A DNA stretch of 64,000 bases from Candidatus Binatia bacterium (lineage in GTDB: Bacteria > Desulfobacterota > Binatia > UBA9968 > JAJDTQ01): contig OY762897.2 of NCBI GenBank assembly GCA_963666515.2, positions 3,552,001 through 3,616,000 of the forward strand. Reading direction: 5' to 3'. This document shows positions 1 through 64,000 of the stretch, in pieces. The notes under the pieces are model-generated. The model saw only the letters and a program-made list of their open reading frames with translations, had not been told where the DNA came from and searched no databases. How positions within the stretch are numbered: the first letter of the stretch is position 1; each line of letters starts with the position of its first letter. The translations under genes were made by a program, and so were the position numbers.

Positions 1-638
<638 letters not shown>

Positions 639-656
639 GGGCGGCGGGACTGGACT

Positions 657-1772
657 TTGGACAAACGGGACTACTATGAAATCCTCGGCCTGAGCCGCAA
701 CGCCGGCGAGGACGAGATCAAGAAGGCGTACCGCAAGCTCGCCCTCCAGTACCATCCCGACCGGAACCCGGGCGACAAGCAGGCGGAGGAGAAGTTCAAG
801 GAGCTGTCCGAAGCCTACCAGGTGCTCTCCGATCCGGAGAAGCGGACCCGGTACGACCAGTTCGGCCATGCCGCGTTCGGCGAAAGCGGACCGTTCGCCG
901 GCGGCTTCGACTTCTCCCAGGGCTTCGAGGACATCTTCGGCGACATCTTCGGCGAGTTCTTCGGCGGGGGGGCAAGGGGCCGGGCGCGTTCGCGAGCCCA
1001 ACGGGGCGACGACCTGCGCTACAACCTGGAGATCAGCTTCGAGAACGCCGCCTTCGGCACCGAGCAGAAAATCAAGATCCCGCGCCACGGACCCTGCGAC
1101 GAGTGCGAGGGCACGGGCGCCGAGAAGGGCACCTCGCCGCAGACCTGCCCCGGCTGCAGGGGCACGGGGCAGATGGCCTTCCAGCAGGGGTTCTTCACCG
1201 TGTCCCGGACCTGCAGCCAGTGCGGCGGCCAGGGGCGGGTGATCGCCCACCCGTGCGCCACGTGCGGCGGCGCCGGTCTCACGCGCAAGTTCCACACCAT
1301 CAACGTCAAGATCCCGGCAGGGGTGGACACGGGCTCGCGGCTCAAGCTGCGCGGCGAGGGGGAGAACGGCGCCCGCGGCGGCCCGCCCGGCGACCTGTAC
1401 GTGGTCATCATCGTCCAGGACCACCCCATCTTCGCCCGCGAAGGGACCGACGTCATCTGCGAGATGCCCATCAGCTTCGTCAACGCCGCCCTCGGGGCCG
1501 AGATCGAGGTGCCCACCCTGGAGGGCAAGGTCAAGATGAAGGTCCCTTCCGGCACCCAGTCGCACGCGGTCTTCCGCCTCAAGGGCAAGGGCATCCGGGA
1601 CGTGCATGGGGGCCGCCGGGGCGACGAGCACGTGCGCGTCCTGGTGGAGACCCCGACCCGGTTGAGCGCGCGCCAGAAGGAGCTGCTCAAGGATTTTGCC
1701 GAGGAGGGCGGGGAGGAAGCCCATCCTATTGCCAAAGGGTTCTTCGAGAAGGTAAAGGAACTGTTCGACTGA
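657..1772 (+). CDS. dnaJ: Co-chaperone DnaJ
   Basis: J-domain HPD motif, G/F-rich region, four CxxCxGxG repeats. Confidence 0.97.
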
Positions 1773-1780
1773 GGGCAACC

Positions 1781-4261
1781 ATGGACGTATCGGACAAGGA
1801 CACCGCGGAGCTCGTCGCGGACCGGCCCGTCGCCGACATCCCCGACGTCATCCCCCTCCTGCCCATCCGGGACATCGTCATCTATCCCTACATGATGATC
1901 CCGCTGTTCGTGGGGCGGGAACTCTCCATCAACGCGGTGAACGAAGCGCTGGCGCGCGACCGGCACATCTTCCTCGTGGTGCAGAAGGACCCCACGGAGG
2001 ACGCCCCGGCCGCCGGCGACCTCTACCGCGTGGGCACGGTGGCGACCATCCTGCGCATGCTGAAGCTCGACGACGGACGCGTGAAGGTCCTGGTGCAGGG
2101 GCTCACCAAGGGCGCCATCGAGTCCGTGATCAAGGAAGAGCCGTACTTCGAGGTGCGGATCGAGAAGGTCCTCGAGCCGCAGGTCATCGAGCTTTCCGTC
2201 GAGGTCGAGGCGCTCATGCGCAGCGTCAAGGAGAAGATCGAGCAGATCCTCAACCTCAAGAACCTCCCGCCCGAGATCGTGATGGTCACCGACAACGTGG
2301 TGGAGCCCGGCGTGCTCGCCGACCTGGTGGCTTCCAACCTGCGCCTCAAGATCGACGAGAGCCAGGCCATCCTGGAAATCTACGAGCCCATCGAGCGGCT
2401 CCAGAAGGTCAACGAGCTGCTCACCCGGGAGCTGGAGCTGGCCACCATGCAGGCGCGCATCCAGAACCAGGCCAAGGACGAGATGAGCAAGACCCAGCGG
2501 GAGTACTTCCTGCGGGAGCAGCTCCGGCAGATCCACCAGGAGCTGGGGGAGGGCGACGACAAGACCGAGGAGGTGAACGAGATCAAGTCGCAGATCGACA
2601 AGGCCGGGATGCCGCCGGAGGTCAAGAAGGAGGCCGCCAAGCAGCTCAAGCGGCTGGAGCAGATGCACCCGGAGTCCTCGGAGTCCTCGCTGGTAAGGAC
2701 CTACCTGGACTGGATGGTGGAGCTTCCCTGGAGCGTGAGGACCGACGACAACCTCGACCTCAAGAAGGCCAAGCGGGTCCTGGACGAGGACCACTTCAAC
2801 CTGGAGAAGATCAAGGAGCGCTTCCTCGAGTACCTCGCGGTGAACAAGCTGCGGAAGGAGATCCGCGGCCCCATCCTGTGCTTCGTGGGCCCGCCGGGGG
2901 TGGGCAAGACCTCCCTGGGGAAATCCATCGCCCGGGCGCTGGGGCGGAACTTCGTGCGCATCTCGCTGGGCGGCATCCGCGACGAGGCGGAAATCCGCGG
3001 ACACCGCCGGACCTACGTGGGCGCCCTGCCCGGCCGCATCATCCAGGGCATGAAGCAGGCCGGCTCCAGCAACCCCGTGTTCATGCTCGACGAGCTGGAC
3101 AAGCTCGGCAACGACTTCCGCGGCGACCCGTCCGCGGCCCTGCTGGAGGTGCTCGACCCGGAGCAGAACCACGCCTTCAGCGACCACTACCTGAACGTCC
3201 CGTTCGACCTCTCCAGCGTGCTGTTCATCTGCACCGCCAACCTGCTCGACACGGTGCCGCCGGCGCTGCGCGACCGCATGGAGGTCATCAACCTCTCCGG
3301 CTACACCAACGAGGAGAAGCTGGAGATCGCGCGGCGGTTCCTGATCCCCCGGCAGTTGGAGGAGGCGGGCATCTCCGGCGACCTGCTGGACGTGTCCAAT
3401 GACGCGGTGCTGCGGATCATCGAGCAATACACACGGGAAGCCGGTCTACGGAACCTCGAACGGGAGATGGCGTCCATCTGCCGCAAGGTGGCGCGCAAGG
3501 TGGCCGACGGCCGCACCGCGCGCACCCGCATCACCCGCAGGAACCTGCAGCAGTATCTCGGCCCCCCGCGGTTCCTGACCGAGACCCAGGAGCAGAACGA
3601 GATCGGCGTCGCCACGGGGCTGGCGTGGACCAGCGCCGGCGGCGAGGTGCTGCACGTCGAGGCCTCGCTGTCCAAGGGCCGCGGCAACCTCACGCTGACG
3701 GGCCAGTTGGGCGACGTCATGCGGGAATCGGCCCAGGCCGCGGTGAGCTACGCGCGCGCCCAGGCCAAGAACCTGGGGCTCGAAGAGAACTTCTACCAGA
3801 AACAGGACATCCACATTCACGTGCCGTCGGGCTCCATCCCCAAGGACGGCCCGTCCGCGGGCATCACCATGGGCACCGCGCTCATCTCCGCGCTGACCCG
3901 GCGGCCGGTGAGCCGCAACGTCGCCATGACCGGCGAGATCACGCTCCGGGGCCGGGTGCTGCCGGTGGGCGGCCTCAAGGAGAAGTGCCTGGCGGCTTTC
4001 CGCTCCGGGGTCGAGACCGTGGCCATCCCGTTCCAGAACCAGAAGGACCTGGAAGAAATCCCGCGCCCCCTGCGCAACAAGCTGCACTTCATCCTGGCGC
4101 GCAACATGAACGACGTGCTGGCGGCGGCCTTCGGCGACAAGCAGCCGGCCGGCGACGCCGCCGAGCCGCCGAAGGCGAGGGCCGCGGCCAAGCCCAAGAA
4201 GGCCGCCCGGCGCACCCGCCCCAAGCCCCCGAGGGACAGAACGGTGCCCGCCAACGCCTGA
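1781..4261 (+). CDS. lon: ATP-dependent Lon protease
   Basis: LON N-domain, Walker A GPPGVGKT, KDGPSAG Ser and GGLKEK Lys; start placed at ATG 1781, just after the dnaJ stop. Confidence 0.96.
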   Translation: MDVSDKDTAELVADRPVADIPDVIPLLPIRDIVIYPYMMIPLFVGRELSINAVNEALARDRHIFLVVQKDPTEDAPAAGDLYRVGTVATILRMLKLDDGRVKVLVQGLTKGAIESVIKEEPYFEVRIEKVLEPQVIELSVEVEALMRSVKEKIEQILNLKNLPPEIVMVTDNVVEPGVLADLVASNLRLKIDESQAILEIYEPIERLQKVNELLTRELELATMQARIQNQAKDEMSKTQREYFLREQLRQIHQELGEGDDKTEEVNEIKSQIDKAGMPPEVKKEAAKQLKRLEQMHPESSESSLVRTYLDWMVELPWSVRTDDNLDLKKAKRVLDEDHFNLEKIKERFLEYLAVNKLRKEIRGPILCFVGPPGVGKTSLGKSIARALGRNFVRISLGGIRDEAEIRGHRRTYVGALPGRIIQGMKQAGSSNPVFMLDELDKLGNDFRGDPSAALLEVLDPEQNHAFSDHYLNVPFDLSSVLFICTANLLDTVPPALRDRMEVINLSGYTNEEKLEIARRFLIPRQLEEAGISGDLLDVSNDAVLRIIEQYTREAGLRNLEREMASICRKVARKVADGRTARTRITRRNLQQYLGPPRFLTETQEQNEIGVATGLAWTSAGGEVLHVEASLSKGRGNLTLTGQLGDVMRESAQAAVSYARAQAKNLGLEENFYQKQDIHIHVPSGSIPKDGPSAGITMGTALISALTRRPVSRNVAMTGEITLRGRVLPVGGLKEKCLAAFRSGVETVAIPFQNQKDLEEIPRPLRNKLHFILARNMNDVLAAAFGDKQPAGDAAEPPKARAAAKPKKAARRTRPKPPRDRTVPANA

Positions 4262-4302
4262 GCAATGCGGCGTCAGCGCGAGGCGCCGTCACGCACACCC
4301 CC

Positions 4303-5340
4303 ATGAGACTTCGGGACCTGGGAGAGTTCGGGTTCATCGACCTGATACAAAGGCAGACCCCGCGCAGGCGCGGCGTGCGTCTGGGCATCGGCGACGACGC
4401 CGCCCGGGTTTCCACACCCGACGACTCGCTGCTGTTCACCTCGGACCTCCTCATCGAAGGCGTCCACTTCAACCGCGACTGGATCTCCATGCGCGACCTC
4501 GGACACAAGTCCCTCACCGCCAGCCTGAGCGACATCGCCGCCATGGGCGGGCGGCCGGCGTATTTCCTGCTGTCGCTGGCGCTGCCCGACCTCGCCACGC
4601 AAACGGCGGCCGCGCTGGTCCGCGGCATCCACGCCGCGGCCGCGGAGCACCGGGTGGCGCTGGTGGGAGGCGACACCTGCGCCGCGGACCGCGTGATCAT
4701 CGACGTGTTCCTGGCCGGCTTCGCGCCCCACGGCGCGGTGACCCGCAGCGGCGCCCGGGCGGGCGACGACATCTACGTCACCGGCATGCTGGGAGACTCG
4801 GCGCTGGGCCTGGCGCTGCTCTCCGAGCCACGCACCGGGGACTCGGCATCGGGCCGGGCGCCGCTTTCCGAGCCACGCGGCACGGTCTCGGCCAGGGACC
4901 GCAACTACCTCGTGAGCAGGCACCACCGGCCCACGGCGCGGGTGAAGACCGGCATGGAGCTGGCCAGGCAAGGCTTGGCCCGGGCGATGATGGACGTGAG
5001 CGACGGGCTGGCCCAGGACCTGGAGCACATCTGCCGGGCCAGCGGCGCCGGCGCGGTGGTGTACCAGGACCGGGTGCCGCTTTCGCCCGCCTTCCGGCGG
5101 GTCGCCGGTCCGGACGACCTCGCCTGCGCGCTGGCCGGCGGCGAGGACTACGAGTTGCTGTTCACCGCCCGGAGCGACGCGCGCAAGGGGGTGGAACGGG
5201 TCGCCCGGCGCACCGGGGTCCCCATCACCCGCATCGGCGAATGCGTGCCCCGGAAGCACGGCGTCACGCTGGTGGACCCGCGGGGGGAGCGCGCGCCCTT
5301 CACGGCCCTTGGCTACGACCACTTCAAGGGGGTGGGTTAG
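4303..5340 (+). CDS. thiL: Thiamine-monophosphate kinase
   Basis: GEFGFI, GIGDDAA, SDIAAMGG, GGDT, DVSDGL, GGEDYELLFT and GYDHF motifs. Confidence 0.93.
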   Translation: MRLRDLGEFGFIDLIQRQTPRRRGVRLGIGDDAARVSTPDDSLLFTSDLLIEGVHFNRDWISMRDLGHKSLTASLSDIAAMGGRPAYFLLSLALPDLATQTAAALVRGIHAAAAEHRVALVGGDTCAADRVIIDVFLAGFAPHGAVTRSGARAGDDIYVTGMLGDSALGLALLSEPRTGDSASGRAPLSEPRGTVSARDRNYLVSRHHRPTARVKTGMELARQGLARAMMDVSDGLAQDLEHICRASGAGAVVYQDRVPLSPAFRRVAGPDDLACALAGGEDYELLFTARSDARKGVERVARRTGVPITRIGECVPRKHGVTLVDPRGERAPFTALGYDHFKGVG

Positions 5341-5346
5341 GCCGCC

Positions 5347-6096
5347 ATGGACGAAGAGAAGCTGACAGAACTGCTGGAAGGCGTGCGGCGCGGCGCGGTC
5401 ACGGTCGACGAAGCCCTGAAGCGGCTGGAGCACCTCCCCTTCGAGGACCTGGGGTTTGCCAAGGTGGACCATCACCGGGCCTTGCGGCAGGGGTTTCCCG
5501 AGGTCATCCTTGGGGAAGGCAAGGAAGTGCCGGACATCGCGGCCATAGCCCGGGCCATCCGCAAACGGGGCGCCAGCGTGCTCATCACCCGGCTGTCCGA
5601 AGAGAAGGTGGACGCCCTCAAGACGCGCCTCCGGGGGTTCCGCTTCCACCGCCAGGCCCGGTGCGCCACCTGGCGCCCCAAGGACGCCCCGGTCAAGGGC
5701 AAGGGGACCATCGCGGTGGTGTGCGCCGGCACCTCGGACATCCCGGTGGCCGAGGAGGCCGCGGTCACCGCCGAGATCATGGGCAACCGGGTGGAGCGGG
5801 TGTACGACGTGGGGGTGGCCGGGCTGCACCGGCTGCTGGGCCACCACCGGCAGCTCACCGAGGCGGCGCTGCTCATCGTGGTGGCGGGCATGGAGGGGGC
5901 CCTGCCCAGCGTGGTGGCCGGGCTGGTCCGGCGGCCGGTCATTGCGGTGCCCACCAGCGTCGGCTACGGCGCCAGCTTCGGCGGCCTGTCGGCGCTCCTG
6001 GCCATGCTCAACTCCTGCGCCGCGGGGGTGACGGTGGTGAACATCGACAACGGCTTCGGCGCCGGCTTCGCGGCCTCGCTGATCAACAGGGATTGA
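5347..6096 (+). CDS. larB: LarB / AIR-carboxylase-like nickel-pincer cofactor biosynthesis protein
   Basis: DHHRALRQGFPEVI, AGTSDIPVAEEA, DVGVAGLHRL, PTSVGYG, VVNIDNGFGA. Confidence 0.9.
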   Translation: MDEEKLTELLEGVRRGAVTVDEALKRLEHLPFEDLGFAKVDHHRALRQGFPEVILGEGKEVPDIAAIARAIRKRGASVLITRLSEEKVDALKTRLRGFRFHRQARCATWRPKDAPVKGKGTIAVVCAGTSDIPVAEEAAVTAEIMGNRVERVYDVGVAGLHRLLGHHRQLTEAALLIVVAGMEGALPSVVAGLVRRPVIAVPTSVGYGASFGGLSALLAMLNSCAAGVTVVNIDNGFGAGFAASLINRD

Positions 6097-6143
6097 CGGG
6101 CAGGGCCGGATATGGGCTAATTTCGGTAGCAGGAACGACGACA

Positions 6144-6572
6144 ATGGCGGACGAGGACAAGAAATACAGGGTTATCAGGCGGTCGTCGGAGTTGAGCATC
6201 CGGCTCTCCGGCGACTCGCTGCCTCAGCTTCTCGCGGACGCCGGGCTGGCGCTGTTCGACCTGCTGGTGGACCCGGAATCGGTGGAGGCGCGGGAGAGCG
6301 TCGCCCTGGAGGTGGAAGGGCTGGACAACGACGACCTGATGGTCAACTGGATACGGGAACTGCTCTACGAGTACCAGGCCAGCGGCTTCGTGCTGAAGGA
6401 GTTCGACATCCATGAGGCCGGGGAGTTCTTCGTGCGCGCCGAGGCGCGGGGAGAGAAATTCGACCCCGACCGCCACGAAGAGCGCGAGGCCATCGCCGCG
6501 GTTGACGAACGGCTCAGTCACTTGGGCAAGATGGGGTCCCAATGGACCGCCCAGGTAGGTTTCGAGCTGTGA
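6144..6572 (+). CDS. Archease-like protein with divergent metal-binding motifs
   Basis: 142 aa; LMVNWIRELLY and ARGEKFDPDRH resemble archease; canonical HTAD and KAVTYH motifs absent. Confidence 0.7.
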   Translation: MADEDKKYRVIRRSSELSIRLSGDSLPQLLADAGLALFDLLVDPESVEARESVALEVEGLDNDDLMVNWIRELLYEYQASGFVLKEFDIHEAGEFFVRAEARGEKFDPDRHEEREAIAAVDERLSHLGKMGSQWTAQVGFEL

Positions 6573-6590
6573 GGCGCCAAGGGCGGCCCC

Positions 6591-7955
6591 ATGCGTGACG
6601 AGTACTCCGGGTGCTCCCTCATCGCCGACCCGATCCACCGCTACATCCCTTTCACGGTCCCGCAGAACGCCGGCGAGGTCACGGAAAAGGACCTCATCGA
6701 TTCCCCCTGGTTCCAGCGCCTCCGCTACATCTTCCAGCTTCAGAGCGCCCGCTGGGTCTATCCCTCGGCGGAGCACAGCCGCTTCCAGCACTGCCTGGGG
6801 GCCATGCACCTGGCCGGCGCCTTCGCCCGCGGCCTGTACCCCTCGCTGCGCAAGGTGCTGGGCGAAGAATGCCCTTCCGCCAACTACGTGGAAGAGTACA
6901 TGCGGGTCACCGGCCTGCTGCACGACGTGGGCCACGGCCCGTTCTGCCACTTCTTCGACAACCACTTCCTCAGCCGGCACGGCCTGATCCACGAGGACCT
7001 CTCCCAGGTCATCATCCGCGAGCACCTCGGCGACGTCATCCGCGCCATCCGCCGCAGCCCATCGGGACCCTTCGCCGAAGGCGAAATGCTCGACCCCGAG
7101 GACGTCGCCTTCCCCATCAAGAAGGACTCCGAGGACGACCCCGCCAAACCCCGGTGGCTCCGTTTCCTCCAGCCCCTGACCAACGGCATCTTCACCTTCG
7201 ACAACCTCGACTACGTGTCGCGCGATTCCTACATGTGCGGCGTGGCGGTGGGACCCGTCGACCGGGACCGGCTCATCTACTACACCTTCATCTCGCCCAA
7301 GGGGCTGACCCTGCACCGTTCCGGCGAGGGCGCCCTGACCATGTTCCTGAACGCCCGCAAGTACCTGTACGAGAACGTCTACTTCCACCGCACCACCCGG
7401 GCCATCGACGCCCACCTCCAGGAACTGTTCCCGGAGACCATGGCGCGGATCGCGCCGGGAAACCCGCTGGACCACATGGAGCAGTACCTGCACCTGACGG
7501 ACTGGTCGTTGCTGCAGGAAGTGTCCCGCTGGCGCCGGCTCGACACCCCGCTGGGGCGCGAGTGGGGGCGCATCCTCGACCGCGACCTCAAGTGGCGGCT
7601 GGCTTACGAGCGGACGCTTTCGGCCGCGGAGATGGCGAGCGGGCTCGACCTCATCGAGGTCCACGAGTGGGAGGTGCTGATCCGGGCGGCCCTGCCCCCG
7701 GAGCAGCGGGACCTGGTGTACCACGTGGACATCGCCAGCCAGGACTCGCGGCCGGAGAACCCCATGGCCATGGGCAAGAAGCAGATCCACACCTACGACC
7801 CGTCCACCGGCGCCATCACCAAGGAGTCCATGGCCGAGCTGTTCGCCTACATCCCTTCCAAGATCGTCAAGTTCCGCGTCTTCGCCCTGGACCACGACCA
7901 CGACCGGCTGCTGGCCTCCTGCACCGAGGAGGTGTTCGAGGGCGCGGGAAAGTGA
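6591..7955 (+). CDS. HD-domain phosphohydrolase (SAMHD1/dNTPase-like)
   Basis: DPIH, FQRLRYIFQL, HSRFQHCLG, LLHDVGHGPF, LDYVSRD, VYFHR. Confidence 0.9.
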   Translation: MRDEYSGCSLIADPIHRYIPFTVPQNAGEVTEKDLIDSPWFQRLRYIFQLQSARWVYPSAEHSRFQHCLGAMHLAGAFARGLYPSLRKVLGEECPSANYVEEYMRVTGLLHDVGHGPFCHFFDNHFLSRHGLIHEDLSQVIIREHLGDVIRAIRRSPSGPFAEGEMLDPEDVAFPIKKDSEDDPAKPRWLRFLQPLTNGIFTFDNLDYVSRDSYMCGVAVGPVDRDRLIYYTFISPKGLTLHRSGEGALTMFLNARKYLYENVYFHRTTRAIDAHLQELFPETMARIAPGNPLDHMEQYLHLTDWSLLQEVSRWRRLDTPLGREWGRILDRDLKWRLAYERTLSAAEMASGLDLIEVHEWEVLIRAALPPEQRDLVYHVDIASQDSRPENPMAMGKKQIHTYDPSTGAITKESMAELFAYIPSKIVKFRVFALDHDHDRLLASCTEEVFEGAGK

Positions 7956-7956
7956 G
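7874..7956 (+). repeat. Direct repeat copy 1 (3' end of the HD gene); copy 2 at 12118-12199
   Basis: Manual alignment of about 83 bp shows 6 substitutions and 1 deletion. Confidence 0.9.
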
Positions 7957-7959
7957 CGC

Positions 7960-8850
7960 CTACCGGAAGACCTTCGCGCGCAGCCACGCCGCGGCGTGGG
8001 CGGCCAGCACCAGCCCGCAGCCCAGCGCCACCATGGTGGGTCCCAGGGGAATGTCGAACTGGTAGCAGACCGCGAACCCGGCCACGCCGATGGCGGCGCC
8101 GGCCAGGGACGACGCGATGAAATAGGGCGCCATGCGTGACACCAGCGGCCGCACGGCGATGGGCGGCAGCACCAGGAAGCCGAAGGTGAGCAGCGGCCCG
8201 GCCATGATCACTCCCAACGCCACGGTGACCCCGGCCAGCAGGTAGAGAAGAAGGTCCCATACGGCGACGCCTCCCTTCAAGAGGACGGTGAGGTCGCGAT
8301 CGAACGACGACATCAGCAGCTCGCGGCGAAAAAGGACGAGGCACGCCATCACCACCGCATAGACCGTGCCCAGGGTGGCGAGCTCGGTCCACGACAACAC
8401 CACCGCCTCTCCCTTGACCAGACTCAGGATCGTCGCTTCGCCGAAGGGATAGAACGCCAGGAACAGGACCGTGAGCGACCCCGCCAGGGCGTAGGTCACG
8501 GCCAGGCGGGTCTCCGCGCGGCCGTTGCGGCGCGAGTCCATCAGGCCCAGGAGCACCATCCCGCCGAAGGTGAACAGCAGCGAACCGCCGTAGGCGAGCA
8601 GCCGTTCGACCTTGTGCGCGTCGCCCGACGCGTGGCCCGGATGCGGCACCAGCCCGACCTCGTGCGCGAACAACGCGAACGCCACCCCCGCGGCCGCCAG
8701 TTGCGGCAGCGTCAGGCCCAGCAGCACGCTCCGCCTGAGCACCAGAAAGCCCCCTACCACCGGACACACCAGACCCAGGACGATGCTTCCGACCACCGCG
8801 GGAAACAGCAGGAAGGACGGGCTCAGGACCTCCAGGAACGCACTCGCCAC
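7960..8850 (-). CDS. Zn/Mn ABC transporter permease (ZnuB/ABC-3 family)
   Basis: Multi-TM protein with CPVVGGFLVLRR, SFDRD and DIPLGPT; GTG start inferred at 8850. Confidence 0.85.
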   Translation of the reverse strand: MASAFLEVLSPSFLLFPAVVGSIVLGLVCPVVGGFLVLRRSVLLGLTLPQLAAAGVAFALFAHEVGLVPHPGHASGDAHKVERLLAYGGSLLFTFGGMVLLGLMDSRRNGRAETRLAVTYALAGSLTVLFLAFYPFGEATILSLVKGEAVVLSWTELATLGTVYAVVMACLVLFRRELLMSSFDRDLTVLLKGGVAVWDLLLYLLAGVTVALGVIMAGPLLTFGFLVLPPIAVRPLVSRMAPYFIASSLAGAAIGVAGFAVCYQFDIPLGPTMVALGCGLVLAAHAAAWLRAKVFR

Positions 8851-8860
8851 GCCCGCACCC

Positions 8861-9535
8861 CTACGCCTGCCCGTGCTCGTGCACGCCGCCGTCGGCAAGG
8901 CGGAGCACCCGTCCGCAGGTCCAGTCGAGGATATCGCTGTCGTGGCTGGAGAGGACGATGGTCGTCCGCAACCCGCGGTTGAGATCGACCAGTTGTCGCG
9001 CGATGTCTTCGCGGGCGTTCCGGTCCACGCCGGCGAAAGGCTCATCGAGAAGCAGCAATGCCGGATCCACGGTCAGCGCCCGTGCGATGAGCGCCCGCTG
9101 GCGCTGACCGCCCGAGAGGTGGAAAAACACCGCTCGCCGGAGCCGGGCCAGCCCTACCCGCTCCAGAGCCGCATCGACCCGTTGGCGCTCGTGTCCGGAG
9201 AATCGCCGCCAGGGACGCAGCCGGCCGTAGGCCCCCATGGCCGCCACCTCCCACACGGTCAAGGGGAAGTAGGCGTCGAGGGAGGCGTGCTGGGGTACGT
9301 AGCCGAGACGGGCGCGCGGAAGGCGCCGTTCCACGCTGCCGCCGCGCGGCGGGAGCAGGCCCAGCATGGACCGGAGGAGGGTGGTCTTGCCGGAGCCGTT
9401 GGCTCCCGCCAACCCGACGAATTCACCGGCATCGATGCGCAGGTGGACATCGTCGAGCACCGTCTCGGCGCCATACCCCAGCGACGCGTGCTGCAGCACA
9501 AGGACCGGGCGCGCGGACCCGTCGCCCGCGGTCAC
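8861..9535 (-). CDS. Zn/Mn ABC transporter ATP-binding subunit (ZnuC-like)
   Basis: GANGSGKT, LSGGQRQR, LLLDEPFAGVD, SSHD; GTGA overlap with the upstream binding-protein gene. Confidence 0.9.
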   Translation of the reverse strand: MTAGDGSARPVLVLQHASLGYGAETVLDDVHLRIDAGEFVGLAGANGSGKTTLLRSMLGLLPPRGGSVERRLPRARLGYVPQHASLDAYFPLTVWEVAAMGAYGRLRPWRRFSGHERQRVDAALERVGLARLRRAVFFHLSGGQRQRALIARALTVDPALLLLDEPFAGVDRNAREDIARQLVDLNRGLRTTIVLSSHDSDILDWTCGRVLRLADGGVHEHGQA

Positions 9536-10455
9536 CGGCCGGCCGCCTCCGACAGGCGGGTGACGAGATGGTCGATGAACTTGATGTAGGTTTCGACCCC
9601 CGGGCCGCCCGCGTACAGCGGCACCTGCACGAGCCTGGCGCCGGTCTCCCGGGCGACGCGTCGCGGCACCCTGGGCGGATGCGTGCCGTACACCACCAGC
9701 GGGACCCGCGCGGCCTTCATCCGCTCGACCAGTTGGACGATGTGCGCCGGCGTCGGCCCGATGCCGGCCGCCAGTTCCAGGGTGCCGAACAGCCGCATGC
9801 CGTAGCGCTTGGCGAAATAGGCCATGTCGTCGTGGTAGCTGACAAACTGGACGCCGTCGAGGCCCCGGGCCGTCTTCTGCCACTCGGGTATGCGCCGGTC
9901 CAGCTCCGCGACGTAAGCCTGCAGGTTCTTCATGAAGAAGGGGCGGTGCTCGCCGTGGGCCTTCGACAGGCCTTCGGCGATGTTCCGCGCAATCAGCTTT
10001 CCCAGGACCGGGTCCAGGTTGTAGTGGGGATTGCCCCTCGGATGGATGTCGCCAGCCTTTCGCGAATAGGTCTTGGGCGGCTTCAGGGGCACGATACCCG
10101 CGGAGGTATCGATATGGCCGATCCCTCCGCGAGAGATTCGCGGGTTGGCGGCCACGTCGAGCAGCGCCGGCAGGAATGCATGCTCCAGCGCCAGCCCCAT
10201 CAGCACCACCGCATCCGCGCGGTTGAGCCGGGTGACCATGCTGGGTTTCACCTGGACGCTGTGGATGTCCCGGACGCCGAGGGTGAGACTCTCGACCGAA
10301 ACCCGCTCCTTGCCGATCTGCCGGGTGATGTCGGCCAGATCCGGGATGGTGGCGACCACCCGGATATTCTCGGCCGCGGCCGAACCGACGACCGCCAGGA
10401 CCAGCGACAGGGTGAGGGCCGCCAGCGGCCACTGCCGTGTGAACGTGCTCGTCAT
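9532..10455 (-). CDS. Metal ABC transporter substrate-binding protein (ZnuA/TroA family)
   Basis: Signal peptide; DIH, GDIHPRGNPHY and YHDD metal-site motifs. Confidence 0.9.
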   Translation of the reverse strand: MTSTFTRQWPLAALTLSLVLAVVGSAAAENIRVVATIPDLADITRQIGKERVSVESLTLGVRDIHSVQVKPSMVTRLNRADAVVLMGLALEHAFLPALLDVAANPRISRGGIGHIDTSAGIVPLKPPKTYSRKAGDIHPRGNPHYNLDPVLGKLIARNIAEGLSKAHGEHRPFFMKNLQAYVAELDRRIPEWQKTARGLDGVQFVSYHDDMAYFAKRYGMRLFGTLELAAGIGPTPAHIVQLVERMKAARVPLVVYGTHPPRVPRRVARETGARLVQVPLYAGGPGVETYIKFIDHLVTRLSEAAGR

Positions 10456-10558
10456 GGAAACTCTCCCCTGGCGCTCTTTCCAGGCGGGGATGCGCTGCGT
10501 TCGTCCCGGAGCCGGCCCCCGCCATGCCGGCCCCGGTGTCTCGTCCGGTTAACCGGCG

Positions 10559-11872
10559 CTAGCGCCGTTCACGAAAACCGTGCGTATGGCTGCCGAGAAC
10601 GGTGGTCCACTGGAGGTAGACCTGGGGGCCCTCGTGCCCGGCCGCTTCGCCGACGTCGTCCCACCCGTGGGTGTACTGGAGACGCAGGCGGTTGAACTCG
10701 CTCGGCGACCATGAAACGTACGGCGAAAGACTCAGCGTCTTGTCGGAGGGATGCTCCGGGTCGGGCGCGGAATCCACCAAGAGGCCCAGGCTCCATTTGC
10801 CCGGAAACTCCGGATTGAAGTCCACGTTGGCGTACGCGTAGCCGCCGCGGGCGGTCACCTCTCCGGCGTCGTGGAAGTGCTGGCGGTTGACGAACCACTC
10901 GCCCGCGATGGTGAGCCCTTCGTAGAGACCGGCCACCAGGGGCCGGTGCCGAAGCGTCACGTCAGCGCCCAGCAGCGCGCGCCGGCTATCTTCCTCTCCC
11001 GTCTCCGTCGCCGGCGTGAACGCCAGCGAGGAACCGACCTCGATGTTCCAGGTTTCGCTCAGGTCGAAAAAGGCCTGCAGCCGGCCCAGGTAGGTCAGGT
11101 TCTTGAGGGACCGACTTCCGCCTTCATCGTCGTCGTCGTCGTCCTCCCCGTTATCGTCGTGATCGTCATCCTCCCCGTGATCGTCGTGATCATCCTCCCC
11201 GTTATCGTCATGTTCGTGGGAGTGCCCGATCTCGTTGAACGCCCCGCCGGTCAGGGAGAGATAGAACGGGGTCGGGAAGAGGTAGCGCCACTGGACGCCC
11301 GTGCCTATCGACTCGCCGCCGGCCAGACGATTCATGGACAGGGGCGTGTTGACGAACGGAAGCTCGTGCTGGTGAAACTGTGTCAGACGGCCGAAGTCCG
11401 CGAAAAAGCGCCCGGCGGTCACGTTGATCGGCAGAGCCGTCGTCTGCACGGCCGCCTCTTCGATCTCGATTCCATCTTCCGTGCCGGTGATGAACGCGTA
11501 GGCCCTTCCATACGGGTCGATCTCGGCCGACAGACCGAGCTCCGCCGACCGCAACTTGAATTCGCCGTCGGCGTCGTCCCGATGCTCGAAGGTCGTGTCG
11601 ATGGCCATGCCGATGGACGGATTCAGGATCGAAGGACTCTCCTGGACCGCCTTCACGGACTGCTCGACCGAAGTCACACGTTCGGCCTCGGCCTTCTTCC
11701 GATCGAGCTCCTCGATGCGCTTCATCAACTCGTTCATTTCCTGCTGCATCTCGCCCAGTTGCTTCTTGAGCGCCTCCACCGGTTCCTGCCCGGCCGCGGA
11801 GCCCGAAAACCCGCATGACAGCAGGAACGCCATGCACCCGAGAACCACCCTCTTCGTCACGAAAGCCTTCAT
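10559..11872 (-). CDS. Outer-membrane beta-barrel protein with His/Asp-rich loop, associated with the metal-uptake operon
   Basis: Signal peptide, coiled coil, LNPSIG/ELGLSAEIDPY barrel region, SEFNRLRLQY, C-terminal GSHTH; alternative start at 11911. Confidence 0.75.
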   Translation of the reverse strand: MKAFVTKRVVLGCMAFLLSCGFSGSAAGQEPVEALKKQLGEMQQEMNELMKRIEELDRKKAEAERVTSVEQSVKAVQESPSILNPSIGMAIDTTFEHRDDADGEFKLRSAELGLSAEIDPYGRAYAFITGTEDGIEIEEAAVQTTALPINVTAGRFFADFGRLTQFHQHELPFVNTPLSMNRLAGGESIGTGVQWRYLFPTPFYLSLTGGAFNEIGHSHEHDDNGEDDHDDHGEDDDHDDNGEDDDDDDEGGSRSLKNLTYLGRLQAFFDLSETWNIEVGSSLAFTPATETGEEDSRRALLGADVTLRHRPLVAGLYEGLTIAGEWFVNRQHFHDAGEVTARGGYAYANVDFNPEFPGKWSLGLLVDSAPDPEHPSDKTLSLSPYVSWSPSEFNRLRLQYTHGWDDVGEAAGHEGPQVYLQWTTVLGSHTHGFRERR

Positions 11873-11904
11873 AGAGTCTCCTTCCGGTAGGCGCCGCATG
11901 AATT

Positions 11905-12010
11905 CCACCATATGTTAATAAGAAATCAATATCAGATGAATGGCGACTTTTTCAACACACGTAATTGGTCAGGAAGACTTTTATAATCTATTGATAAAAT
12001 AATCTCAATA
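11905..12010. promoter_or_regulatory. AT-rich promoter/operator region of the metal-uptake operon (possible Fur/Zur site)
   Basis: Strongly AT-rich stretch directly upstream of the operon; no clean consensus box could be fixed. Confidence 0.45.
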
Positions 12011-12054
12011 GGTGCCAGCCCCTCGTCCTGCTTCGGCGACGCCCCGAATCGCCT

Positions 12055-12084
12055 TTGCCTCCATGGCGTGTCGTACAGTATAGT
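12055..12084 (+). promoter_or_regulatory. Putative sigma70 promoter for the TPR gene
   Basis: TTGCCT-N18-TATAGT. Confidence 0.4.
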
Positions 12085-12117
12085 TGGTGAGCCAGCGTGC
12101 CGGAGAGGAGCACGGAC

Positions 12118-12199
12118 CCGCGTCTTCGCCCCGGACCACGCCACGACCGGCTGCTGGCCTCCTGCACCGAAGAGGTGTTCCAGGGCGCGGAAAAACGAG
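12118..12199 (+). repeat. Degenerate copy of the HD gene 3' end (direct repeat copy 2)
   Basis: ccgcgtcttcgccccggaccacgccacgaccggctgctggcctcctgcaccgaagaggtgttccagggcgcgg aligns to 7874-7956. Confidence 0.9.
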
Positions 12200-12200
12200 G

Positions 12201-14447
12201 ATGACTACCGGCGAGCCAGGCATGAGTCTCTCCCGGCGGGAGGGGCTGACCATCCTCTCACTCGCTCTGCTGGTGGCGGTGAGCTACCTGCCGGCGATGC
12301 TGTGGGGCGGTTTTGTATGGGACGATGTCGGCATCACCGGGGCGCAGCCGGTCCGGGAAGCAACCGGCCTGTGGCGAATCTGGTTTTCGCCCGGGAGCAT
12401 CGGGAGTGAAACCCACTACTGGCCGCTGGTCTATACGACGTTCTGGTTGGAGCACAAGCTGTGGGGCTTTGCGCCGGCCGGGTATCACGTCGTCAACGTG
12501 CTGCTGCACGCGGCCAATACGATCTTGCTGTGGCGCCTGTTGCGGCGGCTGACGGTCCCCGGCGCGTGGGCGATAGCCGCGGTGTTCGCCGTGCACCCCG
12601 TGCACGTGGAGTCGGTCGCGTGGGTCATCGAGCGCAAGGACGTGCTCTCCAGCCTGTTCTACCTTACCGCGGCGCTGACCTGGATGCGTTGGGTGGAAAC
12701 GCCGCGCCCGGGCCGCTACGCGCTGGCCCTGGGCCTGTTCGCGGCGGGCATGCTCAGCAAATCCATGGTGGTCACGCTGCCGGCGGCGCTGCTCATCTGG
12801 CATTGGTGGAAGCAGGGCCGCGTGACCGCGCAGGACTTGATTCGATTGACGCCGTTCTTCGCGGTGGCCCTGGCCATCGCGGCCGGCGACGTGTGGTATT
12901 CAAGGTCCGTAAACCCGGTATCCCTGGAGTATTCGGCGATCGAGCGGATGCTCATCGCAGCGCGCGCCCTGTGGTTCTATGCCGGAAAGCTGGCGTGGCC
13001 GACGGATCTGGCCGTCGTCTACCCGTTCTGGGACGTCCGCGTCGCGGACCCGCTCGCCTGGGGGTGCGCCGTCGCTGCCGCCGGGCTGACGGTGGCGCTG
13101 TGGACCCTGCGGCATCGGATCGGACGCGGGCCGCTGGCCGGGACGCTGTTCTTCGCGGTCACGCTGTCGCCGGTGCTGGGCTTTGTGGGTCACAACTACA
13201 TGGCGGAGTACGCCTTCGTCGCCGACCGCTACCAGTACCTGGCCAGCGCCGGGTTGCTGGCCGTTGTCATCGGGGCCGCGGCCCACGGCGTTGCCGCCGC
13301 CCGCGCCGCCGGCAGATTGCCCGACGCGGCGATGAAGGGGGCGGCGGGCTTGACGGTCGCGACCCTGGCAGTCCTGGGAACGCTGACCTGGCGGCAAGCG
13401 GCCATCTATAGCGACCCGTTGACCTTCAACCGCCACATCATCTCGCTCAATCCACGGGCATGGAGCGCTCATCAAAATCTGAGCGTCGCGCTCTTCGATC
13501 GGGAACGCGCGGAAGAAGCCCTTGCCGCTTCCGTCGTCGCCGTGGAACTGAACCCGAAAGCCATCAAGCCGAACGTCCTCCTTGGCAAAATTCTCCTCGA
13601 ACTGGGACGGTTCGAGGAGGCGGAAAAACACTGGCGGCACGTGCTGGAGCTGGTTCCGCGCTACCCCGCCGCTCATCGCGGCCTTGGCGTAGCGCTTTTC
13701 AAGCAAGGACGACTGGAAGAAGCCCTCACGGCCATTCGCGCCGCCCTGGAACAACGCCCGGACTGGGACGTCGCGATGGCCAGTCTCGGCGCCGTCCTGA
13801 ATGACCTGGGACGTTTCGACGAGGCCGAGCGGCACCTGCGCCAGGCCCGGGAACTCCACCCGCGGCATACCAGAATCCTCCATAATCTGGGCGAGTCGCT
13901 CAGACGCACGGGACGGCACGAGGAAGCGCTTGACCTGTACGGTTCGGTCGTCGAAATCGAGCCCGACTATGCGCCGGCCCATGGCGCCATGGGCGTTGTC
14001 CTTCTCGCCATGCGGCGCCATGACGAAGCCATCGACGCCATGCAACGGGCGGTGACGCTGGAGCCGGATTCGCCGCAGGCGCCCGGGCTGTACGCCTCCC
14101 TGGGCAAGGCCGCGCGGGAGACGGGTCGGACCGAGATGGCCGCCAGCTACTATGAACGCGCCTTGCAGGGCGACCCGCGCCGCACGGATGCTCTCCTGGG
14201 CCTGGCCATGGTGCGGTTCAGGCAGCAGCGTTACGCCGAAGCACGGCCGCTCTTGCAGACCATCATCGAGATGGAGCCCGGCCACGCGCTCGCTCATGCC
14301 AACATGGGAGTCGCCCTTTACCACCTGGGGCGCAAACGCGAGGCGGTGGAGAGCATCGACCGGGCGCTCGCCCTGGACCCGACCCTGGAGCGCGTGCGAG
14401 CCGGCCGCGCACGAATTCTGGAAAGCATGGGACAGCGACGCCGGTAG
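12201..14447 (+). CDS. TMTC-like membrane protein (GT-C-like N-terminus) with C-terminal TPR repeats
   Basis: GFVWDD, HPVHVESVAWVIERKD and ADRYQYL motifs, then many TPR repeats; alternative start 12222. Confidence 0.85.
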   Translation: MTTGEPGMSLSRREGLTILSLALLVAVSYLPAMLWGGFVWDDVGITGAQPVREATGLWRIWFSPGSIGSETHYWPLVYTTFWLEHKLWGFAPAGYHVVNVLLHAANTILLWRLLRRLTVPGAWAIAAVFAVHPVHVESVAWVIERKDVLSSLFYLTAALTWMRWVETPRPGRYALALGLFAAGMLSKSMVVTLPAALLIWHWWKQGRVTAQDLIRLTPFFAVALAIAAGDVWYSRSVNPVSLEYSAIERMLIAARALWFYAGKLAWPTDLAVVYPFWDVRVADPLAWGCAVAAAGLTVALWTLRHRIGRGPLAGTLFFAVTLSPVLGFVGHNYMAEYAFVADRYQYLASAGLLAVVIGAAAHGVAAARAAGRLPDAAMKGAAGLTVATLAVLGTLTWRQAAIYSDPLTFNRHIISLNPRAWSAHQNLSVALFDRERAEEALAASVVAVELNPKAIKPNVLLGKILLELGRFEEAEKHWRHVLELVPRYPAAHRGLGVALFKQGRLEEALTAIRAALEQRPDWDVAMASLGAVLNDLGRFDEAERHLRQARELHPRHTRILHNLGESLRRTGRHEEALDLYGSVVEIEPDYAPAHGAMGVVLLAMRRHDEAIDAMQRAVTLEPDSPQAPGLYASLGKAARETGRTEMAASYYERALQGDPRRTDALLGLAMVRFRQQRYAEARPLLQTIIEMEPGHALAHANMGVALYHLGRKREAVESIDRALALDPTLERVRAGRARILESMGQRRR

Positions 14448-14513
14448 CCCGTAGAGTCGGGATGGGCATTGCGGCGAAAGACCGGCAAGGCCCTGCATGA
14501 ACAAGGCTCAGCT

Positions 14514-14543
14514 TTGCATGTCTGAAGTGCAGTGGTGTATAAT
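14514..14543 (+). promoter_or_regulatory. Putative sigma70 promoter of the Fur-family gene, overlapped by an imperfect palindrome
   Basis: TTGCAT-N18-TATAAT; GTGCAGT-N8-ATTGCAC spans the -10 element. Confidence 0.55.
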
Positions 14544-14647
14544 TGCACGATGAATGGGACGGATGTTCCGAAAGAGGATGGAACGGGAGGATGGAACGGC
14601 GAACGTGCCCGTCGCGCCAAGGCCAAGGCGCCCACATGGTCGGTGAA

Positions 14648-15070
14648 ATGAGCTACCCCGAGGAAAAGGCTTCTCGCAATCGTCCCCGCGTCAGACGGCG
14701 GACACGGCAACGCAGCGTGATCCAGCGGGTGCTGCTGGAAGCCAACCGTCCGCTGAGTCCCCACGACATCCTCCAGGCGGCGCAGGCGAAAGCCCCCGGC
14801 CTGGGCATCGCCACCGTCTACCGCGCGATTCACACCATGACGACCGAAGGGACCCTCGTCCCGGTGGAAGTTCCCGGGGAAGCCCCCCGTTACGAGAGCG
14901 CGGGAAAGGAACACCACCACCACTTCCAGTGCCGCGAGTGCGACGACGTCTTCGACATCCAGGGCTGCCCGCCGGACATCCAGAAGCTCGCGCCCAAGGG
15001 CTTCCGGCTCGAGGGCCACCAAGTCGTGCTCTACGGCGTGTGCCCCCCGTGCACGGGAATGCCCACGTAG
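14648..15070 (+). CDS. Fur-family (Zur-like) transcriptional regulator
   Basis: TRQR, LGIATVYR, HHHHFQCREC and C-terminal CxxC; start uncertain (14636 or 14648). Confidence 0.88.
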   Translation: MSYPEEKASRNRPRVRRRTRQRSVIQRVLLEANRPLSPHDILQAAQAKAPGLGIATVYRAIHTMTTEGTLVPVEVPGEAPRYESAGKEHHHHFQCRECDDVFDIQGCPPDIQKLAPKGFRLEGHQVVLYGVCPPCTGMPT

Positions 15071-15072
15071 CC

Positions 15073-15091
15073 GAGCGAAGTCGAAGGACGC
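15073..15091. repeat. Partial palindromic repeat (GAGCGAAGTCGAAGGACG family)
   Basis: Same core as the copies at 25533, 45764, 48194, 49000 and 61031. Confidence 0.7.
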
Positions 15092-15124
15092 AAACCTTTC
15101 ATCACGACAGCCCAGAATAAGACC

Positions 15125-15610
15125 ATGAGCAGCCTCCGCATCGAACAGGAAGGAATGCCGGCGCTGGAGTTGGATTTCCAGCAACTCGCGGCCCTGGACG
15201 GCCAGATCGACGACGTCGGCGCGCTGATCCCCGGCCGCACGGGCGGCGCCGTGACGCTTCAGGCCATCCTCGACCGGCTCAACCCGGACCCGGCCCTCGA
15301 CCACCTCACGGTGGAATCCACCGACGGCGGCTTCGCCGCCAGCGTGCCGCTGGAGGCGCTCCGCCGCGCGGTCATCGCCTACCGCATCGGCGACGAGCCG
15401 CTGCCCCGGGACAAGGGCGGGCCGTTGCGTTTCCTGATCCCCGACGACGAGGGCTGCGCCACCGGCGGCGCCGACGCCTGCGCCAACGTCAAGTTCGTGG
15501 GCACGCTGCGCCTGACGAAGGGCAAGGGCAAGGACACGCGGCCGGAGACGCCCCGGCAGCATGCCAGGCTGCACGAGGAAGAAGGCAAGCAGGAACGCGG
15601 AGGACACTGA
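15125..15610 (+). CDS. Small molybdopterin-oxidoreductase-domain-like protein
   Basis: STDGGFAASVPL, IAYRIGDEPLPRDKGGPLRFLIP and ANVKFV resemble the Oxidored_molyb domain. Confidence 0.65.
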   Translation: MSSLRIEQEGMPALELDFQQLAALDGQIDDVGALIPGRTGGAVTLQAILDRLNPDPALDHLTVESTDGGFAASVPLEALRRAVIAYRIGDEPLPRDKGGPLRFLIPDDEGCATGGADACANVKFVGTLRLTKGKGKDTRPETPRQHARLHEEEGKQERGGH

Positions 15611-16747
15611 ATGGCTTCACTCAAGGACAAGTACGCGATCGTGGGCGTGGGGCACTCGGCGCTGGGGAAGGTGCCCGAGCTGAGCGACTACGGCCTGCAG
15701 GTGATGGCGGTGAAGGCCGCCCTGGACGACGCCGGCCTCAAGAAGACCGACATCGACGCGGTGATCACCCACAGCCACCTGCTGGGCGCGGTGCGGGTGC
15801 ACCACCAGAACCTGTCGGAGCGGCTGGGCATCGACACCGCCTTCGGGGTGTCGCTGTCCGCGGGCGGGGCCACCTCGTGCCTGATGGTGCAGGTGGCGGC
15901 CGCGGCCATCGAGGCGGGCTTCTGCAAGACCGTGCTGTGCGTCCACGGCGACAAGGGCGCCACCCGCAAGACGCCGGGCCGGGGCGACGGCGGCGGCGAG
16001 TTCGGCCCCGAGTACGGCCTGTACGGCGCCGCCGGAGCGCACGCCTTCGGGCTGACGCGCCACATGCACGAGTACGGCACCACCCACGACCACATGGGCG
16101 CCATCGCCGTGGCCTGCCGCAAGCACGCGCAACTGAACCCGGTGGCCGCCATGCAGGCCGACATGACCCTGGAGGACTACCACAACTCGCGCTGGATCGT
16201 ATGGCCGTTCCACCTGTTCGACTGCTGCCTGCGGAGCGACGGTGCCGCCGCGGTCATCGTCACCTCGGCCGAGCGCGCCAGGGACATGAAGCAGAAGCCG
16301 GTCTACGTCATGGGCATGGGTCAGACCAACAACTCCCGCGGCTACATCTGGGGCGACCACATGACCGAGCTGGGCGCCAAGGAGTCCGGCGCCCAGGCCT
16401 TCGCCATGGCCGGCCTCAAGCCCAAGGACATCGACACCGCACAGATCTACGACTGCTTCACCTACATCCTCATGGCCACGCTGGAGGACTACGGCTTCTG
16501 CAAGAAGGGCGAGGGCGGCCCGTTCGTGAGCGGAGGCCGCATCGAGTTGGGCGGCGAGCTGCCCACCAACACCTCCGGCGGCATGCTGTCGGAGTGCTAC
16601 ATCGAGGGCATGCTCCAGATCGTCGAGGGCGTGCGCCAGTTGCGCGGCGAATGCGGCGCGCGCCAGGTCAAGGACGCCGAGACCGCCATCATCAGCGGCA
16701 ACGGCGGCAACGCCGTGTGCCACTCGACGCTGATCTTGAGGAACTAG
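15611..16747 (+). CDS. Thiolase-like protein (SCP-x/Ltp2-type, no catalytic Cys)
   Basis: AIVGVG, DCCLRSDGAAA, IYDCFT, NTSGGMLSECY, QLRGECGARQV. Confidence 0.88.
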   Translation: MASLKDKYAIVGVGHSALGKVPELSDYGLQVMAVKAALDDAGLKKTDIDAVITHSHLLGAVRVHHQNLSERLGIDTAFGVSLSAGGATSCLMVQVAAAAIEAGFCKTVLCVHGDKGATRKTPGRGDGGGEFGPEYGLYGAAGAHAFGLTRHMHEYGTTHDHMGAIAVACRKHAQLNPVAAMQADMTLEDYHNSRWIVWPFHLFDCCLRSDGAAAVIVTSAERARDMKQKPVYVMGMGQTNNSRGYIWGDHMTELGAKESGAQAFAMAGLKPKDIDTAQIYDCFTYILMATLEDYGFCKKGEGGPFVSGGRIELGGELPTNTSGGMLSECYIEGMLQIVEGVRQLRGECGARQVKDAETAIISGNGGNAVCHSTLILRN

Positions 16748-16796
16748 CGGCGGGGGCCGAGCCCCGTCACGTGCTCCCGACAACCAGGAGACCGCC

Positions 16797-17204
16797 GTGA
16801 GCGACTACGCCAAACCCATACCGACCCCGTCCGAGGATTCCGTACCCTACTGGGAGGCCGCAAAGAACCACGAGCTGAAGCTGCAGCAGTGCGGCGCCTG
16901 CAACGCCTTCCGGTTCCCGCCGGCCGAGGTGTGTCCCGAGTGCACCTCCGAGGACTACGAGTGGAAGCCGGTATCCGGCAAGGGCCGGGTGTTCTCGTTC
17001 GTCATCTACCACCGCGCCTACCACCCCGGCTTCAAGGAGGAGCTGCCTTACGTGGTGGCGGTCATCGAGCTGGACGAGGGGCCGCGCATGCTGTCCAACG
17101 TCACCGGCTGCAAGCCCGAAGAGGTGCGCTGCGACATGCCGGTGGAAGTGACCTACGAGGACATCACCGACGAGATGACCCTGCCGAAGTTCCGTCCCGC
17201 GTGA
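16797..17204 (+). CDS. DUF35 Zn-ribbon/OB-fold protein
   Basis: PYWEAA, QQCGAC..CPEC, SGKGRVFSF, ELDEGPRMLSN; adjacent to the thiolase-like gene. Confidence 0.9.
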   Translation: MSDYAKPIPTPSEDSVPYWEAAKNHELKLQQCGACNAFRFPPAEVCPECTSEDYEWKPVSGKGRVFSFVIYHRAYHPGFKEELPYVVAVIELDEGPRMLSNVTGCKPEEVRCDMPVEVTYEDITDEMTLPKFRPA

Positions 17205-17213
17205 GGACGCGCC

Positions 17214-18629
17214 ATGTCCTACCGTGACCTCAGAGAATGGCTGGAGCAGGTGGACGCCATGGGCGAACTGCGCACGGTGCCGGGCTGCGACTGGAACCTG
17301 GAGATCGGCGCCCTGGCCGAGGTGGCCGGGCGCGGCCGGGACGCCCCCGCGATCCTGTTCGACGACATCAAGGGCTACCCCGAGGGGCACCGGGTGCTGG
17401 TGGGCATGGTGGAGTCGCTCAAGCGCGCCGCCCTCACCACCAACCTGCCCACGGACATCACCCGCAACGAGTTCATCGCCGCCTGGCGGGAGCGCCTCAA
17501 CAACCCGAAGCTGATCCCGCCCGAGTACGTGGACGAGAGCCCTCTCTACGAGAACGCGTTCACGGGCAAGGACATCGACCTGCTGAGCCTGCCGGTGCCC
17601 AAGTGGCACGACGAGGACGGCGGCCGATACATCGGCACCGCCCACGTGGTCATGACCCAGGACCCGGACGAGGGCTGGATCAACATGGGCGTGTACCGCA
17701 CCATGGTGCACGAGAAGGACCGGCTGGCGGTCTACATCTCGCCGGGCAAGCACGGCCGCATCCACCGCCAGAAGGCATTTGACCAGAACAAGCCCCTCAA
17801 GGTGGCCATCTCGTTCGGGCAGGACCCGCTGCTGTTCCTGCTGGGGTCGCGGCAGATCCCCTGGGGCGACCAGGAGCTTGACTACGCCGGCGGCATCAAG
17901 GGCGCGCCCGTGGACGTGATCCGCGGCGAGTTCACCGGCCTGCCGATTCCGGCCCATGCCGAGATCGCCATCGAGGGCGAGATCATGCCCGATGAGACCC
18001 TCCCGGAAGGCCCCTTCGGCGAGTGGCCCGGCTACTACGCCAGCGGCTCGCGCGAGGAGCCGGTGGTGCACGTCAAGAGCCTGATGTACCGCAACAACCC
18101 CATCCTCACCGGCTCGCCGCCGTTCCGGCCGCTGCCCGGCGCCGACGGCTGCGCCTCGCTGATCCGGGCCGCATTCATCTGGGACTCCATGGAGAAGGCC
18201 GGCGTCCCCGACGTCACCGGCGTCGCCTGCTACCAGAACCGCTTCTTCACCGCCGTGTCCATCCGCCAGCGCTACCCCGGACACGCCAAGCAGGCCGCCC
18301 TGATCGCCAGCCAGAACCATACCGGCGCCTACCTCGGCCGCTACGTGGTGGTGGTGGACGACGACATCGACGTCGCCGACCTGAACGACGTGCTGTGGGC
18401 CATGTGCACCCGCTGCAACCCCGCCGACTCCATCGACATCCTGCGCCGCACCTGGAGCGGCCCCCTCGACCCCATCATCCCCCGCGACCAGAAAGGCCAC
18501 AACTCCCGCGCCATCATCGACGCCTGCCGCCCCTACGAATGGATCAAGGACTTCCCGCCCGTGTCGGGCGCCAGCCCGGAGCTGAAGGAGGAGGTGCTGG
18601 AGAAGTACGGGGGGTATCTGAAGGGGTGA
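17214..18629 (+). CDS. UbiD-family (prenylated-FMN) decarboxylase
   Basis: DLREWL, DGGRYI, NMGVYR, EGPFGEWPGYY, VVVDDDID, IIDAC. Confidence 0.92.
   Translation: MSYRDLREWLEQVDAMGELRTVPGCDWNLEIGALAEVAGRGRDAPAILFDDIKGYPEGHRVLVGMVESLKRAALTTNLPTDITRNEFIAAWRERLNNPKLIPPEYVDESPLYENAFTGKDIDLLSLPVPKWHDEDGGRYIGTAHVVMTQDPDEGWINMGVYRTMVHEKDRLAVYISPGKHGRIHRQKAFDQNKPLKVAISFGQDPLLFLLGSRQIPWGDQELDYAGGIKGAPVDVIRGEFTGLPIPAHAEIAIEGEIMPDETLPEGPFGEWPGYYASGSREEPVVHVKSLMYRNNPILTGSPPFRPLPGADGCASLIRAAFIWDSMEKAGVPDVTGVACYQNRFFTAVSIRQRYPGHAKQAALIASQNHTGAYLGRYVVVVDDDIDVADLNDVLWAMCTRCNPADSIDILRRTWSGPLDPIIPRDQKGHNSRAIIDACRPYEWIKDFPPVSGASPELKEEVLEKYGGYLKG
18256..18629 (+). repeat. 374-bp direct repeat copy 1 (ubiD 3' end)
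   Basis: Matches 19166-19539; one difference seen (CTG vs TTG) near the stop. Confidence 0.95.
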
Positions 18630-18722
18630 ATCAGACCGATTGTTTGCTTTACTTGACAAGAGAACCGGGATTCGCTGAACTATTGAGACTTGATGTGCCC
18701 CGCCCAAACAAAGGAGAAAAGC

Positions 18723-18965
18723 ATGGGAACCTCACCATCTTTCTACTGCAAGACATATGACGAAGCAGTGAAGGAGGTTCGCTCCCGCAAGTCGACTCCC
18801 GAGGGACAGAACATGTTACACAGGATTCTGGTTTCTCCGTACGGAGACGGCTACATCGTCCGGTCCATTGATGCGGAACTCTACTGCGAGTCGATCGCCA
18901 ACGGCCAGAACCCAGACGCTTGGCTTGGCTCCGGCATGTGGCCCAAAGGCGTTGTCGCGCGATGA
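18723..18965 (+). CDS. Hypothetical small protein in the lower-GC insert
   Basis: AAGGAG ribosome-binding site, upstream TTGACA, ATGA overlap with the next ORF. Confidence 0.55.
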   Translation: MGTSPSFYCKTYDEAVKEVRSRKSTPEGQNMLHRILVSPYGDGYIVRSIDAELYCESIANGQNPDAWLGSGMWPKGVVAR

Positions 18966-19131
18966 CGGAAGACCCTGAAGGCAGAACCGCGTCCCTGGAG
19001 CCTGTTGAACCTGAACATGTTCAGGAGGAGCTTTTTCCCCTAGTTCGAGAGCAAATCGAAATCGAACATCGACGCATCGAGAGCAATGACCGTCGCACTG
19101 AAATCATTCGTGACGCGATCAAGGCGAGTAC
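18962..19131 (+). pseudogene. Truncated hypothetical gene broken at the IS-end/repeat junction
   Basis: MTEDPEG...RDAIKAS runs into the IS3-like end and then the ubiD repeat out of frame. Confidence 0.5.
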
Positions 19132-19165
19132 TGGAGTTACCCCGTTTCAGTGGACAGTTGAGGGC
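19132..19165. mobile_element. IS3-family terminal inverted-repeat remnant
   Basis: TGGAGTTACCCCGTTTCAGTGGACA follows the IS3 end pattern TG-N3-TTACCC-N6-AGTGGACA. Confidence 0.6.
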
Positions 19166-19539
19166 TGTCCATCCGCCAGCGCTACCCCGGACACGCCAAG
19201 CAGGCCGCCCTGATCGCCAGCCAGAACCATACCGGCGCCTACCTCGGCCGCTACGTGGTGGTGGTGGACGACGACATCGACGTCGCCGACCTGAACGACG
19301 TGCTGTGGGCCATGTGCACCCGCTGCAACCCCGCCGACTCCATCGACATCCTGCGCCGCACCTGGAGCGGCCCCCTCGACCCCATCATCCCCCGCGACCA
19401 GAAAGGCCACAACTCCCGCGCCATCATCGACGCCTGCCGCCCCTACGAATGGATCAAGGACTTCCCGCCCGTGTCGGGCGCCAGCCCGGAGCTGAAGGAG
19501 GAGGTGCTGGAGAAGTACGGGGGGTATTTGAAGGGGTGA
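19166..19539 (+). repeat. 374-bp direct repeat copy 2: 5'-truncated ubiD 3' fragment
   Basis: Near-identical to 18256-18629; has no native 5' end. Confidence 0.95.
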
Positions 19540-19580
19540 GGGGAGGTAGAGCGTGAGGCCGTCTCGGACGGTCCCCGATA

Positions 19581-19814
19581 TCACGAGGCGAATCTGAAAA
19601 CCTGCACGGAGAGCGATCGGACGGCTTTGCCCTCGCCGTGAACCATCAGGCGCACTTTCTCCGCCGTTTCACGACTGAAGGTCTGTTCGCCGCATTGGCC
19701 GCACACCACCGCGGGAACGCCGTCCACCATGACGTACTGCCCATCGATGCAGAACATCTCGTCAACCAACTCCTCCCGGGTCTCGCCTCCGCGACAGACG
19801 TCACACTTGGGCAT
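19581..19814 (-). CDS. YgiT/MqsA-type zinc-finger protein (putative antitoxin)
   Basis: CDVC...VPAVVCGQCGE. Confidence 0.85.
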   Translation of the reverse strand: MPKCDVCRGGETREELVDEMFCIDGQYVMVDGVPAVVCGQCGEQTFSRETAEKVRLMVHGEGKAVRSLSVQVFRFAS

Positions 19815-19815
19815 C

Positions 19816-20124
19816 TCATCTCCTCCTGGAGTAATCGATCCACTCTGCCGGGCCGGGCTCATGAAGTGTGATGATCCTCAGTGACTCGCCGTCGGCCAAC
19901 GACACCTGGATGTGCAACGGCCTCCCCATTCGCGTAAAGCCCAAGAGAAGGCAACTCGGAGAATACTTGTCATCAGGGTAGTCCTCAATCACACTTGCTT
20001 GCCTGCCAGCATCGCGTATTTCCCGCTCACTGATGTTTCTTTCAACCAAGCGTCTGAGCGCGTGACGGGTTACCACGTAGTCACCAGAGTGGAGTTGCCT
20101 ACGGACTTGATCAATCGTCTTCAC
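19816..20124 (-). CDS. DUF4258 protein (putative RelE-like toxin)
   Basis: TRHA..R..ERNI, IEDYPDDKYSPSCLLLG, RPLHI, IITL.EP. Confidence 0.85.
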   Translation of the reverse strand: MKTIDQVRRQLHSGDYVVTRHALRRLVERNISEREIRDAGRQASVIEDYPDDKYSPSCLLLGFTRMGRPLHIQVSLADGESLRIITLHEPGPAEWIDYSRRR

Positions 20125-20156
20125 GCCGACATTAACCCATCACATGCAAGGCCGCC

Positions 20157-21332
20157 TCACACCCCCCTCAATACCTCCGCCATCTCCCGCACTCCAATGA
20201 CCTCCACCTCCCGCGACAGCGGATAGCGCTCCGTACCGGCGTACACCACGAATGCCTTCTCGGGGCGCACGTCTTCCAGCGCGTGATGAAACCCGCGGGT
20301 AGGCCGCGGGGCCAAGCTGTGCTTGATTTCGACGACCCAAGGCGCGGTGTGGCCGGGAAGCTCCAGGACCAGGTCGATCTCGGCGCCAGCCGCAGTGCGG
20401 TAGAAGCTGGCAAGGGTGCGCCAAGGCGCCGCGACGAGGAGATTCTCGATCACGAAACCCTCCCAACTCGCGCCCAATGCGGGATGACCGGTCAGGGTGA
20501 TCTCGTCCTGAATGCCAAGGAGCCCGTGCACGAGGCCGCTGTCCCTGACGTACACCTTGGGCGACTTCACCAGCCGCTTGCGGGTATTGGCCATGAATGG
20601 TGGCAAACGGCGAACCAACAAGAGGTCGGTCAGGAGATCGACGTATCGGGTGACCATGGGCGCGCTGATGGACAGACTGGCGGCCAGCGCCGAGGCGTTC
20701 AGCAACGACCCCTGGCCGTGAGCGAGCATCCGCCACAGCCTTTCCAGCGTGGCGGCAGGGACAGGGTAGGGCGAGAACTGCGGCATGTCCCGTTCCAAAT
20801 AGGTAGTGATAAAGTTCAGTCGGTACGCGAGGCTATCGGCATCGTTGGCGGCGAGAAAACTCTCCGGGAAGCCGCCGCGGAGCCACAATTTCGTGAGGGT
20901 GTCGTCGTCTGGGGCGGCTTCAAGAACGTCGAAGGGATGGAGCGCCACGTATTCGATGCGCCCCGCCAAACTCTCGCTCGACTGCCGCAGCAGGTCGATG
21001 GACGCGGAACCCAGGATCAGGAACCGGCCTGTGCGCTGGCCCTCCCGGCGGCCTTCATCGATGAGGCCGCGCAACTCGCGAAACAACTCCGGCGCGCGGT
21101 GGACTTCGTCGATGATGACCAGACGGTCTCTGTACCGCTCAAGAAAAAGCCAGGGTTCCGCCAGCCTGGCCCGGTCCGTGCTATTCTCAAGGTCAAGGTA
21201 TACGTTGTTGATGGTATCGGCGATTTGCCGTGCCAGCGTGGTCTTGCCGACCTGTCGCGGTCCGATCAGCGCTACGGCGGCTTGGCGACCCAGAGCCACA
21301 CGGATGTCTTTGGCTGCACGGCGTTCAATCAT
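20157..21332 (-). CDS. AAA_14 ATPase with DUF4143 domain
   Basis: GPRQVGKT, IIDEVH, ESLAGR, RGGFPE, KSPKVY.RDSG, FYRT..GAEIDL, VEIK. Confidence 0.9.
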   Translation of the reverse strand: MIERRAAKDIRVALGRQAAVALIGPRQVGKTTLARQIADTINNVYLDLENSTDRARLAEPWLFLERYRDRLVIIDEVHRAPELFRELRGLIDEGRREGQRTGRFLILGSASIDLLRQSSESLAGRIEYVALHPFDVLEAAPDDDTLTKLWLRGGFPESFLAANDADSLAYRLNFITTYLERDMPQFSPYPVPAATLERLWRMLAHGQGSLLNASALAASLSISAPMVTRYVDLLTDLLLVRRLPPFMANTRKRLVKSPKVYVRDSGLVHGLLGIQDEITLTGHPALGASWEGFVIENLLVAAPWRTLASFYRTAAGAEIDLVLELPGHTAPWVVEIKHSLAPRPTRGFHHALEDVRPEKAFVVYAGTERYPLSREVEVIGVREMAEVLRGV

Positions 21333-21376
21333 CCTTGCAAATTAAAACAAACTGTTTTGATTTACAAGGATGATTG
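21326..21376. promoter_or_regulatory. Imperfect palindrome with 24-bp arms overlapping the start codon of the AAA-DUF4143 gene
   Basis: caatcatccttgcaaattaaaaca-aac-tgttttgatttacaaggatgattg; 2 mismatches. Confidence 0.75.
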
Positions 21377-21409
21377 GTTGGTGCATTGCCAGTGGTGCTG
21401 AAACTGTAG

Positions 21410-21802
21410 ATGCCTCCCCCGTTGACAGAAACCCTTCGACGCATTGTCGCCATGCTCGCCGGAAAAAGCGGCGACGTTGGCGAAACTGCGGACGACCCCC
21501 ACGACGACACCCCACCCGACGAAGACCCCGTCGTCCTCCCCATCGAGGACCACATCGACCTGCACCCCTTCGCGCCCAGGGACATTCCGAGCGTGGTGGA
21601 GGAGTACGTCTGGCAGTGCCACGAGGAAGGGCTCCGCGAGGTGCGGATCATCCACGGGCGCGGCAAGGGGGTGCAGCGGCGCATCGTGCAGTCGGCGCTG
21701 GAGAAGAACCCGCTGGTCCTGTCGTGCCACGACGCGCCGCCGGAAAGGGGCGGGTGGGGCGCGACGGTGGCGATGATTCGCGCGAAGGAGGGTGGGGAGT
21801 AG
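21410..21802 (+). CDS. Smr/MutS2-domain protein
   Basis: IDLHPF, VRIIHGRGKG, GGWGAT. Confidence 0.88.
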   Translation: MPPPLTETLRRIVAMLAGKSGDVGETADDPHDDTPPDEDPVVLPIEDHIDLHPFAPRDIPSVVEEYVWQCHEEGLREVRIIHGRGKGVQRRIVQSALEKNPLVLSCHDAPPERGGWGATVAMIRAKEGGE

Positions 21803-21837
21803 GTGCCGGCGGGGCTCGGCTCGGCCGCCACAGAGCC

Positions 21838-23001
21838 CTACGTGACTAGCGCATCCGTCCAGAGCCTTTCGAGAAATCGTTCCCACGGCAGTATCCAGAT
21901 ACCCTCGCCGGTGCGCCGGGGGGCGTCTTCGTTGCAAACGACCACGGCTTGGGCCGGACGATGCTCGTCCATGTAGGCGCGCATGGCCCTGAGTTCCCCG
22001 GGACGGACGCGAGGGCTTCCCTTGACCTCGATGGCCACCTCGCCTGCGCGCCCGAGCACGAAGTCGCACTCCAGGCCCGACTTGGTGCGCCAGAAGCGCA
22101 CCGGGAAGTCGTACTCGCGGTAGGAGCGATAGGCGAGCAGCTCCATCAGGACCAGGTGCTCCAGGGCACGGCCGAAGTCGGCGCCGTGCCCGTGTTCGAT
22201 TCGGCGTCCGGTCACGTGGCCGGCTACACCCACGTCGAAGAGATAGAATTTCGGCGCGCGCGTGATGACCGCGCGCGAGCGACGCGGACTGAACGGCTCC
22301 ACGAAGACGCCCAGCAGCGTATCGACGAGTATCTGGAAATACTCGCGCACGGTCTTGGAATCGACGCCACAGTCCCTGGCGACGTTGCTGTAGTTCAGAA
22401 GCTCTCCGTGGCAGAAAGACAGGGCTTCGAAAAACCTCGAGAAGCCCGCGACGTTCCGTGTCAGCCCTTCGTCGAAAACCTCCTCTTTCAGATAGTCATC
22501 GACGTAGCCCGCGAGGGCACGCCGGTATCCAGCGGCATCGTAGTGCTGCGGCACCAGCCCTCGGTTGAGCGCCCTCAATAGATCGAACTCCGGCACTTCC
22601 GGCCACGTCAGCGGATGGAGCTCGAAACGCCAAGCGCGGCCGCCCAGCAGGTTGGCGCGGCCGCGCTTCAGCTTTCTGGCGCTGGAACCGCACAACACGA
22701 AGCTCAACCCTTCGTTCTCGATGAGTCGATGAACCTCGTCCAGAACGGCTGGCGCCTTCTGCACCTCGTCGACGATGATGGGGTTGGAGCGGGTCGCTTG
22801 ATCGAATGCCGCCACGCGTTCCGCGAACGCCCAGGGCGCCCGCGTGAGTTCCAGCATGAGCCGGGTGTCGAGCAGGTCGAACCGGGCAGCCTCGGGGAAA
22901 AGCGCGCGGAGCAAGGTGGACTTGCCGGTCTTGCGGGGTCCCCACAAGAAAGCGGACTGTCCCGGTGGCAGGTCCAGGCGGAGGGTCCGGTAGTAGTGCA
23001 T
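21838..23001 (-). CDS. Second AAA_14 ATPase with DUF4143 domain
   Basis: GPRKTGKS, IVDEVQK, GSSARKL, PKFYLFDVG, FWRTKSGLECDF, IEVK. Confidence 0.9.
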   Translation of the reverse strand: MHYYRTLRLDLPPGQSAFLWGPRKTGKSTLLRALFPEAARFDLLDTRLMLELTRAPWAFAERVAAFDQATRSNPIIVDEVQKAPAVLDEVHRLIENEGLSFVLCGSSARKLKRGRANLLGGRAWRFELHPLTWPEVPEFDLLRALNRGLVPQHYDAAGYRRALAGYVDDYLKEEVFDEGLTRNVAGFSRFFEALSFCHGELLNYSNVARDCGVDSKTVREYFQILVDTLLGVFVEPFSPRRSRAVITRAPKFYLFDVGVAGHVTGRRIEHGHGADFGRALEHLVLMELLAYRSYREYDFPVRFWRTKSGLECDFVLGRAGEVAIEVKGSPRVRPGELRAMRAYMDEHRPAQAVVVCNEDAPRRTGEGIWILPWERFLERLWTDALVT

Positions 23002-23012
23002 CGCTCGGATAC

Positions 23013-23052
23013 TACTCCGAAATAGTCGGACTATTTCGGAGTATACTCCGAA
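23013..23052. promoter_or_regulatory. Overlapping perfect palindromes just upstream of the second AAA-DUF4143 gene
   Basis: tactccgaaatagtc-g-gactatttcggagta (15-bp arms) plus ttcggagtatactccgaa. Confidence 0.75.
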
Positions 23053-23149
23053 TCAGTAGATATTCCAAGCCCTTCTGAGCCAATGGAGTCCTTCGAATGG
23101 CGCCATCTTGCTCGGCAACCATTGATCAGAGGTTCATGTCGATGACGCG

Positions 23150-25600
23150 TCATCTCTCCGCCTGCCGCACCAGCGCCCTTATCCGGTCCGGGCTGAGGGG
23201 CAGCTCCTTGATCTGGATGCCCAGGGAGGAGAGGGCGTGGGAGACGGCGTTGGCCAGGGCGGCGCCGCAGGCGACGATGCCGCCTTCGCCGGCGCCCTTG
23301 ACGCCGAGGGGGTTGAGGGGGGAGGGGGAGTATTCGGTGATGATGCTCTCCACGGGCGGGATCTCCGTGGCGGAGGGGAGCGGGTAGTCCAGCAGGGTCG
23401 TGGTCAATAGCTGGCCGTCCTCGTTGTAGGCCAGCTCCTCCAGGAGCGTGCCGCCGATGCCCTGGGCGGCGGCGCCCAGGGCCTGGCCGTGCACCAGCAA
23501 CGGGTTGACGGCGCGGCCGACGTCCTCCAGCACGAGGTAGCGCAGGATTTCCACCATGCCGGTCTCCGGGTCCACGGCCACGTGCACGAGGTGGCCGCCG
23601 TAGGTGTAGGTGAGCAGGTTGTTGTGGAAGTACTCGGTGGCTTCGAGGCCGGGGGCGGCGTCGGCGGGGGCCTTGCCGGGCCTGGTCATTTCCAGGAGGT
23701 CTCCGAGGCACAGGAGCGGCCTGCCGGCGGCCGGGGAGTCAACCTCTGGATTCCGGCTTTCGCCGGAATGACGGGGGGCGGTCGGCGGTGGCTGGCCGCT
23801 GCCCGCAGGGTAGACCCCTCCGTCGCGGAACTCCAGGCCGGCGGGGTCGGTTTCCAGGCGCCGCGAGGCCACCTCCAGCAGGCGCTTCTTCAGCGCCTGG
23901 GCGGTCAGGTGCACGGCGTTGCCGGCCATGACGGTGCCGCGGCTGGAGTAGGTGCCGCCGCCCCAGGGCATGAGGTCGGTGTGGCCGTGGAAGACGGTGA
24001 TCCACTCCATGGGCACGCCCAGGGCGTCGGCGCATATCTGCGCCATGATGGTCTCGTGGCCCTGCCCCAGGGTGGCGATGCCCAGGTAGACGGCCACGCT
24101 CTCCGGGCCGGTGACGGCCACGCGGGCGCCCTCGGACGGGCCCAGGCCGGTGTTCTTCACGAACCAGCCGATGCCGATGCCGTGGTAGCGGCCCTCCCGC
24201 TTCTGCCCCTGGAGCGGCTCCAGCTCCTTCCAGCCGAAGCGTTCCAGCGCGTGCTCCAGCGCCCGCGGGTAGTCGCCGCTGTCGAACACGGTGGAAGCGA
24301 TGCCGGGCCGGGTGGGCCCCAGCTCGTAGGGTATCTCCTCGGGCTGGATGAGGTTCTTGCGGCGCAGGTCGATGGGGTCCATGCCCAGGTCTTCGGCCAC
24401 CATGTCGAGCATGCGCTCGCGGAAGTAGCAGGATTCGTAGCGGCCGGGCGCGCGGTAGGTGCCCACCCCCATCTTGTTGGTCATGACGCAGCGGATGTGG
24501 GCCTCGTAGGCCGGTATCCGGTACGGCCCCGGCAGCACGCCGGCGGTAGACGCCGGCACCAGGCCGCCGTGGGTGCGGATGTGCGCGCCCATGTCGCCGT
24601 GGATGTGGGCGCGCATGCCCAGCAGCGTGCCGTCCTTCCGCGCGGCGATCTCCAGCTCACAGCGTACCTCCCGCGAGTGGTTGGCGGCCATCAGGTGCTC
24701 GCGCCGGTCCTCGATCCACTTGACCGGCCGGCCGAGCTTCATGGCGGCGTAGGGGACCAGGTAGTCCTCCGGGTAGAACTCGCCGCGGATGCCGAAGCCG
24801 CCGCCCACGTCGGGCTCGATGAAGTGGATGCGGTGCTCCGGCATCTCCAGCAGCGACGACAGCACCGCGCGGTTGAAGTGCGCCACCTTGGTCATGCCCC
24901 ACACCGTCAACTCGTTCCGGCCGGCGTCCCAGGACGCCACCAGGCCGCGGGTTTCCATGGGGTTGCCGGTGTGGCGGTGCGTCCGCAGCACCTCCTTGCG
25001 GGTGTACTCGGCGTCGCGGAAGGCCCCGTCCACGTCGCCCAGCTTGATGTCGTGGCCGCCGGCCACGTTGGTGCCCTGCTCCTCGTGGATGATCACGTCG
25101 CCGCGCAACGCCGCCTCGACGTCCGGCACCACCGGCAGTGGCTCGTACTCCACCCCGATCAGGTCGGCGCCGTCCTCGGCCACGTAGCGGTCCACCGCGG
25201 CCACCAGCGCCACCGGCTCGCCCACGTAGGCGACCTTGCCCCGGGCCAGCGGGTACTGCAGGAAGCGGTCCAGCCCGTCCAACTGGTACATGCGGAGCGG
25301 GATCGGCTTGACCCCCGCGGGCAAATCCGCAAAGGTGAGCACGCCGACGACCCCCGCGAGCTTCAGGGCCTCCGACACGTCCACCGACTCGATGCGCGCA
25401 TGCGCGTGAGGGCTCCGCAGGACCGCCGCGTACAGCATTCCGGGCAGCTTCACGTCGTCGATGAACGTGGCCTTGCCGGTCAGGAAACGGACGTCCTCGG
25501 CGCGCCGGATCGGCGCCCCGATGTATGGAGCGCGTCCTTCGACTTCGCCTGTCCTGAGCTTGTCGAAGGGCTCAGGACGAACGGGTATGGTCTGCGTCAT
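23150..25600 (-). CDS. Xanthine-dehydrogenase/CoxL-family molybdopterin-binding subunit (stand-alone)
   Basis: RSPHAHA, METRG, DVGGGFG, GTYRAPGR, GQGHET, KGAGEGG; GGAG upstream of ATG 25600. Confidence 0.9.
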   Translation of the reverse strand: MTQTIPVRPEPFDKLRTGEVEGRAPYIGAPIRRAEDVRFLTGKATFIDDVKLPGMLYAAVLRSPHAHARIESVDVSEALKLAGVVGVLTFADLPAGVKPIPLRMYQLDGLDRFLQYPLARGKVAYVGEPVALVAAVDRYVAEDGADLIGVEYEPLPVVPDVEAALRGDVIIHEEQGTNVAGGHDIKLGDVDGAFRDAEYTRKEVLRTHRHTGNPMETRGLVASWDAGRNELTVWGMTKVAHFNRAVLSSLLEMPEHRIHFIEPDVGGGFGIRGEFYPEDYLVPYAAMKLGRPVKWIEDRREHLMAANHSREVRCELEIAARKDGTLLGMRAHIHGDMGAHIRTHGGLVPASTAGVLPGPYRIPAYEAHIRCVMTNKMGVGTYRAPGRYESCYFRERMLDMVAEDLGMDPIDLRRKNLIQPEEIPYELGPTRPGIASTVFDSGDYPRALEHALERFGWKELEPLQGQKREGRYHGIGIGWFVKNTGLGPSEGARVAVTGPESVAVYLGIATLGQGHETIMAQICADALGVPMEWITVFHGHTDLMPWGGGTYSSRGTVMAGNAVHLTAQALKKRLLEVASRRLETDPAGLEFRDGGVYPAGSGQPPPTAPRHSGESRNPEVDSPAAGRPLLCLGDLLEMTRPGKAPADAAPGLEATEYFHNNLLTYTYGGHLVHVAVDPETGMVEILRYLVLEDVGRAVNPLLVHGQALGAAAQGIGGTLLEELAYNEDGQLLTTTLLDYPLPSATEIPPVESIITEYSPSPLNPLGVKGAGEGGIVACGAALANAVSHALSSLGIQIKELPLSPDRIRALVRQAER
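23746..23773. repeat. CGTC-type palindromic repeat inside the CDS
   Basis: CGTCATTCCGGCGAAAGCCGGAATCCAG on the minus strand, translated as RHSGESRNPE. Confidence 0.75.
25533..25584. repeat. Nested palindromic repeat inside the CDS N-terminus
   Basis: cgtccttcgacttcgcctgtcctgagcttgtcgaagggctcaggacgaacgg, translated as PVRPEPFDKLRTGEVEGR. Confidence 0.8.
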
Positions 25601-25744
25601 GTGGTGCTCCAAGGGTTGGCTCGGTGTCGCGTGCCTGTGGAAGGATAGTACACCAGGGAGACCATGATCAAATTGAAGTGGCGTGGCGCCGTTTCCCTTC
25701 AACTCGACCGCGCGGACATCGCGCGCGTGCGCAAGGAGAACTCG

Positions 25745-26224
25745 ATGACGAGAACCCTGAAGATCGTGGCCGCGCTGGGCCTGTGCCTGGTGTTGGGCGG
25801 CGTGGTGACGGCGGGCAAGGGGCGGGGGGCGGACGACGCGGTTTCACGGCACATGGTGGCCCAAGCCATGTTGACCGCCCATTTCATCGCCGCCGCGGTC
25901 AAGGCGGGCATGAGCACGGACGAGATCAACGCGGCGTTGAGCAGGGTGGCCGCGGGCTCGGCCATCTCGGAGTTCTGGATCAGCGACGAGAAGGGCCGCG
26001 TCGAGTTCACCAACGTCAAGGGCGCCAGCTTCGAGTTCCCCACGGACCCGGCGGCCAAGTCCCAGGCGGCGCCCTTCGCCGCGCTGCTGGACGGCAGCAA
26101 GACCGTGGTGGTTCAGGGGTTCCGGCCGCGTGAGCTGGACGCCAGACCGTTCAAGTACGTGGGGGTCGCCGGGGTCGACAAGCAGCGCATCGTCCAGGTG
26201 GGGGTAGCCGAAGCGGGGCGTTGA
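25745..26224 (+). CDS. Exported protein resembling a stand-alone Cache/PAS-like sensor domain
   Basis: AAGGAG ribosome-binding site, signal peptide, EFWISDEKG, FKYVGVAGVDKQRIVQVG. Confidence 0.65.
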   Translation: MTRTLKIVAALGLCLVLGGVVTAGKGRGADDAVSRHMVAQAMLTAHFIAAAVKAGMSTDEINAALSRVAAGSAISEFWISDEKGRVEFTNVKGASFEFPTDPAAKSQAAPFAALLDGSKTVVVQGFRPRELDARPFKYVGVAGVDKQRIVQVGVAEAGR

Positions 26225-26452
26225 CGCGGACCTGCAGCCACCAGGAGGCCCTTCAACGCGAGGCATGGGGCCGGGGGCAGACGACCCGGTTTCTCAGCGC
26301 AGAGTCGCCTGCGCTCTCATTCGGTCTCCGTTGCGGGCGGCTTTTCACGTCCGTTGCCGTAGCGACAGCCTCCGCCCAGGGTTAGTGGTATTGGGGAAGG
26401 TTCTATTCGGTCTACGAGCGAGTCAAATTGCAGACAGAACAGAGTTGAACGC

Positions 26453-26485
26453 AAAAAGGCCGCTCCGAACGGGAGCGGCCCTTTT
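26453..26485. terminator. Intrinsic terminator (possibly bidirectional)
   Basis: aaaaa-ggccgctcc-gaacg-ggagcggcc-ctttt. Confidence 0.7.
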
Positions 26486-26509
26486 GCTTCGGGGGAGGAT
26501 AATTGTCAC

Positions 26510-26824
26510 CTACTCGTTGCTCTCTTGGGATTTTTTGGCGATCTCAAGGAATTTGGTGACGGCCTCAGTAAGCGTTCTCATGTTGGCCGTCAACTGGGCA
26601 ACGTCGGCCTTCAGTTCGTCTTGTCCTCTCGCGAGCCGGGCAACGTTAGCCTCCAGTCGGGCAACATTGCCCTCCACCCCCTTCAGCCGAGCCGCTTGCA
26701 GCTTGACCTCGGTTACTTGCGCCTGAACGTAGAACACGGCCGTTCCGGTGAGGCCGATAACGGCTACCATGGCAATGACAACGCTGCTGAAGCTGGACCA
26801 TACCTCACGAATGCTGTCTGCCAT
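26510..26824 (-). CDS. Small membrane-anchored coiled-coil protein
   Basis: AAGGAG ribosome-binding site, one TM helix, heptads VEGNVARLEANVARL. Confidence 0.7.
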   Translation of the reverse strand: MADSIREVWSSFSSVVIAMVAVIGLTGTAVFYVQAQVTEVKLQAARLKGVEGNVARLEANVARLARGQDELKADVAQLTANMRTLTEAVTKFLEIAKKSQESNE

Positions 26825-27052
26825 TTGAACTGCTCCTTTCCTTCTCGTATATCGGGCCGACCCTCTTTGTCAACAGACACCGGTCATTGCGCTCTCCGCG
26901 CCCTCTGCGGTCTCGGCGGTGACGACGATTGGTTACTGCCCCCCTCTATAGGTAAGTCGGCCGTGGTGGGTGAAACTTTAGGTTTGGGGATGGGGCGCTT
27001 GGGGAGGAGTCTGTCCGAACGCTGCTGGGATGGGGTAGAATCAGCATCGACG

Positions 27053-28462
27053 ATGCCGTTCCTCTTGCAACTCACCCGGCCGGAGACCCTGCTGGTGCTT
27101 CTGTGGGCGTCGCAGTTGGTTCGGATGGCGTGGCCGGTCGCTGCCGCGGACCTCGCGGGGGCGGCGATCGCGGCGGCGTTCATCCTGCGGGTGTTCGTGT
27201 TCCTGCGCCGGCCGACCATCGTCCTGTGCTGCACCCTCGCCGCCCTGGCCGTCCTCCTCATCTTCCTCTACGGCGAGCCCGCGGCCGTGCTGGTGGGGTT
27301 CAAGGCGGCGCCCATGTTCGCGGGCTTTTTCGGCAGCATCGTGCTTCTGCGCGCCACCGGCGAGCAGCTCCAGCAGACCGCCCAGGCGCGCGAGCTGTTC
27401 GCGCGTCTCAAGCCCGACCACCGGCTGGGCGGCTTCCTGGTGGGCAGCCACCTGCTGGCAGTGGTGCTGGGACCCGGCGCCTACGCCATCACCGCCCCCA
27501 TCATAGGCGCTGGCAACGATGACGACTCCTCGGCACTACGACGGCGCAGCAACACGGGCGCCGGTGCCGGACGCCTGGACAAGGACGAAGAGGAGAGCGA
27601 GGCGGAGCGGGAGCACTTGGCGGCCATGCGCGCGTGCCATCGGGGCGGCGGCCTCGCCGGCCTGTGGTCGCCGTTCTGGATCGCCATGGCGCTGTCGTCC
27701 CAGTACGTGCCGGGGGTGCCCCTGTGGCACACCATGGCGCTGGGCATGGCCATGGCCGCGTGCGCGTTGACGGCCTCCCACGTGCTCTTCGCCCCGGAAC
27801 CGGGCGTCACCCTGCTGTGGCGGGCGCTGCGGAGCCTCCAGCCCATCGTCCCGCCGGTGGCGGCGTGCGTCCTGACGGTGGCGGTTCTTTCGGGGGTGAC
27901 GGTGCTGTCGGGCCTGGAGGCGCTGATCGTGAGCGTGCCGGTCCTTTGCGCGCTGGCGCTGCTGGGAAAGGGCCGGCGCGCGCTCGCGACCGGCTTGGCC
28001 GACACCTACCGGGGCGCCGCCCACGTCGGCAACGAGATCGCGATCCTCACCATCTCGCTGGCCCTGGGCGGGGTGGTCCGGCACGTCTTCGCGCACACCG
28101 GGATCACCGACTGGATCGGCGGCCTCGACCTGCCTGCGGCGGCCGTCATCGCCATCATGATCGGCGCCACCTCCCTCGGCGCCCTGGCCGGGGTGCACCA
28201 GATCGTGTCCGTGTCGCTGCTGCTGACGGTGTTCTCGGAGCTGCCGGTGCGGGTGGCCGGCGTGGTGCTCATCGAGAGCACGCTGGCGGCCTGGTCGTGC
28301 TCGTCCATCATCGGCCTTTCCGCCATCATGGTCGGCACCGCCACCGCCATATTCCGCGTCCCCCCGGGAAAGGTCATCCTCGGACCCAACCTCCGGTTCG
28401 CCGCCCTGTTCGCCGCCGGCTCCATCCTGGTACTGGCGGGCGTCAACGCGCTGCTGGTATGA
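27053..28462 (+). CDS. Multi-pass membrane protein (putative ion-transporter-superfamily permease)
   Basis: About a dozen hydrophobic segments, WSPFWIAM motif; start inferred. Confidence 0.65.
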   Translation: MPFLLQLTRPETLLVLLWASQLVRMAWPVAAADLAGAAIAAAFILRVFVFLRRPTIVLCCTLAALAVLLIFLYGEPAAVLVGFKAAPMFAGFFGSIVLLRATGEQLQQTAQARELFARLKPDHRLGGFLVGSHLLAVVLGPGAYAITAPIIGAGNDDDSSALRRRSNTGAGAGRLDKDEEESEAEREHLAAMRACHRGGGLAGLWSPFWIAMALSSQYVPGVPLWHTMALGMAMAACALTASHVLFAPEPGVTLLWRALRSLQPIVPPVAACVLTVAVLSGVTVLSGLEALIVSVPVLCALALLGKGRRALATGLADTYRGAAHVGNEIAILTISLALGGVVRHVFAHTGITDWIGGLDLPAAAVIAIMIGATSLGALAGVHQIVSVSLLLTVFSELPVRVAGVVLIESTLAAWSCSSIIGLSAIMVGTATAIFRVPPGKVILGPNLRFAALFAAGSILVLAGVNALLV

Positions 28463-28485
28463 CAGAGGCGCCGGGTTCCGCCGTC

Positions 28486-30759
28486 TCAGAACTCCCGGCG
28501 CCAGCCGGCGAGGAAGGTCATCTCCGGGTGCGCGGCCCTGCGATGTCCGGGCCGGTGGCTGTAGACGGCGCCGAGGCGAAGCTCACCCTCCGCCAGCGGG
28601 CGGCGCCATTGTCCCGCGAAGTCCATCTGCCGGCCGCTGGGCGCCAGGTCCGCGGCGGCCGAGCCGTACCACACCGAGCCCGCCCTGGTGCGGCCGGCCG
28701 GGGCCGTGAACCAGGCCCGGCCGCTCTCGACGCGCAACGGCTGCGACACGGAAAAACGCAACCGCCCCGAACCGGCGAGGGCCGTGCCGGCGTGAAGCGC
28801 AAAGGCGCTGGTGGCGAGCGGGGACACCCGCGTCACGAGTCCGCCTCGGGCCGCCGGGGCGACGAACCCGAACTCCGCGTTGGCGCCGATGCGCCATCGG
28901 CCCAGATCCGTATGCGCGTCCAGGCCCAGGAACGCGGTATTTGCGGCCAGCCTGCCGAAAGCGCCTTCGCCGACGCTTCCGAGCAACGTCTCGCGCTCGC
29001 CGATCCATCCGGCCCGGACCCCCAGCGGCAGCCCCGCACGCCGCCAGCTCAGCGCCGCGCCGACCGCGGGCGCCTGCCCCGGAATCCCCTTCGTGGTGAA
29101 GGCCGCGGCGGACAGCCCGCCCGATCCGGCCAGGGTGGCCTTCACCGCGCCTTCGGCCAGGGCCAGGTGGCTGCCCCGCACCTCCACCGTCCTCTCCAGG
29201 CGGGCGATCCCGAGACTCCCGGGAGCCGTCTCGCCTCCGGCGGGCTCGGGCGCCAGAAAGCGGCGGAGGCGCGCCGATACCGGCGTTTCCGGGGCGGGGG
29301 CGGTGAAGTTTCCCAGGCGGTACCAGAACGGGGCTCCGAGAGCGTCCAGCGCCATGATCTCGCGTGCGGCGAGCGAACGCTGGAGAGCGTCCCCGAAGGC
29401 CGCTCCCGGCAGAAGCCGCGTCGACGCCAAACGGACGCCGTTTCGCCCCACACTGCCGCCCGACGCCAGACGGACGCCGTTTCGCCCCACGCTGCCGCCC
29501 GACGGCAGCGCCAGGACGCCCACCGGGGAGGTCGCGGCGCCCAGGTTCATCGAGCCTTGCCCGTAGACGGCCGCGTCGGCGTACGCGCCGCTCTTGTCCG
29601 CGGTCTTGAACAGCCGCGTCACCAGCTCGGTGCTGGACAACTGGTCGCGGAAGAGCTGCTTCATCAGCGCCAGCCCGCCCGCCACCATGGGCGCGGCAAC
29701 CGACGTCCCATCGACGCTGGCATAGCCCCGAACCGGGCCGAGGCCGTCCTCGTCGGGGCCGAAGTAGGCCGCCCGGACGTCTTTCCCGGGCGCCGCAATG
29801 CAATACTCCGCGGCAATGCCGCAACGGTTGGAAAAGGAGGCGATCCGCCCGTCGTCGGGGCTCAGGGCCACCACCGCGACGGAATGGCCCCGAAGCTCGG
29901 CGATGCGCGCCGCCAGACCCGGCAGCACCTCGACCGAGACCGCGTTGATGGCGCCGTCCTCGCAATGGTCGGTGGCCGATGGCTCGCAAGGGTCTCCGTG
30001 GGCGTTGCCGGCCGCCCACACGAGAAGGGTCTTTTCGCCGGCGCCGGCCTGCGCCATGGCGGCAATCGCGTTCGGCAGGCTGGCGCGAAGCTCCGTCTCG
30101 GTGTAGTCGTCGATGATGCCGTGGAAGCCGATGCTCAGGTTCAGGACGTCCACCCTCCGGTCGCCGTCCCGCCAGGCCAGGATGTGATCGAGCTGCTCCT
30201 TCCAATCGGCGTCGGCGGCGGCCAGCCGGGCGAGCGATACCGGGCGGTAGTCGTGGACGCCTGAACCCAACGGTATGCCGAACATGGCGATGTCCGCGGC
30301 CCACGCCACGCCTTGCATTTCGTCGGGCGGCGAAGACCGCGCGGCCGCGGCCACGCTCGCCACCGCGGTACCGTGCGAGAAGGTCTCGCCGGTCTCGTCG
30401 GACGCGCCCGACAGGAGTTCCTCGGTCACGGTCTTGCCGGCGAACGCGGGGTGTTCCAGGTCGATTCCGCTGTCGATGAAACCGATGGTCACACCGGAGC
30501 CGGGCTCGGCGTCGCTGCCTTTCAGCGCGGCGAGGTTGCCGTAGGCCGCGCCCGCTCCGACGTGGCGCAGTCCCCACTGCGTCGCGAAGTCGTCAGGTGG
30601 CCGTCCGCCGCCACCGCCTCCACCTCCGCGTCCGCCTCCACCCCCGCCACCGCCTCCGCAGCCGCCGAGCGTGAGCAGGACCGAGAGAAGGATGAAACAG
30701 GCAAGAGCCGGATGACGGGCCGCGGGTCCGGCTTGCCGCTCCCGTTCGGGATAGCGCAT
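28486..30759 (-). CDS. Lipidated S8 (subtilase) serine protease with C-terminal beta-barrel-like domain
   Basis: Lipobox LGGC plus poly-Gly; triad GFIDSG / SHGTAVA / GTSVAAP; AAGN oxyanion motif; ends WRREF. Confidence 0.88.
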   Translation of the reverse strand: MRYPERERQAGPAARHPALACFILLSVLLTLGGCGGGGGGGGGRGGGGGGGGRPPDDFATQWGLRHVGAGAAYGNLAALKGSDAEPGSGVTIGFIDSGIDLEHPAFAGKTVTEELLSGASDETGETFSHGTAVASVAAAARSSPPDEMQGVAWAADIAMFGIPLGSGVHDYRPVSLARLAAADADWKEQLDHILAWRDGDRRVDVLNLSIGFHGIIDDYTETELRASLPNAIAAMAQAGAGEKTLLVWAAGNAHGDPCEPSATDHCEDGAINAVSVEVLPGLAARIAELRGHSVAVVALSPDDGRIASFSNRCGIAAEYCIAAPGKDVRAAYFGPDEDGLGPVRGYASVDGTSVAAPMVAGGLALMKQLFRDQLSSTELVTRLFKTADKSGAYADAAVYGQGSMNLGAATSPVGVLALPSGGSVGRNGVRLASGGSVGRNGVRLASTRLLPGAAFGDALQRSLAAREIMALDALGAPFWYRLGNFTAPAPETPVSARLRRFLAPEPAGGETAPGSLGIARLERTVEVRGSHLALAEGAVKATLAGSGGLSAAAFTTKGIPGQAPAVGAALSWRRAGLPLGVRAGWIGERETLLGSVGEGAFGRLAANTAFLGLDAHTDLGRWRIGANAEFGFVAPAARGGLVTRVSPLATSAFALHAGTALAGSGRLRFSVSQPLRVESGRAWFTAPAGRTRAGSVWYGSAAADLAPSGRQMDFAGQWRRPLAEGELRLGAVYSHRPGHRRAAHPEMTFLAGWRREF

Positions 30760-30772
30760 GGCCGCCGTGCCC

Positions 30773-32131
30773 TCAGAACTGCCGGACGAAGCGGATCTCG
30801 CCGCTGGTACGCTTGTAGTCGTGGGCCTGGGCGTTGGAGGAGCGGACCTCCCGCACCAGCGCCACTTGCGGACTGAAACCCATGAGCGTAAAGGCGCGGT
30901 TGAAGACCGACGCCCGGAGGTTGTAGGTCCTGTCTTCCCGGGAAACCCCTCCCGGCGTCAGGTACCCCCAGTTGCCCCGGTAATCCGTCCAGCGGTAGCC
31001 GCCGCCGCCGCCGACCGTGAACCCCAGCGGCAAGGCCACGGACACGCCGGCCTGTAGCCACCGGCTCTCGTTGCGGCTGGTCAGGGTCGCGGGCCGATCG
31101 CGTCCGTGTCCGGCGGTCAGGTCGAGCCGCACGGTGGGCGTCAGCAGGAAGCCGGCGCCGGCCGTGACGCTCCGCACCGGTCCGTCCAGGTGGTTCCGCC
31201 CCCGGTAGCGGCGGTCGTGCCACGACGCGGTTCCGTTGAGCATGAGGCGCCGGTTGAGCCGGTGCCTCATCATCAGCCGTCCGCCCAGGTCCAGGTGGTC
31301 CCTCGTGCCCCCGCTCCAGATTTGGCGCCCGCTGCCCAGCACGCTGAACTCGGTGTTCCGGCCGGCCAGCACCCGCGGACCGGCGTGCACCGACACCAGC
31401 ACCTTGTCGAACTTCTGCGCGGAGTATTCCCTGATCGACGCGTCCGCGCCGGCGCGGAGCCTAAGCCGGTCGCCCAGCGGGTGCTGGTATTCCCCGCCGG
31501 CCCACACCGCCAGCCCCACCCCCGACGTGGTCAGCTCCTCCTCGTCCCGGATGAACGGCAGCCCGAAGATGTAGATGGTCCTCTCGTCGGATGCGCCGCC
31601 GATGTTGGTGTCCGGCGCCAGCGCGAGGCCCATGTGCATGGTCCAGCGCCGGCGCGCCCGTATCTGCGAAAGGAACCGCCGCACGTTGGCGACCACCGCA
31701 TCGGGCGGGTCTCCGGCCAGGACGCGCTCGAAGTGCTCCCGCGACAGGCCGTCCTCCCGCTTGTAGAAGAACGCCCGCGCCAGCTCCAGGCGCACCCGCA
31801 CCAGGCCCGGCTCGTTCACCAGAAGCCCCCGGAGCGCGGCGATGGCCTCGTCGAGCAGCGCCAGCTTCTCCTTCCCGTCTTCCGGCGGCGCGCCCAGCGA
31901 CGCCTCGATCGCTGCCAGGGCCAGCAGGAAGGCCGCGTTCTTGTCGTCCGGGTGCTCCGCGGCCCACGAACGCAGGACGCCCAGCGCCTCCATGTAACGG
32001 CCCTGGTCCATCAGGACGCGGGCGTTCTTCAGCCCGGGACCGGCCGAAGGGCCGGAACGGGCGTGGCCGTCCCAACCCGATGATTGACAGAGCAGGAGGA
32101 AGAAGAGCAAGGCGCCGATGGATTTCTTCAT
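30773..32131 (-). CDS. Slam/DUF560-type surface lipoprotein translocon (type XI secretion outer-membrane protein)
   Basis: Signal peptide, TPR region (RVRLELARAFF..FERVLA), PDTNI barrel start, amphipathic strands, terminal F. Confidence 0.8.
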   Translation of the reverse strand: MKKSIGALLFFLLLCQSSGWDGHARSGPSAGPGLKNARVLMDQGRYMEALGVLRSWAAEHPDDKNAAFLLALAAIEASLGAPPEDGKEKLALLDEAIAALRGLLVNEPGLVRVRLELARAFFYKREDGLSREHFERVLAGDPPDAVVANVRRFLSQIRARRRWTMHMGLALAPDTNIGGASDERTIYIFGLPFIRDEEELTTSGVGLAVWAGGEYQHPLGDRLRLRAGADASIREYSAQKFDKVLVSVHAGPRVLAGRNTEFSVLGSGRQIWSGGTRDHLDLGGRLMMRHRLNRRLMLNGTASWHDRRYRGRNHLDGPVRSVTAGAGFLLTPTVRLDLTAGHGRDRPATLTSRNESRWLQAGVSVALPLGFTVGGGGGYRWTDYRGNWGYLTPGGVSREDRTYNLRASVFNRAFTLMGFSPQVALVREVRSSNAQAHDYKRTSGEIRFVRQF

Positions 32132-32227
32132 GGAGAATCTTTCGTCCGACACCAGAAAGGGCAGCCTTTCGGCTGCCCTTTCCTCGGTTTTAACCAACGT
32201 TGTGGTCGACTTTGCGGTCGTCCCGCC

Positions 32228-34924
32228 TCACTGTTTCTTTGCGCCGAAAGCGCCCACGAAGGTCTCGCTTTCATCCGCGTTCGTCACACCGAAGGTGCCG
32301 GCGACGGAACCCGGGTGCCGGCCAGCGTCGTTATCCGAATCGGCGGCCGGTTGTGCACCGTAGAATTGCCCCTGCCAGGAGCCGCTGAACTTATAGCCGC
32401 CAGCAGTAAGCTCCTCGCCCATCCTCGTGGAACCGCTGAAGGTGCCATTAGAGGCTGCGATATTTGTGCCCGTCACGTTGTTGCTGGGAACGTCATGATC
32501 CATGTATATGGTCTTGTCATAGTCCTCGCCGTGCGAAACGATGTTTTCGATCCTCCCCGAGATGGTCCCTATCTGGGTTGTATTATTACCAAACTGGGCA
32601 TTCAGGGTTGCATCCCCATGGAACCAGTCTACCCTGTTGTACTCCTGGCCTGCCGGCGCCGGTCTCGAGTGCACGCCTGCAGCGGCGCCTCTATACGTCG
32701 CAGTACCCGTAAGCGCCTGCCAGTTTGCCTCCGAATTGCCCCCAACCGGCACGTAGGGGAGGTTACCATCCGCGAAAGCACCGAATTCAAAGGTGCTGGC
32801 GGCGTTGTCGCCCGTTGTTTCCGTCAGCCAGACGCCAAAGACGAGATAGTCCGAGTCGGCAGCTCCGGCAACGTACGTCGTATCGGTCCTGGAACCGGTA
32901 AACGTGAAGTCGCCAGTCATTGCGGTTACTCCCCCGCTGGGCGTGCGCGTTATCGTGCAAGTATTCATGCAAGTGAACGTGCCGCTAAGCGGCTTCGTGG
33001 CTGCCTGCTCGTCGTGGTCGTATTTTCCGGTGAAGGTTTGCGTGTTGTTGGTAGTGGTCAGCGGTCCTGCATCCGTTATCCGGGATGGGTTGTCCTCGGC
33101 GACATCTGTATCAGTGACTGATACGAGGCTCGTCGTCGTATTCGTTTTTTGCTGCGCAATGTCCGTGAATGCAAGAACATAAGCTTTTCCAACGGTTTCG
33201 TTCTGGTCATTCTGAAGGTTACCGCTGTAATCGAAGCCAAGTTTGAATTCGGAGGACGGCAGTCCATCCTCCTGGTCGGTGTTTTTGGTGGTGGAAGAAC
33301 CGTATGCGTCTCCGCTGCTGTTACTATCGCCATCCAGATCGACGGTAACGGACGCAATCGCTTCGTTCTTGTCGTCGGACAGATCGGCGTCGTGCGGATA
33401 CGTAGCGGTCGCCGTAGAAACGTTCCGGTTAGCAGTGTCGGTGTCGTTGGACCTGCTATCGTGGTTCTGAGCGGCATCAGCGATTTTCGCTTGAGCGTTC
33501 TTGATCGTATCCGCCCGCCTTTTCGCTATCAACTTAAGCTCATCGTCATCCACGTTGGCCGGATCGGTCACGACAACGCTGTAGGCGTTCGCGCTCTTGA
33601 ACAAGCCCAGGACGTGCGTGTTCCAGGCCTTCATGGCCGCAGTCTCTGCCGACTCCGCCTCGCCCCTTTTGGTCTCGGCGGTCGTCTGCCGCTTCTCTGC
33701 TATGTCCTGCTGGCCCTCGGCCGCGATCCTGTATTCCTCCGCCTTGTCGGCCGTGGTGCCGTCCTTAGCCGCGTCGTCCGCTGCTTTTTTCGCTGCGTCC
33801 GCTGCTGTTCTCGCCTCGTCCGCTGCTTTTTTCGCGTCCTTAGCCGCGTCGTCCGCGTCCTTCGCGCTCTCCTTTGCATTCTCTGGACTGGTCTCGTAAT
33901 CTGTCCTTGCCAGCTTTGCCTTCTCGGCCGAACTGGCCGCGTTGTCCTTTGCGATTTTCGCCGCGTCACTAGCCGTTTTCGCCTTCTTTGCTGCCGCTTC
34001 CGCCGCGTTGGCTGCCGCACGGGCCTCCCGGCGGTTACGGTCCAGTTTGACGAGGTTGTCGGTGTTCGTGATCCTGTCGTACTCCTCCTCGACATCCTCC
34101 AACGCCTTCACTACCTTGTCCCGCTCGGCTTCAGCCTTGGCCTGCTCGGCCTTTGCCGTTTCGGCCGCTGCCTTCCGGTCAACCATTTTATCGGCGTCAT
34201 TCGCCGCGTCGCGCGCCTTTTCCGCCGCGGTAGCCGCGGTTTCCGCTGCCGTCGCCGCCGCCTCCGCTGTTTTCGACGCCGGGGAATTAGCGCCCACCTG
34301 ATTAGTGACGTAGTTGGCCATCGTCCGAGCGTTTACAGGGACGTTGACTGTGTTACCGTCTGCGTCTGTGTATGTGTCACCGGCCTTCCTGGTGTCGGTG
34401 GAGTCCCCGGCCTTCATCCGGGCCTCGGCAGCAGCGGCGATCGCATCCGTTCTGGCCTTGCCCAAGTCGATCTCGTAACCGGCGAACATCACGGCAGTGC
34501 TAACCCCGTTCGCTTCCTGCCCTGCCAGGACCTCCGCCGCGTCTACCTTGGCTTTTTCCGCCTTCGCGACAGCCAGGTCCGTCGCCGCCTGGACTGCGGT
34601 ATTCGCAGTCTGCGCGCTTGTGTCGGCCGCATCGAGGTCCGCCTTGTCGGCCTTCGCGACCGCAATCGCCTCGGCGTATCTCAGCTTGTTGATATTGGCG
34701 TTTCCTCCCATCCCGTCAACACCGCCGATCGCCTTGCCAGCGTCCTCCTTCATTTTCGCGACTCGCGCCGCCGCATCCCTCGCATCCTTTTTCAACTTCT
34801 CCAACTCGGTCTGGTCGACCGGCGGAGGAGCAGACGTGCCGCCACCGCCGCCGCAGCCATACACCATCATGGAGAGTACGGCGACGAGGCAGATCGCCAT
34901 CAAATTCTTGAATGACTTAGACAT
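32228..34924 (-). CDS. Large surface lipoprotein with Ala/Lys-rich coiled-coil stalk and TbpB-like C-terminal barrel
   Basis: Lipobox VYGC-GGGGG; YLVFGVWL, GTATYRGAAAG, GSWQGQFYG, VAGTFG, FVGAFGAKKQ. Confidence 0.82.
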   Translation of the reverse strand: MSKSFKNLMAICLVAVLSMMVYGCGGGGGTSAPPPVDQTELEKLKKDARDAAARVAKMKEDAGKAIGGVDGMGGNANINKLRYAEAIAVAKADKADLDAADTSAQTANTAVQAATDLAVAKAEKAKVDAAEVLAGQEANGVSTAVMFAGYEIDLGKARTDAIAAAAEARMKAGDSTDTRKAGDTYTDADGNTVNVPVNARTMANYVTNQVGANSPASKTAEAAATAAETAATAAEKARDAANDADKMVDRKAAAETAKAEQAKAEAERDKVVKALEDVEEEYDRITNTDNLVKLDRNRREARAAANAAEAAAKKAKTASDAAKIAKDNAASSAEKAKLARTDYETSPENAKESAKDADDAAKDAKKAADEARTAADAAKKAADDAAKDGTTADKAEEYRIAAEGQQDIAEKRQTTAETKRGEAESAETAAMKAWNTHVLGLFKSANAYSVVVTDPANVDDDELKLIAKRRADTIKNAQAKIADAAQNHDSRSNDTDTANRNVSTATATYPHDADLSDDKNEAIASVTVDLDGDSNSSGDAYGSSTTKNTDQEDGLPSSEFKLGFDYSGNLQNDQNETVGKAYVLAFTDIAQQKTNTTTSLVSVTDTDVAEDNPSRITDAGPLTTTNNTQTFTGKYDHDEQAATKPLSGTFTCMNTCTITRTPSGGVTAMTGDFTFTGSRTDTTYVAGAADSDYLVFGVWLTETTGDNAASTFEFGAFADGNLPYVPVGGNSEANWQALTGTATYRGAAAGVHSRPAPAGQEYNRVDWFHGDATLNAQFGNNTTQIGTISGRIENIVSHGEDYDKTIYMDHDVPSNNVTGTNIAASNGTFSGSTRMGEELTAGGYKFSGSWQGQFYGAQPAADSDNDAGRHPGSVAGTFGVTNADESETFVGAFGAKKQ

Positions 34925-35143
34925 CTATGGTCTCCTTTTCTTTAGGGTCTGTAGCCGATGGATGGATTCAGTCGCAAGAAAGACCGGCGACCTCAACTCA
35001 CGATCCCCGTCAAGGACAGCGCCGTCCTGCCCCCTCAGGGACAATTCCTCATGCTTGGCATGTCTTCGAATTCTCCTTTCCTGTGGGCTGGAGCCGCAAG
35101 CAAAGGCCGTCACTCGTAAAGCTGGAACAATCATATCCCGGCA

Positions 35144-35172
35144 CATATAGCACCAAGTCTCGCGGACTGCAA
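35144..35172 (-). promoter_or_regulatory. Putative sigma70 promoter for the surface-lipoprotein operon
   Basis: Minus strand TTGCAG-N17-TATATG with an extended TGn. Confidence 0.5.
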
Positions 35173-35464
35173 CCACTTTTTTACAGGATTTTACGCCATT
35201 CCGCACAAAGACGCCCTGGAAAGCGAAAGCCCGTCGTCGATGGTCCTGTTCCCGTACCATCATCGAAAGAGGATTGCAACCGGGGGGGGCCGCCCGGTCG
35301 ACCCGGTTTTTTCCGTGACCTGGGCTTTTTTTCCGTGACCCGGGCGCTTCCGTCCATCCGCCCATCTCGTCGGCGGCTCGTTTGACTTGTTCCGGGAAAG
35401 CCTGATAAAGGACAATCCCGGACCGCAGTTGGGCGGGGAATTTCAAGCACAGGGAGGACATCCA

Positions 35465-35680
35465 TTGGCAACCTCCGTCACAGCCCCCATGGTGGGCAAG
35501 ATTCTGAGGATCGAGGCGAATCCCGGCGAGGCCGTGGAAGAGGACGACGTGGTCATCGTGATGGAGGCCATGAAGATGGAGATCCCGGTGGTGGCGCCGG
35601 CCGCCGGGACGGTCAAGGCGGTCAAGGTCGAGGTCGGGCAGTCGGTGGAGGCGGGCGAGGAACTCGCCGAGATCGAGTAG
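35465..35680 (+). CDS. Stand-alone biotin carboxyl carrier protein
   Basis: GGAGGA ribosome-binding site, TTG start, APMVG and EAMKME biotinylation motif. Confidence 0.88.
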   Translation: MATSVTAPMVGKILRIEANPGEAVEEDDVVIVMEAMKMEIPVVAPAAGTVKAVKVEVGQSVEAGEELAEIE

Positions 35681-35731
35681 CCGCGCGCCCGCGCACGGCT
35701 TTCGCCCCGGCAGGGTTGAGGCAGGTTCGAC

Positions 35732-35848
35732 ATGGGTACCTGGGAATTCGGCCTCACGGTTGCGCTGGTGGGCAGCGTCGGCACCTTGGTGGTGCTGTGG
35801 CTGCTGAGCCTGCTGATTCTGCTGATCCGGAAAATCTTTCCTTCGTGA
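35732..35848 (+). CDS. OadG-like gamma/delta subunit (38 aa, not in the ORF track)
   Basis: MGTWEFGLTVALVGSVGTLVVLWLLSLLILLIRKIFPS; single TM helix between the biotin carrier and the beta subunit. Confidence 0.7.
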   Translation: MGTWEFGLTVALVGSVGTLVVLWLLSLLILLIRKIFPS

Positions 35849-35903
35849 TTCCCGGCCCCCGGGAACCACGTAAGGAGCGGGACTCACCCTTCACAACAAG
35901 AAT

Positions 35904-37046
35904 ATGGAATCCGCGATCCTCTCCGGCGTCCTGGGGCTGCTTGACGGCGTTTCGCACCTGGCGCTCGGCCAGGTGGTCATGATGGCCATCGCCGGGACGC
36001 TGCTCTACCTCGGCATCGTCAAGGGGTTCGAGCCGCTGCTGCTGGTGCCCATCGGCTTCGGCGCCGTCCTGGTGAACATCCCCCAGGCCGAGTTGATGGC
36101 AGAAGGGGGCACGCTCCGGTTCTTCTACGACTTCGGCATCCGCACGGAGATCTTCCCGGTGCTGATCTTCATCGGCATCGGCGCCATGACCGACTTCGGG
36201 CCGCTGTTCTCCAACCCCAAGATCATCATGCTGGGCGCGGCCGGGCAGTTCGGCATCTTCCTCACGCTGCTGCTGGCCCTGGCGCTGGGCTTCGACAAGC
36301 TGGACGCCGTGGCCATCGCCGTCATCGGCGCGTGCGACGGTCCCACTTCCATCTACGTGACCTCGCGCTACGCCCCCCACCTGCTGGGGGCGGTGTCGGT
36401 GGCCGCCTACTCGTACATGTCGCTGGTGCCGCTGATCCAGCCGCCGATCATGCGGGCGCTGACCACGGCGCGGGAGAAGCAGGTCGTCATGGGCATGGTG
36501 CAGCAGGCGCCGGTGTCGAAGACCACGCGCATCCTGTTTCCCATCGTGGTCACGGTGGTGGCTTCGATCATCGCGCCCCTGGGGACGCCGCTCATCGGCA
36601 TGCTGATGCTCGGCAACCTGCTGCGGGAGAGCGGCGTGGTGGAGCGGCTCAAGCTGACCTCGGAGAACGAGATCGCCAACATCGTCACGCTGCTGCTGGG
36701 GCTGGCCATCGGCGGCACCATGGCCGCGGACGGGTTTCTCCGGGTGGAGACCCTGATGGTGCTGGCCCTGGGGCTCGTGGCCATCGGCCTGGACACGGTG
36801 ATGGGCGTGCTGTTCGGCAAGGGCATGTGCCTGCTGAGCCGCGGCAGGATCAACCCCCTCATCGGCGCCGCCGGCATCTCCGCCTTCCCCATGGCCGCGC
36901 GCGTGGTGCAGAACGAGGGCCAGCGCTACAACAAGAAGAACCACCTGCTGATGCACGCCATGAGCGCCAACGCCGGCGGCCAGATCGGCTCCGTCATCGC
37001 CGCCGCCATCATGCTCTCGGTGCTGCGGGGGATGGGGATCATCTGA
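35904..37046 (+). CDS. Na+-translocating decarboxylase beta subunit (OadB/GcdB/MmdB family)
   Basis: FEPLLLVPIGFG, GAMTDFGP, IGACDGPT, AAYSYM, SAFPMAARV. Confidence 0.93.
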   Translation: MESAILSGVLGLLDGVSHLALGQVVMMAIAGTLLYLGIVKGFEPLLLVPIGFGAVLVNIPQAELMAEGGTLRFFYDFGIRTEIFPVLIFIGIGAMTDFGPLFSNPKIIMLGAAGQFGIFLTLLLALALGFDKLDAVAIAVIGACDGPTSIYVTSRYAPHLLGAVSVAAYSYMSLVPLIQPPIMRALTTAREKQVVMGMVQQAPVSKTTRILFPIVVTVVASIIAPLGTPLIGMLMLGNLLRESGVVERLKLTSENEIANIVTLLLGLAIGGTMAADGFLRVETLMVLALGLVAIGLDTVMGVLFGKGMCLLSRGRINPLIGAAGISAFPMAARVVQNEGQRYNKKNHLLMHAMSANAGGQIGSVIAAAIMLSVLRGMGII

Positions 37047-37049
37047 AGC

Positions 37050-37259
37050 TCAGGCGGCGGGAAACAGCGCCTCCAGAGACACTTCGACTCTCTTGTTGTC
37101 TATGATCGTGGAGGCGTCGAGAATCTCAATTTCCAAAGGCCGTCCTTTCTCGGAGAGGTGAACGATGACGCCTTCAGCCATGTCCGTGGAGTCTGAAGGC
37201 TGTCCCTCGCCCAACTGAATAGTGAGCACATCCGCATCACGAGAGTATGTGATCTTCAT
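37050..37259 (-). CDS. DUF2283 protein (putative antitoxin)
   Basis: MKITYSRDADVLTIQL...IEILDAS. Confidence 0.8.
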   Translation of the reverse strand: MKITYSRDADVLTIQLGEGQPSDSTDMAEGVIVHLSEKGRPLEIEILDASTIIDNKRVEVSLEALFPAA

Positions 37260-37581
37260 ATTGTCCACCTCCCTGGAAATAGCGCTCTGCCGACGGACTG
37301 TACACGGTTACCGCAACAGGGAGCGTCCCCTCGTACTCATATATCACCCGAATCAGATGTTTTCCCTGGCGGAGATGCGCAATAAAGCGGCCGTGATGGC
37401 CGACGAGCACCTCTTCGGGGAAGAGCATTGTCCGTACAACCAAATCGTCCGTCAGACCCCACCTTTTCAGCCTGTTCAACACGTGGTGGGTGAGCAGGAC
37501 TGAAACGTTCTTTCCATTCGCCTGAATCTCATAGACTTTGCCACGAGGATGGTCCTGGATATGGGCGAGCCGGTACGCCAT
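37237..37581 (-). CDS. DUF4258-like protein (putative toxin)
   Basis: THHV..RL..W, PEEV, IRVIYE, VTVY; overlaps the DUF2283 gene. Confidence 0.7.
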   Translation of the reverse strand: MAYRLAHIQDHPRGKVYEIQANGKNVSVLLTHHVLNRLKRWGLTDDLVVRTMLFPEEVLVGHHGRFIAHLRQGKHLIRVIYEYEGTLPVAVTVYSPSAERYFQGGGQYEDHILS

Positions 37582-37584
37582 ATC

Positions 37585-38367
37585 TCACCGGCCCTTGAAA
37601 CCCGGCTTCCGCTTCTCGCTGAAGGCCCGGGGGCCCTCCGCGGCGTCCTCGGTGCCGCCCACCATGGCGCGGAAACCGGCCTCGAAGCGGATGGCGTCGG
37701 CTACCGGCAGGTCGATGCCGCGGAGCACCACCTCCTTGACCGCCTGAAGCGCCAGCGGCGGGCCGTCGGCGATGGATCGAGCCAGTTTATCCGCCTCGGC
37801 CATCAACTGGTCCCGCGGCAGGACCCGATTCACCAGACCGCAGCGGAAGGCTTCGGCCGCGGAGATGGACTCGCCGGTGTAGAGCATCTCCAGGGCCATC
37901 CCGAGCGGCATGAGACGGGGCAGCCGCACGGTGCCGGAGCTGCCGGGGAAGAACCCGCGCTTGATCTCCGGCAGGCCGAAGACGGCGTCCTCGCTGCAGA
38001 TGCGGATGTCGCATGACAGGGCGATCTCGAAGCCGCCGGCCAGGCAGTAGCCGTGGACTGCCGCGATCATGGGCTTCCACACGGGCTCCCGGCGGCCGGG
38101 GTCCCGGGCCAGCGCCGAGGTCCAGAACTCCCGCGCCCGGGGGTCGCCCGCCACCGCCCGCTCCTTCAGGTCCATGCCGGTGGAGAACGCCCGGTCGCCC
38201 GCGCCGCTCACCACCGCCACCCGAAGCGCCGGGTCCGCGGCGAACGCGTCCCACACCCGCCCCAGTTCCGCCCACATCGCCTCGTTCATGGCGTTGAGCC
38301 GCTCGGGCCGGTCCAACGTGATGAAGGCGATGCCGTCCCTGGCTTCGAGGTCGATATATGACGCCAC
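37585..38367 (-). CDS. Enoyl-CoA hydratase/isomerase (crotonase family)
   Basis: RPERLNA, AFSTGMDLKE, AGGFE, LPEIKRG, AFSEKRKP. Confidence 0.92.
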   Translation of the reverse strand: MASYIDLEARDGIAFITLDRPERLNAMNEAMWAELGRVWDAFAADPALRVAVVSGAGDRAFSTGMDLKERAVAGDPRAREFWTSALARDPGRREPVWKPMIAAVHGYCLAGGFEIALSCDIRICSEDAVFGLPEIKRGFFPGSSGTVRLPRLMPLGMALEMLYTGESISAAEAFRCGLVNRVLPRDQLMAEADKLARSIADGPPLALQAVKEVVLRGIDLPVADAIRFEAGFRAMVGGTEDAAEGPRAFSEKRKPGFKGR

Positions 38368-38391
38368 GTCGTTCTCAGAAATTACGAGAGC

Positions 38392-39651
38392 TTACTCACT
38401 GGCGGCGTAAATCGTTAGAAAGAGTTCTGCATCGTCAATCAGCCGGTACTCGGGCTCTCGGCCGGACAACTGAGCGCTACGATCCAAGATAAGCGGCACG
38501 CCTTCACCGCGTTTGTCCATCATGTTCCGTCGGTCCGTCGTCAACCAAGCCCCGTCAGGCACTGCACACTTGGCCAAGAGACTGCAGATCGCCTCGTTCC
38601 GGGCTGACTGCCGGTAGCGGAGACTCTCAATGGTCAAGGAGTTAGGAACGGTCCCGGGGGAATAGATCTCCAGGCGGTTCTCAAATAATCGCAGTCTTAC
38701 CTTGGAGCCATGGATCGAGTAGTCCCTGTGAGCCACGGCGTTCACGATAGCCTCGAATACGGCCGTCATCTCATACTGTGGTTTGTCAGTGCGTCCTTGG
38801 TCCTTGTATGCCGCCGTCTTCATGTTCCTGGCCACGAATCGACAAGCCTCAACTATCTGCTGATCGAGAGGTCCTGACACGTCCGCAGCGTCAAGCTGGT
38901 AGGCATCAACCGTCGAAGGTCGAATGACGTCTCCGCGATATGCGACTGCTTGGATATACGCATTGGGTAACCACAGGCGCGGATCTTCGGTCGCCATCAA
39001 GATGCCGGCCACCGTTGGCTTCATCGCGCCGTCCTCGTCGGCACGTACCATACCAAGCTTGCCAAGAAAATCGTCCCGGTCGTCGTCGGAGCGGGACGTG
39101 CGAAACCGCTGCCACAAGCGTGGTTCCAGATTGTCCATTCGAGCGGTCCCGACGACCTGCTCGTCGAAGCGGATGAGACGCGTTTGACTGCGTTGCTGAA
39201 AGAGACGGGCAAGCCTCTCCGGGGACATCGGGCGTTTTGAATCAGTCGTCCGAGCCATGAATCCGCCCGGGCTTCGATGGACAAACAGACTTCGCGGTAC
39301 TTCCACCTTTACAACGGCCAATGGCTCACCAGAACTGGAAGGTAACCGTAGTCGCTCTAGAACGACGTCTTCAATGGGGGGAACGATGGAATCCGAGCAC
39401 ACTTCGCGAACGAGATCCACGACTGCATCCAGGCGCTCCTCTGGAATACCAGTCACTTCATGAGTCTTGTCCTCAACCCCGAGGACAAACACGCCACCAT
39501 GACTGTTGGCAAAAGCAGCCAGCCCGTCTGCGAGCGCGTCGCGGCTTGGTCCCCGGACCTTGCCGCCAGCGAAGCGCACTTCCTTGAACTCCAGACGGCT
39601 GCTTTCGCCCAGCCGAATTGCGTCTAGTAGCTCCAATGGGTTGTCAAACAT
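38392..39651 (-). CDS. Schlafen/AlbA_2 domain fused to a RecG-C/HATPase_c_4-like domain
   Basis: GESSRLEFKE, AFANSHGG..LGVED; EAIVNAVAHRDY, IYSPG, RN; lower GC. Confidence 0.85.
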   Translation of the reverse strand: MFDNPLELLDAIRLGESSRLEFKEVRFAGGKVRGPSRDALADGLAAFANSHGGVFVLGVEDKTHEVTGIPEERLDAVVDLVREVCSDSIVPPIEDVVLERLRLPSSSGEPLAVVKVEVPRSLFVHRSPGGFMARTTDSKRPMSPERLARLFQQRSQTRLIRFDEQVVGTARMDNLEPRLWQRFRTSRSDDDRDDFLGKLGMVRADEDGAMKPTVAGILMATEDPRLWLPNAYIQAVAYRGDVIRPSTVDAYQLDAADVSGPLDQQIVEACRFVARNMKTAAYKDQGRTDKPQYEMTAVFEAIVNAVAHRDYSIHGSKVRLRLFENRLEIYSPGTVPNSLTIESLRYRQSARNEAICSLLAKCAVPDGAWLTTDRRNMMDKRGEGVPLILDRSAQLSGREPEYRLIDDAELFLTIYAASE

Positions 39652-42445
39652 ACTTGGGGTCTCTTCCCAGACGCGCCCAGCGGCGTGCGAACGCTTCACG
39701 CCCGCCTTCCATGACTCGGCACACTTCCTCGCGCACTGACGCGTCCTGAAGCGCGCCACGCTGAATGACGCGACATTGGCCCGTATTGAAATCCAGCGCG
39801 TGGACCATCTCGGCATCCCCATTCACCACGACATTGGGGTTGTGCGTTACAATGATGAGTTGCCTGCGCAGCTTGTTCGCGCGAATTTGGCGTACGATCA
39901 GGTCGTAGATCAGGTGATTGTCCAGATCATCCTCCGGTTGATCGAGCACCAAGGGTTCCTCTCCAAATGCGAGCAGAAACGCCAGCAAAGCCGCCGAGCG
40001 TTGGCCCTGTGAGCCTTCTCGGATCGGCGCCCACTGGTTGTCGCCACGGCTGTATTCGATGCGCAGGTCGTCTTCGGGGAACCAGCAACGGAGGTGATCG
40101 GCAAACTCCGGCCTTTCCAACTGGCGCTTCAGGTAGTTTCGGAAGTGACCGCCGAGCCTTTCGTCAACGTCGATCATCCTTTGCTTCACTTCAGCGAGTT
40201 TCTCCGCGCGATCGGTCGCTTGCGACAATTCTATTACCAGACCGGATTTGGGCTCACCGTTAACCAAATGGAGTAGATCGCCCTCGAAGCGTTCATCCTC
40301 CACGTCCAGCATTGCACGCAGGCTGCGCTCAATCACTTGCGCATCAAAGCCAAACGGGACCACTTCCATTTTCACGAACGCATTGGTCGCCAATGCACCG
40401 TCCACAAACGCCGCTCGTGCCTCTGCTATCGCTTTGCGTGCCCAAAACACTCGTTGCCATTGAGCCTCAATATCGGTTTCCAGCCGCGCCGCCTCCTCCT
40501 GCAACTGTTCGAGTTCCTTACCTTGTGCTTCCAAACGCTGCCGTTCCAGGACGAGATCGCCAAATACGCGTGGGTCGGACACCCCTTGTTCCGCCAATGT
40601 GACTTGAAGTGCGTCATAGGCTGCATGGGCTTGATCCGCGCGTTGGCGCCATTTGTTGAGCCGATCATGTGAAACAAGGGGTTGCGTTGTAGCGAGCAAG
40701 TTTCCACCTGCCTCGGCCAGTGCTTCAAGCGCTTCCGACAATACCTTCTCTACCTCACGGCGCCACTCCAAGGCATCGGCATCCAGTTCGGTATCGAAGA
40801 CATCCTCTGGCCAGTCGTCGAGTAGCAAATCCTGCGCGAATGTCTGGATCCGTTCGGGTATCTCCTTCAACTGCTCTAACGTGGCGTCGATTTCCCGTCG
40901 CTGTCTCGTCGCCTGTTGGTGGGCCTTCAGGACCTCCGCATGGTGTGATTGAGTCAAAGTATCGAGCTTGCGAGACACCTCATCGAGCTTGCGCTGCAAC
41001 TCCTGCCGACCAGCCAAGCGTCCTTCGAGTTCACGGAGTCTAGCTCGTTGGTAGAGGTACGTGTTCTTTGCTTCGTCGAAGATCCGATGCTGCGCGGCAA
41101 CGTGTGCTTCATCATCAATAATATCGAGCAAGGCTTGGCGATTGTCGCCCGCCATTGCTGCAATCTGTCCCTGTGACAGCAGACGAATTGGAAAGCGCTC
41201 GGCATGAATGGCCTGGCTGCCAGAGGGTCGCCACTGGCCATCAGCGTCGCATTCTTCGACAACATCTCCTGTTCCGTCTGGACGCCACCGCAGCCTGTGG
41301 ACGACGCCTTCGCGTAGCAATTCGACCCTGATTTCCGTGTTCTCTCGTAGCGCGCCGCCGCCGTCACGGCCTTTGACTGGTTTCACGAAAGCTTCAAGGT
41401 GACGACGCGGATCCGCGTCTTCGCTCAGTCTCTTGAGTTCAGACTCGCGACGATACGCCAACCGCATCGCACATACGAGGGTGGACTTGCCTGTGCCGCG
41501 GCCGCCGACCACGGCATTGTAAAATGGACTCAGCGCTACGGTCTCGGGGACTCCGTTCCCCATAAAGCGAGCGCTTCGAACCTCCAAACCGGTAATGAAG
41601 TGCGCAGGTGTCTTGAACGGCTCGAACCCACCCTCGTCGCTACGCCGAATCGAAACGCCATTGCCGTCCAACAGCGCTAGCCGGAGCCCTTCAAGTGAAG
41701 GCTCTGCCATCTTCACCCAAGTGTACTGGGAACCAGGACTGAATTTGCCCTGCAAATCATGGCAATCACTGCCGAGGACTTCGGACCACAACAACTTACG
41801 TTCGTGATAGATTTCAGGTTTCGGGTTCCTCGTATCCACCACCTCCATTGCCAGAATACCGGGTTCATCCAGAACTTGACGGACGGAATTGGCGTCAAGT
41901 GCGCCGGAATTCCCCTGTTTCACGCGCAACAACCCCTTTTCGCCATCAGCATGGGCCGGAATCGGGATGCCTCCAGCGTTCAACACGGTTTTGACGACCT
42001 CCGCAGCCCCCTTACGCGTGACGCCGTCGCTTTGACCCTTGGCGCCGTCGTAGTCCACCTGTCCCAGCAAGGTGTCAACTTGGGCCGTGTCGGCACTTGG
42101 ATCGAGGATGACCAAGAGATGAAAACCACCATGCACCGAAATCTCTACCCCCGGGAACAGCGTCAGTTCCCGGAATCCCGCAAGCCCGGATTCAGATATG
42201 GCTTGTTGCTTCATCCCCTCATACGCGTGCTTGAGCTCATCGATCCACGCGCCGGTGTTGTGATCGGTCACGACCACGCAGTCGATTTCTGCGGCCATAT
42301 GACACAATAGCCACGTCTCCGGTGTCAGTACCTGATCGTCACTCGACGCCATGAAATCAAAAGAAGCAGGGGTATGGGTGTGGAAATCGAATCTCCACCA
42401 CCGCGACCCTGGATAAGGCCACCCTGGTGTTATGCCCGCGGTCAT
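39644..42445 (-). CDS. PHP-phosphoesterase / ABC-ATPase fusion (Ppl / TrlF-like anti-phage protein)
   Basis: DFHTHT, TDHN, GVEI, AH, SDCH; Walker A GGRGTGKS, coiled coil, SQGQ, DQPEDDLD, VTHN; start inferred at 42445. Confidence 0.85.
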   Translation of the reverse strand: MTAGITPGWPYPGSRWWRFDFHTHTPASFDFMASSDDQVLTPETWLLCHMAAEIDCVVVTDHNTGAWIDELKHAYEGMKQQAISESGLAGFRELTLFPGVEISVHGGFHLLVILDPSADTAQVDTLLGQVDYDGAKGQSDGVTRKGAAEVVKTVLNAGGIPIPAHADGEKGLLRVKQGNSGALDANSVRQVLDEPGILAMEVVDTRNPKPEIYHERKLLWSEVLGSDCHDLQGKFSPGSQYTWVKMAEPSLEGLRLALLDGNGVSIRRSDEGGFEPFKTPAHFITGLEVRSARFMGNGVPETVALSPFYNAVVGGRGTGKSTLVCAMRLAYRRESELKRLSEDADPRRHLEAFVKPVKGRDGGGALRENTEIRVELLREGVVHRLRWRPDGTGDVVEECDADGQWRPSGSQAIHAERFPIRLLSQGQIAAMAGDNRQALLDIIDDEAHVAAQHRIFDEAKNTYLYQRARLRELEGRLAGRQELQRKLDEVSRKLDTLTQSHHAEVLKAHQQATRQRREIDATLEQLKEIPERIQTFAQDLLLDDWPEDVFDTELDADALEWRREVEKVLSEALEALAEAGGNLLATTQPLVSHDRLNKWRQRADQAHAAYDALQVTLAEQGVSDPRVFGDLVLERQRLEAQGKELEQLQEEAARLETDIEAQWQRVFWARKAIAEARAAFVDGALATNAFVKMEVVPFGFDAQVIERSLRAMLDVEDERFEGDLLHLVNGEPKSGLVIELSQATDRAEKLAEVKQRMIDVDERLGGHFRNYLKRQLERPEFADHLRCWFPEDDLRIEYSRGDNQWAPIREGSQGQRSAALLAFLLAFGEEPLVLDQPEDDLDNHLIYDLIVRQIRANKLRRQLIIVTHNPNVVVNGDAEMVHALDFNTGQCRVIQRGALQDASVREEVCRVMEGGREAFARRWARLGRDPKYV

Positions 42446-42468
42446 CGACCCGTGTCCTCCACCTGCCC

Positions 42469-43332
42469 CTAGTCGATGAACTTCGCCAGGGTCTCGCCCC
42501 AGATGGCCTTGGTCACGTCGAGACTGATGTTGCCGGCGGCGATGTCCTGGATGCGGGCCTCGTCGATGGGGAAGCTGAACTGCTCGTTGCGCATGCGCAG
42601 GCGCTGGACGCCGCGCTCCACCATCAGCCCCCGGGCGCCGTCCACCGCCTCCTGCCGGGTGAAGGCGTCGGCGATCTGGTAGATGTTGGCCGGGCCGTGG
42701 CCGCGCTCGTCGTCGAGCACCACGGTGAAGGCCTCGGACAGGCGGTCGTTCAGCTCGCTGCCGCTCAACCGGGAGGCGGCGTAGAACAGGCCGCAGCTTC
42801 CGCCTTCGAGCAACCCCTGGGAGTTGATGAGACGCGCCCAGGGCTCCTGTCGAGCCTCCTGCTCCTTGAACACCTCCGCCAGCCGCACCCATTCCTTCAT
42901 GTCGGGCAGCGACGGATCGGGGGTCCAGCGGTTGTAGCGCCGCACCACTTCCTTGATGTCCACCGGCTCGCCGGTGAGCCATTCGATGATGTCCACGCAC
43001 CGGTTGCCGTGGTTCAACTCCTGCTTGGTGCGCCAGAGGTTCTCCTCCAGCCAGTTCCGGTCCACGTCGCCGCCCCACCGGTCAACCCAGTACCGGTCCG
43101 ACGCCGTCAGGTCGCCGCCGACCTTTTCGACGATCTCCTTCAGGCCGGTGAAGGTGCTCTCGATCTCCCGGCCGGCCTGCTTGGTGAGCCAGAGGACCTC
43201 CTTGTCGCGGTCCCGCCGGTCCCAGTTGAAGTAGGTGTCGGCGATCTCCGCCTCACCGGCGGCGAAGACCGCGGCCACCCGCGCCAGCTCCCGCGTCGCC
43301 CGTTCCGTAAAGCCGTTGTCCGCTTCGCTCAT
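42469..43332 (-). CDS. Ferritin-like diiron-carboxylate protein of unknown function
   Basis: E(GRE)...QELNH...LLEG...DDERGH ligand pattern; start overlaps the stop of the upstream gene. Confidence 0.7.
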   Translation of the reverse strand: MSEADNGFTERATRELARVAAVFAAGEAEIADTYFNWDRRDRDKEVLWLTKQAGREIESTFTGLKEIVEKVGGDLTASDRYWVDRWGGDVDRNWLEENLWRTKQELNHGNRCVDIIEWLTGEPVDIKEVVRRYNRWTPDPSLPDMKEWVRLAEVFKEQEARQEPWARLINSQGLLEGGSCGLFYAASRLSGSELNDRLSEAFTVVLDDERGHGPANIYQIADAFTRQEAVDGARGLMVERGVQRLRMRNEQFSFPIDEARIQDIAAGNISLDVTKAIWGETLAKFID

Positions 43333-45740
43333 CAATGGTCTCCTGTTCCCCGGTTGGTTCCTTCGTGTATCGCCCGCCAGATGTTCTCCGGCTTGAGCGG
43401 AAGGCTCATGATCTTCACCCCCAGCGGCGCCAACGCGTCCTCGATGGCGCTGGCCAGCACCACCGGCGGGCCGATGGCGCCGATCTCGCCCACCCCCTTG
43501 AAGCCGCCGGGAGTGAAGGGCATCGGCGTCACCATGTGGTGGATCTCCAGTTCCGGCATCTCCGCCATGGACGGGATCAGGTAGTCGGCGAAGGTGCCGG
43601 ACAGGAGCTGTCCCTGCTCGTCATACACCAGCTCTTCGAGAAACGCGCCCCCGACGCCGTGGGAGATGGCGCCGGTGATCTGGGTATCGACGATCATCGG
43701 GTTCACCATGTTGCCGGAATCGTCCACGGTGAGGTAGCGGAGGATCGTGGTCTCGCCGGTGCCGGGGTCCACTTCTACGTAGGCCACGTGCGCGGCGTAG
43801 GGGAACGTCGAGAAGTTGGACGTCCGGCCCTTGGCGTCGGGCTCGAAGCTGGTGTTGGGGTTGATGAAGTAGTGGGTGTCGTGAAGGCCCGGGTCCATGC
43901 CCGGCGGCAACTGGTTGATGGAGTAGTAGGCGAGGTTGGCCACTTCCTTGACCGTGAGCGCGACGCCGGGCTTCTCCGTGCTCAACACCATGCCGCCGGC
44001 GCATTCGAGGGCGGCGGGATGGGTCCGCAGCACGTGCGCGGCGATGGCCAGCATCTTCCTCTTGACGGCCTCGCACGCCTTCATGGCGGCCGAGGTCGTC
44101 ACCGTGGAGAAGCGGCTGGCATAGGAGCCGCTGGACGACGACACCAGGGCGCTGTCCCCCTCGAACACCTGCACGTCCTCGAAGCGCACGCCCAGCCCGT
44201 CCGCCACCACCTGGGAGAGGGTGGTCTTGTGGCTCATGCTCATGTTCACGTCGCCGGAGAACACCCAGGCTTTGCCCACCGGGTCCAACCGCACCGTCAC
44301 GGTCTCGTAGCCGGCGTTGTAGGCGTTGGGCCGGAGCGAGCTGAGGGGCTCCAGCATGAACGCCAGGCCGACGCCCCGGTAGCGCCCTTCCCGGCGGCGG
44401 CGGTCCCGGTCCGCCAGCAGGCCGGCGTAGTCCGACTCCAGCAGCGCCTTCCGCAGGCATTCGGGGTAGTCGCCGCTGTCGTAGGTGGAACCGGTGACGC
44501 ACGTGTAGGGGAACTCGTGGGGCTGGATCAGGTTGCGGCGCCGGATCTCGTCCTTGCCCAGGTCCAGCTCCAGGGCCGCCCGGTCCATCACCCGCTCCAT
44601 GATGAAGTTGGACTCGGCCTTGCCGTTGGCCCTGTGGGGGCCGGCCGCGGTCTTGTTGGTGACCACGCCGAACGAGGTGGTGGCGTAGTGGTCGACGCGG
44701 TACGGGCCGGGAATGAAGTTGGCGGTGACGAAGGCCAGGGAGGTGCCGCCGCTGGGGTAGGCGGCGCCCAGGTCCACGATCACTTTGGTCTTGAGCGCGG
44801 TGACGCGGCCGGCGCGATCGAAGCCCGCCTCCACGTAGTCCACCTGCGCCCGGGAGTGGTGCGAGGCCACCATGTGCTCGCTGCGGCTCTCCCGCCAGCC
44901 CACCGGCCGGTTGAGCCGAAGCGACAGCAGCGGCATCAGCACCTCTTCGGGGTAGAACGCCCACTTGATGCCGAAGCCGCCGCCCATGTCGGGGGAGATC
45001 ACCCGGATCTTGAGGTCCGTGCGGCCGAGCGTTTCCAGCACCAGGTTGGGCAGGGCGTGCGGCACCTGGGTGGAGGACCACAGCGTCAGCAGGTTGTTCC
45101 GTTGGTCGACGCCGGCGATCACCCCCCGGGTCTCCATCGGCGTCCCGGTGTAGCGGTGCTGCACGATGCGTTCCCGGATCACCACCGCGGACGCGTCCAG
45201 CAGCTCGTCCACCGGCCCCTCGCTGAAGCGGAACTCGTACTGGACGTTGTCCGGCCACTCCTCGTAGAGACGGGTGGACCCATGCTCCAGCGCGGCCTCC
45301 ACGTCCACCACCGGCGGCAGGGCTTCGTACTCCACCTGCACCGCCTCGGCGGCGTCCGCGGCCGCGTAGCGGTCCTCGGACACCACCACCGCCACGGCCT
45401 CGCCCACGTGGCGCACCCGGTCCACCGCCAGGCAGTAGTGGTCGGCGAACCGCACCCGCGGGTAGTCGCTGGTGTAGGGCTTGGTCCTGGTGAAGGGAAA
45501 CGGCGCCATGGGCCGGGACAGCCGCCGCACGTCCTCGCCGCTCATGGCCGCCACCACGCCCGGCTGCGCCAGCGCTTCCGACAGGTCCACCCGGGTCACC
45601 CGGGCGTGGGCGTAGGGGCTGCGGACGATGGCGGCATGGAGCAGCCCGGGCACCTCGACGTCGGCGATGTAGGTGTTCTTCCCCTGGATGGAGTCGAACG
45701 ACTCCTTGCGCTTGATGCTCTTGCCGACGTAGGTCGCCAT
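43332..45740 (-). CDS. Xanthine-dehydrogenase/CoxL-family molybdopterin-binding subunit
   Basis: RSPYAHA, METRG, STQVPH, DMGGGFGIK, GPHRANGK loop, KGVGE. Confidence 0.9.
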   Translation of the reverse strand: MATYVGKSIKRKESFDSIQGKNTYIADVEVPGLLHAAIVRSPYAHARVTRVDLSEALAQPGVVAAMSGEDVRRLSRPMAPFPFTRTKPYTSDYPRVRFADHYCLAVDRVRHVGEAVAVVVSEDRYAAADAAEAVQVEYEALPPVVDVEAALEHGSTRLYEEWPDNVQYEFRFSEGPVDELLDASAVVIRERIVQHRYTGTPMETRGVIAGVDQRNNLLTLWSSTQVPHALPNLVLETLGRTDLKIRVISPDMGGGFGIKWAFYPEEVLMPLLSLRLNRPVGWRESRSEHMVASHHSRAQVDYVEAGFDRAGRVTALKTKVIVDLGAAYPSGGTSLAFVTANFIPGPYRVDHYATTSFGVVTNKTAAGPHRANGKAESNFIMERVMDRAALELDLGKDEIRRRNLIQPHEFPYTCVTGSTYDSGDYPECLRKALLESDYAGLLADRDRRRREGRYRGVGLAFMLEPLSSLRPNAYNAGYETVTVRLDPVGKAWVFSGDVNMSMSHKTTLSQVVADGLGVRFEDVQVFEGDSALVSSSSGSYASRFSTVTTSAAMKACEAVKRKMLAIAAHVLRTHPAALECAGGMVLSTEKPGVALTVKEVANLAYYSINQLPPGMDPGLHDTHYFINPNTSFEPDAKGRTSNFSTFPYAAHVAYVEVDPGTGETTILRYLTVDDSGNMVNPMIVDTQITGAISHGVGGAFLEELVYDEQGQLLSGTFADYLIPSMAEMPELEIHHMVTPMPFTPGGFKGVGEIGAIGPPVVLASAIEDALAPLGVKIMSLPLKPENIWRAIHEGTNRGTGDH

Positions 45741-45763
45741 GGTCGTCGAACCCACCCCTCCGC

Positions 45764-45810
45764 TCACCCTGAGCGTAGCGGAGCGCCAGCGGAGCGAAGT
45801 CGAAGGGCGG
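45764..45810. repeat. Palindromic repeat supplying the C-terminus and stop codon of the CoxS-like gene
   Basis: tcaccctgagcgtagcggagcgccagcggagcgaagtcgaagggcgg. Confidence 0.7.
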
Positions 45811-46261
45811 CCTGTTTCACCGCCTTGATGATGTTCAGGTAGCCGGTACAGCGGCACAGGTTGCCGGAGTAAGCCCGGCGAATCTCTTCGTCAGTGGGAT
45901 GGGGGTTGTATTCAAGAAATGCCACCGTGGTCATCAGCATGCCCGGTGTGCAGAAGCCGCACTCCAGCGCGTCACACTCCCAGAACGCTTCCTGGATCGG
46001 ATGCAGGGAACCGTCCCGGGCCAGCCCTTCCACCGTGCAGACCTCCGCCCCATCAGCCCGAGGCGCCAGCACCTGGCACGATTTCACGGTCAGACCGTTC
46101 ATGACCACCGTGCAGGCGCCGCAGTTGCCGGTATCGCAGCCGATGTGGGTGCCCGTGAGGCCGGCCTTGTCACGGATGAGGTCCACCAGCAGCAGACGCG
46201 GCTCCACCTCGAACGCGTAGTCCGTCCCGTTGATGGTGGTCTTGACAGTGATCCGTTGCAT
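45764..46261 (-). CDS. CoxS-like 2x[2Fe-2S] subunit
   Basis: [25 protein letters not shown]. Confidence 0.92.
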
Positions 46262-46270
46262 GGCTGTTCT

Positions 46271-47146
46271 TTAGTGCAGGAACCGCGCGCGGGCCATTTC
46301 CTGAGCCCGCGCCAACGCCCGCGTGACCACCACGGGAGTCATCGCCTTCCGGTACTCTGCCGACGCGTGGAGGTCGCTCACCGGATCCGCGTCCTTCCCG
46401 GCCAGCGCAGCCGCTTCCGCCAAGTCGGCGTCCGTGAGCCTCGTGCCCTGGAGCGACCGCCCAGCGGCTTCACACACGAAGGCTGCGGGGCCCACGGCGC
46501 ACAAGGCGATGCGAGCTTCCTGGCAGGCGCCGTCCGAGGCCAAGCTAACCAGCGCAGCCGCCCCCACCACCGCGTAGTCCCCGGCGCGACGCGTGAGCTT
46601 GACGTAAGCGTGGCCGCAGACGCCGGTAGCGTCCGGCACGTCCACGGAGGTCACCATCTCGTCGTCGGCCAAAGCGGTCTCGAACGGACCGTAAAAGAAC
46701 TCATGGGCGGCGATGGCGCGGTTTGCGCCGGCTGATTGCGCCGTGAGAGTCGCCCCGAGCGCCAGCACCGCGGGAGCCAAGTCGCCCGACGGGTCCGCCT
46801 GGCTCAAGGCGCCGCCAAGGGTGCCCAAGTTCCGTATATGGATGTCGCCGATGCTGGCAGCCGCCTCGGCAAGCAGCGCCTTGCGCTCTCCCGGCAAGCG
46901 TTCCAAGGTCCGCTCCGTGACCAGCGCGCCCAGCCGCAGCCCATCGGGCTGGTTTCGGACCTCCTTCAGGTCCTCGAGCCCGCCGATGTCGATGATGACC
47001 GCCGGGCGCACCAGCCTCAGCTTGAGCATCGGCAGGAGGGACTGCCCTCCGGCCATGAGGCGCGCCTCATCGCCGTATTGGCGGAGCAAATCGAGCGCTT
47101 CAGCAAGCGAATCCGGCGCCCGGTACTCGAAGGGCGGAGGGATCAT
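46271..47146 (-). CDS. CoxM-like FAD-binding subunit
   Basis: MIPPPFEY, AGGQSL, RNLGTLGG, ADP. Confidence 0.92.
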   Translation of the reverse strand: MIPPPFEYRAPDSLAEALDLLRQYGDEARLMAGGQSLLPMLKLRLVRPAVIIDIGGLEDLKEVRNQPDGLRLGALVTERTLERLPGERKALLAEAAASIGDIHIRNLGTLGGALSQADPSGDLAPAVLALGATLTAQSAGANRAIAAHEFFYGPFETALADDEMVTSVDVPDATGVCGHAYVKLTRRAGDYAVVGAAALVSLASDGACQEARIALCAVGPAAFVCEAAGRSLQGTRLTDADLAEAAALAGKDADPVSDLHASAEYRKAMTPVVVTRALARAQEMARARFLH

Positions 47147-47161
47147 TCGAACGGAGACACG

Positions 47162-48160
47162 TTACCCGCGCGAGCGCGCCAGCTTCCACTCCTCGCCGCG
47201 GACGGACTCGTGGAACAGTTCGTCTACGTCGGCTTCGTTCCTGCACATGCCCTGCTCGCGGGAGTAGCGCGCCAGCGTGCCGAAGTTGTTGCGGTTGGTG
47301 TCGTTGAGTCCGTAGACCCACGGGTCCTCGCCCAACTGCTCCAACTGTTCCTCCCAGGCGTCCCGGAAGAACGCCAGCGGCACGATCCGGGGGTTGTTCA
47401 TGCGGTTGTAGGTCCACTGCTTGGCCTTCTCGAACGCCACCATCAGGTTCATGGGCACCCAGGGGTGCTTTTCCACGATCTCCCGCTTGATGACGGTGGT
47501 GTGCATGATGGGGAAGATGCCGGTGCGCTGGAAGTAGTCCATCTCCACCTGCTTGGGATCGTCGAAGAGGCGCTTGACCCGGGTGTCGCCTTCCAGGATG
47601 GGCGCGAGGATGTCGGGGTGGATGACCGCGTCCAACTCGCCTTCGGCGAGCATCTCCTCGACCCGCTTGCCCTTGGGCAGGCGCTCCATACGGAGGCCTT
47701 CCGGCGGATCGAACGGCACGTCCTCCTCCCTTTCGGCGCGCCATTCCAGGTCCGTGAACGAGACGCCGTACTCGTCCTGCAGGGTGCCGCGGATCCACAG
47801 GAGCGCGGTGGCCTGCCAGTTCTTGAGCCCCACGGTCTTGCCGATGAGGTCCTTGGGCTCCTGGATGCCCTTGTCCGCGTTGACGAAGATGAAGCCGTGG
47901 CGGAACCGGCGGTGCAGGAACACCGGGATGGCGGTCAGGTCGTCCGCCTCGCCGCGGTCCTTGGCCAACAGGTAGGACGAGCCCGAATGTTCGCCCACGT
48001 CGAACTCGCGGAAGCGGGCGATGCGCCAGTGGCGGGTGGACGAGTCCATGTCCGTGAGCACGGTCAGCTCGATACCGTCCGGCTGGATCACGCCTTCCTT
48101 GAGGGCGCGGATGCTCTCGTAGTCGCCGCACGCCAGTGTCAGATGAAGTTTCTCGGCCAT
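47162..48160 (-). CDS. 4,5-dihydroxyphthalate-decarboxylase-like protein (binding-protein fold, no signal peptide)
   Basis: LACGDY, FDVGE.S.SSY, IPVFLHRRFRH, TGIFPIMH, DPWVYG. Confidence 0.78.
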   Translation of the reverse strand: MAEKLHLTLACGDYESIRALKEGVIQPDGIELTVLTDMDSSTRHWRIARFREFDVGEHSGSSYLLAKDRGEADDLTAIPVFLHRRFRHGFIFVNADKGIQEPKDLIGKTVGLKNWQATALLWIRGTLQDEYGVSFTDLEWRAEREEDVPFDPPEGLRMERLPKGKRVEEMLAEGELDAVIHPDILAPILEGDTRVKRLFDDPKQVEMDYFQRTGIFPIMHTTVIKREIVEKHPWVPMNLMVAFEKAKQWTYNRMNNPRIVPLAFFRDAWEEQLEQLGEDPWVYGLNDTNRNNFGTLARYSREQGMCRNEADVDELFHESVRGEEWKLARSRG

Positions 48161-48193
48161 TTCGTTACCTCCAGTACTTGGTCATGCGAGTCT

Positions 48194-48255
48194 GCGTCCT
48201 TCGACTTCGCTCGCCCTTCGACAAGCTCAGGACTCGCTACGCTCAGGGCGAACGG
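48194..48255. repeat. Composite intergenic palindromic repeat
   Basis: gcgtccttcgacttcgctcgcccttcgacaagctcaggactcgctacgctcagggcgaacgg. Confidence 0.8.
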
Positions 48256-48279
48256 AGATTGGGTCTCAACAGCGGCTCC

Positions 48280-48981
48280 TCAGTCGATGGAGAGCCGCTT
48301 CGCCCGCCGCACGAAGTAGTCCCACATGCTGCCCAGGCGGTGCGGCGTGTAGATCTGGTCATACTTCTCGCGCGCCTCGTCGTCGCTGCTCCAGGTGGGA
48401 TCTCCGGCAGCGGCGGCCAGGAGCTGGATGCGGCACGCCTTCTCCAGGAAGATCGCGTACAGGGTGGCGGTCTCCACCGACTCGGCCACCACGGTGGAGC
48501 CGTGGTTCTTCATCAGGACGGCCCGGGCCTGGCCCAGCGTCTGGGCCACCTTCACCCCCAGCTCGGGAGTCCGGACCAGCACCGTGGTGTAGTCGAAGAG
48601 CGGCAACCCGTCGTGGAAGATGGAGCCTTCGTGGCTCACCGGGCGCAGGGGCTGCCTCAGGGAGCCGAAGGCCGTGGCATGGGGCGGATGGCTGTGGATG
48701 ACGCAGTTCACGTCCGGGCGCGCCTTGTAGATCTCGGTGTGGATGAACACCTCGGAGTGGCGCTCGTAGTCGCCCTCGATCTTGTTGCCGTCCAGGTCCA
48801 CCTTGATGATGTGGTATGGGCGGATCTCCTCGAAGCCGTAGCTGTGGGGCTTCATCAGGATGGCGTTCTCGCCCGGTATTCGGGCCGATACGTGGCCCAG
48901 GATGTTGTCCCAGTGCCCGTCGATGGCCAGGATGTTGCACGAGATGGCCACCTTGTCTCGCAACGCTACCAAGTCGTCCAT
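48280..48981 (-). CDS. Class II aldolase/adducin family protein
   Basis: GHVSAR, SEVFIH, HSH, MKNHG. Confidence 0.9.
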   Translation of the reverse strand: MDDLVALRDKVAISCNILAIDGHWDNILGHVSARIPGENAILMKPHSYGFEEIRPYHIIKVDLDGNKIEGDYERHSEVFIHTEIYKARPDVNCVIHSHPPHATAFGSLRQPLRPVSHEGSIFHDGLPLFDYTTVLVRTPELGVKVAQTLGQARAVLMKNHGSTVVAESVETATLYAIFLEKACRIQLLAAAAGDPTWSSDDEAREKYDQIYTPHRLGSMWDYFVRRAKRLSID

Positions 48982-48999
48982 GAAACCCCCTTGAACGGC

Positions 49000-49091
49000 G
49001 TCCTTCGACTTCGCTTCGCTACGCTCAGGACGAACGGAAAGAAGCTTTCACAACCGTTCGTCCTGAGCGTAGCGAAGCGAAGTCGAAGGAC
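49000..49091. repeat. Inverted dimer of the palindromic repeat (38-bp perfect arms, 16-nt loop)
   Basis: gtccttcgacttcgcttcgctacgctcaggacgaacgg followed by its exact reverse complement. Confidence 0.9.
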
Positions 49092-49100
49092 CGCAATATT

Positions 49101-50645
49101 CTATCCTCTAAGCCTGAACCGTTGTATCTTGCCGGTGACGGTCTTGGGCAGGTCGTCCACGAACTCCACCCAGCGCGGGTACTTGTACGGCTCCAGGCTG
49201 TCCTTGACGAAGTCCTGCAGTTCCTGGGCCAGCCCGCCGGTGCCGTTGTGCTCGCTCTTGAGGATGACCCAGGCCTTGGGCTTGATGAGGCCGTCTTTGT
49301 CGGCCTCTCCGGTCACCGCGGCCTCCAGCACGGCCGGGTGCTCCATCAGCGCGTTCTCCACCTCGATGGGCGAGACCCACAGGCCGCCCACCTTGAGCAT
49401 GTCGTCGGACCGGCCGCAGTACCAGAAGTAGCCGTCGTCGTCGCGGTAGTAGGTGTCGCCGGTCTTGAGCCACTCGCCGAGCATGGTGCGCTGGGTCTGC
49501 TCGTGCTTGTTCCAATAATACGGGGCGGTGGCGTCACCGGCGACGTAGAGGTTTCCGACTTCGCCGTTGGGCACCTCGCGCCCCTCGTCGTCCACCACCT
49601 TGGCCACGAAGGCCGGGGTCACCTCGCCGCTGCTGCCGGCCTTGGCGCGGCCCGGACGGTTGGCCAGGAAGTCGTGGGTGGCCTCGGTGGAGCCCACCAC
49701 GTCCAGCAGTTCCACGCCCACCTTGTCGCGCCACTGGTGGAACAGCGCCGGCGGCAGCGGCTCGCCGGACGACAGGCAGACCCGGAGCGAGCTGAGGTCG
49801 TATTCCTTCTCCACCCGCAGCATGCGCGCGTAGAGCGTGGGCACCGAGTAGAAGAAGGTCGGGCGGTAGCGTTCGATGGTCTGGAGGATCCGTTCCGGGT
49901 CCGGCTTCTCGGGCCATAGAACCCCGGCGGCGCCGAAGCGGAACGGGAAGTAGAGGGAGTTGCCCAGACCGTAGGAGAAGAACAGCTTGGAGGCGGAGAA
50001 GCAGACGTCGTCCTCGGTCATGCCCAGCACGGGCTTCACGAACAGGTCGGTGATGGTGATCATGTCGTGGTGGAGATGGACCGCGCCCTTGGGGTTGCCG
50101 GTGCTGCCCGAGGTGTAGTTCCACATGACCACGTCGTCGCGGCCGGTGGGCTCGGCTTCGAGATCGGCGGACTGGCCCTCCATGAGGGAGTCCCAACCCA
50201 TGGCGCTGCCCTGCGGCGTTCCCACCACCACCACGTGCCGCAGGTGGCGCGGCCGTTCGCGGATGGCCTCGATCTCGGGCAGCGCCGACTCGTGCACCAC
50301 CACGACGCGCGCGCGGCTGTCGTTGAGCAGGTACTCGTAGTCCGCGGCGTGCATCCAGGGATTGACGGGAATGGGGACGGCGCCGATCTTGATGGCGCCG
50401 AAGAAGGCGAAGGCGAACTGCGGGCAGTCGGGAAGCACCAGCAGCACGCGCTGCTCGGTGTCGAGGCCGAGGCCCCGGAACGCGTTCCCGGCCCGGTTCA
50501 CCGCCTCCTGGACCTGCCGGTAGGTGTACTGCTGGTCCTCGTACAGGATGGCGGTGCGCTCGCCGCGGCCGGCGGCGACGTTGTCGTCGACGAACGTGGT
50601 GGCCGCGTTGTAGGGGTCCGGCAGTTCGAGTCGCGGAGCGCTCAT
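49101..50645 (-). CDS. Benzoate-CoA-ligase family aryl-CoA ligase
   Basis: YTSGSTGNPKG, KLFFSYGLGN, GSTE, GRSDDMLKVGG, TGKIQRF. Confidence 0.9.
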   Translation of the reverse strand: MSAPRLELPDPYNAATTFVDDNVAAGRGERTAILYEDQQYTYRQVQEAVNRAGNAFRGLGLDTEQRVLLVLPDCPQFAFAFFGAIKIGAVPIPVNPWMHAADYEYLLNDSRARVVVVHESALPEIEAIRERPRHLRHVVVVGTPQGSAMGWDSLMEGQSADLEAEPTGRDDVVMWNYTSGSTGNPKGAVHLHHDMITITDLFVKPVLGMTEDDVCFSASKLFFSYGLGNSLYFPFRFGAAGVLWPEKPDPERILQTIERYRPTFFYSVPTLYARMLRVEKEYDLSSLRVCLSSGEPLPPALFHQWRDKVGVELLDVVGSTEATHDFLANRPGRAKAGSSGEVTPAFVAKVVDDEGREVPNGEVGNLYVAGDATAPYYWNKHEQTQRTMLGEWLKTGDTYYRDDDGYFWYCGRSDDMLKVGGLWVSPIEVENALMEHPAVLEAAVTGEADKDGLIKPKAWVILKSEHNGTGGLAQELQDFVKDSLEPYKYPRWVEFVDDLPKTVTGKIQRFRLRG

Positions 50646-50693
50646 GGCAGGTGTCCTGTCCCCGCAATCGGTCGATGAATCTGCGGGTCCGGC

Positions 50694-52151
50694 CTACTCG
50701 CCTCCCACCATCTCGGAAGTCTGCTCCGTGGCCATGACCACGGACTTGACCTCGCTGTAGTGCTCCACCGCCTCGTTGCCGTGCTCCTTGCCGACGCCGC
50801 TCTGCTTGACGCCGCCGAAGGGCAGCTCGTCGTAGATGATCTGCGCCGAGTTGACCCAGGTGTAGCCGGCGTCCAGCTTCTCGGCCGCGAACATGGCCTT
50901 GTCGATGTCCTGGGTCCACACCGAGGAGCCCAGGCCGAAGATGGAGTCGTTGGCCTGCGCCAGGGCCTCCTCCAGGTTCCTGACCCGCACCACCGGCAGC
51001 GCCGGACCGAACACCTCGTCGCTCAGCAGCTTGGACTTGGGGTCCACGTCCACCACGATGGACGGGTTCAGGAAATTGCCCTTGTCGAACTCGTCGCCCT
51101 TGGGGCGGTCGCCGCCCACCAGCACCTTGGCGCCCTTCTGCACCGCGTCCTCCACCTGCTCCTCCACCTCCTCGCGCTGGCCCTTGGTGTGCAGCGGTCC
51201 GAGCATGGTGCCCTTGGTGAGGCCGTTGCCCACCCTGAGCTTGCGCACCTTCTCCACCAGCTTGCCGACGAACTCGTCGTAGATCTCGTCGTACAGGTAG
51301 AGGCGCTTCACCGCCAGACAGGCTTGGCCGCAGTTGAAGAAGCGGCCCACCGAGGCCGCGCTCACGGCCCGGTCGATGTTGGCGTCGGCGCACACGATCA
51401 TGGGGTCGCTGCCGCCCAGCTCCAGGGTGACCCGCTTGACCTCCTGGGAGGCCACTTCCATGATCCGCTTGCCGGTGTCGGTGGCGCCGGTGAAGCCCAC
51501 CTTGCGGATGACCGGGTTGCGGAGAATCTCCTCACCCACGGCGCCGCCCGGCCCGGTGACCATGTTGATGGTGCCCTTGGGAAGCCCGGCCTGCTGCACC
51601 AGCTCGACGCACCGGGTGGCGGTCAGCGGCGTGGTGCTGGCCGGCTTGATGACCATGGCGTTGCCCGCGAGCAGCGCCGGGCCCACCTTGTTGCCCATCA
51701 GCGACACGGGGAAGTTCCACGGCACGATGGAGCCCACCACGCCCATGGGCTTGTGCATGATGAGGCCGTAGCGGCCGTCGGCGAGCTTGACGTAGCCGCC
51801 GCGCAGGGTCTTGGCCATGCCGGCGTAGTGCTCCAGGGTGTGCGCGAAGCGGCGGATCTCCAGCACCGACTCCCGGTGCGCCTTGCCCTGCTCCTTGGTG
51901 AGCAGCTCGGTCAGCTCCTTCTCGTTCTGCAACACCAGACGAGCGGCTTCGGCCAGGCACTCGCCGCGCTTGGAGGGCGCGAACTTGCCCCATTCCACCG
52001 CCGCCTCTTCCGCGGCCGCCACGGCGCGCTTCACGTCGTCGGCCGTGCCCTTGGGGACGGTGTCCACCACCTCGCCGGTGGCGGGATTGTAGATGGTGGT
52101 GGTCTCGCCGCTTGCGGTATCCGTGTACTCGCCTGCAATGAACATCTGCAT
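50694..52151 (-). CDS. NAD(P)-dependent aldehyde dehydrogenase
   Basis: PWNFP, GFTG, LELGGSDP, GQAC, EVFGP, PFGG. Confidence 0.94.
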   Translation of the reverse strand: MQMFIAGEYTDTASGETTTIYNPATGEVVDTVPKGTADDVKRAVAAAEEAAVEWGKFAPSKRGECLAEAARLVLQNEKELTELLTKEQGKAHRESVLEIRRFAHTLEHYAGMAKTLRGGYVKLADGRYGLIMHKPMGVVGSIVPWNFPVSLMGNKVGPALLAGNAMVIKPASTTPLTATRCVELVQQAGLPKGTINMVTGPGGAVGEEILRNPVIRKVGFTGATDTGKRIMEVASQEVKRVTLELGGSDPMIVCADANIDRAVSAASVGRFFNCGQACLAVKRLYLYDEIYDEFVGKLVEKVRKLRVGNGLTKGTMLGPLHTKGQREEVEEQVEDAVQKGAKVLVGGDRPKGDEFDKGNFLNPSIVVDVDPKSKLLSDEVFGPALPVVRVRNLEEALAQANDSIFGLGSSVWTQDIDKAMFAAEKLDAGYTWVNSAQIIYDELPFGGVKQSGVGKEHGNEAVEHYSEVKSVVMATEQTSEMVGGE

Positions 52152-52362
52152 TGGACGAACTCTCCTCGTGTGTGAAGTATTTTGCAGCCCGCGGGACTTG
52201 GCCGGGATTTTGCGTCGTAACCGGTGAAGGGGCGGTTTCGGCGAATCTGCGTCAGTCGAAGGCTGAAGCAGAATGAACCACGTCAGGGCAAGGCTGTCAA
52301 GGAACCTGGTTGACTTGCCCGGACGATTATTGTAATCAGCGGTCCGTTAGGGAGTTGTTCAA

Positions 52363-52719
52363 ATGAACGTCGATATTTCGGCAATCGCCATCATTGTGTC
52401 AGTAGTCGTGTCAGCGGTGGGCGTGGGCGTGGCGTTGGGCAGGATGATACAGGGGCTCCGCAGGGACCTGTTCAGGGAAATGGACCTGCGTTTCGCCCAC
52501 GTGGATCAGCGCTTCTCCGAGGTGGACCGGCGGTTCGTCGAGGTTAGGGAGCGTTTCATTGAGAGTATTTCGGAAGTGCGCGAAGAGGTGCGCGACGTCC
52601 GTGAAGAAGTCCGCGAAGTGCGACAAGACGTGACCGGTCTCCGCAAGGAGATGGGCGAAATGCGGGAAGAGATAGGCGTCCTGCGCGAGCGCACCGCCAC
52701 ACGGGCCACGGCCGGCTGA
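52363..52719 (+). CDS. Small membrane-anchored coiled-coil protein with heptad repeats
   Basis: N-terminal TM helix; VDQRFSE-VDRRFVE and EVREEVRD-VREEVRE repeats. Confidence 0.75.
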   Translation: MNVDISAIAIIVSVVVSAVGVGVALGRMIQGLRRDLFREMDLRFAHVDQRFSEVDRRFVEVRERFIESISEVREEVRDVREEVREVRQDVTGLRKEMGEMREEIGVLRERTATRATAG

Positions 52720-52797
52720 GGTCGAAGCTCCCACGAGGCCGGCGAACGCAGCCCTTGGGACGCGCGTCAGGATCTGATTATATGCGTCAGAACCCCG

Positions 52798-54009
52798 TCA
52801 AAACGCCGTCCGGGTCTCCTTGCCGCTCATCTCCACGTAGACCTTCTCGGACGTCACCGGCTTGCCGTCGAGGCAGTCCTTGAGCCAGTCCACGACGATG
52901 GTGCGCGCCGCCGGGTTGCGGAGCGAGTGGCGCTCGCCCTCGTAGACGTAGAGCACCTTGGGGCAGGTGGCCTCGTCCACGACCTCGTAGGCGAATTCGA
53001 TGGGGCACAGTTCGTCGTCCTCACCCGCGACGACCATGTACGGACATTGGATCCTGGCCGCGACCCCCTCGAGGGTCAGCGTCTTGCAGAACTCGTCGAA
53101 CTCCGCCTCGTCGTCGTAGCCGGACATGTACATGTAGTTGAGCTTGAAGGTCGGCGCGGCCGTGTTGAAGATGGTGTACTGCGTGGGCTCCATGCACACG
53201 CCCACCACCGCGCAGGCCTTGAAGCCGGGCTCGGCCGCGGCCATGCGCGTGCCCCAGTAGGAGCCCATGCTGGAGCCGTAGATGGCCATGCGGTCGCCGT
53301 CGATCTCGGGGCGGGTCTTGAGGTACGCATACGCCGCCCTGGCGCCGTCCTCGCAGTTGGTGGCGGTGCAGGTGATGCCGCGCTCCCGGGTCTCGCCCTG
53401 GCCCGGGCCGTCGATGGAAAGGATCGCCAGCCCCCGCTGCAGCAGCGGATCGCCCATGAGCGGGTTGTCTTCCTTCACCCCGTCCATGCCGGGCTGATAG
53501 AGGATGCACGGGAACCGCTCCCCCGGCGCCGGCTGGTGCGGCAAATGCAGCAAGGCGGCCTGCTTGCCGCCCGGCACGGTCAGGTCCACCCGCTCGATGG
53601 GATGGTCGGCGAACCGGATGTAGCGGTCGTAGCAGTCCCGCTTGCTCTCCGCCCAGGCCATGCGCTTGGGGTTCCCGTCCTCGTAGATGCCCCACTGGGC
53701 CGCGGTGTAGTAGGTGGCCGCCACGTAGTAGTGCTCGCGCGCCTCCACCGTGTGCCCCAGCGCCTCGGCCGCCCGCGCCCTTTTCTCGCGGCCCTCCGCG
53801 GCGCGGGAGAACTCGCGCGGGAAGTCCGTGAACTTCTGCACCCGCTGCCCGATGCCGCGAAGCTCCCCGGCAATGCCCGGTCCGCAGTTCCGCAGCATCT
53901 TGTTCGACCGCCCCTGGTCGAAATCGAGGCCGCTCACCTTGATGACCTGGTCGAGTATCCAGCGCTGCTCCTGCCAGCGTTTCATCTTCCTCTCGGTGCT
54001 CGCGCGCAT
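52798..54009 (-). CDS. Alpha/beta hydrolase (FrsA / 2,6-dihydroxypseudooxynicotine-hydrolase-like)
   Basis: PGMDGVKE, DGPGQGE, GSSMG, GEDD, catalytic His; start inferred at 54009. Confidence 0.85.
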   Translation of the reverse strand: MRASTERKMKRWQEQRWILDQVIKVSGLDFDQGRSNKMLRNCGPGIAGELRGIGQRVQKFTDFPREFSRAAEGREKRARAAEALGHTVEAREHYYVAATYYTAAQWGIYEDGNPKRMAWAESKRDCYDRYIRFADHPIERVDLTVPGGKQAALLHLPHQPAPGERFPCILYQPGMDGVKEDNPLMGDPLLQRGLAILSIDGPGQGETRERGITCTATNCEDGARAAYAYLKTRPEIDGDRMAIYGSSMGSYWGTRMAAAEPGFKACAVVGVCMEPTQYTIFNTAAPTFKLNYMYMSGYDDEAEFDEFCKTLTLEGVAARIQCPYMVVAGEDDELCPIEFAYEVVDEATCPKVLYVYEGERHSLRNPAARTIVVDWLKDCLDGKPVTSEKVYVEMSGKETRTAF

Positions 54010-54232
54010 GTCGAAGTCCCCCTCTCGCCGATCCGTGTTGCGGGCGCGGAACGGTTCGCAGCGCCTCCCGCGCCGACGGTCCTTGACCCGCTCGAAAGGG
54101 TCTATATACAATCGCCCCCGCCGTGATCAATGTCCGGGAACGAAAACCCGGCAAAGCCCTTGCCGGTGGACTACAGGAACATCACGCCCGTTTCTCCATA
54201 CTCGGCGTGAGGCGTCCAGAGTTGGGGCTTCC

Positions 54233-54742
54233 ATGAGGATTCGCCCGCAGACCGTCTTCAGTTTCCTGGTCCTCCTGTTCTTTGCCGTCGTGATCTGGGG
54301 GGCAAAGGACTGGCCCGTGAAGGCGCAGCTCTATCCCTGGGTGATCGGCATTCCCATGCTCGTGCTGGCCGCCTTCCGTCTCGTGACGGACTTGAGGAGC
54401 AATGCCGGGAAGGGCGCTTCCCCGGTCACGCCGGCCGAATCCTCGGACAGCACGCCGGCCGACATTCAGTTCACGAGAGAGGTCGATCCCGTCATCGCGA
54501 GACGGCGAACGGTCCATATCTTCTCGTGGATCTTCGGTTTCCTGCTTGCGTGCTGGCTCCTCGGCCTGTCGGTGACGATCCCGCCGTTCGTCTTCCTTTA
54601 CCTCAAGGTCAAGTCGGGCGAGGGTTGGACCCTCTCCCTCGTGCTGACCGGGGCCGTCTGGCTCTTGTATTGGGGCCTCTTCGACCGGTTGCTTCGGCTG
54701 CCTTTCCCCGAGGGACAGCTCTATCTCTGGCTGGGGCTATGA
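54233..54742 (+). CDS. Tripartite tricarboxylate transporter small subunit (TctB family)
   Basis: Four to five TM helices, LFDRLLRLPFPEG; overlaps tctA. Confidence 0.82.
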   Translation: MRIRPQTVFSFLVLLFFAVVIWGAKDWPVKAQLYPWVIGIPMLVLAAFRLVTDLRSNAGKGASPVTPAESSDSTPADIQFTREVDPVIARRRTVHIFSWIFGFLLACWLLGLSVTIPPFVFLYLKVKSGEGWTLSLVLTGAVWLLYWGLFDRLLRLPFPEGQLYLWLGL

Positions 54743-56214
54743 TCGAGTCCGCCACAAGCGGCTTGCTCCAGGTGTTGTCCTGGCCCGCGTTCGGTTTCCT
54801 CCTGCTTGGAGGAGCGATCGGCTTCGTCGTCGGCATCCTGCCTGGGCTCGGTGGACTGACCACCCTGGCGCTGATGCTCCCCTTCGCCTACACGATCCAG
54901 GAGCCCATCGCGGCTTTCTGCTTCCTTCTCGGGATGCACGCCATTACCGGGACCACCGGAGACATCACCTCCATCCTTTTCGGCATTCCGGGCGAGGGGA
55001 CGTCCGCGGCCACGATCATGGACGGCTACCCCATGACCAAGAAGGGGCAGGCTGGGAGGGCCCTGGGGGCTGCCCTGACCAGCTCGCTCGTGGCCGGGCT
55101 CGAGGGGGCGATCATCCTGGCGATTTCCATCCCCATCATGCGGCCCCTCGTGCTGTTCTTTGGCGCGCCCGAGCTCTTCATGCTCACCATCCTGGGAATC
55201 ACGTTCCTCGCCACGCTCAGCAGTGCCTCGCTGAGCAAGGGAGTCCTGGCCGGAGGCATCGGGCTCGCGATTTCCGCGGTCGGCATCGAAGATCACACGG
55301 GAACGCTTCGGTACACAATGGGCACCATCTATCTCTGGGAAGGACTGAGCCTGGCGCCGGTCGTGGTGGGGCTCTTCGCCATCCCGGAGATCGTGGACCT
55401 GGCCGTGAGGGGTTCGAGCATCGCCGAGTCCAAGGTGGAAAGGATCAGCGGCGTGCTGGAGGGCGTCAGGGATACTTTCCGGCATTTCTGGCTCACCATG
55501 CGCTGCGGCATGATCGGCGTCATGGTCGGCGCCGTGCCCGGGGTGGGGGGCGGCGTCTCCCAGTGGATGGCCTACGCCCACGCCGTGCAGAGCTCGAAGG
55601 ACAAGAAGCGTTTCGGAACCGGGGCCGTGGAAGGCGTACTTGGACCCGGCGCGGCGAACAACTCCAAGGAGGGCGGCAACCTCATCCCCACCGTCGCCTT
55701 CGGGGTTCCGGGGACCACCGGCATGGCGATCCTGCTGGGGGCCTTCCTGATCGTCGGCCTGACGCCGGGACCGGACATGCTGACCAAGCACCTCGATGTC
55801 ACCCTGGCGATGGTGTGGATACTGGTGATCTCCAATATCCTGGCCGCGGGTGTCGCCTTCCTGTTTCTCAGCCAGTTGGTCAAGCTCACCTTCGTGCGCG
55901 GGAATCTGCTGATTCCTTTCCTTGTCGTGTTCGTATTCCTCGGCGCGTTCTCGGCGAACAACCACTTCGCGGACATCGTGGTGGCCTGTGTCTTCGGCGT
56001 CCTGGGCTATTTCATGGTCCTGTTCGGATGGCCCAGGGCTCCGTTCGTTCTCGGTCTCGTCCTGGGACGCCTTGCCGAGAGGTACCTCGGGATATCGCTC
56101 GGCGCCTACGGCACGGCCTGGCTTCTCCACCCGCCCGTTCTGGTCATGATCGTGATTTTGTTGGGAAGTGTTTCCTATAGTGTGTACAAGAGGATGAGCA
56201 CCGGTAGCGTCTAA
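54739..56214 (+). CDS. Tripartite tricarboxylate transporter permease (TctA family)
   Basis: GILPGLG, GIPG, DGYPM, AANNS, FGVPG. Confidence 0.92.
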   Translation: MIESATSGLLQVLSWPAFGFLLLGGAIGFVVGILPGLGGLTTLALMLPFAYTIQEPIAAFCFLLGMHAITGTTGDITSILFGIPGEGTSAATIMDGYPMTKKGQAGRALGAALTSSLVAGLEGAIILAISIPIMRPLVLFFGAPELFMLTILGITFLATLSSASLSKGVLAGGIGLAISAVGIEDHTGTLRYTMGTIYLWEGLSLAPVVVGLFAIPEIVDLAVRGSSIAESKVERISGVLEGVRDTFRHFWLTMRCGMIGVMVGAVPGVGGGVSQWMAYAHAVQSSKDKKRFGTGAVEGVLGPGAANNSKEGGNLIPTVAFGVPGTTGMAILLGAFLIVGLTPGPDMLTKHLDVTLAMVWILVISNILAAGVAFLFLSQLVKLTFVRGNLLIPFLVVFVFLGAFSANNHFADIVVACVFGVLGYFMVLFGWPRAPFVLGLVLGRLAERYLGISLGAYGTAWLLHPPVLVMIVILLGSVSYSVYKRMSTGSV

Positions 56215-56237
56215 CCACCTTGAAGGGAGGCAATACC

Positions 56238-57302
56238 ATGAAGTGGACGAGTAAGACCTTGATGTTCGCGGCCGCGGTTTGGATGCTCCAGGGCTCCATG
56301 CCGGGATCCGCCGAGGCCCAGGCCAAACCCTACTACGAGGGCAAGACCATCCTGGTCATTGTCGGCTCCGGGCCGGGCGCGGGAAACGACATAAGGACGA
56401 GATTGTTCGCCCGGCATGCGGCCAGGCATATCCCCGGCAAGCCGCAACTCGTGGTGCAGAACCGAAGCGGCGGCGGCGGCCTCAGGGCGCGCAACTACCT
56501 GTACAACATCGCCAAGCCCGACGGGCTCACCATTGCGGAGATCATCCGGGGCACCGGCCTTCAGGACGCCATCGACGAGCCGGCGGCGCGCTTCAAGGCC
56601 GACAAGTTCAACTGGATCGGAAACCTGACCACCGCCACCGCGACCTGCGTGGGCCGCATCGACCGGGTCGGAGCGAACCTCGAAGACGCCATCGAGCGTT
56701 CCAGGAAGACCCAGTTGCGCGAGGGTGAAACGAGCGGCAACAGCACCGGCGCGGCGATAGGGAAGATGCTGCAGAGGTTCACCGGCATCAACACGAGGCT
56801 GGTGGTGGGCTATCAGGGCGGCGCACCCATTGATCTCGCCATGGAGAAGGGCGAGGTGGACATGCGCTGCGGCTTTGTCTGGAGCTCGGCCAAGACCAGG
56901 AAGAAGCACTGGTTCAAGCGCTTGGGAAGCGAGAAGCCCTTCGCCTCCCTGCTCATCCAGGTCGCGACCAAGCGGCATCCCGAGTTGTCCGACGTCCCGA
57001 CCCTGATCGAGTTGGCGCCCGACCAGGAGTCGAAGGACGTCGCGGAGATGCTGACGCTGACGTACCGGAATGCCTATCCGATGCTGGCGCCTCCGGGAAC
57101 GCCCGAGAACATCGTCAAGATCTTGCGGGATGCTTTCTGGGCCACGGTCCATGACCCGCAGTACCTCGCGGACGCGAAGAAGATCGGCTATCTGGACGAC
57201 GAGCCCCTCAAGGGAGAAGATGTCCAGAAACTGATCGGGAAGATCGTGTCTTCACCGGAGAAATCCAGAAAGCTCATGGCCAGGATCGTCTCCGGGAAAT
57301 AG
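56238..57302 (+). CDS. Tripartite tricarboxylate transporter substrate-binding protein (TctC/Bug family)
   Basis: Signal peptide, YYEGKTI, HIPGKP, KPDGLT, GYQG, DVPT, APPGTP. Confidence 0.88.
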   Translation: MKWTSKTLMFAAAVWMLQGSMPGSAEAQAKPYYEGKTILVIVGSGPGAGNDIRTRLFARHAARHIPGKPQLVVQNRSGGGGLRARNYLYNIAKPDGLTIAEIIRGTGLQDAIDEPAARFKADKFNWIGNLTTATATCVGRIDRVGANLEDAIERSRKTQLREGETSGNSTGAAIGKMLQRFTGINTRLVVGYQGGAPIDLAMEKGEVDMRCGFVWSSAKTRKKHWFKRLGSEKPFASLLIQVATKRHPELSDVPTLIELAPDQESKDVAEMLTLTYRNAYPMLAPPGTPENIVKILRDAFWATVHDPQYLADAKKIGYLDDEPLKGEDVQKLIGKIVSSPEKSRKLMARIVSGK

Positions 57303-57319
57303 CTCGATATCAGGGAGAG

Positions 57320-58681
57320 ATGTCCGTGAATGAATCCCCAAGCGCAAACACGACAGGCGCGCAGGGTCTGTCTCGTCAGATCGCCGAGTTCACCGTGTCG
57401 CTGAGCCTGGACCGGCTGCCCGCCAACGTGGTGTCCAACGCCAAGCTTGCCGTTCTCGACTGTCTCGGCGTATCGGTTCTGGCCGCAGGGGAAGAGATCG
57501 GCGGCAAGCTGCTGCGATACGCACGCAACAACCTGGGACCGGGGTCCTGTACGGTTTGGGGCTCCGATCTGACGTTGAACCCGAGAGACGCCGCGCTGGT
57601 GAACGGGACTCTGGCGCATGGCCTCGATTTCGACGACAGGGGCCATGCCTCCACCTACACGCTGGCGGCTGCGTTGGCGGCCGGCGAAGGCTGCGGCGCG
57701 TCCGGAGCCAGGACCCTGGAGGCCTTCATCGCGGGTCGAGAGGCCATGATGACCCTGGAGCCGCTCTTCGCCAGACGAAGCAGCGGCATCGGGCCCGGCG
57801 CGCGGGGGTGGCACAGCAACGGAATCCTCGGCCCCATCGCCGCAGCCTGTGCCGCAAGCAAGGTCCTCGACCTCGATGTCCCGCAGACCCTCGCCGCGGT
57901 CGGCCTTGCCACCGGCTCGTGCGGGGCATTGACCAGGGACGGCGGGACCATGGCGAAGCCGTTTCGAGTCGGCCACGCCGCATCCGCGGGTCTCACCTGC
58001 GCGTACTTGGCCCGGGAAGGGTTCACCAGCGATGAGACGGCCATCGAAGCCCGCTACGGACTGCTGGATGCCGTCGGACCGCTGCAGGATGATATCCTGG
58101 AAGCGCTGGGCAGAGGACTCGGGACGGACTTCCGTCTCGGCAAAGAGGTCAAGCTGAAGCGTTTCGGCTCCTGCACCGCCACCCATGACGGGGTCGAGGC
58201 GATGCTGAGGTTGGTTCAGGAAAAGGGACTGCTGGAGGCTTCCGATGTAGATTTCATCGAATGCGACATGCACCCGTATCCGCTGGTGAGAATGCAGCCG
58301 GAACGGGGATTCGAGGGACGGTTCAGCATGGCCTACTGCCTCTCCCTGGCTCTGCTCTACGGGCAGTTGTATCCCGGGTACTTCACCGACGAACGAGCCC
58401 GGGATCCGGAGTTGAGGGACCTGCTCGGGCGTGTCCGCCATGTCCCGGGATCGGACTCGCTGGTGGTGCGGTTGAAGGACGGCACGACCGTGACCGAGCC
58501 TGTACGGACCCCGGCGGACCTGAAGGGGCGCGAAGCCGTGCTGAACAAGTTCAACGCCTGCGTAGAGAGGATTCTGCCGGAGGCTCAACGAACGGCCGTG
58601 CCGGAGATTGTGGACCGTCTGGAGGAAAGCCCGTCGGTCGCGCCGTTGATGGATGCGCTACGCCTCCAGCCGGGCGACTGA
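57320..58681 (+). CDS. MmgE/PrpD family protein
   Basis: AALVNGTLAHGLDFDD, GWH, KPF..G, RFSMAY. Confidence 0.9.
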   Translation: MSVNESPSANTTGAQGLSRQIAEFTVSLSLDRLPANVVSNAKLAVLDCLGVSVLAAGEEIGGKLLRYARNNLGPGSCTVWGSDLTLNPRDAALVNGTLAHGLDFDDRGHASTYTLAAALAAGEGCGASGARTLEAFIAGREAMMTLEPLFARRSSGIGPGARGWHSNGILGPIAAACAASKVLDLDVPQTLAAVGLATGSCGALTRDGGTMAKPFRVGHAASAGLTCAYLAREGFTSDETAIEARYGLLDAVGPLQDDILEALGRGLGTDFRLGKEVKLKRFGSCTATHDGVEAMLRLVQEKGLLEASDVDFIECDMHPYPLVRMQPERGFEGRFSMAYCLSLALLYGQLYPGYFTDERARDPELRDLLGRVRHVPGSDSLVVRLKDGTTVTEPVRTPADLKGREAVLNKFNACVERILPEAQRTAVPEIVDRLEESPSVAPLMDALRLQPGD

Positions 58682-58685
58682 AGAC

Positions 58686-59837
58686 TCAGGTGAGTCCATA
58701 GAAACCGGCGGCGTTGTCCCACGTGAGCTTTCGCTTCTTCGCATCGGACATGCCTTCGCACTGACGCTCCACCGCGTCCCTCGAGGTCGGCCAGGTGGCG
58801 CCGCCGTGCGGATAGTCACTCGCCCACATGACGTTGTCCAGCATGTCGAAGACTTCCGCTCCGAGAATGCCGGCGCGATCCTCCTGGAACGTCACGTAGA
58901 CTTGGCGTCGGATCATTTCACTGGGAAGCGCCGCGTCCCTCGACGCCACCGACGCCTCGGATTGGGCTCTTTTCAGGGCGCCGTCCATGCAGTTCATATA
59001 CGGAAGCACCCAGGACAGGTCATACTCCGCGAAAACGACTCGAAGCCGCGGATGATTCTGGAGCGCTCCGCCGAACGTCAACTCCGTGAGGAGCCCCAGA
59101 GGCTCCAGGATGCCGCGTCTCAACGAGTTCTGGCCCTGTTGAACCGGCGAGATGTTCTTGAGCCGCGCCCGCATCCTGTCCACGCCCTGCAGGATATTGA
59201 CGTGGATGTGGATCGGGAAATCCATGTCCTCGGCCTTGGTCCACAGCGGCTCGAATTCCGGATCCGCGTAGCTCATGCCCTCGGGCAGGCCCGACGGTAT
59301 GAGCACGCCCTTGTGACCCAACTTGGCGCAACGCTCCATCTCGTCCAGCGACCACTCCACGTCGAGTGCCGAAAGAATTCCCACGGCGAGAAGCCGGTCG
59401 GGCGCGAAGTTGGCGTACTCGATGATCCAGTCGTTGTAGGCTGTCAGGCCCGCTTTCTGCAGCTCCGTTTCCGCGCCCTTCAGGGAGAAGAAATTGCGCG
59501 CCATGCTCGGATAGAGCACCTCCGTCTTGACCCCGTCGAGGTCCATGTCGTGCAAACGCGCCGCCGGGTCCCAGGGGCCGCGCCAGCTTTCCCACGTGAA
59601 GTTCTCGATGACGTCGATGATCTTGCCGCCTTTGGCCTGCACCCCGGCGGTAAAGGTCATGCCGACCGGGTCGGGTTCGTGGCCATCGAAGACCATGTAG
59701 AGACCCTTCTTGCCCGGCGGGTCCTGGACGAAGTGAGGCCCGTGCTCACGGAGCCTTTTCGGTATTCGCTCCCAAGCCTCCGGCGGCTCGTTGACGTGGG
59801 AATCCGCTGAGAAGAATCTTGCCTCTTCCTGAGCCAT
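58686..59837 (-). CDS. Amidohydrolase_2 family metal-dependent hydrolase/decarboxylase
   Basis: SADSHVNEP, DMDLDGV, YNDW, HIH, WASDYPH. Confidence 0.9.
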   Translation of the reverse strand: MAQEEARFFSADSHVNEPPEAWERIPKRLREHGPHFVQDPPGKKGLYMVFDGHEPDPVGMTFTAGVQAKGGKIIDVIENFTWESWRGPWDPAARLHDMDLDGVKTEVLYPSMARNFFSLKGAETELQKAGLTAYNDWIIEYANFAPDRLLAVGILSALDVEWSLDEMERCAKLGHKGVLIPSGLPEGMSYADPEFEPLWTKAEDMDFPIHIHVNILQGVDRMRARLKNISPVQQGQNSLRRGILEPLGLLTELTFGGALQNHPRLRVVFAEYDLSWVLPYMNCMDGALKRAQSEASVASRDAALPSEMIRRQVYVTFQEDRAGILGAEVFDMLDNVMWASDYPHGGATWPTSRDAVERQCEGMSDAKKRKLTWDNAAGFYGLT

Positions 59838-59941
59838 ACCTTGCCTCCTCTGTTCTCAAAAGACCCACGGGAGAGTATCTATACGGGACAGGAGAGTATC
59901 CGTAACCTGTTCCCACTGTCAATCATGCGGATCGCGCGGCA

Positions 59942-61024
59942 ATGACACGGTTTTCCGTCACACTCAGGTCTTTCTGCTCCTGCATAGCAGCCTCTCTGTT
60001 GTTACTTTCGCCGGGGGCGGGGGCGGCGGCCTCCCTGGACGACGAGTACGTCACCTGGAAACGCCACTGGGCCGTCACCGGCACGAAGTTCGAGATCTCC
60101 GTCAAGCGGTTCCGTCTCAACAAGAACCTGCGGCACCCGCGGCCCGTCATCCTGATCCACGGCCTGCTGGTGGACAGCCGGTTCCTCGACTTCGGCGGGG
60201 CCAGCCTGGCCGAATACCTGGCCGAGGCAGGGTTCGACGTCTGGAACCTGTCGTTGCGGGGCACCGGCCGGAGCCTCAACCCGCTGGGTTGGGGCAACAA
60301 GCCCTGGACCCTCGACGACGTCCTGAAGGACGACCTTCCGGCAGTCATCGAATACGTCGGGAAGGTCACCGGGACGGCCGAAGTATTCGTGGTGGGCTAC
60401 GAGTTGGGCGGGGTGCTCGCCCTCGCCCACGTCGGCACGGCCGGGGAACACAAGGTGGCGGGAATCGTGAGCATCGCCGCGCCCATGTCCTTCGACAGCC
60501 GCGAGCAGGACCGGCTCGACATCCTGCTCAGGCTGGACCGCCAGCCGACGCTGCGGAAAGCGCTTCTCTACTGGAACTCGTCGGGGATGAACCGGTTGCT
60601 GTTCATGGTCCCCGGGTTCAGGGAGGTGTTCTACAACCCCAAAAACATGGACCCGCAGGTCGCGCAGCAACTGCTGGAAACCCTCCTGATCCCGGTCAAC
60701 CCCGGCGTCCTGGAGCAAGTGATCACGGCCGTGGACAAGGACGAGTTCGTGTCCGCGGACGGCGCCACGAGCTACCGGGACGCGCTGTCCAACGTCCGTA
60801 TCCCGGTGCTCCTGGTGGGAGGCGCAGCCGACCTCATCGCGCCGCCGGACGCGCTGAAGAAAGTCTACTCGGAGCTTGCCTCGGAGGAACGCGACCTGAT
60901 GATCTTCTGGTCGGACCCCGACGAGGACACGAGCTACGGACACTTCGACCTGATCCTCGGCCGGAAGGCAGAGAAAGAGGTCTTTCCGCTGATCCGGCGC
61001 TGGCTCGAACTGCAAGATCAATGA
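59942..61024 (+). CDS. Exported alpha/beta-hydrolase-fold protein with Glu at the nucleophile position
   Basis: Signal peptide, LIHG, GFDVW...RG, GYELGG, D, YGHFDL. Confidence 0.78.
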   Translation: MTRFSVTLRSFCSCIAASLLLLSPGAGAAASLDDEYVTWKRHWAVTGTKFEISVKRFRLNKNLRHPRPVILIHGLLVDSRFLDFGGASLAEYLAEAGFDVWNLSLRGTGRSLNPLGWGNKPWTLDDVLKDDLPAVIEYVGKVTGTAEVFVVGYELGGVLALAHVGTAGEHKVAGIVSIAAPMSFDSREQDRLDILLRLDRQPTLRKALLYWNSSGMNRLLFMVPGFREVFYNPKNMDPQVAQQLLETLLIPVNPGVLEQVITAVDKDEFVSADGATSYRDALSNVRIPVLLVGGAADLIAPPDALKKVYSELASEERDLMIFWSDPDEDTSYGHFDLILGRKAEKEVFPLIRRWLELQDQ

Positions 61025-61030
61025 ATGCGC

Positions 61031-61073
61031 CCCTTCGACAGGCTCAGGGCAGGCCTTTCGACTTCGCTCCGCT
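61031..61073. repeat. Intergenic palindromic repeat
   Basis: cccttcgacaggctcagggcaggcctttcgacttcgctccgct. Confidence 0.7.
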
Positions 61074-61106
61074 AAAGTTTGGCCGTCGCGCGCCGACTAT
61101 TCCTGT

Positions 61107-61883
61107 ATGGGCGAAGCGACGGCAACAGCGGCGCCGGAACTGGCGCGCGGGTTACTGCTCTTCTTCATCGGGTCCTGTCTCGGCAGCTTCCTGAACGTCT
61201 GCATCACCCGGCTTCCCGAGGGCGAGTCCGTGCTCGTCCCCGCGTCGCATTGCCGCTCGTGCAACGCCAGGATTCCGGCCTGGGCCATGGTCCCCCTGGT
61301 CGGTTACATCCTGTTGCGCGCGCACTGTGTCCACTGCGGAGTCCTCATCCCGCCGCGCTATTTTCTGGTCGAGCTGTGCGCCGCGGCCATGACGCTTGCG
61401 TGGCGCCGCCGGTTCGGCGCCGGCCCCCTCTTCGCCGTCCAGCTTTCCTTCGCCGGCGCTCTGCTGGCCGCGGCCGTCATCGACTTCGAGACCGGGATCA
61501 TTCCCGACGCCATCAGCGTCTACGGCACGGCCTGGGCCTTCGCCGTGTCCTGGTGCGCCCCGGCGCTCTCGATCCCGGACTGGCCGTCGCCGCTCAGCTC
61601 TCTCCTGGGCTCGCTGCTTGGCGGGGGCGTGCTGCTGGCCACGGCCCGGGCCTACCGCGCGGTGACCGGCCGGGACGGCCTCGGCGGCGGCGACATCAAG
61701 TTGTTGGCCATGATCGGCGCCTTCGCCGGCTGGGACGGCGTCCCCGGCATCCTGTTCCGTAGCGCTCTCGCGGGAACCCTCTGGGGCCTCGGGCTCATGG
61801 TCCTGCGGAAGGACGCGTCGCTGACGACTCCCTTGCCGTTCGCGCCGTTCCTGTGCCTGGGCGCCCTGCTGCGGACGACTTGA
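61107..61883 (+). CDS. pilD: Prepilin peptidase
   Basis: GSFLNVCI.RLP, CxxC...CxxC, ID, GGGDIKL, PFAPFL. Confidence 0.9.
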   Translation: MGEATATAAPELARGLLLFFIGSCLGSFLNVCITRLPEGESVLVPASHCRSCNARIPAWAMVPLVGYILLRAHCVHCGVLIPPRYFLVELCAAAMTLAWRRRFGAGPLFAVQLSFAGALLAAAVIDFETGIIPDAISVYGTAWAFAVSWCAPALSIPDWPSPLSSLLGSLLGGGVLLATARAYRAVTGRDGLGGGDIKLLAMIGAFAGWDGVPGILFRSALAGTLWGLGLMVLRKDASLTTPLPFAPFLCLGALLRTT

Positions 61884-61889
61884 GGACGG

Positions 61890-62357
61890 GTGACGCCGAT
61901 GTTGCGGGACCTCAGACAAACCGCCGGCTTCTCGCTGCTGGGCCAGCTCATCACCCTGACCCTGGCAGGCATCCTGATCGCCGTCGCCGTGCCCGGCTAC
62001 ATGAAGATCCTGCCCAGGCATCGGCTCAACGGCGCGGCGCGGCAGGTGGCGGCAGATCTCATGTGGGCGCGCATGAAGGCCATCCAGAGGAACAACCGGC
62101 ACCGGGTCTTCTTCCTCAACGACCGCGAGTACCGGATCCTCGACGACGCCGACAACGACGGCGCCGTGGACCCCGGCGAATGGACCGTTACCCGCAGCCT
62201 GCGGGAGGACTATCGGGACGTGGTGATGCGTTCCAACAACAACCCGATCTTCAGCCCCAGGGGTACGGCCAGCAGCCTGGCCACCATTACGCTGACCAAT
62301 GACGCCGGCGCGAAGCGCATCAGCATCAGCATTGCCGGGCGCGTGCGCATCCGGTGA
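61890..62357 (+). CDS. FimT/GspH-family minor pilin
   Basis: Class III signal G|FSLLG, ARMKAI, FSPRG, GRVR. Confidence 0.8.
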   Translation: MTPMLRDLRQTAGFSLLGQLITLTLAGILIAVAVPGYMKILPRHRLNGAARQVAADLMWARMKAIQRNNRHRVFFLNDREYRILDDADNDGAVDPGEWTVTRSLREDYRDVVMRSNNNPIFSPRGTASSLATITLTNDAGAKRISISIAGRVRIR

Positions 62358-62369
62358 AAGGGGCAGGCA

Positions 62370-62744
62370 ATGGCGCGGCTCCGTCCGTCCCGTGAGGGTT
62401 TTTCCATGATCGAACTGCTGGTGGCGATGCTGATCCTGTCGACGGGGCTGCTGGGCATCGGGCGTCTGACCATCGCGGTCATCGAGGGAAACACGAGGAG
62501 CCGGAACCACGGCGTCGCCACCCTGCTGGCCCAGGACCGGATCGAGGCCCTCAAGGGGCTCGGCGGGGGAAGCGTCGCTCCGACCACGGAGAACTACGGG
62601 ACGATGCCGGGGTTCCTCCACTACAAGCGCGTCACCGGCGTCCGGCACAACGTGCCCGAAGTCGGCTTGAGCACCGTCACCGTAACGGTTTACTGGGACG
62701 GGGATGCGCGGTCGTCCGCGTTGCAGACCGTGCTGCGCCGATGA
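62370..62744 (+). CDS. PilV-like minor pilin
   Basis: G|FSMIELLVAMLILS.GLLG. Confidence 0.82.
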   Translation: MARLRPSREGFSMIELLVAMLILSTGLLGIGRLTIAVIEGNTRSRNHGVATLLAQDRIEALKGLGGGSVAPTTENYGTMPGFLHYKRVTGVRHNVPEVGLSTVTVTVYWDGDARSSALQTVLRR

Positions 62745-63349
62745 AGCCGTCTCCATCCCTGCGCCGCCCTCCAGGGCGCCGGCGCGACTGGCGAGGGTTC
62801 ACCCTCATCGAGCTGCTGGTGGTCCTGTCGATCCAGGGGATACTGCTGGCAGCGGTGGTGGCGAGCTTTTCCGGCCAGCTCGCCGCCTACGACCTCCAGG
62901 AACAGCTCAACGCCATGCAGCAGAACGCCCGCGCGGCCATGACCCTGGTGGTCCGGGAGGCTCGGACCGCGGGCTACGATCCCACGCGGTCGGGGGTCGC
63001 CGGGATCATCTACCACCCTACCCGTCTGGTCATCAGGGCCGACCACAACGGCGACGGGGACGTGCTCGACCCCAACGAACGAGTCGCCTACTACCACGAC
63101 CCGAAGCGGCGGCAACTCAAGCGCAGCACCGGAGGCGGCGGGCAGCCCCTGGCCGAAGACGTGCAGGGCTTCACGGTGGAGCACCTCGACGCCGCCGGCA
63201 ACGCCACCACGGTGACCGCGCGGATCCGGCAGGTCCGCATCAGCGTGACGGCGAGGACCGGCAAACGGGACCCGCGCTACCCCCTGAACGGCGGCTACCG
63301 CACCCATACGGTACGCACGGTCGTGGCTCCCGCCAACCTGGGATTGTAG
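62741..63349 (+). CDS. PilW-like minor pilin
   Basis: G|FTLIELLV, QQNARAAM, R.AGY. Confidence 0.82.
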   Translation: MKPSPSLRRPPGRRRDWRGFTLIELLVVLSIQGILLAAVVASFSGQLAAYDLQEQLNAMQQNARAAMTLVVREARTAGYDPTRSGVAGIIYHPTRLVIRADHNGDGDVLDPNERVAYYHDPKRRQLKRSTGGGGQPLAEDVQGFTVEHLDAAGNATTVTARIRQVRISVTARTGKRDPRYPLNGGYRTHTVRTVVAPANLGL

Positions 63350-63389
63350 TCAACGGAGCATCCTTCCCCTCTCCCGAAGGGACAAGGGG

Positions 63390-63566
63390 CTATTGCGGTC
63401 GCGGCGGGTCGTCGCCGGGCCGGACCAGGACGTACTCGCAGCCCTGCTTCTCCGGGAGCTCCCGAAGCTGCGCGATGACCTCCGCCGCTTCCTCGCGCGA
63501 GTAGAAGAGCCCCACCGTGCTGGTCTCGCCGCCGGGCCGGCGCTCCTCGAGGTAGAACTTGTCCAC
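63390..63566 (-). CDS. Small hypothetical protein (58 aa, not in the ORF track)
   Basis: GTG start 9 bp after the upstream stop; host-like GC3 codons; MDKFYLEERRPGGETSTVGLFYSREEAAEVIAQLRELP... Confidence 0.55.
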   Translation of the reverse strand: MDKFYLEERRPGGETSTVGLFYSREEAAEVIAQLRELPEKQGCEYVLVRPGDDPPRPQ

Positions 63567-63575
63567 GGAAGGGGC

Positions 63576-64000
63576 TCAGTACTTGGGGGTCTTGTAGCCG
63601 ACCCGCTTGCGCTCCTTCATGAAGGTCTTGAAGGTGGTGCGGTGGCTGCGCACGTTGTAGGGGCAGACGTCCACGCACAGGTGGCAGTACTCGTCCCGCA
63701 GGCGGGAGTACGGGTAGCACTTCTCCAGGTCGATCAGCCAGCGCTTGACGCCGTCGGTGACCACGTGGTCCTCGGGGATCGCGTCGCCGGGGCAGTTCTG
63801 CATGCACACGTTGCAGTTCATGCAAAAGTCCTGGACGCCGAACTCGTGGGGCTCGTCCACGTCGAGCGGCAGGTCGGTGGTGACCATCCCGGGCCTGAAG
63901 TCCGCTCCGTACTTCTCGTTGATGAGGCTGCCGTGCCGGCCCAGCTCGCCGAACCCCACCTGGTAGAAGACCGGGATGGCCTGCACTTCCCGGACGCCGT
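63576..64000 (-). CDS. Reductive-dehalogenase/QueG-like protein with two [4Fe-4S] clusters, C-terminal part; truncated at window end
   Basis: GFGELGRHG, VTTDLPL, FCxxCxxCxxxCP, C...CxxCxxxCPY. Confidence 0.75.
   Translation of the reverse strand, partial: GVREVQAIPVFYQVGFGELGRHGSLINEKYGADFRPGMVTTDLPLDVDEPHEFGVQDFCMNCNVCMQNCPGDAIPEDHVVTDGVKRWLIDLEKCYPYSRLRDEYCHLCVDVCPYNVRSHRTTFKTFMKERKRVGYKTPKY

Follow-up and report, generated by a model that had tools for sequence, protein, structure and literature searches.

A Slam exporter, a variable cargo lipoprotein and a lipidated subtilase in Candidatus Binatia: a candidate locus for surface display and release

Background

Can a type 11 secretion system (T11SS) come with a protease that releases what the system displays? 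The question is raised by three neighbouring genes of a Candidatus Binatia bacterium, which encode a predicted cargo lipoprotein, a Slam exporter and a lipidated subtilase. They lie on a 64,000-nucleotide stretch of contig OY762897.2, called the window here.

So far T11SS has been described as a one-protein exporter, with tests confined to animal-associated Proteobacteria. According to PMC5449769, a lipoprotein gene adjoins about half of all Slam genes. For release by a protease there is a precedent: in PMC3896470, NalP frees LbpB, a Slam cargo, by cutting its anchor peptide, and spares TbpB. Pls, a T11SS cargo with a helical stalk, is found on the surface and in the supernatant only with its exporter, and its release in E. 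coli took place with no partner protease present, as reported in 10.1101/2024.09.26.615229.

A Slam clade across uncultured lineages, together with a recurrently linked protease, would make a compact three-gene system for display and release. If the protease has nothing to do with the cargo, what is left is a T11SS pair of the ordinary kind, found in a new lineage, and an unnamed barrel family. A literature search, with most subscription papers outside its reach, found no paper that describes an exporter, a cargo and a subtilase of these kinds as a single locus.

The locus

The features are, in window coordinates:

26525..28462, plus strand: context; convergent membrane-protein gene without a Pfam match, downstream marker of the orthologous site
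28486..30759, minus strand: lipidated S8 subtilase P0003, 757 aa (PF00082, AlphaFold2)
30773..32131, minus strand: Slam / type 11 secretion outer-membrane protein P0002 (PF04575, TPR)
32155..32182, minus strand: hairpin resembling an intrinsic terminator, after the cargo stop and ahead of the Slam start (z -4.4)
32228..34924, minus strand: predicted T11SS cargo lipoprotein P0001, 898 aa (translation, family alignments)
34925..35231, minus strand: upstream region of the cargo gene, possible 5' leader, with an RBS-like AAGGAG
35387..37046, plus strand: context, outside the module; divergent biotin-carrier and oxaloacetate-decarboxylase-beta genes (Pfam), which mark the orthologous site

An ORF check of the window places cargo, Slam and protease on the minus strand at these coordinates. 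The Slam ATG lies 96 nt past the cargo stop and the protease ATG 13 nt past the Slam stop, so the first-pass annotation was right that the three genes are co-oriented and closely spaced. Only 23 nt separate the protease stop from the end of the convergent membrane-protein gene. On the other side, the biotin-carrier and oxaloacetate-decarboxylase-beta genes are also found beside Slam in 15 further genomes of the genus. A Pfam scan of 42 window ORFs gave no TonB-dependent receptor.

Contigs from a public run (X5) cover 31766-36055 and 29526-31789 and so bridge both the cargo-Slam and the Slam-protease junction; this run is possibly the window's own sample, and is not independent support for the junctions. 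An RNA run (X1) comes from a related strain, about 93% alike, and consists of contigs from one study. One of these covers 34835-35231, which takes in the possible leader region. No sigma-70-like promoter was found in 34925..35231; the promoter scan as a whole was uninformative (1 match vs 0.6 expected). Slam and protease have no real cover in the X1 contigs, which says nothing on their expression.

Exporter

P0002 is a Slam/T11SS exporter by its sequence, as had been proposed. PF04575 (DUF560) matches at 76.3 bits (cut-off 22), with all 288 profile positions covered. TPR matches occupy residues 56-153, among them TPR_14 at 27 bits (cut-off 23.5); TPR_Slam reaches 29.8 bits, below its cut-off of 35.2. 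The layout is a signal peptide (judged by eye), the TPR region, the DUF560 barrel and a terminal Phe. A sequence search of the PDB returned helical-repeat matches only, and no Slam structure.

The longest ORF runs from a TTG at 32197 to 30773 (474 aa). The start is likely the ATG at 32131, giving 452 aa; the signal-peptide-like MKKSIGALL begins there, downstream of the hairpin.

Of 28 genomes in the genus, 24 have Slam matches. The closest relatives of P0002 are records titled Candidatus Binatia or Deltaproteobacteria, which agrees with the earlier placement in a Deltaproteobacteria-like lineage.

Cargo

P0001 begins with a lipobox (VYG-C24), a pattern present in most of its relatives, followed by a short Gly/Pro tether. 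A stalk of roughly residues 41-500 is rich in Ala, Lys and Glu and likely helical, with 27-31% Ala across residues 41-440. The middle region is beta-rich and has a conserved CxxxC. The C-terminal part is predicted to be a TbpB/HpuA-type barrel region; the protein carries GSWQGQFYG and ends in FVGAFGAKKQ.

It had been described as a lipoprotein with a TbpB-like barrel. The lipobox and motifs are there, and the tail is supported at the level of the family only; P0001 itself has no Pfam match. Among 89 members of the cargo family, 16 match PF01298 at E<=0.1 (best 7.5e-5) and three match HpuA at the same threshold. Neither P0001 alone nor a 21-row alignment matched TbpB in PDB or Pfam, and the 89-row barrel alignment did match; the sole PDB match of the family profile is HpuA 9mr0 (E 0.0063). 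The nearest named Atlas clusters are TbpB_B_D, with scores of 0.91-0.92, and other TbpB-type lipoproteins at the same loci exceed the PF01298 cut-off. An AlphaFold2 single-sequence model of the last 470 residues had a pLDDT of 33 and is unusable for the fold.

The cargo gene adjoins Slam in the window and at 52 cargo-to-Slam junctions of related loci. It is far more variable than Slam (21-37% vs 50-68% identity), and its GC3 is 0.71, compared with 0.86-0.97 in its neighbours.

Hairpin between cargo and exporter

The hairpin at 32155-32182 has a 12-bp stem, a GAAA loop on the coding strand and a short U tail (TTTCT). None of 200 shuffles was as strong (z -4.4). The first-pass annotation had overlooked it. 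Across related loci a terminator pattern follows 35 of the 52 cargo stops that precede Slam; the control, Slam stops, gave 0 of 82, and shuffles gave 0-1. In the X1 contigs of the related strain (one study, contigs only), one contig stops at 32176, within the hairpin. The hairpin is likely a leaky attenuator.

Protease

P0003 has a lipobox (LGG-C34) and a Gly-rich tether, then a subtilase domain (PF00082, 110.8 bits). The Asp/His/Ser triad and the oxyanion Asn are intact and well conserved among homologs with a residue at the site: D96 in 84/87, H129 in 83/87, N252 in 91/94 and S353 in 95/100. Two conserved Cys pairs lie in the catalytic domain. The last residue is Phe, and F or W ends 108 of 115 protease sequences.

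An AlphaFold2 model (115 alignment rows) reached a pLDDT of 94.6 and a pTM of 0.91. In it, a short helical linker joins the protease domain to a C-terminal outer-membrane beta-barrel of roughly 12-14 long strands by DSSP; this barrel was modelled and searched as part of the whole protein. An S8 protease with an intact triad and a C-terminal barrel-like domain is what had been read from the sequence, and both parts stand.

The protease domain has the subtilisin fold, with Ssp 8e7f as its best match (Z 35.5, rmsd 3.0, 303 aligned). Autotransporter subtilases, including Ssp and EprS, are among its best sequence and fold matches. The barrel resembles the OmpT porin of V. cholerae (Z 12.9, rmsd 3.3, 207 aligned), OmpG (Z 12.5, rmsd 3.8, 193 aligned) and other porins. 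Autotransporter barrels are absent from the six barrel matches listed in the VIA search, which rank behind subtilisins, and the barrel may have such a fold. The matches listed by Foldseek for the whole model are subtilases only. In Pfam, 0 of 22 barrel sequences match at E<=1, thus there is no PF03797 match; a barrel profile found nothing credible in PDB or Pfam, and the Atlas score to a PF03797 cluster is only 0.85 (119/256 features). The barrel defines a family without a Pfam name, of 2,409 representatives at 50% identity (library search, E<=0.001), and this may be a non-canonical type of autotransporter.

By HHalign, this barrel and the tail of the cargo are unrelated (probability 0.13), and the cargo profile does not match P0003.

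Subtilase autotransporters such as NalP of Neisseria, SphB1 of Bordetella and Ssp of Serratia are the obvious comparison, and those such as Ssp and EprS are surface-exposed. With the three named proteins, P0003 shares the S8 domain and a C-terminal outer-membrane barrel, and its lipobox and tether follow the NalP/SphB1-type layout. Unlike NalP, SphB1 and Ssp, it has a barrel with no PF03797 match whose listed matches are porins, and a short linker in place of a long passenger domain between protease and barrel. The comparison with NalP, drawn earlier, thus holds for the lipobox, S8 and barrel layout and fails for the barrel's Pfam family. NalP is not known to be encoded beside Slam.

Linkage within the genus

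Protease and Slam lie within 12 kb of each other in 14 of the 21 genomes of the genus that have both. This linkage is mostly one inherited site. At 18 orthologous loci the protease is present in 13, often as a tandem pair; Slam occupies the orthologous site without it in G027, G005 and G006. Insertion sequences and swapped gene content are found there. Variation also extends to partners: in G008 the protease paired with Slam belongs to a different clade and the pair occupies a different site, in G019 the locus keeps Slam and two proteases but yielded no cargo, and G001 has the protease while the Slam query found nothing.

In 14 of the 18 orthologous loci, Slam is followed by a MEKHLA gene. It was considered as a fourth functional part and rejected: it occurs away from the locus in G000 (C1:2232844-2233263) and nine other genomes, and was not found in non-Binatia Slam loci. 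It is treated as a passenger, so that conserved adjacency here need not imply shared function.

With a hairpin after the cargo and MEKHLA behind Slam in most orthologous loci, the compact operon of three genes is a local arrangement. The self-contained operon that had been proposed is not supported, as the hairpin parts cargo from Slam, and the orthologous loci differ in which genes they hold and in what order. "Dedicated" is likewise too strong a word for the protease. Of the 54 strong protease genes in the genus, 32 are not within 12 kb of Slam, some being on other contigs, and 26 of 27 metagenome loci anchored on the protease lack Slam (one holds it; 11 are shorter than 6 kb). The protease is a recurrent partner of Slam.

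Linkage in other lineages

Outside Binatia, 47 genomes were reached via Slam, and 32 have the protease family. A Slam lies within 10 kb of the protease in 6 of these 32, within 30 kb in 12 and within 50 kb in 13 (expected 0.57, 1.44 and 2.27). The control, PF03797 autotransporters, gave 0, 1 and 2 of 27 at the same distances (expected 0.38, 1.02 and 1.65). The 13 linked genomes include kin and represent about nine arrangements. Gene order differs among them; in G287 it is protease, cargo, cargo, Slam, all co-oriented. In the other 19 genomes the protease is more than 50 kb from Slam or on another contig. Among non-Binatia Slam loci, 3 of 57 have a protease in their 10-kb flanks, one of these being a barrel fragment. 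Counting L107 and L135 as two phyla was rejected; they share neighbouring genes and count as one lineage.

The first-pass annotation would have been undone by a protease not conserved beside Slam-cargo pairs. It is conserved in the genus, and more loosely in genomes titled Alpha- or Gammaproteobacteria. The protease also clusters with autotransporters of the classical kind (within 10 kb in 4 of 21 vs 0.34 expected), which fits general surface-gene islands.

Proposed mechanism and alternatives

The reading we favour, at a probability of roughly 0.45, is that of a T11SS cassette in which Slam exports the stalked cargo by its TbpB-type tail, and a barrel-anchored protease trims or releases it in the manner of NalP. 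Going by the lipoboxes and established lipoprotein biology, the cargo would be lipidated at C24 and the protease at C34, after which both would be sent to the outer membrane. That Slam translocates the cargo is suggested by its family, by the adjacency of the two genes and by what has been published on Pls/TepS. The hairpin would leave cargo mRNA likely abundant, and that of Slam and protease scarce. The protease should need no Slam, because it has its own Phe-ending barrel in the model and, by profile comparison, no cargo-type tail. It would then cut the cargo in its tether or stalk, as recurrent co-location and the NalP-LbpB precedent suggest. Two published cases speak against this last step: NalP leaves TbpB uncut, and Pls was shed from E. 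coli that had no partner protease.

What weighs most against this is a reading in which cargo and Slam do form a T11SS cassette, and the protease is an independent surface enzyme that shares variable islands with them and does not cut the cargo. Its targets might be host or environmental proteins, or autotransporters being matured. Most family members are not near Slam, the protease clusters with autotransporters too, and the site has its insertion sequences, swapped content and an unrelated MEKHLA gene. A published neighbourhood survey with a control points the same way: it counted PF00082 beside cluster-1 T11SS 20 times vs 19 in the control, and saw no S8 enrichment in either of the two clusters studied. 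However, classical autotransporters, which are accessory surface genes too, show no excess near Slam (1/27 vs 12/32 within 30 kb, same genomes), and proteases of more than one clade are paired with Slam, in more than one gene order. We regard independence as a serious possibility, if short of an even chance.

Instead of shedding, the protease might serve quality control, facing the periplasm by its lipid and barrel and clearing unexported cargo or outer-membrane proteins. The porins among the barrel's listed matches, the missing PF03797 match and the short helical linker all fit, but the kinship of the protease domain to surface-exposed autotransporter subtilases does not, and this is improbable. 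It is more improbable by far that the protease is a second Slam cargo. Its lipoprotein gene does follow Slam by 13 nt in the window, but it has no TbpB-type tail, carries an outer-membrane-type barrel with a terminal Phe, and is present in G001, where no Slam was found.

The release reading extends beyond this genome. The large unnamed family of lipid-anchored subtilases with porin-like barrels could be the T11SS shedding enzyme of uncultured, probably host-associated bacteria, repeatedly paired with Slam-cargo islands in Binatia, Alpha- and Gammaproteobacteria. Hypervariable stalked proteins would be displayed and released, their output set by the terminator behind the cargo. This broader claim is tentative and stands somewhat below even odds. 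The protease tree was made by a quick method, and no order of events is drawn from it.

Relation to known Slam systems

As in Slam systems with TbpB, LbpB, HpuA and fHbp, a gene for TPR and a DUF560 barrel stands beside a lipoprotein with a TbpB/HpuA-type tail; here this occurs in Binatia-titled and other uncultured lineages. Classical Slam loci differ in that the present one has no TonB-dependent receptor among the window ORFs scanned, a cargo far more variable than its exporter, a terminator-like hairpin after the cargo, and a protease partner.

Another close likeness is to Pls/TepS of Haemophilus parahaemolyticus (PMC12282271, 10.1101/2024.09.26.615229). P0001 shares with Pls a long stalk of Ala and charged residues, a pedestal-like middle region rich in beta structure and a barrel-type C-terminal region. 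The literal EEARKA motif is absent from P0001, whose stalk resembles a Pls-like stalk in composition only. P0001 is also longer (898 vs 525 aa), and has a protease in the same locus.

Locus and genome

The locus is a real type XI secretion (T11SS) cassette, in a lineage where no earlier account of such a cassette was found. Three genes are observed, co-oriented and closely spaced as the first-pass annotation had it: 96 nt separate the stop of the cargo gene from the probable ATG of Slam, and 13 nt the Slam stop from the protease ATG. Contigs from one public run, possibly of the same sample as the window, span both gene junctions.

Features of the window
34924-32228, minus: cargo lipoprotein, 898 aa
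32155-32182: stem-loop between cargo and Slam, 12-bp stem, z -4.4
32197/32131-30773, minus: exporter Slam, two candidate starts, ATG 32131 likelier
30759-28486, minus: lipidated S8 subtilase (protease), 757 aa
about 29420-29510, minus: protease linker with a 13-residue tandem duplication, where model confidence drops
26510-26824, minus: short ORF, single hydrophobic segment and coiled coil, no confident family
20157-23001: two AAA_14/DUF4143 ATPases in tandem
38392-43078, minus: lower-GC DNA with an AlbA_2/HATPase_c_4 gene and, after it, a long AAA/SMC-like ATPase gene

ORFs resembling the short one recur near the locus across many genus genomes (L033, L034, L038, L042, L046).

The host genome (4.67 Mb, 2 contigs) holds one protease family member, two Slams and three cargo-profile matches. 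The second Slam is divergent (27% identity; L001:7263-10866, contig C1 at about 957-961 kb). Beside it lies a two-barrel lipoprotein of 750 aa with two PF01298 stretches (91.6 bits), and no protease adjoins. At about 2.058 Mb on C1 there is an orphan cargo-like lipoprotein of 362 aa with no Slam close by (L002:8066-9154), adjoined by a 350-aa ORF made almost entirely of Asp/Glu/Gly/Asn repeats (L002:9144-10196). A third cargo-profile match (C1:814946-816526, E 9e-19) is set among metabolic genes and lacks the usual GAFGA tail.

Slam and cargo

The proposed Slam/DUF560 layout is borne out: the protein scores 76.3 bits against PF04575 (cut-off 22) over the entire profile, with TPR matches N-terminal to it. 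Relatives are present in 24 of 28 genus genomes. PF04575 also matches in 25 of 201 sampled genomes of the phylum, every time more weakly than in the window Slam.

A GTDB genome scan with Slam gave 397 related stretches, and the best 80 of these 397 yield 79 loci. Binatia or other deltaproteobacterial names title 22 of them; the titles of the other 57 name Alpha- or Gammaproteobacteria, Nitrospinota, Chloroflexota or Acidobacteriota, or read 'bacterium'. Several isolate prefixes in these titles are ones we take to be used in marine-sponge metagenome studies. Some Alphaproteobacteria-titled genomes (G262, G264, G267, G273) have 6-9 Slam matches each; a whole-genome search with the protease barrel profile found no match in G262 or G264.

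The cargo has an observed lipobox (C24) and an Ala-rich stalk (27-31% Ala over residues 41-440), followed by a beta-rich middle region and a tail that is conserved. Its claimed TbpB-like barrel is supported at the level of the family: 16 of 89 tails match PF01298 and 3 match HpuA (E<=0.1), the sole PDB match of the family profile is HpuA (E 0.0063), and in the Atlas the closest clusters with a name are TbpB_B_D (0.91-0.92). The cargo sequence by itself has no match in Pfam or PDB, and its single-sequence structure model has no usable fold. Genus-wide, cargo identity is 21-37% (last 380 residues) versus 50-68% for Slam, and cargo GC3 is 0.71 versus 0.86-0.97 for the neighbours.

In layout the cargo is similar to the Pls-like class. 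One Pls-like member was shown to be displayed at the surface and released only with its T11SS (10.1101/2024.09.26.615229).

The hairpin between cargo and Slam is observed. A terminator pattern is present behind 35 of the 52 cargo stops that precede Slam, in loci that are related and non-independent; it is present behind none of the 82 Slam stops, and shuffled sequences give 0-1. By attenuating transcription the hairpin would favour cargo over Slam and protease and set the stoichiometry. In a related-strain metatranscriptome (one study, contigs only) the cargo gene is covered, and one contig ends at 32176, within the hairpin; as a sign of termination this is less than a weak hint.

Protease

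The protease is a non-canonical lipidated subtilase, a recurrent but non-obligate neighbour of the T11SS cassette. The lipobox (C34) is followed by a Gly tether and a PF00082 domain. The triad is intact, as claimed, and is conserved in homologs (D96 in 84/87, H129 in 83/87, S353 in 95/100), as is N252 (91/94).

An AlphaFold2 model from 115 rows (pLDDT 94.6, pTM 0.91) also agrees with the suggested C-terminal barrel. In fold, the catalytic domain comes closest to Ssp, a subtilase of the autotransporter type (Z 35.5, rmsd 3.0, 303 aligned), and the modelled C-terminal part resembles barrels of the outer membrane: the OmpT porin of V. cholerae (Z 12.9, rmsd 3.3, 207 aligned), OmpG (12.5), VhChip (12.3), OprP (11.9) and FapF (11.2). 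The C-terminal part may still have an autotransporter fold; the fold search used the whole model. None of 22 barrel sequences matches Pfam, the 30 nearest Atlas clusters all lack a name, and 2,409 library representatives match the barrel.

G004 (L033), G003 (L042) and G276 (L180) each carry a protease copy that is frameshifted or split; in the first two genomes it is followed by an intact copy in tandem.

Linkage of protease and Slam

The protease query matches 26 of 27 other genus genomes, commonly in multiple copies. In 18 genomes Slam sits at one orthologous site, bordered by biotin-carrier/OAD-beta genes on one side and a membrane-protein/xanthine-dehydrogenase-type gene on the other. Here the protease is present in 13 and absent from 3 (G027, G005, G006); in the other 2 the contig ends at the locus. 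The order cargo-Slam-(MEKHLA)-protease is kept in 7 genomes; extra TbpB-type proteins are inserted in G007, G009 and G013, the cargo lies behind the protease in G022 and G025, and no cargo was found at the G019 locus. MEKHLA (PF08670), a standalone gene absent from the window locus, stands behind Slam at 14 of the 18 (L033, L035, L039-L043, L045, L046, L049-L052, L054). Given this variable order and content, the 13-nt Slam-protease junction is peculiar to the window.

Among the matches listed, both genes lie within 12 kb in 14 of the 21 genus genomes that have both, and just 22 of the 54 protease genes with strong matches are that close to Slam; these counts use strong matches and hand-merged fragments, leaving out 26 weaker matches. 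In a quick tree, 20 members of one 26-member clade are Slam-linked. The Slam-linked protease of G008 falls in a separate clade.

At the 57 non-Binatia loci (best 80 of 397), the fetched 10-kb flanks contain the protease only 3 times. A whole-genome search of all 47 genomes behind them found the family in 32. With split matches merged, and an expectation from random placement that ignores contig ends, it lies within 10/30/50 kb of Slam in 6, 12 and 13 of these 32 versus 0.57, 1.44 and 2.27 expected; for the PF03797 autotransporter control this is 0, 1 and 2 of 27 versus 0.38, 1.02 and 1.65. Nominal P values overstate this observed linkage, because the 13 genomes include kin with shared neighbours (G266/G267, G268/G270, G279/G280/G291), making about 9 arrangements. 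Gene order varies: G287 has protease>cargo>cargo>Slam with all genes co-oriented, and in G276 a protease>cargo>cargo run is opposed to Slam<cargo.

Possible roles

No description of Slam, cargo and subtilase as one locus was found in the openly available literature searched. In the T11SS survey supplements (PMC12282271) that were searched, PF00082 has three entries, co-occurring 20 times with cluster 1 and counted 19 times in the cluster-1 control and once in the cluster-3 control. The FDR sheets do not list it, and MEKHLA is missing from the supplements searched.

Slam very probably exports the cargo, and the protease would then cut it at the surface. The precedent for cleavage is NalP, which frees LbpB by cutting its anchor peptide and leaves TbpB intact (PMC3896470). 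This combination of display and cleavage is given a probability of roughly 45%.

A serious, somewhat less probable alternative is that protease and T11SS pair share a surface island, with no cleavage of the cargo. Slam occurs in just 1 of 27 loci of a protease-anchored metagenome scan (11 of them under 6 kb), which counts against linkage and, with the genus counts, against calling the protease 'dedicated', as had been proposed. The protease also clusters with classical autotransporters, within 10 kb in 4 of 21 genomes versus 0.34 expected (G296 C1 3.35 Mb; G279 C1 0.58 Mb; G289 C3 1.22 Mb; G269 C29). This hints at a role in maturation.

Periplasmic quality control is an unlikely function for the protease, and its being itself a Slam cargo is very improbable. 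Against the latter stand its own modelled barrel, which has no relationship to the cargo tail, and a last residue that in 108 of the 115 rows is F or W; these argue that it likely inserts into the outer membrane independently.
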